This document shows positions 1-64,000 of a stretch of DNA of 64,000 bases, in pieces. Where the stretch lies: the NCBI GenBank assembly GCA_973895155.1, contig OZ316895.1:15630816-15694815 (forward strand), in the 5' to 3' direction. Under the pieces are notes generated by a model that was not told where the DNA came from, ran no database searches, and was given only the letters and a program-made list of their open reading frames with translations. The stretch is from Marsupella aquatica (lineage: Eukaryota > Plantae > Marchantiophyta). A program made the position numbers and the translations under genes. Numbering within the stretch: the first letter of the stretch is position 1; each line of letters begins with the position of its first letter.

Positions 1-417
1 ATTCTGGCCTACTGAAGCTAGAAGTATTAATGAACTCTCTGAAATTAAGAGAGCTCATCGAAACTAGATTATGATGTGCCTTTCTAATTTATGACTACGG
101 TGCAGCTACAAGAGTTGCCTTGAATCGTAGATTTCATGATGCCAATATAACTTGGCTCCGGAATCAGGATGTCAGATGGTAAGCTGAGGGATATAGGTGC
201 TAACCTGTTTTTCCATTCTGGACCAGGTGCAACCAGTTTCTTTCAGGGAGCAGGTTGAATTCCTTGACTGGTTGAAGGACCGGGGTCAGGAAGATGCTTA
301 TCAGTCAACAACGGTGGGCATATCCGCGCATGGCAGGTGACAAACTCGAGTTGATTGCCACAGCATGCACTGCCAGCTTGACGTTTTCTTTGGTGTGGAG
401 ACTTTTCAAACGTGATG

Positions 418-578
418 AAACGTATTCGTCTTCGTCAATCAATCCACACCGAGTATCTGTCTCTCTAAACAAACGTATTCGCCTTCTTCAACCAGTCCAC
501 ACCGAGTATCTGTCTCTTAACACACATATTCGTCTGCTTCAATCAATCCACACCGAGTATCTGACTCTTAACAAACAT
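418..578. repeat. Three imperfect tandem copies of a ~52-bp unit in an intron
   Basis: Unit AAACGTATTCGTCTTC..CAATCAATCCACACCGAGTATCTGTCTCT recurs at ~418, ~471 and ~524. Confidence 0.85.
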
Positions 579-628
579 AAATCAATTCTACGCGAACGAA
601 GTCTCACGCTATTGCTGCATTATTTCAG

Positions 629-3600
629 GGCGTTGTTTGCAACAAGGCCAATCCAAAGTGGAGAGCGAGTTCTCCGAGTTTCACATGATTTGGTATGCAC
701 TTTTGAGTAATCATTCCAGGAAAGTACTTTATAATTGTTTACTCACAAAATGCATTTGCGATCTCGCATTACATCCGCGGGAGAGATGTATGTGTGCATG
801 CAAAGAGGAGCTAACAGTTTAAGGTTTGTCATATCTCGACTGTGAGGAAACGTCAAAAAATGGATATTAATGTGGTATTGTTCCAGAATTTCGAACCCTT
901 GTAGGGCGAAGAGCAAGTACCCATGGAGTCTTGCCTACTACAAGCCTAAGTGATCTGACTTCCATCTACTTGGTCCTTGAATTGCAATTCAGTTAATTAC
1001 ACCAGACAAGCTGCCGAAGGAAGTAATCGATTTTCTGCCCAAAGATGTCAGTGAATGGGCTCGTTTGGCGCTCTTTCTGATTGCAGAGCAGCACAAGGGT
1101 CAGGTAGGACACTCTGTCGTGTAATTGTATTGTCTTACATTCTTTTGGAAATATTTCGAAGCGTTTTCTTCATGGACAGGATGTGGAACTTCTGATAGAG
1201 GTAGTAGCGCCTATAGTTATCCAGGCCAGGTAGTTGCACGTTGATTCAATAGCTGCTGACAATGAGCATGTCAAATGAGTCTCTCGGATCTCCACCTCAC
1301 CAGCACTACGCGCGGACGAGGGGGATATTTATGAACGTTTGCAGGGAGGATGTTTACGTATATTAAATTTCAAACATTTAGTGGAAGCAATTCGAAAGTT
1401 TCAGAAAACGCTGGTGAAATCTCACGAATTTATTGAGACTTCGGTGTTATGAAATTGTTTTGGTGCAGAGGTCAACTTGGGCTCCGTACATCAGCTGTCT
1501 GCCATCACCAGGAGCAATCCATAGTACGGTGTGTAGAAAACATTTATGGCCTTAGTTTCTGAATGTTTTAACTTCAGACCTAAGATTAACGAAACTAAAT
1601 TGCTTCGAGTGAAGTGTCCAAGTCAATCGTTTAGAGCTGAATTAAGCAACCTAGTTTAGAGTTGTTTTGTGCGGAGCGAAGTCAAGATAGGACGCCACGA
1701 TGTTATTGAAGTCTCCTTATCAGAACAAGTGGCACTATTCTGCAGTCATTTGGATCAAACTTCGTAATGCTGTTGCCTTGAATGAGAACACCTTCGAATT
1801 CATAAAATGTCAAACCTAGAAAAAGTGACCATGATCCAACTATTTGTACATATGGGATTTTTTGGGGGCTCGATGGAAGCTGTACTAAGAGATTTGCCTT
1901 TCATAATCTATAGGTGTTCTGGAAGAAAGAAGAGCTAGAATTGGTACGACATAGTTCATTACACAGAGAGACTGCACAACGGAGAGCTATTATTACAGCA
2001 GAATTCGATGCTGTGGAACCGGTAAGATTTCAACCTGGTTTATCTGGGTCAGTCTCAGTTTATGCTCACTTTGACTGTGATTGCAGTCTGACTTATTCCT
2101 ATTTGTACTTCTCAGACATTACAGGCGCTCCCCAACATTTTTGGAGAACGTGTGGCGCTTGAAAATTTCAGGCATGCCTATGCAACAGGTAGACATTTTC
2201 TCACAGAGCTGGACTTGTAGATTTCATTTCACCTGTGTATGTACATTCTTGTGGTCTAATAAAAGAATTTTGCATGTTGAACTGGAACCCTCTGAAAGGA
2301 TCCCATCGTCCACTTTGTTTCATGAGAATGATGAGGTCTCTCTAGTACTCCTCCCAAGCTGATCTAGCTCGTGTAGCAGAACATGCTGATGAATGCAATC
2401 CTTCCAACTTGCAGTGTGTTCTCGAGCATGGGGCATTGAAGCCCTCCAAACCCTTGCTCTGGTTAGTGGTACTCATTCATCCCTTGTAAACTTGTTAGTT
2501 GATGGCTTTTCGAACCGCCACGTCGCTGCTTAACTGGAGTCACGATTTGGGACGTCTTAGCAATAAGGTCATGGAAGAGACTACTTTTACACTTGCGTTA
2601 GCCTAGTGGCATGGGGTTATTGATATGAGAATCTGGTCCTGTAATCTTCATCTTAAGGTTGTTTTAACAGGTGCCCTTCGTGGACTTCTTTAATCATGAC
2701 TCGTGTTGTCAAGCTTTGCTTTCGTATGACGAAGACCAGGGATACGCCGAGGTGGGTACCGTTAGTGAATCTTGCTGTCCTAGATTTATGTAAGTCATTT
2801 GTACTTTTTCGCTTTTATCGCGGAATGGGACCTTTTAGGCTATTCTGATTGTTTGTGAATGGTTTTGTGGCTAAATCAGGTTGTTGCGGATCGTGAGTAC
2901 GCACCAGGGTCGCAGGTCCTTTCAATTACCTTTTGAAGGATCCTTCTCGATCCATGTTGTTCAGAAATTTCGCTGCTCGTACGCTTAACATGCTGCTGCT
3001 TTTAGACCGTTTGAAAACCCAATGACCGCTTAGAAATAAGCAAAACAGTTTGCAAGTACATGCCAATTGCAAGCAACCGGAAACCTTCGGACAGTATTAA
3101 GTGGCGTTTGATTGGGATGCGAATGCAGGTTGTTCTCAGTTATGGTCGCCTACCGAACAGCATTTTAGCGCTCGATTTTGGATTTACTCTTGCTGACAAT
3201 CCATATGACCAGGTTTGTTCCTACACATTCTGTGCCAAGACAGTCCTAAAGTTCCTAGTTTTTAGTCCACGCACAGTGCCATAGAGAGATGCTACAGTAG
3301 TAAACCTGTCACAGACTACCGGCACGTGCGTACACGTTGAGAATGTTATAACCAGCAGCTCAGAAGAACCCAATGCTCCTTTTGTCACTAGAAGCCCAGA
3401 GTACCCTCGTCATCTAAACAATACCGTTATAGCTAGCAAGCGACCGGAGTTAATACGTCATTCAAGGACTTTCCGATTGCTTCAATGATTGGTGGCTAAG
3501 AATGACGCTCTTCAACTTCTGCGTTGGACTGAACTGTTTTTGTCAGGTGGAGATATGGATGGGAATTTCTCGCCGTGATGAATTGCGGAAGGCAAAGTTG

Positions 3601-4829
3601 CAGCTCCTGCATTCTCATGATATGCCTACATATCTCCATGAGGATGGCTCTGATAGTGGTGGCTCTGGGTTTAATATCCGGTAAACAGCTTTCTAAATCC
3701 GCTACATTTCGCATTCTTGAACACACTTTTGTATAACTTTCATGGGCAGCGTGTTGAGACAGCTCACTTTTATGTCCACGTTTAATTTCATTGGGACGAA
3801 AGCTGCGTAGTAAGTACTTTCATAGCGATCTGAACAGTGCTTCACCGGTTGTAGGGAAGTCAGGTCTCCAATGGGACGCGGTAAGGGGATACCACATTCA
3901 TTGCGGGCGTTTGCGCGGGTCATTTGTGCTGCTTCCTCTCAAGGTTAGTCGACACTCCCTTAACTAATCGGGGTCTACAAATTATTTGCACCACGGGCCG
4001 TCTGTTGGCTGAACGGTGGTCCATTTCACACTTGCTAACATGCTGATATCACCAACGGAAGATAAAAACCTAGCCACTGTTATGTTATGGCCGGCATTCG
4101 ACTTACAATTTATTCCCGAGCTGCCGCATTTAGCGTGGTGACTGATGACCTACACGAGGGGCCTGGAGTGAGTGAATAATTATCATGTGGTAGTCTTCTT
4201 GTCTCCTATATCCAAAAACTGCATGCATTGTGCATGCTTAGTTTTCAATTGACTTCTTCATGATTTTACAGAAATACTGGATATGTCATCTGAGGCAGCT
4301 GAGCATGATGGTCGTCTCTGTCGACGACCTTTGAAGAATAGAAACAGAGAAGTTCAAGCCATGAGGCTACTACTGGCTCGCCTTGAGACTATGATGCAGC
4401 AGCGACATGCTTCGCTGTTGGTGAGATTTATTCCTAACTATCATCTTTCAGGAGCCGTCTGATCTTGTCAAATGTTCAAATGTTGTGATGCCAGTGTGGC
4501 CTTCACATTATCCAGATCCCTAATGTTTCTTACAACGCCCACTTTGATTTAGAAGTCGTCTAGAAGGCTCAAGAAGATGTGGATTATGTCCCCCCAAAAG
4601 GCTTTGTAGGTTTGAATTTGCCACTGGTTTATCGTGGCCATTGTAATAACGACTGATAATATTATAATTGCAGGCAATGCGCTTGGTGGAGTCATGCAGA
4701 GTGAAAGGAAATCCAATGTCCGTGCATGCCCATATGGCTGGTGCAGTGATTAGTGGTGAAATGCGGGTGTTGAGATCTGCCATTGCATGGCTGACAAATC
4801 ATTGTAGCCCTTCAACCGTCCTGACTTGA
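629..4829 (+). CDS. Rubisco LSMT-like (class VII) SET-domain protein lysine methyltransferase, 5'-partial; exons 629-692, 993-1103, 1469-1528, 1914-2021, 2116-2188, 2415-2461, 2671-2751, 2880-2915, 3129-3212, 3547-3680, 3855-3943, 4272-4420, 4674-4829
   Basis: GT-AG bounded exons splice in frame: RALFATRPIQSGE.., STWAPYISCLP, VCSRAW, LALVPFVDFFNHD (SET NH motif), YGRLPNSILALDFGF, GKGIPHSLRAFARVIC (substrate-binding domain); stop TGA 4827-4829. Confidence 0.9.
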
Positions 4830-5623
4830 CAAGCCTTTACAAATTCCAGTAGCTCCGATTCATGACTTCCCCAACTCCATCCGTTTGTTGGAGTAGCGAA
4901 AGACTTGTTCTACGAACATAATTTATATGTTCATGCTTCAACATCGCTTCAATAGGAGGCAAACTTCTTGAAGAATTCATTGTTTCCAGGGGAGGGTGTT
5001 ACCATTACTTTCCAAGAGAGAGGACATTATGTCCGGCTGGTTCACCACATTGGTGAAGATTATGTCAGTGTTTTGACAGCCAGGTGCAGCAGTCCAGAAG
5101 GGGGCAATACAGGTGAAATCTGTGATCTCCTGGTTTATGGTTAGTCTCTAGCTCCATAGCCAATTTTAACATCAAATTGATATGCTATTTTATCATCGGT
5201 GGGTGGGCTTTGTACAATGAAAGATTTTTTCTCATTTCCACAGGAAGAAAAGTTCGTTTGTGAGTACAAACTCCTACATTCTCGTGACAGCTTTGTTCAC
5301 ATAAGCGTCCATTTGTTTGATGTAATCGCTTCCTTCTCCACTAAATCTAGCTATCTTATTTTTGTCATCAACCAGGTTTGATAATGCTCCAGCTTTTGCA
5401 TTGAAGGCATAGATAATTTGTTCATGAGCATATTTGAAATCAAAAAAGCCTAGACAATTTTGAATGCGTTGTGTTCAGGGGTGAAACTTCTCACATTCAT
5501 AGTGGGATTATGCAAACTTCACACATGACTAAGGCGTTTGAGGGATTCTGGTTAGGACAGAACATCGAAGAGATCTTGAAGCTAGTTTGTTACTCTATTT
5601 GTTGTAGCTACTTGTTAGTTAGC

Positions 5624-6077
5624 AAGCAGGGAAACAAAATCGATTTTCTCCAACCCCAGGGGCAGTACTATAGTAGTAATTTCATGGCTTTATTGAGCGA
5701 TGCTTCAGTTTGGAAAACTTCTTCCACAGCATGGCTGGCAACAGTACGCGTGTATGCATTAATGAAATTACGCTAGTCCTGAGCAGTGACTACAGGAGCA
5801 TAGAGAACATTCATCTCGAGTGCTCTGTGGGTCACTTGATTGACTTTGCTACTTATGAAAGCAGGGAAACAAAACCGATTCTCTCCAACCCGAGGGCAGT
5901 ACTACAGTAGTATTTTCACGGCTTCATTGAGCGATGCTTCAGTTTGAAGGACTTCTTCCAGAGCATGGCTGACTACAGTACGTTTGTACGCATCAATGAA
6001 GGTACGCTAGTCCATAGCTGTGACCACAGCAGCATCGAGAACTTTCAAGTGCTCGATGGATCACTTGATTAACTTCC
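5624..6077. repeat. Diverged tandem duplication of ~235 bp just 3' of the germin gene
   Basis: AGCAGGGAAACAAAA.CGATT.TCTCCAACC..GGGCAGTACTA...GCGATGCTTCAGTTTG...TCACTTGATT occurs at ~5624-5850 and ~5860-6077. Confidence 0.85.
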
Positions 6078-6085
6078 TAGCTTTC

Positions 6086-7277
6086 TCAACCAGTATGAGT
6101 ATCTCCGAGAGACTTCTTGATGGAGTCGATGGATGGGGCGTTGGAGCCGAGGGCCGCCTCGAGAACATTGTCCGGGAGGCCGGTGCCACTTGAGGTGAAG
6201 AGGGCAGACACTACTTGGAGGATGCCTGGGTTCTCACTGGACAAGACTGAGTAGCCTGACGCCGGGTAATCCAGGTTGTTTCGCTGGAAGTGCAACAGAC
6301 CCTTGGGGAACACGAACAAGTCGCCTGTTTGGAGGGTTGTTTTGAACAGAGTGTTGTTGGTGTCAACAAATCCCACGTCCACACAGCCTGCACATGAAAC
6401 AAATTGGACATGAGTGGTAAACTGATTCATGCATCAGTTGACATCTCGAGCTAAAATCTAGGGGAGCCAGGAGCTCTTTCTCTCAGTTATCACGAAAAGT
6501 TAGAACCCGCCAATGACAAGGACCTCAGCAATTAGTCAAAATCCCTGATGAGAATTGATGGATCGGGGCAAAATCCAAAACCTGACACACGGGGCTTCGA
6601 GCTTCAAATTCACGGGACGTTAAGTCTCCAAGTCAGCAAATTGAGCTACGCAGGGTCAACACGTTTTAACTATTGCCATACCAAGACTCTGCCAATGATT
6701 CACTGGAGCCTGAGCTCTATGAACTAGTACCGCAGCACATCGTCAGAGACCAGGAGCTTCAAGAACAAACTAATGTAATCCAACTTCGATGTGCTATTCT
6801 CTTGAGATGGGTTTGGACTGTTTTCTATGTGATTCAATGACTTGACAACTGCTTCAACCTTGTCTCCTCGCCTGAAACATAATGATACAACTGAAGACGC
6901 TGTAATAATAAATACAAAGTAATACAGCACCTTCTGTGAGGTACAACCCAAGTACCTGTGAGCACGTAGAAAATTTCTGTAGCACGAGGATGAGTATGGG
7001 GGTTAATCTGCGAGTATGACCCGAACTCGAACAGCACTGCCGTAAGGCCAAGCCCAGTGAGACCGGGAAGTCCCATGTTGAAGGAGGCAAATAGTGGTAC
7101 AGCCGATCCGTGACCTGGTACTGTTGGCTTGCGAAATCCAGTGAAGGTGAAATTGGCTGCAACCGGGTTGTTGACGTCGAAATCGGTGGTCAGGTCCGGG
7201 TCACTGGCAACCACCATCTGGGAAACTGTTACCAGTAATCCCAGGAGCAACAGTAGCAAAGCTCCTGACTTCTCCAT
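6086..7277 (-). CDS. Germin-like protein (cupin), 207 aa, exons 7277-6956 and 6387-6086
   Basis: Signal peptide; germin box 1 INPHTHPRATEI and box 2 LFVFPKGLLHFQRN; GT-AG phase-1 intron joins VLTG|CVDVGFVDT in frame (624 nt total). Confidence 0.93.
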
Positions 7278-8264
7278 GGTCGCCCTTGCTGGCTGCTCAA
7301 TCCTCGTGCAGTGATCAAGAATGACAACAACTGGATCCTATTCTTTCCTCAGTAAGAAGGATGTGTCAATCCCGAAGTCGAAAATGATATATCAACTAGT
7401 GGAGAAGCAGATTTATGTTAAAACTCGCAGATGATAAAGTAATTTACAATTGTGAGCTCGTACGCTGGACTTGGACGACTTTCCATAGTAAATGTTACAC
7501 AGTCACTCGAGACTTCTGCTGCCACTTCATGACCAGGATTGACTCCGGAAACCGAGCTTGCTGGGGTCTGGACCGCTATTTAGTCAGTCTAGGCAGCAAA
7601 GAGGTATGCAACTGAGCTGCTGGACCCACTTTGGGATAAGAGTGATCGGGTGCATGCCCCGTTGAGTGGAGAAGGTTCAAACGGGTCTGGTCTCTTTCAA
7701 CTGGCAGACTTAGAATTAGTTTCGACACTAGATGTGGACCATAGCTCATCACACTAGTGAGCAGATGAGGACCATTAGTTCATCTCACTATAGCAGTGAT
7801 ATTTCCCCTCTTCCCAGCTTGTTCGGGTTAATTTTTGCACATTTATTTCCAGTTTGGTGTTTGTCGGCTGTGGACTTCTTTTTTGTGTTTTGCATTGTCC
7901 TTTGTTTGAATGGCCATGTTTGTAAATAAACTGACTGATTTCATACAGCAGGACTGGCGTGCGGGCAGACGCAAGCATGCCAAAGTCAAATGGGGAGTCT
8001 GCTGCGATGTTCACGTCACTCTTGTCACAGAATACCCCGATCGATGGATGAAGCATCAAGCATCAATTCTATAAAAAATGACGTCCACATCCGTGGGCGG
8101 AGTGGGATATGCTACTCTATGACCAGGATTACAACCTTAGTTGTTTTTCCGGATTATGGGGCCCGATCTTATTAGTTGTTTTCCCGGAATGTGGGGCCGA
8201 GTGCTTTGCTGTGGGTCTCTGGTCCACTCTCGGGTACGAGATTGGGTATCTGAGCGTGCTGTGT

Positions 8265-8400
8265 TTTGGTGAGGTGGAAACAAATTGAGGCTAGATTGAA
8301 GTTTCCATCCGGTCATTGTAGCATATAAACAATAAATTGTTTTTGGTGAAGTGTAAAAATTGAGGCTAGATTGAAAGTTTCCATCAGGTCATTATAGCAT
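8265..8400. repeat. Tandem duplication of ~75 bp
   Basis: TTTTGGTGA.GTG.AAA..AATTGAGGCTAGATTGAAGTTTCCATC.GGTCATT.TAGCAT twice. Confidence 0.75.
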
Positions 8401-8971
8401 GCGAGTAAAGCATGCGCGAGTGAACAGCAAAAAAAGTCCGTATCCAACTGCCTCGCTAACAACAACCTGGTTGGTAACATCCACTTTTAGGGACTACTCT
8501 TTTGGCTAGCAAACTCCATAGTCATCTAGAATCTAAAAAAAGCTAAAAATACAGAAGGCAGCCAAAATCAAACAAAATTTAAAACCACTAGTGACTAGGT
8601 AATAACACTCTCCTCCCTATCACAATTCTTGTCTGCTCGCATTATAAAATACCTCATTTGGATCAGTGAATGATACACACTAGTTTGTCAGACTTGTTGC
8701 TTTGCTAGACATCTCCATTGGTAGCCAGCTATCTGCCAGAGATGGGGACAATGTTTTTGGTTTTTGGTACACTTAGTACTGGGCCCTTTAATTTGCCTTT
8801 GGGATCATGTCTCCCGGTTTGGCCGTGTTATATAAACTTAATATATATATATCACACTGCAAGAAAACAAGACGTGTCCCAACCTACACTAGAGCCATGA
8901 GGTACATACTAAAATTTGAAAGTATTACTGATTGGCAAACTGAAAAGCCTAGTAAAGCTCTAGGGTCACAT

Positions 8972-9081
8972 AGACTAAGTAGACCAGAAGCCCTAGATCC
9001 AAATGCCTCAGCCTTACGAGGGTCCTGAAGACTAAGGAGACCAGAAGCACTATATCAAACTGCCTCACCCATAGGAGGGTC
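8972..9081. repeat. Tandem duplication of ~58 bp
   Basis: GACTAAG.AGACCAGAAGC.CTA.ATC.AA.TGCCTCA.CC.TA.GAGGGTC twice. Confidence 0.7.
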
Positions 9082-10593
9082 ATCAAATCACACCTGCCCA
9101 TGTAAGAGGGCCCCCTTCTTTGCTCGGCTACTGTTCATTCCTGCCAGCAGTGAATAGTGGAGCTGACTAAGAAAAGTAGAGCTCACCTTATTAAAAGGTA
9201 GATCTCACCCCAACACTCTTGCCCATCCCTCTATTCATAGTTGAATAATGAACAGGCACTGGCGCGGATAATGAGTCCCAAAAGTCCAGAATCGCAATAA
9301 TTAATGGGCATCCCTGCCTCAATTTAGGGACGGTCACAATTAAGCAAGGGACACGGGGGTGTGGGGGTGGGGGACGGGGGCGGGCGTTGTTTGGCTCTGA
9401 TCCAATGGCTGAAATTGGACGCAACTGGGTCGTTGATCCTGCAGCAATATAATGGCTGCGAGGCCTTGTGGGTGGGCAAGTCGGGCTGGTCCTGTGAAAA
9501 CATTGCTTGCAGGGGCTGGTGAGGTGCTTCCAGAAACATTAATGCACTAAAGGGGGAAATTTTGACCCATTATTTTTGTAGCATGACACGCACAAAGAAC
9601 CGTCACTAAAGCCAAGAAATGCAAGAGGAGTACTGGTGTGACACCTACCTCCCATTTTTGCTGAAGAACGTCCCCGCTCAACAGTCAAATTCAAAATCCT
9701 GTTGCCGGCAAAATTTTTATTTATATATAAACAAAGGGGCAGGCTTTATAGCACGGTAGGGGGAAAATTAAAAACTATCAAAACCAGAGAAAACAAAGAT
9801 CACCCACAACAAGTGACACCACCTGACCAACCCTAAAATTTAATCCAGCCAATGCATCCTAATGAGCCAAAGATTAATGTTGTGAATCAGATTTTGAGTC
9901 CTTAACTGAGTATCAGTAGACCTTTGACTCTTGGTATCTCTAATGTTGCAATAACTGCACTCCAGTTTGATCTATTGCAGAACCTGTCACATGCGCGGTT
10001 GCCTTTGGCCACCACAAATGTTGACCGATTTTATTTCTTCATATCTTCACCACCACAACACAGATCTTTGGCTTGAAATGTTTAGGTTCTAAGCTCTCAC
10101 TGAAACTCACTTTTCAGTTGCCTCGATGCTTACTGCAGCCGCAATGTTGAGAAAATGTCCGCTACCCTTCCTAAGTATGCTCCCATAGCTGCTGCAAATG
10201 CAACAAAACTTCAAATCCTCAGTTTGAGGTTGTTGCTTGCTTGTTTTCAGCGTTCCCACCAAAATGACAATTAAGCTCTCTTCCACCAATAGCCCAGTGC
10301 AACACAGGTCTACGCTGCTGCTGTACCTTTCGTTGCTTCAGGAAATGCTTGATTCAAGAACACTCAAAATAGATCCTTAGTGTGTAATCAAGAAACCAAC
10401 AAAACTTTGATTCCTTAGAGTTTAGACCTCTGTTAAAAGAAAATAGAGAGACCATCCTGAGAGGATTGATGGAACTCTTCCTCCTGAACGTTCCTCCTTG
10501 TACCTTGACACAGCAAGACCTCCAGGAGACTCACTCTTGTTGGTGAGCACCTTGCTGAAAAGCAGTGTCACAAAACCGTCATCTCCCAAGTTT

Positions 10594-10945
10594 GCTTTGA
10601 TACCAATTGTTGAGACTACCAGCACAACATATGTGAAAAACCAACAAACAAGATCACATTGACACCATGAATACATGGTTCACCTTTGTCAAGGTTATGT
10701 CCACAAAAATACATAAGCAAATGTTACTAACTTTGGACACCATAGCCACATCAAGCCTCAAAGTGCAAGCTCCAAGATTGCTAGCTTAGCTCCTAGCTTG
10801 CTCTCACACAAAATGAGCATGAGTCTCACCAAAGAGCTTTTCCTTGCTCCTCTATATGCTAGACATTGTAGTTGCATCTAACTTAAGTCATTAAGGCCAA
10901 TTAGACTAAGAGAAATTAACGCAAGTCTAGGCCTTAATTCTAACA
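10594..10945 (-). mobile_element. Old Copia-type 5' LTR (10608-10945) with tRNA-iMet primer-binding site; internal part degraded
   Basis: Minus strand TGTTAG...CAACA, then AT and TGGTATCAAAGC (PBS, 10594-10605). Contains a degenerate form of the TACGTGGTTCACC..GGCTACGTCCAC motif seen in the other LTRs. No partner LTR found. Confidence 0.7.
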
Positions 10946-13134
10946 AAAACAGATTTTTAGTTTTCACCAATTTTATTAAAAATATAGAAGAAGTTTCAAA
11001 TTCCCCAATTCAAATCCAGACTGAGTGTGCATTCTCCTCTAAAATGCACCTAAAATTGCAAAGAGAAGAATCATGAAGGGTATTAAGTAGTTGGACTGGA
11101 GGTAGATCTTCTAAGGTGGAGTACATTGCTTCACCTCAATTTCATTTTTGGCACCAATAGTGGTTCAAGGTCATGGGGGCCCTAAAATGACACCATAATG
11201 TATTTCTTGCACACTATTGTACAAAAGGGCAGTATTTAAACCATTTTGTTAAGCCTATTGTGATCACATGATTGTAGGTGTTTACAGTTTAGGTGGTCAC
11301 GGGCCAGCCTCATTTACCAAACTTATTGTATGAATGGCAGTCACTTTCAATGGGACGCTCAATTTTTAGGGGGACTACATTCAGTCAGACTGGTGAGGAG
11401 ACAGACGATATGGAAAGATTGTGGCAAAAGTGAAGCTTTGTCGGGGAGGGGCTTGTGTAACACTAACTGGGGATAATGGTGGCAAAAAGTAACAGTCAAG
11501 TGTCAAAATACTCTCATAGTGTTCAATGTAAAATTGGTACGAAACCATTTTTGAAGTTTCCTGTTTTCCATAATCTTCTGCCCAGGAAGTCATGATCATA
11601 AACATTATTGTGTATCATATTTACGGACCCCATGAGAGGTCCCTTCCAGAATTCCTGGCACCAGAGCGTGCCACATTAACAACAATCGCACCAAACAAGG
11701 CTCGTCGGTTGTGTGAATCAAATTTACAATTTTCATTCGTGTTTGCGTCAAATTGAGTGTAAATTTTGGGACGCCATGCCATAAAAAGAAATGTAAAAAT
11801 TTAGAAATGCAAAGAGCAAGACGGGTAAAACTGTCACCTTGTAACCGTTTTAGTTACGTCTCTAATTTTAAAAATTAAATTCAAAGATTTGAAAAGTATT
11901 TTTCATATAATACACAATGACTATATAGCATGCTCATCCTGGAACATGCTTGGAGTTTTTTGTCTTGTAGTGATTTGAAAGTAAATAAAATATGAAAACA
12001 TAACTGGAAAGATTGGTGCACAGTGACCAATGAAAAGTACAATCAAGGATGCTAGGATGTGTGCACTTAATTCAATGTCCTCATGAATGACACTCATTTC
12101 AATAAAAACCATAAACTTAGGAAAGATAGACATGAGGGGAACTTAAGACACAGTCATAATCATTTCTCTCATTCATGAGAATGTTCAAGTGGTGGGAGCC
12201 GTTCATTTCATCTCTAATAAATCACAAACCTTAAAATTTATAAGGGGGCTGCCAAAATAAGTTCAAAATACTTTAGATACTAAAAATTAGAGGGGTCCAT
12301 AAATTAATTAAAAATGTATATGATACACAGGCGCCCCTTGATAAGGCACATTGAAATAAAAATATGTGACATGAAAACTCTGAATAAGACAAAATCTGAA
12401 AGGTGGATTCACCATATAGCAGTTCCAACAATTTCTAATAACTAACTTGATAACTACCTTGTTAAAGGGTAACTAGCACATGGAGAAAAATTTCCAGCCT
12501 TTTGCAATTCAGGCAAACTGCCAGCTATGGTCGGAACTTGAACTCAATGAATTCAATACAATTCATTTGATCAGACATTGATCTGGTTTTGAATGGACTT
12601 GCCACAAATTGACTATTGACTCTCTTGAGAATTTGGTTGCATGTAGGGAAAAGGCCTGATTTTGACAACTGCTTGTGATAAATCATGTTGTCGACTTTGG
12701 CCTGCAAAGCAAAGTATTCATGTGGCAGTTGAAAAAATGTCAAACTGCTCAAGCCATTGCTGAATGGGTCCACAATGATTTTATGAGAAAATCTATCCTA
12801 CTTATTCAACTCAACATGACTACCAGCTTCCCTTCCTAATCATACTTCTCTCTTCTTAAAGCTAGCTTTGCCCTAGCTTCTCCATTTGGTGAATAGATGC
12901 GTCAAGGTCATGAGGCTATTAATCTCTAATTCAAAACTAACCAAAGTCAGACTTCAGTGAAATCTCCAGAATTTCCAATTATTTGAAAGTACATTGACAA
13001 ATTAATCTTCTACAAATTAACAGGGCTCAACTACTAGAAAGCTTAGGGTTTGTTGTTGAGAAAAGTAGTCTTCTCAATTGATCTTGAGAAAGTAGTTTTC
13101 TCAACTCAAAGTACCCATGATCAGCCTATTCATT

Positions 13135-13410
13135 AAAAGTGTATTATTATTTGATTTATGTACATTTGGGCAATGAAAAGTGTACTTTTGGGCTTGGAAA
13201 AGTGTACATTTGGCCAATGAAAAGTGTACATTTGGGGAGAAAAGTGTACAATTGGCCTAAAGAGTGTATATCTGGGCAATGAAAAGTGTAAATTTGAACA
13301 TCAAAATAGGTACATTTGGCTTTAAAAGTGTACATTTGAGTACATTTGGCCTAAAAAGTGTACATTTGAGTGAAAAATGCATACATTTGGCTTAAAAAGT
13401 GTACATTTGC
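13135..13410. repeat. Left subterminal repeats AAAAGTGTACATTTGG, ~12 copies at ~20-bp spacing
   Basis: Directly visible; near-palindromic core AAAGTGTACATTT. Confidence 0.9.
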
Positions 13411-13660
13411 CTACCAACTCTTCTTATAATCATTTAAAAGAAAGGAATGAATAGAAAAATATTTTTAATTATGTAGAAAAAGCAAACATTCATATTCATA
13501 ATGATCAAAAGTTTAGAAAATGAGGAGATAGTATCAAATTAAAACTATTAGAATAGTAAATAACTAGTACGTAAATTACTATGTTTGAATGAGTGACTAT
13601 CTTAGTTACATAAAAACTAGTAACTATCTATTTAATCATTATAGCTTCTAACAACTAAGT

Positions 13661-16600
13661 CTACTTGTCCATCCTTTGAAGATAATTTTGGACAGTTTGT
13701 AGAACATTTTGAGGGATCTTCAAACCTCTGTCTGCCATGTTTTCTTCTTTCATTCCAGATTTAAAACCATACATTGCAGAATTTTGCATACTGCCAATGT
13801 TGAGTATTCTCACCAAACCTTGGATCTCGTTCCCATGTCTTAGTGGACATGAAACAATTTAGATACTGCGCACTCTCAGTCACATCAAGTTTAGAGTGTT
13901 TAGGCCTCCACCATTCAACTGGGAACATTGGAGCGTACTGTCGAGGCAGAGAAGGGTTTGTTGAAGATGTAGTTGGGACTTCATGCTTTGGGTCCACCAA
14001 ACCCAAAGCTCTCACCAACCAGAAATGACCTCCACCATTTTTATTCTCCCAATCATCCTCGGGTCGAAGAAATACAAAGTTTCCTTCACAAATATCCTGT
14101 AAAGGAATCCATCGTCCTTGTTCTTTCTCAGCTCGAGATCCAACAAATGGTGTTGCTTGATCTTCCATCTCTTCCAAGACCTCATTTTGAAGAGCCGTCA
14201 TCTCTGCATTCTCCTCATCTTCACTTGGAGGACCACTTTGTTCCAGTTGGTTGACCTTGTAACCAGTGCCGTGGTTAGTCTTAGGCCAAAATCTGTTTTT
14301 CAAGGGAAATTGAGTACTTCCCTCCCCTTCTAGTGCGAGCCCATTTGTCAACAACTCCACAATTCTCTCCCAATATTTCACAAGAGGAAATCTTCTCTTA
14401 TATGCTATAGATGTCTCATCAGTGCAACTCCTTCTCAAAAAATCAAGGTACTTGTTAAGAAATGGGATAATCTCTTCAGATTTTTTGTGTATCTCTCCAA
14501 TGGATTTAGCTAAGGGCTCTCCACTAGGTAAAAGAAGAGAATTTGTTGTCAGATCTGTTGCCCAAATGCACCTTCCACCAACTGGAGCCCAAGCTTGCTT
14601 TACATGGGACTTATACTGAAATATTGGTACATTATCTCTCATAGAGAAAAGAAATGATACAGGTTTTGAGTGACCTTGAATATCTTTCACCTTGAAAGTT
14701 TGAAGATATTCTTTGTAAGATGCAACTTCTTGTATCAATCTGGGAACTAGATGAATGCTCTTGCATTCCCATACCTCTGCCATAAGAGCAAGGAGGGTTG
14801 CAACTTCTTTGTGCTCAACTTGATATGATACCTTTGAAAAGAGTGCATCAACATCTTCGTGCGTATGACCAACCATTAGAAAAGATATTTGAACAGTTTC
14901 AAATACTCCTCTACTCACAAGCTCGCTACAAAATGCCATGACAGTCTGGTTTTTGTTGTCCTTTGCTGAATTATCCATCTGCAATGTTAGGTACCTTGGC
15001 AAGGGCTTGAACGATGGACTGCCTTGCTCTCCTTGCATGTCTTCTCCTTCATCCTCATCTTGCTGGTTTGGGTCGGTCTCAGTCCGACTCTCAGCTCCAT
15101 CTTCAGAACCAATATACCTATTCACCGGTATATTCTTTGGTTCCAAATAACCCGTCAAAAATGCTTCAAAGTCAAGTAGGGCTTGAAAGAAAGGTCTGTG
15201 AGGTTCCCAACGAAGGCCATCCAACATGTCACCTGTCTTGTCTCCATTGTACTCTTCAAGGTCTCGAAGACACTTAGCCAAGGATGTCACTGTGAAATCG
15301 GCATCTTCTGGCCAAAGGCCAGTGACACTAAAGTGTGCATAAACTCCTGGATCCCTCCCGTGGGTCAACATCCCTGTGAGAGCAATAGGTAGCGGCATTC
15401 CATGACCCGAAAGAGATTTAGGAGTACTAATCATTTTTAGAATCCATGTCTTTGCTTGATCCATCTTGTTGTGAATAATGCAAAGATATTCTCCTGGGTG
15501 TTGTTTGGCCATCACTCGATGAGCGTAGTAAACATATCTACGTGACATTTGCTCACAAAGATGTTGCGCTTGCTTTTCTTCAATTTCAGCACGTTCTTTT
15601 TTCCTTCATTCTCGCATCAAACTGTCTTTGTATTCACAACAAAGAGTACACTTGGCAAATGCACCATCTTTATGAAAACTGAAGTTTTCAAATGAGTTGC
15701 TCTAGATCTTGTAGAGAGTATTCTCTGTGACAGGAGGAAGCCCTTCTTCCTTCATCTTTGTTCTCACATCTTCTAGAATCTCTAGCTTCTTGTAACACGC
15801 CGGAAGACGGTACTCAATAGAGTCTATCCCATGTGCCCAGGCTCCATAAGGCATATGAGGCATGGGCTCTGCATTTCGAGTCAAAAAAGCCTCCAACAGA
15901 GCTAGTGCATGCAAGGTATTTGCCCTTGTTTTCATCAAGCCCGTATTGCCATGGAACCCAATTTTGCAACCCTCCACATATCTCCTTTTGTAATCATAAT
16001 ATTTGGTGTGGCTAAAACCGTGGATAATTGCAAATGCATGTCTGCATATGACCATACCCTTAAGAACATGGTGTCCCTTATCACAAACATCATCCGCTAT
16101 AGTGAAAGAGGTTGAAAATGTGTGACGTTTTTGACTTGCTTGACATCCCATGAAATTCCATCCTAATATCTTCAATGTTTTCCCTTGGCATAATGAGACA
16201 ACATTTTTGCTTGCAACAATTTTCTCTTTTCACGTCATCAATTGACGCCTCTATTGTTTTTGAAATTGCCTTGGTTTCCAACAACCTCCTCTTCTTTTCA
16301 TTCGGATCTACTTGATTCCTCTTGTTAAAATTGTACTGCCTTGAACGCAGTACTCCTCTATCACTTACATCCGCATTGAGTTCATCCCTATCCATTGAGT
16401 CCATCCTCTCAGAACCTTCCACCAAAATGTCTGACAAAAATTTTCCATTTGCAACTAGTTTTGTTGAATCAATCCGCCATCGAATCAAACTCACTACTCC
16501 CTTGTGGATGTTGGGAAAGTATTGTGCTACCACAACATCTTTCCCAGCAATCCCAACATGGTCATCACCAAGAATTTCATCATCAACTGCTGCTGTCACT

Positions 16601-17440
16601 TGAGGGAGAGTGATCATTCCAGTAGCAACCATTTTGGTTCGATCCAAACCAGTGTAGAGTTCAACCAACTCTGACATCCAGTTTGCCCGATGAAAATAGT
16701 CACACTTAGTGTCCATGGTGTTCGCCAAACAAGACTATGAAACAAAATTTGCCTTGTCCTTCTGCTTCTTAGAGGAAGATTTGTTGCTCCCATCAATATC
16801 AACATTCCATACTTTATTGTGGACGTCAACTACATCCCATAGAACCCAGGAGCCCTTTGCCTCTTCAATTGTTGCAGCTCCACCATGTGCGTAAGGTAAA
16901 GTCTTACTACCATGAATCATATCTGTGATTTTTACACTAACCCGAGATTCACCGAGTAATATGTTATGACATCTCTCCATTGGATCGGTCTTGAAAACAA
17001 CTCCAAAGGCCACACAATGGCCAGAGATAAACATTTCAACCTCATCGCCTGGCCTTAGGGTGGTTGAAGCATCCTCCTCTACATTTGCAAAATTATGGAT
17101 GTTGTTATCTTTTCGAGTCGAACAACTACCAATACTGATGCATTTTTGAGTAATCTTATCAGTAGATCGATATGCACATGACATATCAAAATGACACATG
17201 AGTCAATGGCATCATGAAGATTTTCTGCCCTAGGCATTGGAAAAGGGAGCTTCCTAGTCTCACCAAAGGCCTTCTCAATGAGAACCCCAATTCGATTCTC
17301 TCCCAGCACAATATTTTGAACACTCTCTCGCGGATCTGTCTTTTGAACTGTCCCATTTCCAACGTCGTAACCATCGATTGTCAAGGTAACATCATCGCCC
17401 CTAGAAAACCTTTGAGACATCCTTTTCCTATTATCCTGCA
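13661..17440 (-). pseudogene. Transposase pseudogene: three Transposase_23/TnpA-like modules, Cys-rich region, DUF7869/Sola-like DDD core, C-terminal BAH/SH3-like segment
   Basis: Stitched from ORFs 17079-17471, 16735-17199, 16090-16728, 15702-16175, 13761-15548 and a frameshifted tail ending TAG at 13661. Motifs CCKQKCC, ICRHAFAIIHG, FAKCTLC, IHNKMDQ, LQMDNSAKDNKN, FLMVGHTHEDVDALFS. Several frameshifts and in-frame stops; splice acceptor near 17441. Confidence 0.85.
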
Positions 17441-17479
17441 CACTAAAAAAAAGGATTAAAACCAAACTCATGCAAATTT

Positions 17480-18205
17480 TGATTCAGACTACTATCCTCC
17501 AATTTTGGATTTGGACTAGGACCATTCGAGTCCGGATTTGGACTGCAATCCTTCGGGTCTGGATTTGGACTACGATCCTCCGACTTTGGATTTGGAACGG
17601 GACCATCCAAGTCTGGATTTGGACTGCAATCCTCCGAGTCTGGATTTGGACTACAATCCTCTGATTCTGGATTTGGACTGGGACCATCCGAGTCCGGATT
17701 TGGACCGGGACCATCCAAGTCTGGATTTGGACTGCAATCCTTCGAGTCTGGATTTGGACTATGATCCTCCGATTCTGGATTTGGACTGGGACCATCCCAA
17801 TCCAAAGTTGGACTAGGACCATCCCAATCCAAAGTTAGACTAGGACCATCCAAATCCAAACTAGGACTTGGACCATTCCAATCCAAACTTGGACTCGGAC
17901 CATCCCAATCCAAGCTAGGACTTAGACCATCCAAGTCCAAACTTGGACTCGGACCATCCTAATCCAAAGTTGGACTCGGACCATCCAAGTTCAAACTTGG
18001 ACTCGGATGATCCCAATCCAAAGTTGGACTCGGACCATCCTAATCCTAAGTTGGACTTGGACCATCCCAATCCAAACTAGGACTTGGACCATCCAAGTTC
18101 AAACTTGGACTCGGATGATCCCAATCCAAAGTTGGACTCAGATGATCCCAATGCAAAGTTGGACTCGGATGATCCTAATCCAAACTTGGACTAGGACCAT
18201 CCTAG
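17480..18205. repeat. 27-bp minisatellite, ~26 copies, many units an imperfect palindrome
   Basis: Units TTGGACTCGGACCATCCCAATCCAAAG (right half) and TTGGACTGCAATCCTCCGAGTCTGGAT (left half). Confidence 0.95.
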
Positions 18206-18894
18206 ACCAACCCATGATATAATGGGAGATAAACTTCAAACATCTTAAGCTAAGAAAAATCCAAATTTAGGAAGACCCCGTATTTTACGGATCTCCCTAT
18301 ATGGTGTAGCCTAAAGTTTGCGTGGTCTTAAGGCAGACCCTAATGTCTACATACAGTTTCATGAAATAATGGAACCTTATATTTGAATGCATTAACCTTA
18401 TACTCACCTTAAGTAGTATTAAGATCTGGTAGAAGATGAATATCACATCCAAGGGGTATACATTGTTGTTTGAATATTGGTAAAAACTTCCCAGAACCTT
18501 GAAATACAAGCTATATGCCACTAAATCTTGGGAGTAAAAAACAAACTGAACCCTAAACCACACATGTCTGTAAAAGATAAACTGAGAGGACTCCAAAAGT
18601 CAAGAAGCTGGCTAAGCTGACCCAATGAAGGTAAGTGGCTCAATACATAACACTTTAAGAGAAACTCCACTCCGGATTACATGGAGCTTAGATTTGGGAA
18701 ACTAGAACAAGAATGAGCTCCGAAGTGGGCGTCTCCCAAATTATACCCTTCGCTTGAGTCGGCTCAACCGGAAATTGCGTGAAGATAAGGGTTGAGTACG
18801 CGTTCACCTTAGCTTGCGGACACACCTTATCTTCACAAGCCTAATTGCGCGGGGACTACCATGGAAGGCTGTTAGGTAGGCAGGATATCAAGGA

Positions 18895-19240
18895 AGGAAG
18901 CCGTATGCAAGGTGAGGGCAACGGGCCGTACGCAGGAGCAGGCCGTACGCCAAAGCAGGCCGTACGCAGGAGAAGGAGGCAACCGGCCATACGCAGGCCG
19001 GGGTGAGGCAGGAGGGGGTAAAGGGATGGAGAGGTCCAGCAAGGACCTCATTCTCATTCTCTCACTCCTCGCTCTCTCGCTCTCTCGCTCTCCTCTCGCT
19101 CTCCTCTCGCTCTCCTCCTCGCTCTCTCGCTCTCCTCCTCGCTCTCTCGCTCTCCTCTCGCTCTCCTTGCTCTCTGCTCTCCGCTCTCCGCTCTCTCTCC
19201 GCCTCCCCGCCTCCGCCTTCCGCCTCCACCTCCATTCTTT
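18895..19240. promoter_or_regulatory. Probable divergent promoter/leader region of the transposon: GC-rich GCAGGCCGTACGC repeats and a (CTCTCG/CTC)n pyrimidine tract
   Basis: Lies between oppositely oriented genes; CT-rich tract 19050-19230 resembles plant Y-patch/GAGA leaders; function inferred. Confidence 0.45.
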
Positions 19241-19464
19241 TTTATTGCCCTAGATTGGATGCCTGCTAAGATGCCACGTGTCACGCTGCCATGTGTTAGA
19301 AAGATGGAAGTGAATCACGTCCTTGTGATGTCCTACGTGGAAGAAACGGAGGAGTTTGACCTCTCCTCTATGAGCGACAGTGTGGAACTAGCACTCAAAA
19401 ACTCCAGACAATTTCAATCACGAATCCCTAGTAAGTATCCATCACCTATTCTCCCTAAGTCTTA

Positions 19465-19671
19465 GAGGACTGGGACCATCCCAATCCAAACTTGGACTCG
19501 GACCATCCCAATCCAAACTTGGACTCGGATGATCCCAATCCAAAGTTGAACTCGGACCATCCCAATCCAAAGTTGGACTCGGATGATCCTAATCCATCTA
19601 GAAGATTGAATCCCGATTGTAGGAGCAAGTCTAAAACCATCTCAAGTTGGACTATGACCATCCTAATCCAA
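19465..19671. repeat. Second cluster (~6 copies) of the 27-bp palindromic unit
   Basis: GGACTGGGACCATCCCAATCCAAAC, TTGGACTCGGACCATCCCAATCCAAAC etc.; follows a GTAAGT donor-like site at 19431. Confidence 0.9.
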
Positions 19672-19710
19672 CAAGAGTTATTCAAATGTTTTAAAGGTTT
19701 TAAGTCTAAC

Positions 19711-22700
19711 ATGGATGACGTTTATGATGCAAGGAGCGATCTTGTTGTTTTCAAACCCGCGATTGCACCGACCCACTGCCTGGACGGATTCTTACTAGAT
19801 GAGAGATCCCCACGCTTCTGATGGGGGCTTGAGTTCTCAAGAACCCCGCTTAATAATGAAGTGCCATCAACCATGATTGAACCTGTTTTGACCTTAAAGT
19901 GCAGAGAAAATGATAGCCTGACTTTTGTTTGCGGACCTGTGGTCTCTGTTGGCATTGGAGGGAGAGGGATGAATTTGGTCATTGTCGAGATGCACGATAG
20001 GTCCTGTTGGGTTAGAGTTAACCTTCTGTCAAAGGCATACTCCTCTGAATTCAATGTCGAATGGCACGCAAGTGGGGAATTGAGCGTTTTGTCAATGGGA
20101 TTTTTTCCAAAGACCTATGACACAAAGAAGTTGGTCGCCGAGGTAACTGGTATGCTTCCAGTCAACATTATGTACGGGTTTCAATATTTGAAACTCAACA
20201 TGATGAAGCACCAAGGCAATTTTTCTTTTGCAACTACCTGGACGTTAAGCAATTTACTTGAGAAAGCTGGATTGTTATTGTTGGAGTTGGAGGAGCCTGG
20301 TGTTTTAATTGATAAGGATGTTGCATTTGCTCCCAAGTTTGATTTAGTCAAAGCAAAGCAATGGATAGAATCTTTGTCCAAGACAAGAAAGCTTCCAGCG
20401 GTGAATACAAACCCTGTGCCCGAGCAAGCGCCAGAGAAAGCTCCAGAACCTACAACAGAGACCGCGGGAACTACAGCAGCGACCTCTCAAAGAGCAGTGG
20501 GAAAACAAAAACAAAGCCAAAGGAAACCTCCGGTTGAGAAGCCGAGTACGAGAAGCCGAGTTGAGAAGCCAGTTGAGAAGAAACGTCCGGTTGAGAAGCC
20601 GATTGCAAATGAAAAGAGGCCAAGACAGAAGAAGAAACAGAAAATTGACAGTGCCATCATGGATGACACTACAGAAAACCTGACAGTGTATTCACAAGAT
20701 GTGGACGAGCAGTTGGACGCTCCTGAGGAGAAGAAGGCCTTAGAAGGTAATGAGGTACTACAACAAATGGAGCAATATTATACGTTTGGGATCAATTCGA
20801 TATTTTCTATTCCTGTAGACAGTATTTTCCCTGCGTCAGCAAGACTCTGTTACATCATGTTGAATGCAGACCATGTAAAGGAGGTGGCCAATTCCGTGAT
20901 AAGAAATCCGGGGCATGAACCACACATAGCAGACTTGATTCCTTACACTACAAAACATAGAAACCTAATGCAGTATGACAACACAGAATCAGATAGGAGG
21001 GACTTTGTAGCAGCCGTGAAAAAGGGCAAGGTTCAATTCCTTGCCATTAGCGGTCAACATTCGGCCAGAGCAGCCAGATGGATTCAAGAATGGGCAAACA
21101 AGGATGCCAAGCTGACAGCATTGGCGAAAAAGCTGGAATTTCGAAAGTCAAGAATATTATCTCATCGAACACCATCGTCAATATTAGTTGAGCATTCAAT
21201 GTGATCTAATGCGATCAATAGCATGATGGTGTTTCAGTCATGCTTCAATTATACAGTCGTTCATGCTAGGCGACAATTTGTGGAATGTGGAAAACCTAGC
21301 CGGCCAAAACATGGGGACAACAAAACAAACGCTCAAGACAATCAAAAATTTCAGGTACGAAGTGTTACTGCTTGATGGGTACAATACCGTAGATTCATGC
21401 ACATTCAGTAGAATATTTCCACTGATATCGCCTAGTTTTGCGTTGGACTAGGATGGTCCCAGTCCAAATGGATTCATACACATTCGGTAGAATATTTCCA
21501 CTGATATCGCCTAGTTTTGCGTTGGACTAGGATGGTCCCAGTCCAAATGGATTCATACACATTCAATAGATTATTTTTCCACTAATACTGTCTAGTTTTG
21601 TTCTGGACTGGGATGGTCCCAGCCCAAACTAAATCATGCACATTCAATAGAATATTTCCACTGATACTGTCTAGTTTTGTGTTGGACTGGGATGGTCTCA
21701 GTCCGCACCTGAGTGCTTTCAAACAATTGAGTTATGGAGAACTAACAGACTTTCCTTTGCAATTGTAGGATTGGTTGGCTCTTGCAAGAATGACCATGGG
21801 AAGGAAAGATTGTCAAAATGTTTACTGGTTACTGTTTGCGGACAATGCTCTTTTTGAGTTATGGAGTTTGGTATGCCAGTTGTGGTTGGATGGGAAACTT
21901 CCCGATGGAGCTGGGGTAGAAGGAAATGAGAAGTCTGAAAAAGCAATTACTGTTGCCATGTTTCGTTATTTTGATGGTGAGTTGATCTCACAACGAGACA
22001 TCACAAGAATACTGACACGGGTGAAGTCAGGAAAGGTATTGCTAAAGAAAGATGCCTCTAATAAATCAGACATGCCATCTATAGAGGAGTTGGCCAAAGA
22101 TGTGGAGATCGTGCGGAAACTAAAGTCCCTTATTGAAGACTACTATTGCACCAAGGATGCGGTGAATTTCCCGGCAAATACTAATTGGGGGAAAGTAGTG
22201 GAGGTTCTTCCTACGCTAGCAATTGATTCAGAGTTCAGAAGGTGTCGAAGAGCCACTGGCAAGGTCTATCTTGCCAACCTTTTAAAGCCAAATCATACAC
22301 GGGAGAGCGCAATCTTGCCGACGACATTGGCATTCCGCCTAGATGATTTACATTACCAGAAATTTGGTGGAGGATCACGTTCTCGGACCCTACCATGGGT
22401 TACATTTTTTAGCGACAATCTCATGAAGACCATTGATCCAGAGTCATTGCAAGAAGCTCCTCCGACCTGCCCTCTTGCCATTGTTGATTTTAGCCGGCTT
22501 CCGCAAAAACAATGGACTGAAGCAGAGATTCTTGTTCTCTTTGAATATATTGTGGAGCTTCCACAAAATCCCACGATTGTTGTGACAATAACAGTTCATC
22601 CTGGACAACTTGCATGAATGTCCATGGTGCCCTTCGGAAACTGGGACAAGAGAAAGTTTTGACCATTCACATTGAGTATGGGAGTTATTCTTGAGATGAT

Positions 22701-24149
22701 CAACCGCACCCTCATGACTCATGTTGGGGTGGGGGGATTGAAGAAGTTATCTTTGCAGGGATTTCTCGAGACGAAGACGTCAATTGGAATGAAGTTTTCA
22801 AGCCCAACTATCCAAAGCCAAAATTCTTGTATACTTCAAAGGATGTTGATTACGAAGTATGCAAGATCGACAACTAAGGGAAAGGGGAAGGCTAAGGAAT
22901 CAGATGAGGGGACACAAAACGACGACCTAAAAGTGGTTTTGGACCCGGAAGAGGCCGTCAAGATTATGAATATGGCCCCTCGATTTGAGATAGTTGGCAA
23001 TCGCAGAGGGTGGGTTAATCCTCATGCCAAACCCACGCGGATGATCCGAAGGATTATTGAATCCTTGTCAGAACCGGGAGATTTGGTTCTAGATTTTTTC
23101 TCCGGTGGCCAAGTCATGAAGGCATCATTTTTTTGCGGATAGGGAATGCTTTGTTTATTGTGACTCTCACTCCGAGAGGCATTTTGTGGAAGCTTTTGCT
23201 TCCTACCTTTGCGAGAGAGTTCCCTCACTTAAAGCTCATTGTGAAACACTTGCTGAAAATTCTCGATAATGGGCTACCGTTGTTGCGGTTGTAGCTGTCG
23301 CTGTTGAATCTGATGGTTCTGAGTCTGAAGAAGTTGCTGATAAAGTGGCTGAAGGCGTAGAGGCATCAGAGGAGGCATATGTCAAGAATTTGGATTACCG
23401 TGTTGGTCAAGGTGAGCCTTACGATGTAGATGATGATATTGGACTTGCACCAAACCGTTCATCTGGTTTAGATGACATCCCTCCGGGGCCCAATGAAGTT
23501 TGAACAAGTTGATGATAACTTGGACAAGGATGATCCCAATCCAACAACGCCGGGAGGACAGATGGAGCAACTGGAAGGAGCAAGGGTTGATACGTTTGAT
23601 CATCTTTCTTCAACCAATCTGATCAATGAAGGCGCAACGAGGCTTGGAGATTCAAATGAAGCTGAAACTAAAGAATTGACTCGGGGGGAGACTGGCGGAT
23701 TGCCTGACATTCCGATCAATCCAGGAGGAAATGCATCAACGGTTGCTGACAACCAGGCAGGTGCTTCAACTTGTCCTGAGACACTCTTTTCAGCTTCTGA
23801 TGACAAATTGGTGTTTGTTCGTTCACACTCGGGGAGTCCTATTGTCGTTCCACTCTCAAAAAAGAAAGGAAATAGAGTTGGATCAACTGGATGGAGGTCA
23901 TTGGAATGCGATGCACGATGTTACGTGTGGAAAAGTGGGCCAAATCAAGGCCAAGAAATATCATTGGATGCTGCTCCTTCAATTCTCAATAAGGAGGAGT
24001 ATAAGAGGGGAGAATTGGGGTTGATAACTCCTGTTTAGACTTCACCTTATTGGGTAGAACAAAGTACTTCAGATGTCAATTTTGAAATCCAACAGGAGCT
24101 TGGTGCTGACATGATTATTGATGAATACGGATCTCTTATTTTGGAATGA
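19711..24149 (+). pseudogene. Transposon cargo gene: N-terminal unknown domain, K/P/E-rich linker with NLS-like stretch, ParB-like domain, helical region, beta-class N6A/N4C DNA-methyltransferase-like domain, acidic tail
   Basis: ATG 19711 is in frame with ORF 19861-21204 across two TGA stops. Phase-0 intron 21355-21768 (GTACGA..CTAAC..TGTAG) joins ORF 21775-22617. ParB-like LNADHVKEVANSV and FLAISGQHSARA; MTase-like LAIVDF..IEEVIFAG..HAKPTRMIRRIIESLSEPGDLVLDFFSGG..(D)RECFVYCD. Several frameshifts; 3' end approximate. Confidence 0.75.
21390..21705. repeat. About four ~88-bp tandem units inside the cargo-gene intron, most ending in the palindrome TTGGACT(A/G)GGATGGTCCCAGTCCAA
   Basis: GATTCAT.CACATTC..TAGAATATTTCCACTGATA...CTAGTTTTG.GTTGGACT.GGATGGTCCCAGTCCAAA repeated. 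Confidence 0.9.
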
Positions 24150-24321
24150 AATTCATCCTTTGATTTTTTTTTTTCATATCAATCTAAAATACTTCTCGGT
24201 CTCACAGAATGCGCTCACCAATTAAAGTCTCCATATCCGTCTACACATTGTGAGGCTTCTAAAAATGATATGTAGGTTAATTTTCTTTTTTGTCAGCCAT
24301 TGTCTTGTATTTTTGGACTGA

Positions 24322-25345
24322 GACAATCCTAATCCAAAGTTCACTTTTGGTCTTTTCTCTGAGAATGATGCACTTGCAGAATCGAGACCTGGTCCTGTCA
24401 AGCGGAAGTTGCTGATTTTGGACCTTAATAAAATACTTTGGGATTCTATTGAATTCCAAAGCAAGGGCACATCCAGGAATATTGTCACCTCAAGTGCATT
24501 GGGATAGAAAAAATGGTATTAGTCGCATGTATACAGAACGACCAGGGCTCCATGAGTTTCTAAAGTTGGTTTTTGACAGATTTGACGTTGCAATTTGGAC
24601 ATGTGCTGGGATACCGCGAACAATGAAAATGTTGAACATGATGTTCACTGATGAGGAGAGGTCAAAACTCCAGTTTGTATTCACACAGGTGGAAGATTTT
24701 GACAAAGGCGTGACATTACAAACGGAAAGGCAAATGTGCTACTAAAGGATTTTCAGGTGGTATGGAATGCATTTGGAAATCTATATGATGAAACCAACAC
24801 CCTCCTTGTGGATGACTCCCCCCTTAACTAAGGCATTTGCCAACCCAGACATGACTGTATTATTTCTAGTGCCCTACACGCATGCCAATCGTGGAGATAA
24901 TTTTCTTCTAGCAATTCTTTGGCCATGTCTTGAGAGACTATCACATGCAAGTGACATTCGATGTTATCTTCTTCTCAACTCTCCAAAGTGGTCTCTTTTG
25001 CACATGAAGAGAGACAAGGCAAAAAATGAGATTACTTATGATCAACTTAGCAAGAGATTTGCAGCAAAAATTTGGAAGTCACAGTTTACGCATAGTGTGT
25101 TGGACCTCAACAGCAATGAGATCCCTTGGAATGTAAAGCACCGTATATGTAGTTTACGTCCTGAGGCGGAACTTGACAATGCACTTGTCAACTCACTTGC
25201 TAAATCATTTTTAGGAAAGGACTATTCAGGTCCATATAGAGAAAATCCCAGACACTTTTTGCGGGAGATTATAGCCATTAGGAACAACACCACCAGATTC
25301 AACTCCCTGAAAATAAAGGGCGTTGCAACCGTGACAATAGGGTAG
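24322..25345 (+). pseudogene. FCP1/NIF-family HAD-like phosphatase pseudogene (transposon cargo); start uncertain
   Basis: Across frameshifts: RKLLILDLNKIL (HAD motif I variant), RPGLHEFLKLVFDRFDVAIWT, LLKDFQVVW, NTLLVDDSP, KAFANP. Confidence 0.8.
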
Positions 25346-25654
25346 ATAGGAAAGGAGACAGGGGCACATGCTCAAATACACATTGTATAGAGCACTTGGT
25401 TTAGATATTTAATTGACTTGTGTTAATCCCATTGGATAGTACCACAAATATTTTTGTATTCATTGTAAATTTGCAGATAATTAGATAAAGATATTTTATA
25501 ATCTACATGGAATGATGTTATTTTGTTCACACAATATCTGGTCCTTAAATGGGGATGAAATATTTTTATAAGTTCCTATCCTCCACTGCTCTGTGAATTA
25601 TTAAATAATATAATATGTATTATTTATTAATATAATACTAATGTGATTCGGCCT

Positions 25655-25737
25655 ATAAAGTGTACATTTAGAGACACAAAAGTGTACATTTGGGTGTCTT
25701 GAAGTGTACATTTGGGGCCATAAAATTGTACATTTCA
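25655..25737. repeat. Right subterminal repeats AAAGTGTACATTT, 4 copies
   Basis: Same motif as at the left end, ~21-bp spacing. Confidence 0.88.
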
Positions 25738-26104
25738 AGACTCATTTGTGAACAAAAGAAAATACATTTTTAATGAATAGGTTGATCATGGTACTTTAGT
25801 GGTTGAATACAGTGTCATTCAATGCCCAAATTAACTAAGTAAAAAAATTGTGCCTTGGGTTTATTAATGTTTTAAAATTAGCTAAAGTATCTCATATATT
25901 TTAAGTGTTTTAATGTCTGCTAGCATAGCATTATGAACCATATTAGCCTCTCAAAACTCAAGCTCAAAGCCCTCATTTTACTGGTCATTATGAAGACTAT
26001 TGCAAAATCACATTAGGAAAAGATAATTTATCCTATATTTTCACTAAATCGTGTAAACTATCTCAACATAATAAAGTGTGTTACCAGATCATTTTGGACC
26101 ATAA

Positions 26105-26448
26105 TGTTGAGCATAGATGACATTCGCAATTGCAAGCCCATGAACCATCCAACGCACAAGAGTCGACACAGAGAGATACGTGGTTCACCTCCACATGAGG
26201 CTACGTCCACGGGAACACACAAGAGCTTTACTGCACTCTAGGCCGACCGACTATACCAAGCATCCACAGAGCAAGCTCTCCCTATCTCTCAACTAGCTCC
26301 GTAACAATGAGCCTAAGTTCCACCAGGGTCTGGCATCAGCCCTGGCTTAATACACAATAGCACTACCGCTAACATTAGCTAAGTCCTAACCCAAGTTAGA
26401 CTAACTGTGGTTAGCTCATGAGTCACAAGACTAGAGCAATATCTAACA
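26105..26448 (-). mobile_element. Solo LTR (344 bp) of the adjacent Copia family
   Basis: TGTTGAG...CTAACA; 5-bp TSD CATAA on both sides; highly similar to LTRs at 26594 and 32916. Confidence 0.95.
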
Positions 26449-26593
26449 CATAATAGATAGACTCACACAACTTGAGCTAAAGCTAATATCACATACATTA
26501 TTTTTACTCAAACAAGGCCTCAAAAATGTAGCTAGCGGGTCAGACACAAACTAATTACGTATATGTTTATGGTCCTGATATGCTCCTTAATGG

Positions 26594-29500
26594 TGTTGAG
26601 CATAGACGAATTTGCAACTGCAAGCCCATGAACCATCCAACGCACAATAGTCAACACAGAGAGATATGTGGTTCACCTCCACATGAGGCTACGTCCATGG
26701 GAACACACCAGAGCTTTACTGCACTCTAGGCCGACCGGCCATACCAAGCATCCACAACACAAGTTCTCCCTATCTCTCAACTAGCTCCGTAACAATGAGC
26801 CTAAGTTCCACCAGGGTCTGGCATCAGCCCTGGCTATATGCACAACAGCACTACCGCTAACATTAGCTAAGTCCTAACCCAAGTTAGACTAACTATGGTT
26901 AGCTCATGAGTCACAAGACTAGAGCAATAGAGCAATATCTAACAAACTCTCTCTTGACTCTTGTCTTGGGGACTGAACTAAATGCTACCATATGGAATCC
27001 TTAGCGGGAAGTTCTAGACAATCACCGAACCAGGTATCCCCCTAAAAACCACAAGGGTTAACTAAGGGTTAACTAGAACTAAGCCGTAGCCAAATAGGAA
27101 TGAGTAATCCATATACAAATAGTCGCACATTGCTAAATAACTCTACTTGCACTACAATTGCAAAACCTGCAAAGTAGCACGGTGTTTTGAGAAACTCTCC
27201 AAAGGAATCACTTTGGTAAAGGCATCAGCGGGATTGAGTTTTCCATCAATCTTGACTAGCTCAAAAGTTTTATCAGACACTGCTTGCCTGATAAAATGGT
27301 ACCTGATATCAATGTGCTTCACCCTGCTATCCATCACCTGGTTAGCAGCCAAGTGAAGAGCACTCTGACTATCACAGTTTAGAGACATTTTGCCATACTC
27401 TAAACCCATCTCCGTGATCAACTTGTTCAACCAAATTGCTGCCTTTGCTGCTTCTGTTGCTGCAACATACTCTGCTTCTGTAGTAGACTGAGATATACAC
27501 TTCTGCAAGGTAGATTTCCAACTGATACATCCTCCTCCAAGAGTAAATACAAAACCAGTTACAAGTAGACCTCCTTGTATCTAGACAGCCTCCATAGTAA
27601 GAATCTACATAGTGAACTAATGTTCTATCTGATCTCGCATCAAATAGTAATCCATAGTCCTATGTACCCTTCAGATACCTGAGAATCCATTTCACAGCTT
27701 CCCAATGTACCTTCCCTGGATTTGACATGAATCTGCTAACCTTGCCTATCGCCTAGGGCCAAGTCAGGCCTAGTACAAGTCATCAAATACATCAGACTGC
27801 CTACTGCCTTCTCATAAGGAATCTTAGCCATCAGACCTTTCTCCACAACATCCATAGGAGAGAAAGCTGATGATAACTTAAAATGTGAAGCTAAAGGAAT
27901 ATTCACTGGCTTACAATTTTCCATGTTGAATCGTGCAAATACTTTCCTCGCATATTGGCCTTGACTCAAGCACAACTTTCCAGTTTCAGAGTTCCTAAAA
28001 ATCTCCATCCCTAAGATCCTCTTGGCCTTACCAAGATCCTTCATCCTAAATTCAACACTCAATTTTTCCTTGAGACTGACAACCTCAGATTGATCTTTAG
28101 CCATAATCAGTATGTCATCCACATAAATCACCAGAATGATGAAACCAAATACATCATTCTTGACTGATTTCGTATACACACAAGGATCATATACCATCCT
28201 TGTAAAACCTTGAGCAAGCATGAAATCATCAAACCGCTTGTTCCATTGTCTGGGAGACTGCTTCAATCCATACAAGGACTTGAGCAATCTACAAACTAAG
28301 TTCTCTTGGCCCTTCTTCATAAAGCCTAGTGGTTGTCTCATGAAGATCATCTCTTCCAAGTTGCCATAAAGAAAAGCAGTAACAACATCCATCTGATCCA
28401 TCACCAGACCAAAAAACACAACAAGCTGACACAAGATCCAAATTGTGGAATACTTAGCCACCGGTGAAAAGACCTCATTGTAGTTCACTCCTTTCTCCTG
28501 AGTGAACCCCTTGGCAACAAGCCTTGCCTTGTAGATCTTATCTCCATCCTCTGAAGGACTGTCCTTCAACTTGTAAATTAATCCACTTGTTGTCCACCAC
28601 TTGTTGACCTCTTGGAAGCTTCATGAGCTCCCATGTCTTGTTGTCACTCAAAGATTGCAACTCCCTCTACATTGTTGCATTCCACTCATGCTTCTGCTCT
28701 GAAGCACAAGCCTCACTGTACAAAGAAGACTCTCTTTCTTCCAAGATCAAAGCCATATCATCATCATCAGGTGCAATGTCAATATCATCTAGCTTAGATG
28801 AGTCTGCCTATTGACTATACCTGGTAGGAGCTCTAGTAGAACGATTGGAAGTTCTTCTAGTAGATGACTCAGGCTGATCTGCTGCTGCTGGTTGAATTTG
28901 AGGTACCCCAATAAAAATCTGCTCCTCTTGTTCCATCATAGGAACCAACTCCAAGCCCGAAGCTTCTCCATCTCTCCTGTCATGAACAACATCATGACTA
29001 ATCTCCCCCTCAACCCGGTCCGGGATGGGAGATTTTCCATTGTCAGTATGGGAGTCCTGAGAACTCTCCCCTTCCTTTGATGATCTGGATTCATTAAAGG
29101 ACACATCTCTACTGACAATTAGCTTATAGGTTACTGGATCCCATAACCTATAGCCCTTCACACGTTTCTGATAGCCAAGGAAAATGCACTTCTTCAACTT
29201 GGACTCTAGCTTGGATCAATGCTGGGAAGGTGTAAGCACATAAGCATCACATCCAAAAAATCCTCAGATGTGAGTAATCTGTTGGACGCCCGTGCCTCAT
29301 TTCAAATGACGTCTTGAATCCAATAGAACTGGATGGAGAAAAATTTACCAAATAAGCTGCAGTGTTGACAACTTCAGCCCAAAACTCATGTGGTAAGCAT
29401 GATTGACTCAACATACTTCTCAAGCGATCCAATAGTGTTTGGTTGAGTCTCTCAGAAATACCATTCTGTTGAGGAGTATAACTTATTGTGAGATGGCGGG

Positions 29501-32500
29501 TAATCCTCTGCTCCTTACAATACGTTCCAAATTCCCCGGAACTATATTCATCGCCATTATTTGATTGAAGATATCTCACCTTATTACTAGTTTAATTTTC
29601 AACTTGGGCTTTCCATTCCTTAAAAGTGGCAAAAACATCAGACTTACTGTGAATAAAGTATATCCACACATACCTTGAGTAATCGTCTATGAACGTGACA
29701 TAGTATAACCATCTAGAATGTGAGGGAGTAGGGGCTGGACCCCACACATCACTATGTACATACTCAAGTACATGCACTATCTAGAATCTAGTCATCACTA
29801 CCTGGATTTGACACTACGTTGAGAGCAGAACCTTGACATCACAATATGTCATCGTCATCGAGTAAATCTATCTCATGCGAGCTCGATGCGGCGTTAGCAG
29901 ATGCAGTAGGGACCTTTACTCGAAAATCCCTTTTCATGTGGCCAAGCTTGCCACAATTCCAACATGCAAGAGGCTTCCTCTCTTGCGATTTCCCTCTGGA
30001 TTTAGATCTCCCCCTGATGTAGATCTAAACTTGTTCAACTTGTTTGAGCGTTGCACTGCTCTCCCACGGTTCACATTCAGCACAGTGCTAGAAGAAGATG
30101 CTGTCTGTGTTTGACTCAACTTCTTCTGAGTATCATTAGACAGTAAGGAGCTCACCACCTTATTATACAAAATGGACTTTAGATCTCTATACAAGAGCAC
30201 ATGTTTCAAGCCTTGATATGACGGCAGTAAGGAGCTTAGCAGAAGCAAGGCCTTATCCTCATCTTCAACTCCTTTTGCCAGGTTTGATAGATCCACCACT
30301 AGACTGTCAAACTCATCCAGGTGATCCTGCAACTTGCTCCCTTCCTTGAGCCTGAGGCTCATCAAAAGAGATTTATTGTACAATCGATCTGACGCATCTT
30401 CCCGATAGTACTTCTCTGTTAGAGCCTTGAACAGTGATGCACAGTCGTCATAATCATCTAGCTTCTTGATGATATGCGGCTTGAGGTATAGCATCACTGC
30501 ATTGACAGCAATCACCTGCTTCTGTCTCTACTGCTTCACATAAATCTTCTCCTCTCCATCATACTGCTCTCGCAAAGAAAGCAGATGAGCTAAGCCCATG
30601 GCCCAAAGAACACCCTTCACTTGCTTCTCCCACAACAAGTAATCAGTACGACCATCATACTTCTCCACCTCAAACTTCACTCCTCCAAATCTTGCCATCT
30701 CTCTCTTCTTCCCAACTACCAATAGCTCTGGTAGTAGTACAGCTTCCTCCACTGCACGCCGCACCGGTGAGCGTACCGGTGATACTAGTTCCTCCTCAAA
30801 CGGTAGCAGCTCCTCCTCAGACTCTCCATTTGATCGTCACGATCCTGAAGCTCCACCGATGCCAATTCTTCCAGTATCCTCCGAGTCACTCATATGAAAC
30901 AATCACGAAAAACCATTTTTTTTGGAAACTTCTCATAAAACTCAAAACTCAACACTGCCACGTAGCCCACGAAGCTAGGAGTCCAATACTGAAAGCCAAA
31001 ATCAAAATCAAAAATTTGAAAGAAAAGTTATTCAAATTTCGGTCGGGGTGGGGATAAAACCTTGGGAAACTCCCTTGTTTTGACCACCTCGGAGAATAAC
31101 CAAAATACCAAGTACAACCCATCGTCAGAATTGGGATGTGATTGGTGCACCGCGTCACTAACTCCAATGGCAACGTCCTCGCCAAAAAAGAACCAAAAAA
31201 GTTATCGTTTGGCGGACAAAATCTTCATGGGATGGCCAAAAAACAACTCTTTGTTTTTTGGGAATATTCTTGCACAGCCCGATAGGTCTCACAGGGGGCC
31301 ATTCCCCCTGTCGGAGCGGTTAAAATGGAGGGCGACAGGTCCCGACACAAGAGGAAACAAGAGGGAAGAAAAACGCTCGGGGGGTTGACTATCAAAAATC
31401 TTAGGAACCATGTGCGATCCAAAATAAGTATTTTTGATATAAATTAACTAAATATTTAAAAAGCATAGGAGGCAAAAGGAGGTATTATAAACTCATGTTC
31501 ATAGAATATTCTCTAATATATACTTTTTATAAAGTAAAATAGATTATTAATATTAAAATAGAGAATATTATTGGGATACTTTCTTTATAAAATAGGTCTA
31601 TTTATATTAGGCTAGGATCGCACGTGGTACCCCAAAATATACACTTAGTTAACCCCCCGAGAAAAAAACGGCTAAAAATAGGGCCCTAAAGGGGGTCCAA
31701 ACACACCTTAATAACAAAATACACTCAAAAACGCGGGCCAGGCAATGTACAGGGTATGCGCGAGTGTGGCCGGGGTAAGCCTGGGCGAATATGGGCGTAA
31801 AGGAGGGAATACAAGGCAGGGCCGGGGCCGGAGAGAGCGACCGGCGGCAGTTGCTCGCCGTCGCGAGGCGCAGGGCTGGGTAGGGCTTAAACACGGCCGG
31901 CAGGTCGCATGTTAACCCTAAGGGGGGGGGGGTGCGGGGCCTTAAGGGGGAGACGCAGCGAGCCCCTTAATGTACATGGGCTCGCAAAGGGCCGGGGGGG
32001 TAAACGCGGCCAGCTGCGGCTGCAAATGCGCCGGCCGGCACTGCGCAGCTTGCCGCTGCAGTAAGGAAAAATTGGGGTGCGCGGGGGAGATACCAGAAAA
32101 GAGGTACGCGGGGCCGGGCAAGTGTAAGGGTAGGAGGGGGGCTCGAGTGTGTGTATACACACCCTTGTGTGTGTATACACACAAGAGACCCCCTCTAAAA
32201 TGAAAAATTAACCCTTAAAAACTAAAAATCCGTTTACACACCTGATCAGCCGCAGTTTACTTGAAGAAAACGATGACCTCCGACGGGTGAAGTTGCCAAA
32301 TTTCACCGGCACAGTCTGCAAGTCCAGCACTGAAAAAAAGTTCCGCCGCGTCGCCTTCACCCCGCGTCAAGTGCCAATCTCAGGCTCAAAAGGACCGCCT
32401 CACCGAGATCAAACCGTTGAGCCGTAGCACTTTGCGTTTCTCCCACCGAGTCGTACATCACAAAGAGAAACCCGGTTCAGATGGGAACAAGCTCCATAGC

Positions 32501-33259
32501 TTGTGAAAAAACCTGAACGCCTCCTTCACTCGTCACGTCACAGTCAGTAACAACTCGGCAGCAATCCAGCTACCGGAACGACCAGCTCGCGTCAACCTTC
32601 AACTTGAGTTATAATGTGCAATCTCCCGATCACCGCACAGCTCACATCGTTGAAAATGCGAAGTCTGGTCTCTCCCCCGAAAACCCGTTGAACACGAATA
32701 AAACCTGAACGACGCAAACTTCAATTCCTCCGCACCACGGATACCGATCAGCGAGTTCTAACCATCGTTAGAACGCTCTCTCACTAACCTATCCGCACAG
32801 CCACACACATTCGAGTTTCATGCGACGAAACTCCGAATGTACCATCGACAATGAACGCTGGAAAAACCTGTTACGAAAAAACCTCGTCACCTCCCAGGCA
32901 TGCTCGGATACCACTTGTTGAGCATAAACGACATTCGTACCTCCAAGCCTATGAACCATCCAACGCACAATAGTCGACACAGAGAGATACGTGGTTCACC
33001 TCCACATGAGGCTACGGCCACGGGAACACACAAGAGCTTTACTGCACTCTAGGCCGACCGGCCATACCAAGCATCCACAGCACAAGCTCTTCTATCTCTC
33101 AACTAGCTCCGTAACAATGAGTCTAAGTTCCACCCAGGGTTTGGCATCAGCCCTGGCTATATGCACAACAGCACTACCGCCAACATTAGCTAAATCCTAA
33201 CCCGAGTTAGACTAACTGTAGTTAACTCATGAGTCATAAGACTAGAACAATATCTAACA
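26594..33259 (-). mobile_element. Ty1/Copia LTR retrotransposon (Tnt1/Tork-like), defective
   Basis: LTRs 26594-26944 and 32916-33259, TG..CA ends, TSD AATGG, PBS TGGTATCCGAGC (32902-32913), purine-rich PPT next to the 3' LTR; order gag-(PR)-INT-RT-RNaseH. Confidence 0.97.
27152..30698 (-). pseudogene. Copia gag-pol remnants
   Basis: gag GVKFEVEKYDG and zinc-knuckle remnant; integrase VHSDVWGP/FIDDYSR/PQQNGISER; GYRLWDP; RT YKARLVAKGF, QMDVVTAFL, LYGLKQSPRQW, IYVDDILI; RNase H STTEAEY, CDSQSA, KHIDIRYHF, NPADAFTK; many stops and frameshifts. Confidence 0.95.
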
Positions 33260-34756
33260 AATGGGGCATATGGGGCGACCGTATGCCGACTAAATATATG
33301 TTAAGTGGTTGTACCCTAGATAAACGGTTGGGATTTGTCAATCTGGTGCAATTGCATATACAGACGCTAATTCTGACACCCACGGCTATGCCTGTGCTCA
33401 ACTTCAACCCTACAAATACACCACAAAATATGGTTTAAAATAATAAGAAATAAATCTGCCTATGTGGCAAACCCTGATAAGGGAAGAGCAATAAAAATCA
33501 TTGAATGACCCTTAACAACGTTCAACGTTCCTATAAGGACGGTCTCGGTTGGGGTTCTATTGTAGTGTGAACCCTGTTCCCAAAATGTTCAGAAAAGCTT
33601 CATGGCTCCCACTGATCAACTTTTCTTCACTGTGTTCTGGTCACAGCGTTACATCCTAGTAACCCTGTCACAAGGTACCGTGTATGGCCCATCAGGATTA
33701 CGTCCCCTGTTGGGGTAACTGTGTAAGGAGAACGGTGCAAATAGAAGTTCGTTATCGAAACGAAATCCAGGTTTGTGCTTGTTTGCGGTTTCTGGATTAT
33801 GGGTGTGTGTGGGTCCTGCCTTTCGTTGTTCACTTCACCTGATGAGTAAAGCATTCCATTAAAGGAAAACTAACGAGAATCAAAATCCAGGTTTCGTGGC
33901 ACGGAAACAGAGAGTAGACATGGAAAGAGGTCTCAAGTTTCTGAGATTCTTCATCAAAATGGAGGTACTGTATAATTATCGGATTCTTATCTGTGTAATC
34001 GGGTAAGACGAGGAACACCGACCTTCTTGTCAGGGTATTTGGTATAAGAATTAAGTAGCCTTGATAAACAAAACCACGGAGTTGTAACATTTCAGTTAGA
34101 ATCGATCGTAGCGTAGCGATTTTCGATTTAGAAGGTAAGAGACAGCGAAAACGAGTTGAACATCACATAGTTTTGAGTGATTTCTCTGATCCATTTACAG
34201 CATCATTCGCACAGCCTGAGCACGACACCATGACGCTGGAGCTATGTTTGAATTTTAGAGTAGCCGTTGAATTAAAACACTGCAGTGTCACATTGGTGGA
34301 AAATACTCTGCATTACGGTCCTAACTGCAATCCCGGAACCTAAGTTTTTCTCACAAATTAAATGAAAGAAACGGAGATGATGTCCCGCGCATCATATTTT
34401 TATTAATGATCCAAAGTATATACAAATGGAGTTACATTGAAGATTCTGTCGCCACGATTGCTCACTTTCGGACGGTCCTCTTGGAAGCCCATTAGAGAGA
34501 GGTGCAGAAATGCAGCCGCGCTAAATCTGTCTACATTAATGCCGCCAGACCAATTTGGTTACACCTTCTATCAGTTTGATCAGCTGTAGCTCGGGTTCCA
34601 ATTAATATGTCAAGTCGTCTCGTGAACTTCACAATGCGAGAAGCTTATTTCAGTGAATAAAATTTAATTCTACCTTAACGAGTAATCAAAGTAAGAGTCG
34701 CTTGACTCAATTCAACCGAATACAATTCGTTCATTGTAATTCTGAAACCAGCGGGC

Positions 34757-36199
34757 TCAATAGTAGCGGTCTATCCACATCTCTGACTTTTTGAAAAGCT
34801 TCTTGCAAGCTTTCAAAATGTCGGCAGCGGCAGCACTTCCTGTCACTGTAACCTTTTCCTTGCGACTGTCGCAATCTACAGAATGTACCCCTGTACAAAT
34901 CACATGACATTGACGAGGATCGGTGAGTTCCATATTGATTCTTCATAGGTGTTGCTCACGACTTCAGGATTCCACTAAACGGCAACTATTCCGATCACAC
35001 CCTGCATTAAAAAAAACTCTTTGACGCGTGACGCCATACGTCAGGTTCAATCTTGTCATCTATGTTATGGAAAACGATTAAAGTTCTACATTCTCACTTG
35101 CAAGGGAGTATTTTAATCATTACATTTATGCCAGGGCGTGTTGAGCGAGTTATACTAGACAATCATGGGTGGGTCGTCATAATCTGGGGTGAAGCAAGAT
35201 GATAAACTTGTTTACCTCTCATTGCCGTCAACGCAACCATAACACGTTCTTCACATGCCTCGCAGCACATAGGTACTTTCAATCTCAAGACCTGCACATC
35301 ACGGAGCATTTCAGAATGGGTTCTCTAGGAGAGATTTCCACACCGAGCAGGGGAAGTACGTTACAATTCTCTCGCTGCTCTTCCGATTTTATGCTTTGCT
35401 CAAATTATAGCAGGGCGCCGTGCAAAGTGCTGAAAACGCAGTCCCATTCCTGTTCTCGTACCTGTGTCTCTGGCATTGCGTAATGACTGAAATTCTCTTG
35501 TTGACCGTGGAAGAGCTGACCATGCATAGGAGGAGCACTTGGCTGGTGACCGCCGAAGTATGAGGAATTTTGCGGTGGCGCATTGCAACTGTTCTGATGA
35601 TAGTATTGTTGAGGAATTGGTTGTAGGGGACCTTGATTACGCTGGTGACCTTTCTGATTGTGTACATACTGATGACCCTGATCAGCTAGTTGGTAAGAAA
35701 GGTTTTTCCGATAAATGTTGTTGTGCTTATGCTGAGGAGACTCATGCAGTAAACTTTGACCGGGAGGGCTCTGTTGAAGCAGATGATATGAATGACCCAT
35801 TTCTGACGAAGAATCACGATGAGATGCAAATTGCTGACGATTGTTCTGCTGGGGAGTCTTGGGCTGCCGATAATTACACTGGTCAGGTATGTACTGATCA
35901 GGTTCTCGCTGTGGATGATGACGTATAACTTGAGCTGCGGTGGTGTTTACTATCCAAACAGGTTCCGGATCACCATAGAAAAGCTGCAACGCAAACAAGA
36001 AGGATAAGAAAATCATCAGGAGTAGGCTGGAGAAAACTATCAGAACTAACTAGCCACACAAAGGGAAGGAGTTCAGGGTGCAATGCAGGATTTGCGGCAC
36101 CCATCATTAGAAATTCCATCCAGCAGAACTAAAGCACGACCTGCCCGTTCTAACACGAGCGCAATCCATCAAAAAGCACACCTCCTGAACGGACATCAT
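34757..36199 (-). CDS. Heavy-metal-associated (HMA) domain protein with Q/H/N/P-rich N-terminus, 249 aa; exons 36199-36182, 35983-35462, 35291-35216, 34890-34757
   Basis: GT-AG exons splice in frame (750 nt): MMSVQE|LFYGDPEP...MPETQ|VLRLKVPMCCEACEERVMVALTAMR|GVHSVDCDSRKEKVTVTG..KKSEMWIDRYY*; CxxC metal motif; no CaaX. The first microexon is the least certain part. Confidence 0.85.
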
Positions 36200-36832
36200 T
36201 GCCGGCGATCGAAGGAGTAACGTTGCCAACGGACAGTCAAGCGAACGAATACGTCCACGGAGTCTGGATTCAGAGTAAACGATCGATCTCGCGCGCGACA
36301 AACTTTCCAGCACTAAATATATCCACTACAATTTTAACTCGGTCCAGAAAATCGCACTAACGAATCACACTTCAAACAGTCACGCGCACCAATCGACCGA
36401 ATTCATGAACCTGTGACAAAACCGTCAGAATCACCAGAGCTTCCCAATCACGCCCACCTCGAATAAACCTCGATTGCAGCACCCAAAATCGAGGCACTAT
36501 CACAGCAAACACCCATTGAAATTTGCGATTCTTCAGTTCTACACAACACCAACAGAAACCCGAAAATGAATCAACGAACGCACATTGAATGAACGGAGCT
36601 GTTCCGTGGCAAAGTCTTCAGTCTGGCTGGCCCAGCGATTTCGTTAGCTGCAGCTTTGGCTTTGTAGGCCTGTGCTCGAGAGTGTGAGTCGGGCCTGAAC
36701 TCCAATTCTCCAAACGTCTGCAAAGGCGCGCTTTCAAATAATTACAAGTGCAGATGGACCGTCGAGGCGCGGGGTCCTATTTGTAACCGCGCAGAACGGA
36801 CGGCAAAACAGTTCCATCGCCGTCGTCGTTGC

Positions 36833-37010
36833 GAGACCCGACGAACTAACTCATAAACTCACCATCATGCTCGAAGCGGCCCCGGTCGCTCCGTAGAAGA
36901 TCCCAGCCGTTACTTAAAACCATCGACGGACGAAAAATCCTCGAGGAGACCCGACGAACTAACTCATAAACTCACCATCATGCTCGAGGTCGCTCGTTAG
37001 AAGATCCCAA
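36833..37010. repeat. Direct duplication (~113-bp period) upstream of the HMA gene
   Basis: GAGACCCGACGAACTAACTCATAAACTCACCATCATGCTCGA identical at ~36833 and ~36946. Confidence 0.85.
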
Positions 37011-39551
37011 CTGTCGCTTCAGATCATCGACGGCTGAAAAGCCTCCGCTGGTCCGTGGATGCCTCGTCATTCAGTGCTGGCGGTTCCTCTCGCTGCTTCC
37101 GCGGCCGTCGGATTTCTCTGCCGTCAGGTGACGGTGAGGGTGTTGCATTCCACATTTCGCCTTGTGGCACCCGAATTCCGTGACTGGCCGAGCTGACATG
37201 GTAAACGAATGGAGTCGGATGAAACACCGTAATCTGAGGAGAAGAGGGACCAATTACCAAACAGGGCCAAAAGAACAATAATAGACTGATCACCAAAGGT
37301 CATGACTGTTTTTGTGCAGTTTTAACAATAAGTTTTCAATAAAACTGTCTGGATGTTCTTGTAAATTCCCGGTCTCATTACAGACTAATCGTTTGTTCCA
37401 TAAAGATTAAGCCATGATTCATGATTATTCTATCCTCCACCCCGCTCATCAAGAAGTTATGATTATTTGACCAGGGAGGTGGTGTGTAGTGTCATTTTTT
37501 TAATTTACCAAATTTCTTATTTAGCTGCTGATTCTGCGAAATCCGAGCTACAGGAAAACAAATCAAGACATACTCTCTGCCCTGGGACCTGCAGACAGCA
37601 CAAATATAAGAAGGCAGGGTACAAGGCCAAGAAAAGCAAACAAGGGTCACTAAGCAGGTTTTAAAAATTTGCAGATTAAATGAAAAAGAGTAAAACCTGG
37701 GGCTGTCATGAGATTTGTAAACGTCTCCTTCTGGTCACGGTCTCTCCTTCAGACGAGCTCATGAACGGCCCCTGGCACCTGTCATCGTTTACACCCGTTA
37801 CATGTCTCAGGTGTCAGGCTCTGGCCTGACACCTGAATGTGACCAGTTTTACACCTCACTACAGCACTGTAAGTAAGGTACAGTACCTTCACAGACCCTT
37901 TCTCTGTTGTGACTAAAGGACAGTAGTGGCTTGTAAATCCGCTATTACATCCTACAAGTAACCCCTACAAGTAACCTTCACCACGATGCATTATCAACGG
38001 AGGTTATACAGTAATTTTAGGGTAATTTTCTTTGAATTCTTTGTTTCTCAATTCTGCTAATTCGACCTGAACCTCTATAATACTGGTGGCACCCATGTTA
38101 ACATCCGAGTAATGTCCAGTAAACGAGAAGCATCGATGATTTGTTGGAAATTACGGTCGCCTTAATTTCAATTACTAGTGGTTAATCACCACAGTACCTT
38201 AAACTCTGACATGGGGAGAGTGAATGAGTGATTAGTAAAACTGGTTGCTGTACTACCAATTAAGAACGGGCTGCTGGTTGGAACTCAGTATCACGTAAAT
38301 AAACAGTCATCGATTGATCCTCGCTGGAAGACAAGTGCAAGAAGATAGATTTGTAGCGCTCAACGACGCCAACGAAGAGTGTACGAAACGAGGGCCCCGA
38401 CCGTAATTAAGTATAGTGCTCCATCACATTTTCTGATTTTCCCGTTGCCGAAGCACAACTGCCACTCCACACTCAGTGACATGCCCTATTGCCATGCTCC
38501 CCAGGCCCCCCAGCCCACAGCTGCGGTGGACTCACTCGAGTACATTCATCTGTCTTGATTACATCCTGTACAGTTAGACTCTGTACAACACTACAACGAG
38601 CAGTTCAGCAACCCTCCACATTCGAGGCATTTATCATTTTATCTGAATTCTGATAGCATCATAGCAATGAAACCTCCTTGATAGATTTCGTGCAGGTTTT
38701 CTCGCAGCTCCATAATGAGCTGGGCAATCGAAGGACGGTTAACGTACACCAACTAAATTACTAAAGACTATTACTATCATCGTCGACCCGCGGCTCTAGT
38801 ACATTCTTGTGAGAACCTTGAAGGTAAGATATAATGGGTGAGTGGAAACATCCACATCCAGCCCCTTCTGTATACCCGATCGGGAAAAACTTCGAGCCAA
38901 CATAAAGTTAATCTTCCTTCGTCATTTCAGAGTTCCTTGTACTTCGAGCAACGGTCACTACCGTAGTCCTTCGACACGATGATTTCACCACGACTGTATT
39001 CAATTGATCCCCCAGAACAAACTTCTGCTGTGATGGAGTTGGGAATGTAGACAGCTGGATCTTGGTTGGTGTCAAATTGGATCAATGTTGGTGTCAAATT
39101 TGAGATGGCGGACTCCAGTGATCCAGTCATTCTTGATGACTGAATAATCCCTGGCAGCGGAAAGGACAGCTTGTCAAGTAAATCCAACTTAGCAAGACAA
39201 TCTCGAAGTGCAACATGAACTCAAGACTCTTCACATTCTCTCCCAGTTCATTATTTTGCCTGCAACGAACCGTAGTTCTTTGAGTACTGTCTTTCCAGAC
39301 TTTCCAATTGGGGCAGAGTGTCAAGCGTATCTGCCTGTATAGAAATGGATCAGATCTCTTTCTTTACATCTTGATTAGAGATAATTATGACATGCTGAAC
39401 GAAGTGACCCCAAAAGAACCAGTGCTTCCCTTACGCAAAAACTCTGACCCTGTTCCACCACATAAAAAAAGGTTGCTATACTAGTCGAGGCTCGGAATAA
39501 CTGCACTCGAACTAAATCCTCCTAGTGCCGACCGATTTGATGACGCCTTTT

Positions 39552-42500
39552 TTTTTTGCCTTGAAAAAACCAAGTGAATTCCATTCAAATAGTCAACATA
39601 CAAAGAGAAGGGGGGCACCAAAAAGGGCCACACCCAAGAGGACCTAGGGTCGATGTGCTAAAAAGACCGGTGGAGCCGTGCCAGGGGAGAAGCTGAGCCT
39701 CATAAAGGGACAACTAAACAAGTAATTTAGGTACTACAGCGGGAGCAGCACACTCCTAAGACCGGCCAGTGATCAGGTCCCGGCGAGGTTCCATCCAGTG
39801 GGTCCGTGAGAGAAGGTAAGTTATATCAGTCTAATATGTAGTGCAGCTACACACCTGTTGTAAACTAGACGTTCAGGGTGGACGGGGGGGAACCAGTGGG
39901 ATCTGCAAGACCTCCTCATGTAGCTTCCAAAGTCCAGCCCAGGTACCATAGTCAAAAGAGAAACCATTGTAGGCCTCGCCCAAGGTGGATTTCCTTGTTC
40001 TAATCCTAGTTCGGTGTCTAGCCCAGTCGCGCCGAAGGTAGATCCCCAAACGATGCCATGATTTCTGAATAACCCCCTGGGGATTTGGCTGAGTGTGTTC
40101 AATGAAGTGCAAGCTTCTGTCCTTCCAGATATTCTAGCAGATGATTGCTCTGAGAGTGTGCCACAGTTTCTCTGGGATGTCCCACTCTTCCACGAACTGC
40201 TCTCCGACGAGTATGTGGGTTGCATGCAATTGAATCGGGGGATTGCGGGAAAGGGCAACATGCTGTAATAGGAACCGTACCCATTGCCATACCACTTGAG
40301 AGCTCGGGTAGCCCCAGATGCAGTGAAAGATATCTTCTTGTTGTCCAGATTGCATCGGGTGCACCAGGTGTCGGGGTCTGATGGGGGTAGCCGGGGGGTA
40401 GTGCCGGGAACCTCCAATGTTGTGTGGCAGGAATTCGGTAGATTAATTGCTAGAGGTAGCAGTTCTCGCTAGCGGCCCTGTAGGGTAACCAGGTGTTCTT
40501 CCAAAGCAAATCCGGATCAGGGCACCAACTTAGCGAAGCCGCCCACTTGTGGACTACTCTGTGGGTGGTAGATTGCTGCGGACCCTGGATCCTCCTAAGG
40601 TGGGCAGTGCTTGTGTCCATAAAGGACATCCCATCCCTCCACTCATATTGTAGTAGTGGTGAAAGCAAGTTCATGGGCCGCCCAATGCGCTGATGAGCTG
40701 ATGTAACACCCCCGGAGATTCTAACCACCACCCGATGGAGTAGAGTGTTGTTGGGTGGGGCTGAATTCTCAGATTTGAGAAGGAGACCATTGGTTACCTT
40801 GAAAGTCCTCCTAGGTGTGGAGATGTCGTGAAATTGTTGCCATTGCAATGTAATCTGATTCCTCTGAATGTGGTATTCCCAGATGCGTAAGCTGCCGTTG
40901 GGTAGTGTAGCTTCCATGAAAATTGGGACCAATTGGTGAGGGTCGCTATGTAGCCCTGAAACACTTCTCAGGTTTCCAATCAGCTTCCGGTAAGCAGTAG
41001 CACAATTTCCAGGGAGTACAACGTTAGGACCCTCCTCCCATTGTAAAAATTGACCATCTCCCTTGATGACATCTTTCATGAACACAAATCCAGCCCTCTG
41101 TAGTTTACGTTGAGGATTACTGCTGCACTTCGCCAGACGGGGGTCAATGTGAATGATGTGCGGTCTCCACAAAGGAAGGTCTCTCCATCCCTCCAGGTGA
41201 CCTGGTGGAGAGGGTCGCAGGTTCTTCTTGATGACGTTCCAGCTTGTGCAGATGTTGAGCCAGACCTTGGAGCCATCCTTCGGTAAAGTGTGGCACTGAG
41301 AGAAGACCCAGGTAAAATCCTCAGATCCCCACTTCTGCTTCGATAGTTGTTTCATCTGATGTTGTAAAATGCACCGTAAGGGGTGGTCACCCTCTGCAAG
41401 AGCCCAAATGATGAAATTCCCAGCCAGTGCCCGGAATTGTGCAGCAAGCAAAATGAGACCCAGCCCACCAAATTCCTTGGGTCGGGTGATGGTAGCAAAA
41501 TTCACTCTGCATCTAGCCTTATTATTCTGACCAGCCCAGATAAATGTTGTGATCTTCTTCTGAAGGGCATCTATGGTGCTTTGTTGACCTGCCCACACTG
41601 TTAGCATGAACCACAATGTGCTCATAACAAGGTGATTAGCTACCGTGATCCGGGCAATCAGAGAGCCAGAGCTCTTGCGGATCTTGTCAAGCTTGGATTA
41701 TAGTTTCTCTGTCAAAGACATTACCATCTGTTGCTCATAGATGCATTGAGCAATGGGGATTTCGAGTAGCTTTGTGGCTGAGGCCTCGTCTTCCCATTTC
41801 CATGGTAGACGTCTAAACTCCACTAGTATTCGTCTGGGTGAGATGAATGCAGCCCTGGTTTTCTCCCATGTGCAAAACAGTCCCGACGCCATGCCAAACT
41901 GGTCAAGCATCACCTTGCACTTGTCCACAAAAGTCATCACAGCATGAGTGAGCATGGCAAGATCATCTGCGTACAAGTTGTGAACATTGTGTATCGCCAC
42001 TGGGAGAATCTCCATGCCTTGAAGGTTACCGTGCCCGACTTCCCAGTGGATAATCCTGCTTAGTGCATCAATTGCAACCAAAAAAAGGAGGGGGGATAGG
42101 GGACATCCCTGCCTAACCAATCTGGCAAGCTCGAATGGAGTGGCCATCTTGCCGTTCAGTAGGACTGCCGATGAGGCAGAGGCAAGAGTGGCCCGAAGGA
42201 ATTGCATGAGGAGTCCGTTGAATCCAACCTTCTCCATGAGAGTGAGGAGAAAATGCCATTCAAGCTTATCGAAAGCTTTGGTAACATCCAATTTCATGAG
42301 AATGTAGTCAAGCCCCAACAGCTCAGCGTGGTGAAGCATTTCGTTCAACAGCATGAGAGAGTGGTGGATGTTACGACCTGGAAGAAAAGCAAATTGCTGA
42401 GGTGAGATGAACCTTTGGAGGACTGGCGTGAGTCGCAGTTAAATGCCTTGGCCCCGATCTTGTAAGCCACATTCAAGAGAGTAATGGGGCGTTTGTTCGC

Positions 42501-43931
42501 AAGGTACCTTTGATCATTCTTCTTTTGCAAGAGGATGATGAAGCCCCGGGTGAAATCTGAGGTAAAGAGGCCTTCCGTCATTCCTTTCGTGATTGCCCGG
42601 TGCACCGAGGGACCAACCGTGTCCTAGTGTGCAACAAAGAATTCGATCGGAATCCTGTCAGGTCCTGGGCACTTGTGGTGTGCCAACTCGCTAGCGGCCT
42701 TACCTAGCTCCTCCACCGTAAGGGGGGTATTCAGCGCATCCCGATATTCTTGAGTGATTCGTTGACTTTGCTTCTCCAGTACCTGCGTCAGCTGCTCCCA
42801 ATGGATGTCGTCTGAACTGCCAAGAATTGTTTTGTAGAAATTGGTGGTCGTCGTTGCCAGGTCTTGCCAATCACTAACCAAGCGGTCATTCTGGTCAAAC
42901 AATTGAGTGATTTCCTTGTTCATGGCCATCCCCTTGAAAGACCTAAAAAAGAGCTTTGAGCATTTATCGCCTTCCCCGATCCAGCGGGACCGTAAAATGT
43001 AATCCATCCAACAAACCTTTTCAGATTCAAATTTGTGCAATCTTGCTTGTGCTTCTTTCACCTGAGCTTGACTTTCAGCATTTTGTGGATCCCCCTCAAG
43101 TTGTAATTGTGCGGCTTTGAGAATTGCTCTGAGTGACGTTTCTTGCATCCTGCGTTCTGCCGCCTTCCATTTTCCCCAACTTCTATCAATTTTCCTGGCC
43201 TTCCTTAGGCAACGAGTAAGGATTGTAGCTTCCGTCAGCCCCTGCGCAATACCTAAGGCTTCTTCTCTTACCCACATTTGTTTGATGCATTCCTTGTAGT
43301 CCCCCTGCTCCTGATGACTAACGTTCATTCTGTGTTGCGAGTGCCGCTTGACTATCAAGGACTGAGTGATAGTGGAAATCACGGGGGCATGATCGGACAT
43401 GGGAATTCCGGGCAGGATGGTGGAGGAGATTTCAAATTTACCATTGTAGTCCCCCTTGGAGGAATATATCCTATCAAGCCTGCGCAAGACCCTATCCCCA
43501 ATTGATTGGGACTCCTGAATTGAGGGCGCATGTCGGAAGTGTTTCTTATTGTCCCAACTGAATCTGAGATGCCATGGCTGCACCTGGAAGGAGTCCATTA
43601 AGTGTAATCGCCTTTTGAGATGTCGCCAGGCACGCGCCTCACTACCTGCGATGATAGTGCCAGATCCCCCCTTCTGATCTGCAGCCTGTTTGATCATGTT
43701 GAAGTCCCCCATTAGGATCCAGGTGAAAGAGGAATCCAACCGATTGAAAAGCTCCCTCCATAGTTCTGTCCTATCACGAGCTGAATTGGGTGCATACACC
43801 CCGAGAAACCCCACCTTGCCAAGCCTATCATTCACAATACAGCACCAAACAGCACGTCCGCTCGAGAGAACACCCTCTGAAACCACCATAGGGCATAGAT
43901 GTTGATTAATGGCCAATGCCAGGCCGCCCAA
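39552..43931 (-). mobile_element. 5'-truncated L1-like LINE (ORF2: APE, RT, C-terminal Cys/His), defective
   Basis: APE GVYAPN, GDFN, RLDRIY, SDHAPV; RT RPITLLNVAYK, LDVTKAFD, RQGCPLSP, YADD; C-terminal CTRC; poly(A) tail seen as T10 at 39548-39557; TSD ATTTGATGACGCCTTTT at 39535-39551 and 43932-43948. Confidence 0.95.
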
Positions 43932-46900
43932 ATTTGATGACGCCTTTTGTTCCTTGAAAATATCTTTTATTTGAGAGTAAAAACACATATGATATCGTGG
44001 ATTGTTATAATCCTCACCCTCCATTCAGTAAAGGCATGCTTTCTGATGATCTAATAGTTTTCTGCATTGACAATGTTCCTTCATCACGAATGTTGCAGTT
44101 TAGTGGTACTAGCCCTGCCATAGATTCTTTGAAATATAATTCTCCATACAAGGCTTTTTCATTAACTGTTACTTAGATTTATAACAAAGATCTGGTAGTA
44201 ATTCTTTTAGCCCCGAGACACTATATTTAGTGTGTGCAATGGCTCTCTAGTTTGCTTTGGTGAAAAAAACTCCCGAGTGCCCCCAACTTCTTAAAGTCCT
44301 CATTAGTGACATAAAGAAATTGAAGCCTGATCAAGAAGTGCACATGGCTACTTTACGTTGATGAAGCTTACCGGCTGGAATGGATAGAATACAGTCTGTA
44401 GCAGGTGTCCACTCACTTACAGATCATATTTGAGTGAGAACAGTAAACAGTATTACCAGAGTTAAATGTGATTAAACATCAAGGTCCATCTGGGTTGCAT
44501 AAATTGATGGGAGCATTGTGACAAACCTGAAGGTCCATCTGGGCTTCATCTTCCATGGGAGTACTGTTACATAAAAATAAAATACAGAAATGAGTACTAT
44601 TCCATGGACTGTAGCATAAGAGTACCAATACCAAGGGAATGTTTTGCATGGACTCTTACCATGAATAATATATTCTTTGTTTTCAATAAAATGCAACTAC
44701 CATTAGATATTTTTCATTTGGGATCCCCCATTTAATCATTGTCCTTTCATGTCCATATTCAACCCGTTCCAATATACAATTATATCTAGCTCAAACTTGT
44801 TGAATATCGTCAACCTGGCTTACATAACTAAGGGGTCCTTTAATTAATGATTTCAGTTTCATTTGAACATTTTAATTCATTTATGTTCCCCTTTCTTTCA
44901 CGTGGCAATCTCCCTTGTCACACGGGCCTCAAGGGAGCATTTTACTTCATCTGGAAGCTTCCCTATCACCTAGCAATGTCCCATGTCACCCTCTCTTTCT
45001 CCATGCCAACAGGGACAACAATATTGTTGGTATAGTGCCCTCACTTCACTTCAATCACACCTGTCACTATAAAAGCCTCATCCATGTCTCACTACTCACC
45101 ATAAAAGGTGGAACGCTAGCACCTTTTGTGGAATACTTGCCAAAAAAAGGTTTTGCAGTCAACAACTTTTGTGATGCTCAAAATTCATTCTTGAACAATT
45201 TCTCTTTACAATGAGAGTTACTGGTTACCCATAGCCCTTTATAGGGGCAGGTGTGGTTTAAGAACTTTTAGATCCTGTCCTTGTGCTATGATCGTAGCTC
45301 TTAACTTTACAACAAGTTACACAGTCGCGAACTCGACTACCTTAACACTTAGCTCCGACATCGCTGACTCCGACGCCGAGCTCCCTTAATATGGTCCAGG
45401 CCTGGATAGGCCATCTAGGGAGGACTTAGCATGGGGAGACACACACTGAGGACTTAGACGAGCTAAGGGCTGGTCGGGTCAAGAGAGAAAAGGGCCGGGC
45501 TCAAGGTTGACCATCCGGATCCCCGGACGGACTTTGAATTCTGAGGGCTTGAGTGAAATTGTGGAGCTAAATCTCACCTAGAGAAGAACAATGTGAAAAA
45601 AGAAGAAATCTTGGACACGTCTCCTTTTATATGTCCAATGGTGGGTTAAGGCCAATTGAACCATGAAAAAAAATTAAAAATTTCAGCAAACAGTCAAAAT
45701 GAGTAAAAAATTAACACCACATCTCTTAAATGTCGTAAATAATTTAGCTATGACAGATTTCATATCCTTACTTTAAAAATAATGTAAATAATGATACATC
45801 AGAGTTGTTTTACATCTTAATGCCCTTCATTTTTACAGGCATTATATTCCATAATCCACTCTAAATAGGACTTGCCCTCTAAACAGGAATCTAGTGTATA
45901 CAAAATGTCATATTATGAAACTGCTATATGGTGAATCTTTGGTCTAGTATTTTGATTTTAATGTGCTTGAACAAGGTGAATCATTTGTATTAATTTGATT
46001 TTGAATTGAGTTTTGGACCCCTTTTACATGTATTTACTTCTCTATCATAAAATAAATAAAATGAATTCCATATCAGTGATTGATAGACATGCTATATACA
46101 AAATGCTTGGAATATTTCTAAAATTAAGAAGCATTGTAATTTGTTTTCCAAATTTGACTAAACTCTACCGTAAGTGTTGCCGCTTGCACGAACCTGATCG
46201 TCTCGTGAGGGACAAGCTTTCCAGGACTCCAAGTCCGCCGTAGTCGTAGCGAGCAAGGGGGAAGTGAAATTCGATGATATCTTCAATTATCTAAACGGAT
46301 GTTGCAACTTTTGAGGTCGAACGATTGGGATTCGCAAGCGATTGAATTGAAGACAGGAAGAGACGTGGTTGTTCACTGATGACGAAGTGGTGATTTGGAA
46401 ACATGCTCGAGGCACGATGGAGGGGTTTTTGTCTGGACAGCGAAATTTTTTGCAGGGGGAACAGAGGTGAAGATCTGTGAGAACCAGAAACCCTAGACAA
46501 TTGAAAGAGGTCCGGGCCACGAGGAGACTGGAGTGGAGCAGTAGCAGAAATAGATCACTTGATAATCAGCGGGAAGTCTAGTTCAGTCGGGGCATAGAAC
46601 GCATATGTGCAGTACCGTTGGTGCGAGATCGTTGCCTCTCGTCGTGCTCTCTCCTTTTCATACTCAGTCTTGGAGAGCGCTCGTTTGATTCTTCAATTCT
46701 TTTGCAAAAATATTAGCTCTATTAATCTACAATTTGTGTCGTTCCAGTCGATTGCAACTAGATCGAAGCATTTTCTGGAGCTCTTGCAGAGCTTGTTTTC
46801 GTTTGCTACTACGTCTGCGTTAAGTTTTCAAAATCAGCACAGAAATGTTAGCTTTACAAACACTGTGTCTGGGGATGGGCTTGTTGAGCTTTCAGTGAAC

Positions 46901-47227
46901 TTTGAATTTGACGTGCAAGTTTTTTTGTGATGATGGCTCCTGCAGCTCACTTGATCGTCTCTGCGGCATCTGGGACTTCCGGTTAATCTGGTCTGAAGAG
47001 CAACAGAAGAAATTAAGAACCTCGCCCGGTTTCTCCCCCTGTCCAGTGCGATTTGTCCCTGCGGACGGACGGACAACAATTTTGTGACGGAGAGCCCTCA
47101 CTTCGCTCGGGAATTCTTTTGATTACTCCCACGAAGTTCGAATTGAAGTAATTAGGGTTGGGGCTCGGGAATATTTTCGATTGTTGACAGGAAGTTTGAA
47201 TTGAAGTGACTCAGGGTTGGGAAAGGG

Positions 47228-48472
47228 ATGGGGAAGAATGAGTTTCTCACACCGAAGGCGATTGCCAACAGAATCAAAGCCAAAGGGCTGCAGAAGCTGC
47301 GATGGTATTGCCAAATGTGTCAAAAGCAGTGCCGTGACGAGAACGGCTTCAAGTGCCACTGCATGTCGGAGAGCCACCAGCGCCAGATGGAAGTATTCGG
47401 TCAGAATCCAGACCGAGTCGTGGAAGGGTACTCCGAGGAATTTGAGGAGCAGTTCCTTGAGCACGTGAAGCGGACTCACAGATTCAGCCGTGTAGCAGCC
47501 ACTGTAGTGTACAATGAGTACATCGCCAATCGCCACCATGTACACATGAATTCCACAAATTGGGCCACTCTCACGGATTTTATCAAATACTTAGGGCGCA
47601 CGGGAAAGTGCAAGGTTGAGGAAACTCCCAAAGGATGGTTTATGACTTACATCGACAGAGAGCCTGAGACTCTGCTGAAAGAGAGTTTGAAGAACAAGAG
47701 GCAGAGGGCAGAGCTCGCAGACGAGGAGAGGCAGGAGAGAGCGATTGCCGACCAAATCGAGAGAGCGGGCAAGACTGCTAAGCTTGATGATGGTCATGAG
47801 GATGTCCAACCGGATATTCTTCACAGAGATGAAGGCGAGGAGAAAGTTGCTTTCTCTCTGGGCGCCTCGTCCCTAAAACCAAATGCAGGGCAGAATGGGA
47901 ACGGGATTCCGAGACCTCCCAAGCCCAGTGTATTTGAATCCGGGGAAGTAGATGAGACCACGGAGACAAGGGGGACAAAGTTTTCGAATGGGAGTGGAGG
48001 GAGAAATTTGGGAGAGAACGGGAAACATCGACAAAAAGACAGTGCAGCTGACGCCCTAGGGCAGATCATGAGGGAGCAGGAGCAGGCCAAGGAAAAGGTG
48101 AATAGGAAAGATTTCTGGCTTTGTGAGGGGCTAATTGTAAAAGTTATGAGCAAGGTTTTAGCTGATAAGGGTTATTACAAGCAGAAGGGTGCTGTGATTC
48201 GCGTTATTGGTAAATATGTAGGAGAGATTAAGATGCTGGACAGTGGAGACATTCTCAAAGTAGACCAAGAGGAGCTCGAGACTGTCCTTCCACAGATAGG
48301 GGGCATAGTAAGGATTGTCAATGGTGCCTACAGGGATAACAATGCTAGGCTGATCTCTATTGACACCAGAAAATTTGCAGCCAGGGTTAGATTAGAAAAA
48401 GGGAAATATGATGGCCGTGAAATTGCAGCCGTCGATTATGAAGATATTTGTAAGTTCACGTCGACTTCTTAA
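47228..48472 (+). CDS. KIN17: DNA/RNA-binding protein KIN17, 414 aa, intronless CDS
   Basis: KAKGLQKLRWYCQMCQKQCRDENGFKCHCMSESHQRQM zinc finger, HVHMNSTNWATL winged-helix region, C-terminal tandem SH3/KOW region (LETVLPQIG..VNGAYR). Confidence 0.98.
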   Translation: MGKNEFLTPKAIANRIKAKGLQKLRWYCQMCQKQCRDENGFKCHCMSESHQRQMEVFGQNPDRVVEGYSEEFEEQFLEHVKRTHRFSRVAATVVYNEYIANRHHVHMNSTNWATLTDFIKYLGRTGKCKVEETPKGWFMTYIDREPETLLKESLKNKRQRAELADEERQERAIADQIERAGKTAKLDDGHEDVQPDILHRDEGEEKVAFSLGASSLKPNAGQNGNGIPRPPKPSVFESGEVDETTETRGTKFSNGSGGRNLGENGKHRQKDSAADALGQIMREQEQAKEKVNRKDFWLCEGLIVKVMSKVLADKGYYKQKGAVIRVIGKYVGEIKMLDSGDILKVDQEELETVLPQIGGIVRIVNGAYRDNNARLISIDTRKFAARVRLEKGKYDGREIAAVDYEDICKFTSTS

Positions 48473-49814
48473 TTTCTGTATTTGTCGCCTCATCACTTCT
48501 GTCATTTTTTCTCATCGAGTTTCTTCCAACGTACTGGTGTGGGAATTCTCTCACCGAAGTGTGGAGCTAGTAACAAGCCTCATAACCCAAAGGTGACCCT
48601 GGTCTGTCCCTAGACTTCAATTCTACACAGGAGCTAACAGTGAAGGTCTTTTCTGTCGAAGAAACTACCAGACCTCAATCGAACGGTATTGAAAACTCAC
48701 TGTCTGTGTATATCCGCTCTTGCCCCACCCAACTTCTATGACAAAGTAGTGCAGGTGCCTCTTCACTCTGAAATGAAGACTACGAAATGATCGGGCTGAA
48801 ATTTATATTCAACGTGCTGGTGAATTCAGGGCAGATTGTGTGTCCGTCGGGCAAAGCCACAAGGTATATTCGCATCAATTCTAGGATTTCTGATTACGAG
48901 GGATCTGATGACAAACTCTGTTCTCCAAAATTGATATGTAGTGCTGTTTACTAGCCATACTAGTGATTTTTCTGCATTTTGGCTTTGATATGTTAGAGCG
49001 AATAAGATTTATCAGTAACTGTTCTTTCACGTCGCTCTATCTGTGTTGGTTATTTGTACTACGGGTAAAAGAACTTCCCATAGTCCTAATAAATAGGAAT
49101 ACATCTAATCAGCTCTAGGATCTTACCTAAACTTGACACTTGCCGATAACGAGGGAACAGCCAGGTCATCTGTACGAATGATTTGAAGTTGTCAGCATTG
49201 TGACTGTCTCATTGATTTCGAGAAGGTTGGAAGACTGAAGAGGAAATATGTGCGCAATCAACTGGGTCAGGTTGATCTATATCTGTTCATGATCTGGGCA
49301 TATCTTCTGGTTCTCTGGTCCCGCTATCTCCACCAATACTAAGTCTTTCCACAGAAAACATCTGTACTACAAAGTGGGGTATACTAATACGGTGAAGTAT
49401 CTTGAGATGCATAAGGATCAGTCACTTGCACAAATGCTCCCATTCCTTTTCTCCCAGATATATGTTTACTTCCGACATACAGGGCAGAATGTTTGTTTGT
49501 ATTCAAGCGGAACACTTTGTATACACACCAAAACTTGGAACAGAATCATTTACTATTTTGGGGGGGCGAGGCTGTTTGGTTTTAGGGCCTCTAGTCAGAT
49601 TCCTCTTCGGAACTCTCCTCTGGGGTTCACTCTCGAGCTCTACCAGGCTCTTCAGTTTGTTGCTCAGTAGAACTTAAGTTTGTTTTGCCTTTGTTTAGTA
49701 ACTCTTTGGCTCTTGGGCTTTTTAGCTCTTTGGTCTTCCCATGTGTTTCGTTTGTTTTCCACCCTTTATTTGGCTTCATGCCATAGGGATCCGGTCTTCC
49801 AGGATGGAGTTTGT

Positions 49815-50030
49815 GTTCTTTGAGACTGTTTTGTGTATGTATCATTCATATTTCGATGTAAATGAGATGGCGTTCTTTGACTGTGTTTTGTATATATCAT
49901 TCATATTTTCGATCTAAATGAGATTGGCGTCCAGCGGTTATGGATCCTTTTTTGTTCTTTGGCTGTTTAAATATATATCATTCATATTTTGACTTAAATG
50001 AGATCGGCGTCCAGCGACTATGGATCCTGT
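49815..50030. repeat. Three imperfect tandem copies of a ~55-75-bp unit
   Basis: TAT.TATCATTCATATTT.GA..TAAATGAGAT.GGCGT recurs three times. Confidence 0.75.
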
Positions 50031-53000
50031 CTGCTTAGCCCTTGATTGTAAACCAAAAGGTGATACATGACTACGACGACTCTTTGCATTGAATTCACCT
50101 CGTTGTCATTGTAATCAAGCTTAGAAGTGTAACTGAATGTTTCCCCACGAGTGGTTCAAATCTCATTACCGCAATAGAGAGAAGCCAATAGAGAGACCCA
50201 GGATCGATCTCATCTTCCAGGGTATGTGTACTGAATTTAATTACTACATAACAGTTACTGGGTGATTGCTTTGCAGCTGTTGTGCAATTTGTTTTTCGAA
50301 GGCATAATTGCGAAATGATTGCAATATATTCATAGAACTCCGGGTAAACTTCAGGGCTGTTTCACACATTTTAGAGCAAAAATTCAAGGTGCATTTTGAA
50401 AATGAGCTAACGGATCTCGATTAGACGACGCACGAGACATAGACGTCGCACCACCTTGCAATTTCAATTATAGCATCTTAACAACAAACCGATTGGCGCG
50501 TCAGAGTATTCACCGGTCAGGATTGAAAGATCTAGAGGGCAAGGCCTTGCAGTATTCACCCTGATGAACGGAGATTATTTTGCACATGGGACCTGTTTAA
50601 GGATGAATAGCTAATGAACGGAGATTATTTTGAAAATGGGACCTGTTTATGGGACCTGTTTGAGAATTCTTTGATGAGAACAGCCCATTACTGTTATGAA
50701 ACGAATGGAAAGTTCTGTGGAGTGTGTATTTCTCTGTTGTACATCGTGGACCACTTCATTCATTGCGTTGCAGCATCGGTCTTGTCTAGTTGTGTGACAA
50801 GACATATTAAAGGAAACACTGAAAAATGGAAACCATACATGTTGTCTTATTTGGCAACTAAATGTGCGTGAATTACAGTATCTAACACTCCACTGTACAG
50901 TGTGCTTGTCCTTTTCGATTTGACTGAGTACTGACTTGAAGTCTTGAACCGATTGTCCCAACTGAATACCGGACAGAAGTCGCCCGCAATGTTGTGTCTA
51001 GAAACTTGTTCAATTGGCCTTGACAGAGAGGTGAGCCTCACTTGTGCCAAGCTTCCAAATCTCGTGGTTGTCTGGTTCCCTTTGTCTTCACGAACATTTC
51101 ACACGGTGGCCAACACCCAATGCTCTCTAACAAGCTCCGCTCGCTCTCGCTCTCGCACTGGTCCGATCCAAACCATGCTTCTGAGCTGCAGAGGCTCGAA
51201 AGAATTCTGCTCGATCCAATTAAAGGATAGCAGGCGCAGAGTAGGAGGCCTGTGAAGGCGGAGAAGTGACACGCAGCAGCGATTCAGCGGAAAAATTAAA
51301 TTCCTATTGTCCCATGCTACAGTCGACTTGTGTCCCGTTCAGGCGGTAAATTGCCCCAAACACATGACTTAAACAAGAAGTCAAGAACACATCTTGTGTA
51401 GCGTTCTGTTCACACGTGGCTCTCTGAGTCAAGTTTCTCCAGGCATCCCTGTTTCTAGAGAGGTGTTCCGTCAAAACAGACTAATTGCGTCAATCGAACC
51501 CGTAAGCATCGCCGGAGAAACTGGCAAAACAAAGACTGTCTACCCTTTCGAGAATTTAAGCGTTCTCGCAAACCCGAACTCAACTCGCCAGCAATGAGCT
51601 GTTACGATCAGATCTCTCGGGAACGAAACAAGTAGACTCCCTAAACCATCGTGAACGGGCCAAGTGCCCATTTCCCGATCGGCCTGCAACAGCCCTGGAC
51701 TGCTGCCGTTTGATCGGACCAGGGCTGCGATCGTTTTTCACGGGTCTGGTCTTCTGTGGGCAAGTTGAGAAGTGATACCTGTCTGGACGAGTGGCAGCCA
51801 TCATTCGACATCTCACTCGTTACGGGGGAGAAAGGTGCAGGCCGCATGCGAAATTTGGGCGTTCTTCCCCAGGATCGCAGTCTACGGAGCAAAGCCTTGT
51901 CAGCTCAGAATTAAAATAGACATAATCATCGTGATGTGAGACGCCAAGAGCGACATTCCAACGTACATTAGAGCATCTCCATTTGTGAATGTAACTGCGT
52001 GTTTACCAAAGCAGGTAGAGAAATGTTTGAAAACTGAGTCCAACCCATTCACTGGAAAGTGATTGGGTTTTCAGGAACAGGGTTTTTGTGGTAATGGACC
52101 TTGTATATCAAAGTAATTATACACAAGTTGACTCCTTACCAGGTTCCTTGCTGGGTTTTTAAGATTTCAAACTATGGTTGTAAATGCTGATACCTTAGGT
52201 TTAGGGATACTAGCTCCTCAGGGTTGGGGTTGCTTTTCAGTTGACCCCTAAAGTTACCTACAGTGAACTAGAAAAAGGAAGTTGTCAGACTTGGTATTTA
52301 ATGTACCCAATAAGCAAATCCCCATTGGATTGGCGATTCTCTTAGGGGTCAGCAACTTCAGTTTTTGCGTTGGCCAGTTGGTTCCTCAGTCTCTGGGGCC
52401 TGAGTGATTCCACAACCCACAAAACCATGGATCACCATTCTTGGAGGTTGGAGAATGGCATGTTCCCCACTTATCTGTATCCTATCAAACAAAAGGAATA
52501 TGTAAGTGATGAGTTGCTGATCAAGAGTGAGTCCAAATTGTACTCCTCTCCTCAGTTAGGCCCCCACCTGAAGAAGTCTTGAACATCATCACTTCCTTGT
52601 ACATGTCTTGATATTGGCCATATCTCTTCACCAATTTAGCCCATCAATCTTTGGAAACCGATAATCTACTAGCACTGCAGCCATGGAAGTCAATACATAC
52701 TTCTTGTATTGATGGGGTTACCTAACCTCTTTTTTATACCACCTCCCAAAATTGCATTATTTGTAGTTTTGCTGAACTTCTAGATAATCTACAATCCAAG
52801 CATAGTTTTTCTTGTAAGTGTTGCCCCTGGTACTTGATTACATCCTACTCCACAATGAGTGCCTTGGCTTGCCGCCATTTATGGACATGTAGGTGCTTCT
52901 GCAATTGCACAATGTGCTTGTGACGCTAGGTCTTGTATGGGCAAAGAGGAAGTCAATATGCGAGGGGTAATGAAAGCCTATCCTCCTTCCAATCTCGCTC

Positions 53001-53349
53001 CCCATCCTCCTTGAGCAGACCTGGAGCGCACTCCAGAGGATAAAATGATCATGAACATCAATCAAATCATCTGGAAAACAACTATCCATCTCCATGTTTT
53101 TGCATACTGCCCCCACTCTTCCTCAAGTCTAAGTCTTTGCATGAGTAGTAGTAGTGCTTACTTGCCATCCCTCTGCCCCCCCCCCCTCTCGCAAACCCTT
53201 CAGTAGTAATTTTTGGCCCTTTCAAGATGCTCTTATTTGTACTAGTAAATAACTTCCGAGCTATTAACAATGACCTTTGAACTACTATAATCATCACCAA
53301 AAGGCCATCAATATGCCCTTTGGGTGTTGTAAAATTTCAGAGTTGAGCA

Positions 53350-53770
53350 TGTTGGGTATTTACTCTTACGTCTAGGTTAGGTATGACGTGGTTGGTACAA
53401 CAACGTGGGTTGGTACAACTACGTGGTTAGGTACAACTACGTGATTAGGTACAACTATGTGGTTAGGTACAACTACGTGATTAGGTACAACTATGTGGTT
53501 AGGTACAACTAAGTTGCACACTATATCATAAGAGGCATGTGTGCTTGGAGAGGTAGAACCAAGGCTCATTGTTATGGAGCCACTTGAGAGATAGGGAGAG
53601 CGTACACTGTGGAGACTCGGTATAGCCGACGGGCTTAGAGTTCAGTAAAGCTCTCTTGTGTGTTCCCGTGGACGTAGCCTCAAGGAGGTGAACCACGTAT
53701 CTCTTGTGTCGACTATTGTGCGTTGGATGGTTCATGGGCTTGCCGTTGCGATCGTCGTCTATGCTCAACA
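53350..53770 (+). mobile_element. Solo LTR (421 bp) related to the Copia family at 26594, opposite orientation
   Basis: TGTTGG...CTCAACA; TSD GAGCA on both sides; 3' part is the reverse complement of the family LTR (CCCGTGGACGTAGCCTC..GGTGAACCACGTATCTC..GTGCGTTGGATGGTTCATGGGCTTGC). Confidence 0.93.
53386..53510. repeat. 18-bp tandem array (~7 copies) inside the solo LTR
   Basis: ACGTGGTTAGGTACAACT and variants. Confidence 0.92.
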
Positions 53771-54463
53771 GAGCACATTGCTGAGTGACAGGGCCAGTTC
53801 TTGATCCCCCAACTGTGGCCTGGCTGTTACAATACGGGAATAACATGGACTGAAAGGAGTCTATGCACCCATGGAACTCACCCCCTGGCCACACTTTGGG
53901 CACTGGCCTTGTCCTGTGGAAGAGCAAGCAAAATGGGTCTATTTGAGAACCTCCATTTGATAGTCCCTTGTAAATTTGATATTCCCTCAACCCCTAAACC
54001 TAGCCCACTCACCATCTAGTCACTAGAATATGCAATTCTGTCACCTTTAGTATTTGTTTAAAGATTGAGTTGTGGCCAGAAACAGCTCTGGTTGTCGGAT
54101 TATGAGCCAGTTTTTTTGTCACGGTTGGGTTGCCTTTAAACCTTTCCTAAATCCTGCCATGCATCTGTGCTGTTTGCCCTTGCGCACTGCACCCAACCTG
54201 TGGCCAATGGTCCGCCTCCCTGCCCAATTTCTCTGTGTGGAGGTGGAGGAAGTGGGGGAGGAAGAGGAGGGAAACTAAGGTTAGTGGGAAACCAAAAAAA
54301 GGAAAAATGCACCCTGCCCCTTGCTGGCCCTCCTGAGAATAGTCAGTAGCATCATACAGTGCTACAACCCGGCCTGATGTGCAAGGCATCCATTTACCCT
54401 CCTTCCCCAACAGTGTGTTTTAACCTACCAATATACAAGATTGGAGAGCAAATGATTTTGAAG

Positions 54464-55299
54464 ACCGCATGTTAAATCTACAACAAGTTAATGTTCCCCC
54501 ATTTTTGTGGGGCTCTGCACACTGCTCGTCCCAGACCCTGATGTTGCTGCCCGCTCCCGCCCGAGTTTGCGAGAACATAACCAAGACTCTTCTATTTTGT
54601 CACCTGTTCCGGCCTGATCAACTTTGTGCCATCAACTTCGGGTTTATGTTTTGGCACCTTTCATTTGTTGTCGCCTGCTCCGGCTCAATTGACTTTGTGT
54701 CATCAACTTCTTTCTCGTGGAGTCTTGGTTTATGTTCTGACAACACTTCTTTCCAATTGAGTCAAGTTTGTTTAATTTGTAATACTTAGAGTCTAAGTGT
54801 TGCAGAGCTTATTACTTTGGTTAAGAGTCAAGATTGATAGAGTCTTGGTTAATGTTTTGCCAAATGCTTCTTTTTTATGGAGTTGTGGTTTATGTTTTGG
54901 CAACACTTCTTTCCAATGGATTCATGTATGTTTAGTAATAGAGTAAGTGTTAAGGAAGAGCCTGGTACTTTGGATAAGAGTCAATAATGATTAATGATAC
55001 AGTCTTGATTTATGTTCTAGCAAACTTGGGCCGGAGTGGGCCGGGGGAGTGGGCAGCAGCATTGGGGACTTGGGCCGGAGGGGGTGCATGACAACAAGTG
55101 ACTGGTGCCAGAACATAAACCTGAGGTCGATGGCACAAAATTGATCGCGCTGGAATGGATGACAAAATTGTAGAGTATTGATTTATGTTTTGGCAAACTC
55201 CGGCCATAGCGGGCAGCAGCATTTGGGACTGGAACAGGCAATGTACGGGCCCTTGAGAAAAGTGGGGAGCATTAACTTGTTGTAGATTTAAAGTGCGGT
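54464..55299. mobile_element. Non-autonomous Mutator-like/foldback element (836 bp)
   Basis: Ends ACCGCATGTTAAATCTACAACAAGTTAATGTTCCCC / GGGGAGCATTAACTTGTTGTAGATTTAAAGTGCGGT; imperfect inverted similarity over ~130 bp; 9-bp TSD ATTTTGAAG; internal GGTTTATGTTTTGGCAAC repeats. Confidence 0.88.
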
Positions 55300-58200
55300 A
55301 TTTTGAAGTAGTATTTCAACAAATATAGGAAAAAATAAAGTTGTACCTCTTAGAAATTTGCTTGATTGATGTGCAAATGCAAAAAGCCTTATTTGATGAG
55401 GATAGTCCAACCTTGAGAAATTATTTGATAGAGTCATCACAGTTTCCTTTGATACCTTGTGGTAGCAGCCGAGGTTAACAAAGAAAAACCCCCTGCCACT
55501 AGTAAATCTTCAAAGCTGGGCCCGCATCGAGGCAAGGGTTTGGGTTTACAGCTTACACCCAAAAGGTTAGATTTTACGCACCTATCACCCAAATTTCACT
55601 TCTACCCGGTCTGACGAAATGAAAGATTCCCATGGTCACAGGTAACACGTGTAAGGCTGTGCTCCACCCCCGGCCGACACAATTGAGGAGGCCGGCAGGA
55701 CAAACTGGGCATTCGAAACCCGAAAGAATTTGTGAGTCGCCTCCTCGTGGCCATGGAACCCCATTCGAGAGGGTATCACGAAGTGGGATACACCCCGAGA
55801 ATGGGGCCTCCAGTGCTCCACGTGGAGATGACCCATCTCGATGAGCAAGAATATTTTCTGCTGAATGTAATTATTGCAAATAGTTCGTTTTAGGAATCCC
55901 TGGATTTCCGGAAACGATGTTTTTCACCAGTCAGATTTCCTGGCACGCTGGCATGATCGCAGTCTATTGTGGTTGTCGTAAACTCTAGATTCTCAATCCA
56001 TTTACCCACGAGTCAAGGATCCAAACGACCACTTTAGAGCTAAGTAATCTTGTTTTGTATGGTTTAGCTGCATCATAAAACCTTCGAAAATCACCCACCC
56101 GATACTTTTGTTTTACTCCCACCCTAAATTTTGATTCAGGTCCCTTTAGATAGATGAAAACCAAAACGAACTTTACCAGAAAAAAATGTTGCCCTGTTTC
56201 CGTTTCAGCTTTCCCTTATTTGTTTGTCCACCATACAGTTTTGTCTTTGCTAAGGGTCATTGTGGAGTCATTGTGAGCTTTGAAATGATGATAGACACCG
56301 TGGTATATGTGGTCATTTTAAAATTTTAATATACATCATTCTCTCCATGCACATCATTTCTTACATGCACATGAATTTTGGTGGGGCCATCTCATTCTCC
56401 CCATGCACATACTTTTTGAGTTTTTGTATGTATATACATTTTGGTTGGACCCTAGAGTTATGGTCTAGAGACTTCACTCTAAAAGGCTACACCTCAACTC
56501 TAGTTTCCCTTATTGCTTTATAAGTAAGATGAGCTAAAATAGGGCTATCCTTAAATCTAGGGAGATCTGATAGTCCAAAATAAATCCTAAACCTTGGCCT
56601 GATAAACTGAGGGGTTATTCTGGTCAAACACTCTCAGAAGCCGGAAGAGTTTAGAGTGAGTGAGGGTGCAATCTTTCAAAATTGGTAATTCTCTCCATTC
56701 TTCATAAAAGTTGACAATATATTAGGCTCTTTGGAAAATGTATTTCCAAGCCAATAGAATGATCCCAAGAACAATTCATGGTTGCATAGCAAGGGAACAT
56801 TTGAAAGGAAAGTTTTGCTAAGAAATTTGTTTCTGGAAGTGAGAAGAGTGAGGATGTAGCGTGTGTCCATGGGGCTAGTAGGTGCTGGGTTCATCTTAGC
56901 CTCTTTCCACAAACTTCTCTTTCTGAATTTCATAAGAGCTTAAGTAAATGTATATATTACACTACCAAAAAATAAGAAAACCAAACCTGCAAAACAGGCT
57001 TTGGAAAAAACAAGGGAAAACCCCAAGGAAGTTAAAAGAGCCAGAAAGCTAGAGAGTACTTACATGAGCAAAAGAACTACAGTAGAGCCCTACTGAAAAG
57101 CCCGGTACTGCCTTCCTAAGCAGGAGATATATAGAAAACCCAAGTAAGACTTCCTAATGCTGGTCTTGCTTTCTCTCTCTGGCAGACTCTTGTTTTCTGA
57201 GTAGCTCCATCTTTATCTTGTGTGTTTTATCGACAAATAAAAATTACTTTTGAGACCAGAGAAGAGGAATCGGTAGGACGACTACAAAATCAAGCTGGGT
57301 AGGATTGCGCTGTTACATTGCTGAGTTCGACACTGCTGAGCGATGAGAATCAAAATATCCCTATGGCTTGTTCGTGTAGCTTGCGTCCATCACCACACAC
57401 AGAGCAGACGGCCGGTCGGCGAATCTGTAGGGCAGTTACGATCATGTGCCAGTACGTTGCTGATTGGGGCTTCGTTTGTTTCCACTACTACTGTAGTCGA
57501 CAAGACACATGCACCATGCATGGGGCTCTGCTCTCGTCGTCTTCTCCAGTTCTGTACTCTGTACAGGAGTCCTCTAGGTTTCATTTCCGAATCACTGCAC
57601 CAGCATCTTGGTTTTTCTTTTCACGCTTGTATCACGTCTCAGACCGCTACTGTATGTTCGGGACCAGGAGAAAACTGCAGCAGGGATAGGGATTCGGGCA
57701 AATACTGTGGATCCCTTCCAGAATAATAGTAAACATATGTTTCCCTTGCTTCCCTTTCTGGTCATGATTCTCGTGTTCTTTATCGTTGTTTGATCCTCCA
57801 ACCTACCTTAAGTACGTCAGATATGTTGTGGACCGTGCCGATTTTGTTTTGTCCGTTTGGCCCCTCTCTCGTCTCTCGAGGTGGAGGATGAGTTGGCATC
57901 GCTTTGAATACCAAGCCCTGCAATCAAGTTGAATTCATAGGCTTAATGTTCATCCCCCTTTGCTGGATGCTAAACTGTCTTCAACATAATTTTTTGATAT
58001 CTTAAATCACCACTGGGCATATATAGGGGAAGTTTCGAAAGCCTCCCCCTTTACTGTGTGGGTTTGTCTCCAAGATTGCAGAATTTTTTTTAAGTTTTAA
58101 TGGTAGCTACACGTTACCCATAGTTTGTAAAGGGACAAGCAGGTGTGATTGAAGAAGGATGCTAGGATGGATTACGTCGTTTAGCCTCAAACTCTGACGG

Positions 58201-59924
58201 CTATAGCAATTCTTAACACCCTGACCATTGAGCATTTATTACAAAATTAATATGCTAGCTGAGTAGAAAGTAATGTGTCAGAGGGATCCATGTGGATTTC
58301 CTAGGGTCTATCCTAGCAATCTTGTCAAACATGGTAGTCCACAGGAGCTCCAACTTCATTAACAAGCATCGTGCTATACAGAACAGAAATATATAAGCAA
58401 ACTTAGAGGAGGGAGTAGGTTAGCTTTGCTTCTTGATTGGCGGAAGGCTGATACAAATATCAAACTTACAATGGTTCCTTTTAATTTGGGGTGTAGTAGC
58501 TGAGGTTTTTTCCAGATCTACTCTTCTACTGTACATCTTTTTGAATTTTTAAATATAGGGGGGCTAGGGCTTTTTCAGATGGAGGATTGATTGACCACAC
58601 GCCTTCAATTTATCGTTGGGAGTGGTTGCTTACAACAGGAGATTCCACATGGGTAGGAATCACACGGGGAAACAAATTTATGTGGTTGTGCTTTCTGTTT
58701 GGATGATGGTGAGGCCAGCAACAGCTGTCTGTGGTATTCTGGATAGTGATCACTGCATAATTGGAACCTCGATTTCGAAGACAAATTTGAAGTTGGGCCC
58801 ATTTTTAAAGATCTGCCGTTTAGTAGACTCATGAGCCTACAATGGACAAGGAAGTGGGGCTGACTAAACACATGACAGTCTTTCCATCAGTCTAGTTCTC
58901 TTCGCTTTTCACCATTTCAAGAATAAAGAAAAAGCTTACTGGATCTTAGTTTGGTGTTTGTCTTGACCTTTTTGCCTGTAGTATTCTTTTACCCTTCTTC
59001 TTGCTCCGCCGTTAATAGGAGATTGCATTTGCCACTTGTGTTTATACACTTTGGACCTCTTTTGCTTTCTCTTCACTGTATTTGTCTGTTCATTGTCTAA
59101 TAATTATGGTCCTTTCACTAGTCTATTGTACCTTCTAGGGTCGTTTGAGTAAATTGGTCGTTTTTCTTGTCTGACCTGCTAGACAATTAAAGCCTAGTTT
59201 AAACAATGAATCAAATTAAAGAAAGTAACGTCTCGGTTCGGTGAATCATGTGGAATGATTCCAGATCATCCAATTGATTAAAAGATTCCGGGATGGGTTT
59301 ACGCAAGAATCTTTGAAATCTTAAAAAGCAAATGCTCCATAGAATATAAGAAAACCAGCCAGCGGCTTCTGATTGGCTTTCCTTTGGAATAGCACTGAGC
59401 CTAATCATGCTCTAGAGGCAGCGTCTAAATATAGGCTGGATTCTTTCTGGTCTTGTTAACATCCAACACGGAGCAGTTGTGTACTGGACACGAGCTCTCA
59501 GCCGCCATAATTCACCACCCCCACCCACCCCATGCATTCCCGCCGTGCCTCATATGTAAGGTTTTCTCTGTTTTGCCAAGGTGGCTAAAGTCACCTTGTG
59601 TGTGAAGGAGAAGATGCTACCAAGATTTTTGGATCTAATTTACTAATTTAATTTCTGATCATGGGATTTGCCTAGGATAACTGTCAGATTCTGGTTCTAC
59701 TTGGCCTGGTGAGGTGGAAGATTGGCTAGGAATGACAAAAAGCATGGTAAAGTTTGGCTTTAGTTAAGTGGCAAACACTTTTAGTGAGGTGCAAATTTAT
59801 CCACAGACTGGAAAATTACTATTATGCCAATAAACGCCAATCCTTCAGATTGCAAAGATTGCTTGTGGATGTTGCATTGCACAGACGGTCTTCCTCACAC
59901 CTGGCAAGAAGTTTTAATCTTTGC

Positions 59925-60120
59925 TCAGCAGAAGTGCTCTTGAACTATGGTGAAATCTGCCGGTGGTGAGTGTTTGAGAGAGCACCTCCGCTGTGCAATG
60001 CACGTACTACAGAAGTCTGAGCAGTCGAGATCTGCTCTCTTGACTACGGTGGCAGTTTTCTACGTTTGGAAACCTGGAGAGGTTCGAGACTTCACGACGT
60101 TAAAGTGGTCAGCTATATCT
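59925..60120 (+). pseudogene. Possible degenerate TIR-domain (Toll/interleukin-1 receptor) fragment
   Basis: LLNY / ECLREHLRCAM...TVAVFYVWKPGEVRD loosely follows the TIR consensus NYAxSxWCLxEL...VxPVFYxVxPSDVR; frame disrupted. Confidence 0.3.
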
Positions 60121-62691
60121 ACGGGGGTGGGGGGGGGGGGGTGTACCTCAATAAGTCGTGATCTGAGAAACAAGGCCACGTGATCATTTTGCCTTGGAAC
60201 CGTGTGTGGATCGAGCATCACTGGTTCAAAGCTGCACAGCAGCCGTATGCACGGGATCTGGAAAGGATTGATCAACAAGAGGCTGATCGTATGCCTTAGT
60301 GGTTGATTCATTTGTTGCTTGCTTGATTGATTGGATACTTGATTGGACTGTTGACAGACAGAGCATGTGGCTACGGTTGGAGTCATACGTAACAGAAGAA
60401 ACGATAGCACCTAGTTTGTACTGGTCGAATTTGTCGAGAAGAGCAAAGCTGATGCGAGGCGGTTTTTCGTACGCTGCCGAAGTGCTCACGAAAGCGAATC
60501 CTCACATGCATGTCATCGGCTCAGCCATTGCAAAATCTGTCGACTCTCTTATCCACAAGAGATTCGCGCAATAACCAATTAATCATTAAAGTTCTGGGCT
60601 CACTTAACAAAATATTCTTGTCAATGTGAACCTAGAATGAATTTTGTCATCTACGATTCTAGCTTAGTTTGCTCTCGTTTCATGGAATGTTTCGCACAAG
60701 AATAGTCAGTTTTTTAAGTTTTCACCGACGCGTTAGCTCGAATCTGACTGTTATATGTAGGTTCACAGAAACTAATAGAGAATTGATTAAAAAACTTACA
60801 TGAAACCTATTCATAGCATGTTCTCCCTCACACAAAAGTGACATTCGTCACCCTGGCCGCAGAAAATAATTTTAAAACCACTGTACCTGGGGGAGGGCAC
60901 TACGGGCCGCAAATAACGCCACATTGCTGAGGAGACCGCTACGGTACAAAAATGGAGGACAAACGATGGAATTGACTTGGTTACCCTGGTGCGGAGGACC
61001 TTCGCTCCATCTGCCTCTCCAGTTGCAAGATAACGTGAGCGCCTGAGCGGGTTGAGGGCTCGATGCAGCCGAAGGGATGATTACCGGCCTACGCGCACGA
61101 CAGAACCGTCTCACCTGTAAAAGATATCCGTTTCGAATAGAGTCATTCGGCAGAAGGAACTACTGTAGGTACCGCCATGCCCGGGTCTGAAACTTGATCA
61201 TGAAGATGGCCTGGTCCAACGCAGATAGAACTATGAAGGAGGGTATTTGTAAGGTTTTTGTCTTGGTTGTTAGATGTGCCAAGAAGATGCAATAATATTA
61301 TCTATTAAAAACTTTAGGTTGATATATGACCATTAGATCTCCTTAGATTTAAGGAGAACTGAGATTTGGGTTGGGATTTGGTATATAAGTAAGTGGATAA
61401 GAAACTGACTAGTCTAAGACACAAAAGTTGCTCAAGGTTTACGAAGAATACTTTTTACATTGGGTAGAATTTAGCAAAATTTTAACACTAGACCAAACGG
61501 GCTATGGAAGCTCTCCTGTAGCAAAGGAGCACCTGAATTAAGACAGGTACCGGTAATTTTCCTGCGATTGGGAATGTAGTAAATACCTCGCTCTATCCAC
61601 AGTTTACTTGCTAGGCTTAACTCAAGGGGGGAAATTAGTCCTTGGCAGTGTTTTCTGTCATCTGTCATGATTTGCTATCTTGATGCTAATGCTTAATGTT
61701 TATTATTATTTTTCCTTGAAAGCCAAAAATAAACCCGTCCAACAGAGGAGAACAGCTGCTCAGGAGCATGCGATCCTCTCCTCCCTAGGGTACGAGGCAG
61801 AAGGGGGACCAAAACCAGGGATTTCCAGGACTACTGCATGGACCCAGACCAAAGGGAGAGAGGCTTAAAATAGGGCTTAAGCAGACGAGCTAGGGGTTGA
61901 AGAGTAACCAATAGTCTCGTCATTACACCCCATCCACACATATACCCTCCACACCCTTTGGTGTGGAAGGGGATTTGAACCTGGGACCACTTGGTTTTTG
62001 GGGTTATTATTTAATAGTACTTCTTGCTGTTGTGGCCTACTTTCTTGTAATTGTGGTCTACTTTCTTATAAAATTTACATGTGTAGCATTTTTTATATAT
62101 AAAACTGAAAAGGAAGAAGAAGCCTGGAGACATGATCCCAAAGGCAGATCGAGGACCCAATCAAGGGAGTCAAGCACAAAGCCAAGATGCTAGAGAAGCC
62201 AACCCAGGAAAGCCCCAACAAAACAAACGGACAATAAAAGACCCAAAACCCTACCAGAAAGCCCTATCTATCGGCATACTGAAGAGCATGGTAGAGTTCT
62301 GAGGTGAACTGCATAGGAGTATCTAACAAGGGAACCAATCTAGATACCCTAGAACTAACCACCTCACTTCTACAAAAGATAGTGACGGGGATAGTGAAAG
62401 CCTGAGCCCTCTACAATGCAACTCACACCCGCTAACAAAAGAAAGCCTGATGACAGACCAGGGTAGGACCTCCCCTCAACATAGTGGACCACATAAAATC
62501 ACATAAGATGGCAGGCCATCAAATGTTGGATGAAGAGCCCCAAGACCACCACAGCAAGCGGATACAACAAGTTTGGGGTAGTAACTCGGGAAGCTACACC
62601 ACACTGTACTTGTGTCATACATTAGTCAATTTCACACCTAGCGAGACTCCGACATCATTCTCGCTGTTCCCTTGTAATATAGACGAACTAA

Positions 62692-62793
62692 AACATAATT
62701 GAGCGGTCAAAATGAAATCTGGAGGAACTAATATATAATTTAACGGTCAAAATGAAATCTGGAGGAACTAATATATAATTCAATGGTCAAAAT
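62692..62793. repeat. ~2.5 tandem copies of a ~40-bp unit upstream of the dioxygenase
   Basis: ATAATT.A.CGGTCAAAATGAAATCTGGAGGAACTAATAT repeated. Confidence 0.8.
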
Positions 62794-63380
62794 TGTAATA
62801 TATATGATAGTTAGATAGAAAATATTCCTCCTCTACGTCACACAAGGCCACGTTGTGCACCCTCGGGAAAATCTTGAGGAAGCACTAAGATAAAAATTCC
62901 CAGCCTCATCAATCATCCATCATTCCATTCAGACCGACCCGTACCTGCCTCCTAACTGCACCAGATCCACACCGGACAGAATCCACATACTTTACCGTAC
63001 AAAGGCGTCGTCGTCTCGCCGCTCACATTTTCCATGTCCATATAAGTACTGTAAGTATCGAAGTCTCCCAAGCTTTCTCTCTCTCTCTCGATGGCCGTCT
63101 AGCTCTCCCCGCCCTTGACGACTACCGGTCCACGAGCTCGATCTGGTCTTCCTCTAAATCTTCGCGTTTCCTTCTCGATCGGTATGCCATTCAATCTAAT
63201 CTGTGCTGCATGCCATTTCATCTATCCGTGCTGCATGCCATTTCATCTATCCGTGCTGCATCGAGGTCTGCGTTCAGTTGTGAAAGGAAAATTGTCTGTG
63301 TCCTGACTGTAAGTTGCGACGGCAGCTTTGGTTCCCTCTGTCGAGTGCTCTCAAGCTAGCCGGCTCTAGAGGAACGATCG

Positions 63381-63949
63381 ATGGCGGTTGAAGGGACGGT
63401 GGAAGAACTACCTGAGACATGCACCACGTCGCAGCAACAAACGACTAGAAGGTCTGTCACGGGATCGCGGACGCCACCGCTAGTGGGAGATGTCTCAATT
63501 CTGGAACAAAAAGGGGTGCGGGAAATGTTGAGAAAGTACGACGTCAAGTCAGTTCCCGAGTACTACATCAAGCCGGAGAGTACGAGGCAGAATGTTTCTT
63601 CCATCGTGGACGCGGAGACCGCGAAGAACTGCCTTCCGGTGGTTGATCTTGCGTCTCCCCGGGAAGAGTTGGTGAGAGTCATCGGAAAGGCCTGTCAGTG
63701 GGGGTTTTTCCAGGTCATCAACCACGGATCAGATCCAAATTTGCTCAAAAAAATGTTCACCGAATCGGAGGAATTCTTCGCGCTTCCGGTGGAAGAGAAA
63801 ATTCGCTGCACCACACCGCAGAAAGTTGTTGGTCCGATTCACTTCGGGGGGGGTAGCAGAGGGGATTGGAGAGATGTCTTGAAGATTCACTGCGCGCCGC
63901 CCTCTGTAGTCGCAATGGACTATTGGCCTGTCCATCCAGTGGGCTATAG
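63381..63949 (+). CDS. 2-oxoglutarate/Fe(II)-dependent dioxygenase (DOXC type), first coding exon; gene continues beyond the window
   Basis: DIOX_N motifs VPEYYIKP, LPVVDL, ACQWGFFQVINHG, FFALPVEEK, DWRD, WPVHP; donor AG|GTAATG at 63949/63950. Confidence 0.93.
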
Positions 63950-64000
63950 GTAATGACAGTTGCCGGGGTACTTGAGCATTTCTTTCTAAATTCTTTGCGA

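Follow-up and report, generated by a model that had tools for sequence, protein, structure and literature searches.

A dead copy of a multi-copy TIR transposon in a liverwort, probably Sola-like, with a methylase-like accessory gene and an NIF/FCP1-like gene

In Arabidopsis, the VANDAL elements of the Mutator superfamily encode VANC, which binds the sequence of its own element and counters silencing. To our knowledge, few anti-silencing proteins of transposons are known in plants. The closest described design is that of Sola1-1_Ec32 in the brown alga Ectocarpus, an element of 21.5 kb with a 4-bp target-site duplication (TSD), a 282-bp terminal inverted repeat (TIR) and AACCG-CGGTT ends, in which a 1104-aa protein with ParB and N4/N6-methylase domains is encoded opposite to the transposase; for this protein, binding to the element that encodes it and modification of that element have been proposed (PMC12477816). 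The accessible part of that article puts accessory proteins of this type at ~1,100-1,300 aa and the best match of the transposase at Physcomitrella Sola1, and describes neither a phosphatase-like gene nor a palindrome array. Plavaka (EnSpm) of Bostrychia carries PF01555 methylase-SET and ParB-2OG oxygenase genes (PAG2/PAG3), and tandem inverted-repeat arrays adjoin the ParB gene, for which self-binding was proposed; no NIF-like gene is mentioned in the accessible part of the preprint (bioRxiv 10.1101/2025.02.11.637652). The sections of Iyer (2016; PMC4738411) at hand place ParB-methylase genes beside the terminase in phages and record few such methylases in land plants. One prokaryotic-type 4mC enzyme was reported from the liverwort Marchantia, namely MpDN4MT1 (bioRxiv 10.1101/2021.02.12.428880), which according to the part of the article at hand is an active host gene with a TSPPY motif and without extra domains (PMC8885841).

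We analyzed a window of 64,000 nucleotides of the liverwort Marsupella aquatica (contig OZ316895.1, positions 15,630,816 to 15,694,815) and found in it a TIR transposon of 12.7 kb, a dead member of a multi-copy family. Its design is a variant of the kind published in 2025, and what appears new, as far as our literature search reached, is the occurrence in a land plant and the added phosphatase-like gene. Like Sola1-1_Ec32, it is a large, Sola-type element with a 4-bp TSD and an accessory gene on the strand opposite to the transposase, but, compared by description, it differs in the TIR of ~30 bp, a third, NIF-like gene and the absence of a catalytic motif in the methylase-like region. Plavaka resembles it as a TIR element with repeat arrays whose cassette of several accessory genes encodes, among others, a PF01555 methylase and a ParB-like domain, whereas the superfamily and the fusions are different. 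VANDAL/VANC may serve as a functional model by analogy, being a plant TIR element with a self-binding accessory protein, although it is of another superfamily and no similarity to VANC appeared in the Pfam scans of the window element. The initial annotation regarded the family as undescribed. This falls in part, since a Sola element with an opposite-strand ParB-methylase gene is already known in Ectocarpus (PMC12477816) and related accessories in Plavaka, while the land-plant case with an NIF-like gene was not met in our literature search. Among the matches listed in that search, there was no land-plant case, no FCP1/NIF-like third gene and no methylase fold devoid of DPPY/SPPY; an element of this kind from a moss or liverwort may already be catalogued in Repbase or Dfam.

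The ends of the element were sought around an inverted pair of 39 nt with 87% identity in the 64-kb window (13115-13153 and 25753-25791), and the right end was mapped with contigs from four public runs, which represent at most four samples from two studies. Among the matches listed, the contigs of other copies depart from the window behind position 25786 (9, 9, 6 and 8 contigs per run), with a flank agreement of 0.47-0.50 across the four runs, and smaller contig classes stop at 25780, 25781 and 25785. The summed contig depth drops 36- to 183-fold from the bin of 25781-87 to that of 25788-94, and 25787 is where the contigs of empty, paralogous copies of the host repeat begin (at least four records). 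As the contigs depart behind 25786 and the empty host repeats start at 25787, the element most likely spans 13120-25786 (12.67 kb) between CATG duplications at 13116-13119 and 25787-25790. The left TIR, beginning with ATCAGCCTATTCATTAAAAG (13120-13153), and the right TIR, ending in GAATAGGTTGAT (25753-25786), agree at 24 of the first 26 nt; the predicted ends are ATCA..TGAT, and the CATG duplication sits inside a palindromic target. The TIRs and subterminal repeats annotated initially are thus present, but the outer 5-6 bases of those TIRs belong to the target DNA, and the boundaries of 13114-25791 are superseded. The empty site, previously given as AAAGTACTTT, reads AAAGTACCCATGGTACTTT under the CATG model, and in one contig of the run X2 a left-flank-like sequence is joined straight to 25799. 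A boundary at 13123-25783, with a GATC duplication and AGCC..GGTT ends, agrees with the AAC..GTT ends of relatives but disagrees with the contig ends, and we consider it unlikely; the duplication is 4 bp long under either reading. Target models of TA, TAC and GTAC were ruled out by the contig ends and the empty paralogs. Inside the left TIR lies an array of eight AAGTGTACATTT-like 12-mers with a period of ~22 bp (13154-13413, plus strand), and four copies in the same orientation precede the right TIR (25646-25735). These subterminal repeats are likely the binding sites of the transposase, as predicted from their arrangement.

The transposase of the initial annotation is a pseudogene (13664-17420) on the minus strand and was recognized by the DUF7869 core (Pfam, E-value of 7.7e-44) and by tblastn with homologues of 1230-1321 aa. 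Three stops and three frame changes interrupt its ~1,240 codons. N-terminal repeats resembling the Transposase_23/DUF8039 repeats of the homologues (one of which, P0133, carries PF03017) are followed by a CxxC motif and the DUF7869 core (HxKMD...QMDN...GHTHEDVD). The motifs are well kept among the homologues, that is, HDKMD in 69/69, Q[LM]DN in 121/125 and the GHTHED[VI]D type in 127/130. The first catalytic D, present in all of the 69 homologues with the motif, reads N in the window copy, and the third catalytic residue may be E or D, while the Sola triad has been described as DDD. The closest named proteins come from two liverworts, Calypogeia fissa (64-67%) and Riccia sorocarpa, and the window transposase grouped with the liverwort proteins in the core tree with support values of 96/93. 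No match to the transposase was found among PDB sequences, neither the transposase nor gene 2 had a match in IMG/VR, and no transposase-cargo fusion was seen among 161 fetched proteins.

Based on the DUF7869 transposase and the 4-bp duplication, we regard it as highly probable that the element represents a Sola-like three-gene family. We take DUF7869 to be the probable Sola transposase on account of the TSD, the sequence motifs and the precedent in algae. CACTA/EnSpm elements have CACT(A/G) ends, a TSD of 2-3 bp and a Transposase_21 domain. We rejected this superfamily, as the ends here are ATCA, the TSD is 4 bp and Pfam gave no Transposase_21 match. The small Transposase_23-like N-terminal repeat is the sole overlap with CACTA. 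Sola elements, as outlined in the available sections of PMC10741241, are DDD transposons with a 4-bp TSD that occur in Physcomitrella, with TIRs of 11-1124 bp and sizes of 2-9 kb, some exceeding 15 kb, and the duplication, the TIR length and the size of 12.67 kb found here agree with these hallmarks. The target preference of Sola1 is given as AWWT in the portion of PMC3845634 at hand; the target here is CATG, and the pooled flanks begin with AATT, ATAT, AATT and GATT with low agreement.

The three genes had been proposed to form one TIR element, and this is upheld by the run X2, in which the transposase and gene 2 have contig depths matching that of the right end. The depth in this run is 17.6 for a 2.7-kb contig of the flank that agrees with the window at every position, and the element contigs reach 454.8 (16071-17059, transposase), 383.1 (20911-21376, gene 2), 430.8 (21880-22691, gene 2) and 431.4 (25710-25766, right end), that is, 22-26 times the single-copy depth; the summed contig depth is not equal to copy number, and no contig covers the whole element. 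In the run X4, eight joints of diverged contigs, located between 13613 and 23945, have depths of 2156-2575 against 36 for the flank, and two further joints have depths of 1705 and 1439. The summed depth over the gene-3 region is higher and more variable. The frameshifts at 13782 and 24825 are missing from 717/731 and 677/695 of the X2 depth, respectively, and are thus private to the window copy, and between the window and the X2 contig over 21880-22691 there are 24 differences in 813 letters. We read these contig depths as pointing to a young family, with some two dozen near-identical copies, and a sister family. All three genes are broken, and the first statement that they are similarly riddled is accurate only in rough terms, the damage being denser in the methylase-like part and in gene 3.

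Gene 2 is a pseudogene on the plus strand with approximate limits of 19711-24038, in which an uncharacterised N-terminal domain, a basic linker, a ParB-like domain, a helical middle, an amino-methyltransferase-like domain and an acidic tail follow one another. The ParB-like domain (20770-21309), with an AISGQHS motif, is 62% identical to P0121, the sole homologue found in a search of proteins of near length, while no homologue was found among longer proteins. P0121, encoded on a 1.9-kb contig, aligns over 19759-21357 at 37% and stops at the predicted intron; the linker has diverged between the two while the domain is conserved. The intron (21355-21768), a putative phase-0 GT..AG intron containing a 79-bp repeat, was predicted from the sequence and from this end point. 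No phage match was found for P0121, nor any match to gene 2 in the JGI metagenomes with search patterns that were poorly chosen. The nearest Atlas cluster to the ParB-like domain was DUF3723 (score of 0.95), presumably an accessory gene of Starships, and the middle region scored 0.82 or less throughout. The domain had no significant ParB match in Pfam, PHROG or PDB, profile comparison with hhalign gave E-values of 0.3-0.46, and its AlphaFold models were of low confidence (pLDDT of 33 and 41), the fold searches run on them being uninformative. The ParB label, drawn from a motif seen by eye and an Atlas neighbour, is therefore inconclusive.

The beta-class amino-methyltransferase-like region (22390-23266) is spread over ~4 frame segments, requiring ~3 frame changes in ~300 codons as judged by eye. 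Pfam N6_N4_Mtase matched it with an E-value of 2.7e-7 (31.2 bits against a cut-off of 26.7) at the profile positions 163-191 only, and motifs X-I (HP.KP...DxFxG; ~22999-23112) match RsrI (E-value of 1.2e-4), MboIIA, CcrM, PvuII and phage methylases. The methylase signature is real, though partial, being confined to the SAM-binding end. The upstream half scored 12.0 in the alignment against a shuffle top of 18.0, so that motif IV had to be placed by eye. The candidate is DFSR (22486-22497), which gave an E-value of 0.026 against two eukaryotic relatives in a weak register and is seven base changes away from DPPY, and one forced alignment puts the motif at TVHP instead. No [DSN]PP[YFW] motif occurs in the three forward frames of 19601-24100 in this decayed copy. 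Of the ParB-methyltransferase fusion annotated before, the divergent gene and the methylase signature stand, but the ParB part has no statistical support and motif IV is absent; the suggestion that the cargo modifies its own DNA is doubtful, as no catalytic motif was found. By its methylase signature, gene 2 resembles MpDN4MT1 as a prokaryotic-type beta-class amino-methyltransferase of a liverwort, and a link between them was rejected for want of an SPPY motif in gene 2. The ParB-methylases beside phage terminases (e.g., that of a WO phage, L081), in which ParB_N precedes N6_N4_Mtase, share motifs X-I with gene 2, but they are ~410 aa long with an intact DPPY, and the profile of their N-terminal part did not match gene 2.

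Gene 3 (24391-25345, plus strand) is a pseudogene with an NIF/FCP1-like HAD domain, needing ~3 frame changes in ~200 codons by eye. One fragment matched Pfam NIF with an E-value of 3e-4, its 20.9 bits falling below the cut-off of 21.8. Motif I of the FCP/SCP (NIF) phosphatases is DxDx(T/V), which is absent in gene 3; the latter reads DLNKIL, followed across changing frames by RPGLHEFL..WT, KD and LLVDD, all identified by eye. The DLN variant occurs in plant FCP1-homology proteins. An NIF-like third gene is thus present as annotated, with a score just under the cut-off and an off-pattern motif I.

The element contains 39 copies of a 25-bp imperfect palindrome and the other 51 kb of the window contains none. 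Shuffling the non-array part 20 times gave no match either, with a profile built from the array itself, and 15.1 of the 25 positions are self-complementary against 6.1 in shuffled sequences. Twenty-six scored copies, whose consensus is TTGGACTCGGACCATCCCAATCCAA, form a 27-bp tandem array adjoining the transposase at its 5' end (17426-18214), and six form a second array just upstream of gene 2 (19465-19671). Hence 32 of the 39 palindromes flank the divergent intergenic region, where GC-rich 17-bp repeats and a CT-rich microsatellite also lie (18924-19233). Four copies are in the 79-bp repeat of the predicted gene-2 intron, and single copies are found in the transposase (15063), in the gene-2 tail (23520) and at the start of gene 3 (24313-24337). 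The palindrome contains CG and GAT words. The earlier idea that the cargo reads its own DNA or counters silencing gains support from these element-specific palindromes, which could instead be sites of the transposase.

Related transposases occur at 511 metagenome loci, of which we analyzed the best 80; many of these 80 loci were short or decayed. A tblastn search of these 80 loci with the cargo gave no match at an E-value of 0.01, none was matched by the profiles of the gene-2 domains, and none carried all three genes together. The gene-3 profile hit three of the 80 (L005, L006 and L007; E-value of 1.6e-7), which represent a single insertion; L006, L007, L025 and L026 were discarded as independent loci, their flanks being shared with L005. 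In L005, an 11.3-kb element, two NIF-like domains are encoded opposite to the transposase, one of them passing Pfam at 26.7 bits in a scan that covered 74 of the 89 listed ORFs, and the element has palindromic GGTGGCCACC arrays of its own. The L005 transposase is 29% identical to that of the window and falls in a separate clade (100/98). The methylase profile matched two of the 80 loci: L072 has a divergent 1191-aa ORF with OTU, a ParB-like VDGMHR motif recognized by eye and a DPPW methylase, and L065 has a tandem ORF with methylase and SET. In the profile searches, L005 had no match to gene 2 and L065 and L072 none to NIF. Two complete relatives have 4-bp duplications, namely ATAT in L005 and TCAT in L034 (14.7 kb), and related elements in moss-like metagenome contigs of 33-34% GC end in GTGTT with varying flanks. 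As similar cargo adjoins distant DUF7869 transposases, a one-off capture is unlikely, in agreement with the initial annotation.

Altogether, the explanation that we favour by a modest degree is a Sola-like element with a self-binding accessory that keeps the element expressed. The DUF7869 transposase would act by cut-and-paste with 4-bp duplications, which we infer with good confidence, and would bind the subterminal AAGTGTACATTT repeats. The gene-2 product may act as a dimer whose ParB-like domain recognizes the two-fold symmetric 25-mer, and its methylase fold, retained at its SAM-binding end, may serve as a non-catalytic DNA-gripping or scaffolding domain. Like VANC in the VANDAL elements, the protein would then keep host silencing away from the divergent promoter, probably with no methyl transfer, and the NIF-like product would be a partner that acts on the phosphorylated transcription machinery or mimics its regulators. 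We give this palindrome-binding, anti-silencing mechanism, read from sequence and by analogy with VANC, slightly less than an even chance. A wider version holds that self-recognition is ancient in a bryophyte Sola group, with a ParB-derived protein that has a dead methylase fold and loads on parS-like palindromes, and with an FCP1-like domain, retained in separate liverwort-like and moss-like lineages, that acts on the CTD phosphorylation of RNA polymerase and so sustains transcription of the element; we regard this as speculative and rather unlikely.

The gene-2 product may alternatively be a structural co-factor of transposition that loads on the palindromes and spreads on or bridges DNA in the manner of ParB, pairing the ends or biasing inheritance. 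The distribution of the palindromes from 15063 to 24313, the DUF3723 neighbour and the recurrence of such cargo in large elements are consistent with this, but most palindromes flank the divergent region away from the ends, the ends carry another repeat and the ParB fold is unproven, so that we hold it to be improbable. It is likewise doubtful that intact members encode an active 4mC/6mA writer marking their own palindromes, as was proposed for Sola1-1_Ec32. The matches of motifs X-I to bacterial and phage enzymes, the DPPW retained in the accessory of L072, the CG and GAT words and the use of a bacterial-type 4mC enzyme by a liverwort (the accessible part of the Walker preprint) speak for a writer, whereas motif IV is missing, DFSR is far from DPPY, and the high-depth X2 contig over 21880-22691 is close to the window. 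Genes 2 and 3 could also be captured passengers with no role in the element, given that both catalytic motifs appear degenerate (DFSR, and DLN for DxD) and that most of the 80 loci have neither gene; we think this quite improbable, as the conserved domain has stayed 62% identical to P0121 while the linker diverged, such cargo recurs beside transposases ~29% identical, and the set of 80 includes many short or decayed loci. That independent elements came to be nested by chance between two TIRs, compatible with the absence of a spanning contig and the variable gene-3 depth, is very improbable in view of the matching contig depths, the palindrome common to all three genes and the lack of an internal LTR or a second TIR pair within the element.

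The self-binding accessory that we favour offers, in a group of plants that includes a transformable model, a testable pair made up of a candidate binding protein and the element-specific 25-bp palindrome. The element brings to land plants the ParB-methylase accessory known from algae, points to a possible loss of the catalytic site in such accessories, and adds an FCP1-like gene common to distant plant Sola lineages. According to its available portion, one survey of plant TIR elements limited the candidates to 2-12 kb, so that elements of ~12.7 kb would escape it (PMC12973397). If the wider version with ancient self-recognition is true, the family would provide a second, independent anti-silencing system in plants beside VANC, and amino-methylase genes would have a mobile reservoir in the very lineage in which sperm 4mC evolved.

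DUF7869 transposases related to that of the Marsupella Sola-like transposon were accompanied by methylase genes in other loci (among the best 80 of 511 metagenome loci). In L072, which has one frame at L072:708-4283 on the minus strand and another at L072:5328-6764 on the plus strand, an apparently intact DUF7869 transposase was paired with a divergently oriented ORF that combines OTU, a ParB-like motif and a DPPW methylase. This methylase ORF is a promising candidate for catalytic activity. On the plus strand of L065, a methylase-SET ORF (2360-5746) was followed downstream by a DUF7869 transposase (6743-9466). The methylase-SET ORF resembles PAG2 of red algae (bioRxiv 10.1101/2025.02.11.637652).

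Large Sola-like elements were found in two moss-like contigs (L005:1131-12403 and L034:441-15153), both with ends of the AAC..GTT type, 4-bp duplications and GGTGGCCACC arrays, and the former additionally bore two NIF-like domains. An Ulp1 protease fragment (L051:2-679) preceded another DUF7869 transposase.

The Sola-like transposon in the window was inserted at a near-perfect palindrome in a multi-copy host repeat (about 12500-13119 and 25787-26100). Neighboring mobile elements comprised a Copia LTR retrotransposon with RVT_2 and gag matches (26105-33262), which carried three LTRs (337-bp copies starting at 26105, 26594 and 32916), with a fourth, inverted and diverged copy at 53552-53770; a LINE-type element on the minus strand that has endonuclease and RVT_1 and is disrupted by stops (39821-44024); and a MITE-like element of about 840 bp (54461-55302), which has inverted arms of 212 bp (78%) as well as a 158-bp direct repeat in its interior. 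An uninterrupted, apparently intronless frame of 420 codons with the full set of KIN17 domains (47210-48472, plus strand) may be either a host gene or a retrocopy. A Cupin_1 fragment (6834-7337, minus strand) and a 2OG-dioxygenase N-terminal domain (63360-63953, plus strand) were also detected.

For a stretch of gene 2 that overlaps its ParB-like domain (20755-21201), the closest cluster by language model was fungal DUF3723, an accessory gene of Starships. This proximity hints that a ParB-like accessory may be common to unrelated giant elements.

Follow-up and report, generated by a model that had tools for sequence, protein, structure and literature searches.

A broken liverwort transposon gene with a beta-class amino-methyltransferase-like domain whose relatives lack the DPPY motif

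The 64,000-nucleotide stretch of Marsupella aquatica DNA analysed here (the window) contains a broken copy of a transposon accessory gene with a predicted full beta-class amino-methyltransferase fold, and no DPPY motif was found in the relatives examined. With a probability of roughly 60%, we read the intact protein as a likely non-methylating scaffold that binds DNA and possibly SAM. The homology, the motif order, the family-wide loss of the proline-proline-aromatic signature and the position between the terminal inverted repeats (TIRs) of the element are directly supported. The original prediction had attached to its methyltransferase-like domain the caveat of a catalytically dead derivative. 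Judged from sequence, this caveat is likely the main result, that is, a family-wide pseudo-methylase, with no reservoir of Marchantia-type 4mC enzymes demonstrated.

The element and its accessory gene

The domain had been placed inside a transposon, which was borne out by the TIR arms and a DUF7869 transposase within a 12.7-kb element (13115-25791). Its features are listed below.

13112-13114, no strand: candidate target-site duplication TAC, left (alternatively TA, if the end is CCCATG and the right end has lost one base)
13115-13153, plus strand: left TIR (39 nt, 87%)
13159-13413, no strand: left subterminal 22-bp repeats with TGTACATT core
13761-17483, minus strand: broken transposase gene, with DUF7869 in 13761-15605 and motifs DN..KDNKN (14949-14984) and GHTHEDVD (14847-14870); pieces in 15702-17483 assigned from position only
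17487-18202, no strand: tandem arrays of a 27-bp unit, lying between the two divergent genes, more copies at 19467-19596
19822-21354, plus strand: upstream coding part of the accessory gene, a basic disordered stretch and then a ParB-like region with LAISGQHS (21040-21063) and a premature TGA at 21202; start not fixed
21355-21768, plus strand: predicted GT-AG intron in phase 0 with a 79-bp repeat inside, splice sites taken from sequence
21769-22386, plus strand: helical domain, kept family-wide
22387-23260, plus strand: beta-class amino-methyltransferase-like domain, broken here, with motif IV DFSR (22486-22497), motif X NPHAKP (23017-23034), motif I DFFSGG (23092-23109) and motif II (23141-23164)
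23261-24140, plus strand: acidic disordered linker, followed by a small conserved C-terminal domain that ends in IDEYGSL (24117-24137)
24412-25342, plus strand: broken NIF/FCP1 phosphatase-like gene or exon
25657-25735, no strand: right subterminal 22-bp repeats
25753-25791, minus strand: right TIR
25792-25794, no strand: candidate target-site duplication TAC, right

With inverted repeats, a target-site duplication and an internal transposase gene, the element is a cut-and-paste (TIR) DNA transposon; the duplication is only 2-3 bp long and comes from one copy, and the link to the transposase is known from a single locus, the window's own. At the best ends, 28 of the first 30 positions agree and TAC flanks both sides. 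A Pfam profile search of the window returned DUF7869, which we take to be a DDE transposase domain, at E 7.7e-44, and no match to Transposase_21; a literature search found no paper that names DUF7869 as a DDE transposase domain. CACTA/EnSpm (CMC) elements are marked by CACTA-type ends, target duplications of 2-3 bp and subterminal repeats. The present element shares the subterminal repeats and a 3-bp duplication, but its best ends read CCATG. The TGTACATT core pattern occurred nine times on the left and five times on the right, once in the 11.9-kb interior and once in the 51 kb outside the element. A CACTA at 25797-25801 has no clean left partner; an earlier reading of the right end as CACTA was given up in favour of the 13115/25791 ends.

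Related copies were present in hundreds to thousands of read contigs in several identity bands, covering all 30 bins in all six runs. Read depth failed to mark the element ends because both flanks are themselves repetitive in the read contigs. One contig, from run X1, joined 13109 to 25793 with 15 other letters between them, possibly an empty site.

The gene whose central part is the methylase-like domain begins somewhere upstream of 20740, runs to about 24140 and comprises some 1100-1300 codons, and the relative P0001 aligns uninterrupted over the predicted intron junction. All peptides quoted in the original prediction were found, spread over three frames (LAIVDFSR 22474-22497, IEEVIFAG 22737-22760, NPHAKP, VLDFFSGGQV 23086-23115 and RECFVYCD 23141-23164). 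The frameshift proposed ahead of RECFVYCD is present (~23137) but is not single: the domain carries three frameshifts (~22614, 22880 and 23137) and an in-frame TGA at 22692. The NIF/FCP1-like piece scored 20.9 bits against PF03031, below the cut-off of 21.8, and a domain of this kind forms a fusion with the methylase-like protein in the three relatives P0058 (Riccia), P0106 and P0134.

For the upstream region, no Pfam, PHROG, NCBIfam or PDB match to ParB/Srx with the GHxR motif was obtained. A weak hhalign match to ParB (score 18.5, with 13.3 the highest among 20 shuffles; probability 1.6, P 0.032) set SGQHS over GHGR of ParB, and Atlas features placed the region at 0.95-0.96 to fungal DUF3723 and cnidarian clusters. 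Its apparent ParB-likeness is weak.

A predicted beta-class fold

The proposed N6_N4_Mtase-like identity was upheld by both profile and structure comparison, with significant matches to amino-methyltransferases including PF01555 and CcrM, and homology of the domain to the prokaryote-type beta class is supported. A 159-aa piece (22663-23139) matched PF01555 with 31.2 bits (E 2.7e-07) against a cut-off of 26.7; P0001 scored 23.4 against the same cut-off, and 42 of 114 family members matched at E<=0.01. All five PDB sequence matches of the window piece at E<=10 were beta-class amino-methyltransferases (RsrI twice, MboIIA, CcrM and PvuII). Among solved structures, the family profile best matched the N6A enzyme M.RsrI (E 1.3e-08), and PvuII was absent from that list.

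A 114-row alignment served to build an AlphaFold model of the intact relative P0001 (mean pLDDT 74.8, domain blocks mostly 84-98); this relative and the 282-aa piece of the window are 47% identical. A single-sequence model of P0001 1-530 (pLDDT 32) was set aside. The top 20 rows of the VIA structure comparison were all permuted DNA amino-methyltransferases, CcrM aligning with residues 245-525 at Z 18.1 (rmsd 4.0, 217 residues), and Foldseek agreed on this fold. The N4CMT structures reached Z 14.6-14.9. Both the P0001 model and the profile alignment exhibited a circularly permuted Rossmann fold, with the catalytic strand ahead of the SAM-binding motifs.

Profile-profile comparison with seven phage methylases (probability 95.4, E 1.8e-08, 219 columns) set the D of DFSR over the D of DPPY, and the structure comparison is in keeping with this, which supports the motif IV placement proposed for DFSR. 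A second comparison, with ParB-fused phage enzymes, set DPPY over a conserved EP(F/Y) about 30 residues upstream (probability 84). This EP(F/Y) (P0001 247-249) was rejected as a displaced catalytic motif because the first strand of the P0001 model comes after it. The structural match range of 245-525 in this model favours the DFSR register.

METTL3-METTL14 was also among the structural neighbours of the P0001 model. The protein might accordingly be imagined as a METTL14-like dead subunit that pairs with a host DN4MT1-type enzyme and blocks or redirects sperm 4mC, or that reads methylated bases. Inactive partners are known in the same fold, as described in Iyer 2016 (PMC4738411), and the named hosts belong to the liverworts, where a beta-class 4mC enzyme is reported to act in sperm (10.1101/2021.02.12.428880); the family may, however, extend beyond liverworts, and we regard such a partnership as improbable.

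Motif conservation across the family

In Box 1 of Iyer 2016 (PMC4738411), the catalytic motif IV is defined as [DNSH]PP[YFW], in which the prolines and the aromatic residue hold and prime the target base. In the account of PMC8885841, a change of SPPY to APPA abolished N4CMT activity. Inspection of motif IV in the family alignment extended the dead-derivative caveat to the family, since every row lacked the PP-aromatic motif. Across 53 rows, the first residue was D in 50, E in two and K in one, and never S as in (T)SPPY. A proline occupied neither of the next two places in any row, and an aromatic residue the fourth place in one. The pattern was instead DF/L-x-x, with F or L second in 49 of 53 rows, freely varying third and fourth positions (27 distinct 4-mers) and a W nine places further in 47 of 53. 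[DNSH]PP[YFW] was absent from all 169 family proteins examined, the family comprising 215 matches, of which 65 fell outside the listing and could include active forms. With DPPY absent from every relative examined, base methylation has likely been lost, and DNA binding on behalf of the element is the likely function.

Beta-class enzymes have an acidic residue where the motif II strand ends. It was found in 24 of 61 rows, the window copy having D, and motif I, with the beta-class pattern D-x-F-x-G-x-G, reads DFFSGG, one residue shorter than DFFAGSG of RsrI; both points weaken the case for SAM binding. Motif X retained K in 64 of 71 rows and N or H in 58 of 71, and motif I retained D in 60 of 69, F in 62 of 69 and the two G in 60 and 59 of 66. 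Both motifs fall within the 30 best-conserved columns across lineages less than 20% identical, which suggests that the domain has been maintained and has not decayed. An enzyme, too, would be expected to conserve D279 (P0001), motif X and motif I this strongly.

These residues bear on two other readings. The protein could still be catalytically active, its active site rewired, and methylate DNA, RNA or a protein substrate with no PP-aromatic loop, for example to mark element DNA. The conserved D, F/L and W of motif IV and the standing of motifs X and I would fit this, and C5 methyltransferases borne by retrotransposons are described as active in PMC5890265; yet the missing prolines and terminal aromatic, the free third and fourth positions and the patchy motif II acid make it unlikely. 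The gene might also be a passenger, a captured fragment with no role for the element, in which the conserved residues are structural only. The window holds a broken copy, truncation is common among the database members, and folding alone can keep glycine- and aromatic-rich motifs. Nevertheless, intact members of 800-1000 aa occur in lineages under 20-35% identical, the domain order is common to the window and the Riccia relative, and the frameshifts at 22614, 23137 and 23501 are missing from contigs of related copies, so that we give this account little chance.

For the preferred reading, a non-methylating scaffold, the domain would have been captured once, from an N6A-type enzyme of a bacterium or phage, and would have lost catalysis once, ahead of the family's radiation in liverworts. 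The intact protein would join the ParB-like region, the helical domain, the pseudo-methylase and the acidic linker, and might bind the element's own repeats, thereby helping transposition or keeping the element transcribed. The neighbouring FCP1-like domain would offer a possible link to RNA polymerase II. A bolder scenario, which we consider doubtful, is that liverwort transposons domesticated a phage-type ParB-methylase as an epigenetic weapon, either as a SAM-binding enzyme capable of DPPY-free methylation or as an inactive partner by which the host's 4mC enzyme in sperm is hijacked or blocked; a CTD-phosphatase domain would have been captured as well.

Relatives, origin and comparison with known systems

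The family is large and deeply diverged, with named members from the liverworts Calypogeia and Riccia; CAM6082376.1 is an intact member, its domain at 243-528. A tree built from family rows and phage enzymes separated 24 family rows from 11 phage enzymes by a 100/99 branch. Searches with the family profile identified no relative among 33 pattern matches in viral contigs and one among 195 in metagenomes (L001, at 1.8 kb too small to show its context). Full-length P0162 had no tblastn match in phages, the 282-aa window piece had none in the Atlas, and FFSGG was absent from the text of the supplement to Iyer 2016 (676,414 characters). No paper on the family was found in a literature search, and any homolog survey accompanying the Marchantia 4mC paper could bear on novelty.

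MpDN4MT1 (10.1101/2021.02.12.428880) and the rotifer N4CMT (PMC8885841) likewise represent a prokaryote-type beta-class fold in a eukaryote, but are described there as active host genes with (T)SPPY, whereas the present family is mobile, multi-copy and devoid of that motif. The original prediction had further suggested that a transposon could serve as a vehicle or reservoir for enzymes of this type in plants, which would make the element a source of active N4C methyltransferases such as MpDN4MT1. Fold class and plant group are indeed the same. This suggestion is nonetheless unsupported, because those enzymes have (T)SPPY (TSPPY in MpDN4MT1, according to 10.1101/2021.02.12.428880) where the family has D, with neither S nor PP at motif IV, and because M.RsrI, an N6A enzyme, is the solved structure that matches best by sequence, PvuII being absent from the family-profile list; we consider it very improbable. 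A distant common origin with MpDN4MT1 or N4CMT may still exist. PF01555 matches in liverwort genomes are not necessarily active 4mC or 6mA writers.

The PF01555 enzymes CcrM, M.RsrI, M.MboIIA, M.PvuII and M.BceJIV resemble the domain in a fold of about 210 residues, in the order IV ... X-I-II and in the sequence of motifs X and I. They differ in having DPPY or SPPY where the family has DF/L-x-x, a motif I shorter by one and a variable motif II acid, and the family domain sits in a eukaryotic transposon protein of about 1200 aa with a predicted intron. A predicted-dead amino-methylase domain kept by a transposon is also described for DIRS1 retrotransposons by Iyer, Zhang and Aravind (2016, PMC4738411), who suggested nucleic-acid binding or RNAPII-linked roles for these inactive N6A-methylase domains. 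Those domains belong to another structural group, probably derived from PCIF1, and lie in a retroelement polyprotein, in contrast to the permuted beta class in a cut-and-paste element. Eukaryotic transposons have likewise recruited DNA-methylase domains in the Symbiodinium and Klebsormidium retrotransposons of PMC5890265, although these are C5 enzymes, described as active, in retroelements.

The family appears to record a transfer, so far undescribed, of a prokaryotic amino-methylase fold to land plants, in which the catalytic loop was lost and a DNA transposon kept the fold over deeply split liverwort lineages. The protein it encodes could represent a new kind of accessory or anti-silencing protein for transposons, in the one plant group known for 4mC use. 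Phage ParB-methylase fusions (for example L010, 417 aa) also carry a ParB-like region ahead of a beta-class domain; unlike them, the family has a 200-residue helical domain in between and weak ParB-likeness. The top viral fold match was a 494-aa phage ParB-named protein.

A methylase-like gene inside a DNA transposon

The 12.7-kb DNA transposon at 13115-25791 contains a long, broken gene with a methylase-like domain. The terminal bases of its two ends match at 28 of 30 positions and are flanked by TAC on both sides; the ends can equally be read as CCCATG with TA duplicated. The TGTACATT-type repeat is concentrated at the ends of the element (9 and 5 copies, with 2 in the other 63 kb).

Features of the transposon
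13115-13153 and 25753-25791: inverted arms, terminal inverted repeats
Minus strand: broken DUF7869 transposase gene (E 7.7e-44)
17487-18202 and 19467-19596: 27-bp tandem arrays between the divergent genes, with self-complementary TTGGA...TCCAA ends
Upstream of 20740 to about 24140, plus strand: long broken gene with the methylase-like domain
20740-21354: N-terminal region of this gene, close in language-model features to unnamed cnidarian clusters and to fungal DUF3723
21355-21768, plus strand: predicted intron; the relative P0001 spans the junction gap-free
21392-21704: units related to the 27-bp arrays, inverted, inside the intron
23730-24140: short C-terminal domain, conserved and closing with D-E-Y-G-S/T-F, modelled in part at pLDDT 80-95; no Pfam match
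24412-25342: NIF/FCP1-like piece with an altered first motif, downstream of the methylase-like gene

The likeness at 20740-21354 suggests that ParB-like transposon proteins form a family of wider spread among eukaryotes. The methylase-like domain itself is real. Each peptide quoted in the original prediction was recovered where it had been placed, and the proposed homology to prokaryote-type amino-methyltransferases was supported by a PF01555 match of 31.2 bits (cut-off 26.7) for the 159-aa frame at 22663-23139. All five PDB sequence matches of this frame were beta-class amino-methyltransferases. The domain is interrupted by frameshifts near 22614, 22880 and 23137 and by a TGA at 22692. Among the 12 of 78 rows listed, which did not take in the break near 22880, related contigs from four public runs lacked the frameshifts at 22614, 23137 and 23501, indicating that these breaks are private to the window copy. 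Element-related DNA was present in six public runs from three organisms, and contigs at 80-100% identity spanned every bin of the element.

Protein family and fold

With the 282-aa window piece as query, one long relative was found, a Calypogeia fissa protein (47% identity). A six-row profile searched against 1.84 billion representatives yielded 215 matches at E<=1e-3 (146 at 1e-10), and the family was drawn from the best 150 of the 215. Its host range is read from a few named rows, most matches carrying no taxon: ten divergent matches comprised four from Riccia sorocarpa and six nameless, and among 14 rows all ten with a species given were Calypogeia. An N-terminal region with SGQHS precedes the domain in the full-length members P0162, P0101, P0105, P0140 and P0166. 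NIF matches occurred in 4 of 114 rows; in three members (P0058, P0106 and P0134) the NIF domain lies C-terminal of the methylase-like protein. It corresponds to the downstream NIF/FCP1-like piece of the window, whose domain order is thus repeated in Riccia proteins.

An alignment of 114 family proteins, with C-terminal-only fragments and near-duplicates excluded, gave a confident AlphaFold model of P0001. The proposed Foldseek comparison bore out the homology, the best PDB matches being CcrM, MboIIA, PvuII, HpyAVI and RsrI. In VIA-align, residues 245-525 of the model matched CcrM with Z 18.1 over 217 residues, and all of the top 20 rows were permuted DNA amino-methyltransferases. The family profile aligned the D of DFSR with the D of DPPY in seven phage methylases (probability 95.4), and ParB-fused phage enzymes gave a different register for motif IV; the structural match range agrees with the former.

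Loss of the catalytic motif

Motif IV grips and primes the target base, as described by Iyer et al. 2016 (PMC4738411), and PMC8885841 reports that an SPPY-to-APPA change abolishes N4CMT activity. In the family, the first place of motif IV is D in 50 of 53 rows, none of the 53 has proline at the two places that follow, and the fourth is aromatic in one. [DNSH]PP[YFW] occurred nowhere in the sequences of 169 family proteins. This inspection of relatives fits the caveat, raised originally, of a catalytically dead derivative. Motifs X and I rank among the best-conserved columns of the alignment (motif X K, 64/71; motif I D, 60/69, F, 62/69, and GG, 60/66 and 59/66); motif I is one residue shorter in the family, and the motif II acidic residue is kept in 24 of 61 rows. 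An active enzyme with a rewired active site is unlikely, and a passenger sequence somewhat more so.

A midpoint-rooted tree, with a narrow outgroup and two long branches, combined 11 phage enzymes with 24 family rows (23 of the 114 proteins, spanning the domain, plus the window copy with X at its breaks). All family rows fell on one side of a 100/99 branch separating them from the phage enzymes and formed several deep lineages, with Riccia in three. The simplest reading is a single loss of catalysis preceding the family radiation.

By the motif IV test, the family falls outside both the active PF01555 enzymes and the SPPY-type DN4MT1/N4CMT group. Descent of the Marchantia 4mC enzyme DN4MT1 from this family is very improbable. 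A role alongside host DN4MT1, either as its METTL14-like partner or as its poison, is improbable. Similar predicted-inactive methylase domains in a transposon are described for DIRS1 elements by Iyer et al. 2016 (PMC4738411); compared with those, the present family is of a different structural class and is housed in a DNA transposon. No published description was found among the open-access papers searched.

Possible role and genomic surroundings

The intact protein probably (about 0.6) serves the transposon as an accessory factor that lacks catalysis, with the methylase fold as a predicted nucleic-acid-binding module. The fold would be retained for nucleic-acid binding and perhaps for SAM binding too. 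Candidate binding sites for the element protein are either the subterminal repeats or the 27-bp arrays found in the intron and between the two divergent genes. The FCP1-like neighbour may hint at an RNA polymerase II connection. DxDxT is the canonical motif of FCP1-like phosphatases; at its position the window has DLN and the Riccia-type proteins have DVE, so this domain may be altered as well.

Both flanks of the element (12500-13114 and 25792-26100) are repetitive in public runs. Without the element the site would read AAAGTACTTT, a palindrome, which suggests that the element entered another repeat and did so at a palindromic target. The neighbourhood is plant-like, with a germin-like cupin exon (6837-7337), a KIN17 gene in a single open frame of 420 codons (47210-48469), a 2OG-Fe(II) dioxygenase N-terminal exon (63360-63950), and copia and LINE pieces; the named relatives of the methylase-like protein point to a liverwort as the probable host. 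The broken copia-type retroelement (26105-33232, minus strand) has three related 300-bp LTR-like repeats at 26122, 26610 and 32933, and a related inverted piece lies near 53552-53770. LINE-like endonuclease and reverse-transcriptase pieces occupy 39824-44024 (minus strand), and a MITE-like inverted-repeat element of ~840 bp, with arms of 120 and 94 nt, lies at 54461-55302.
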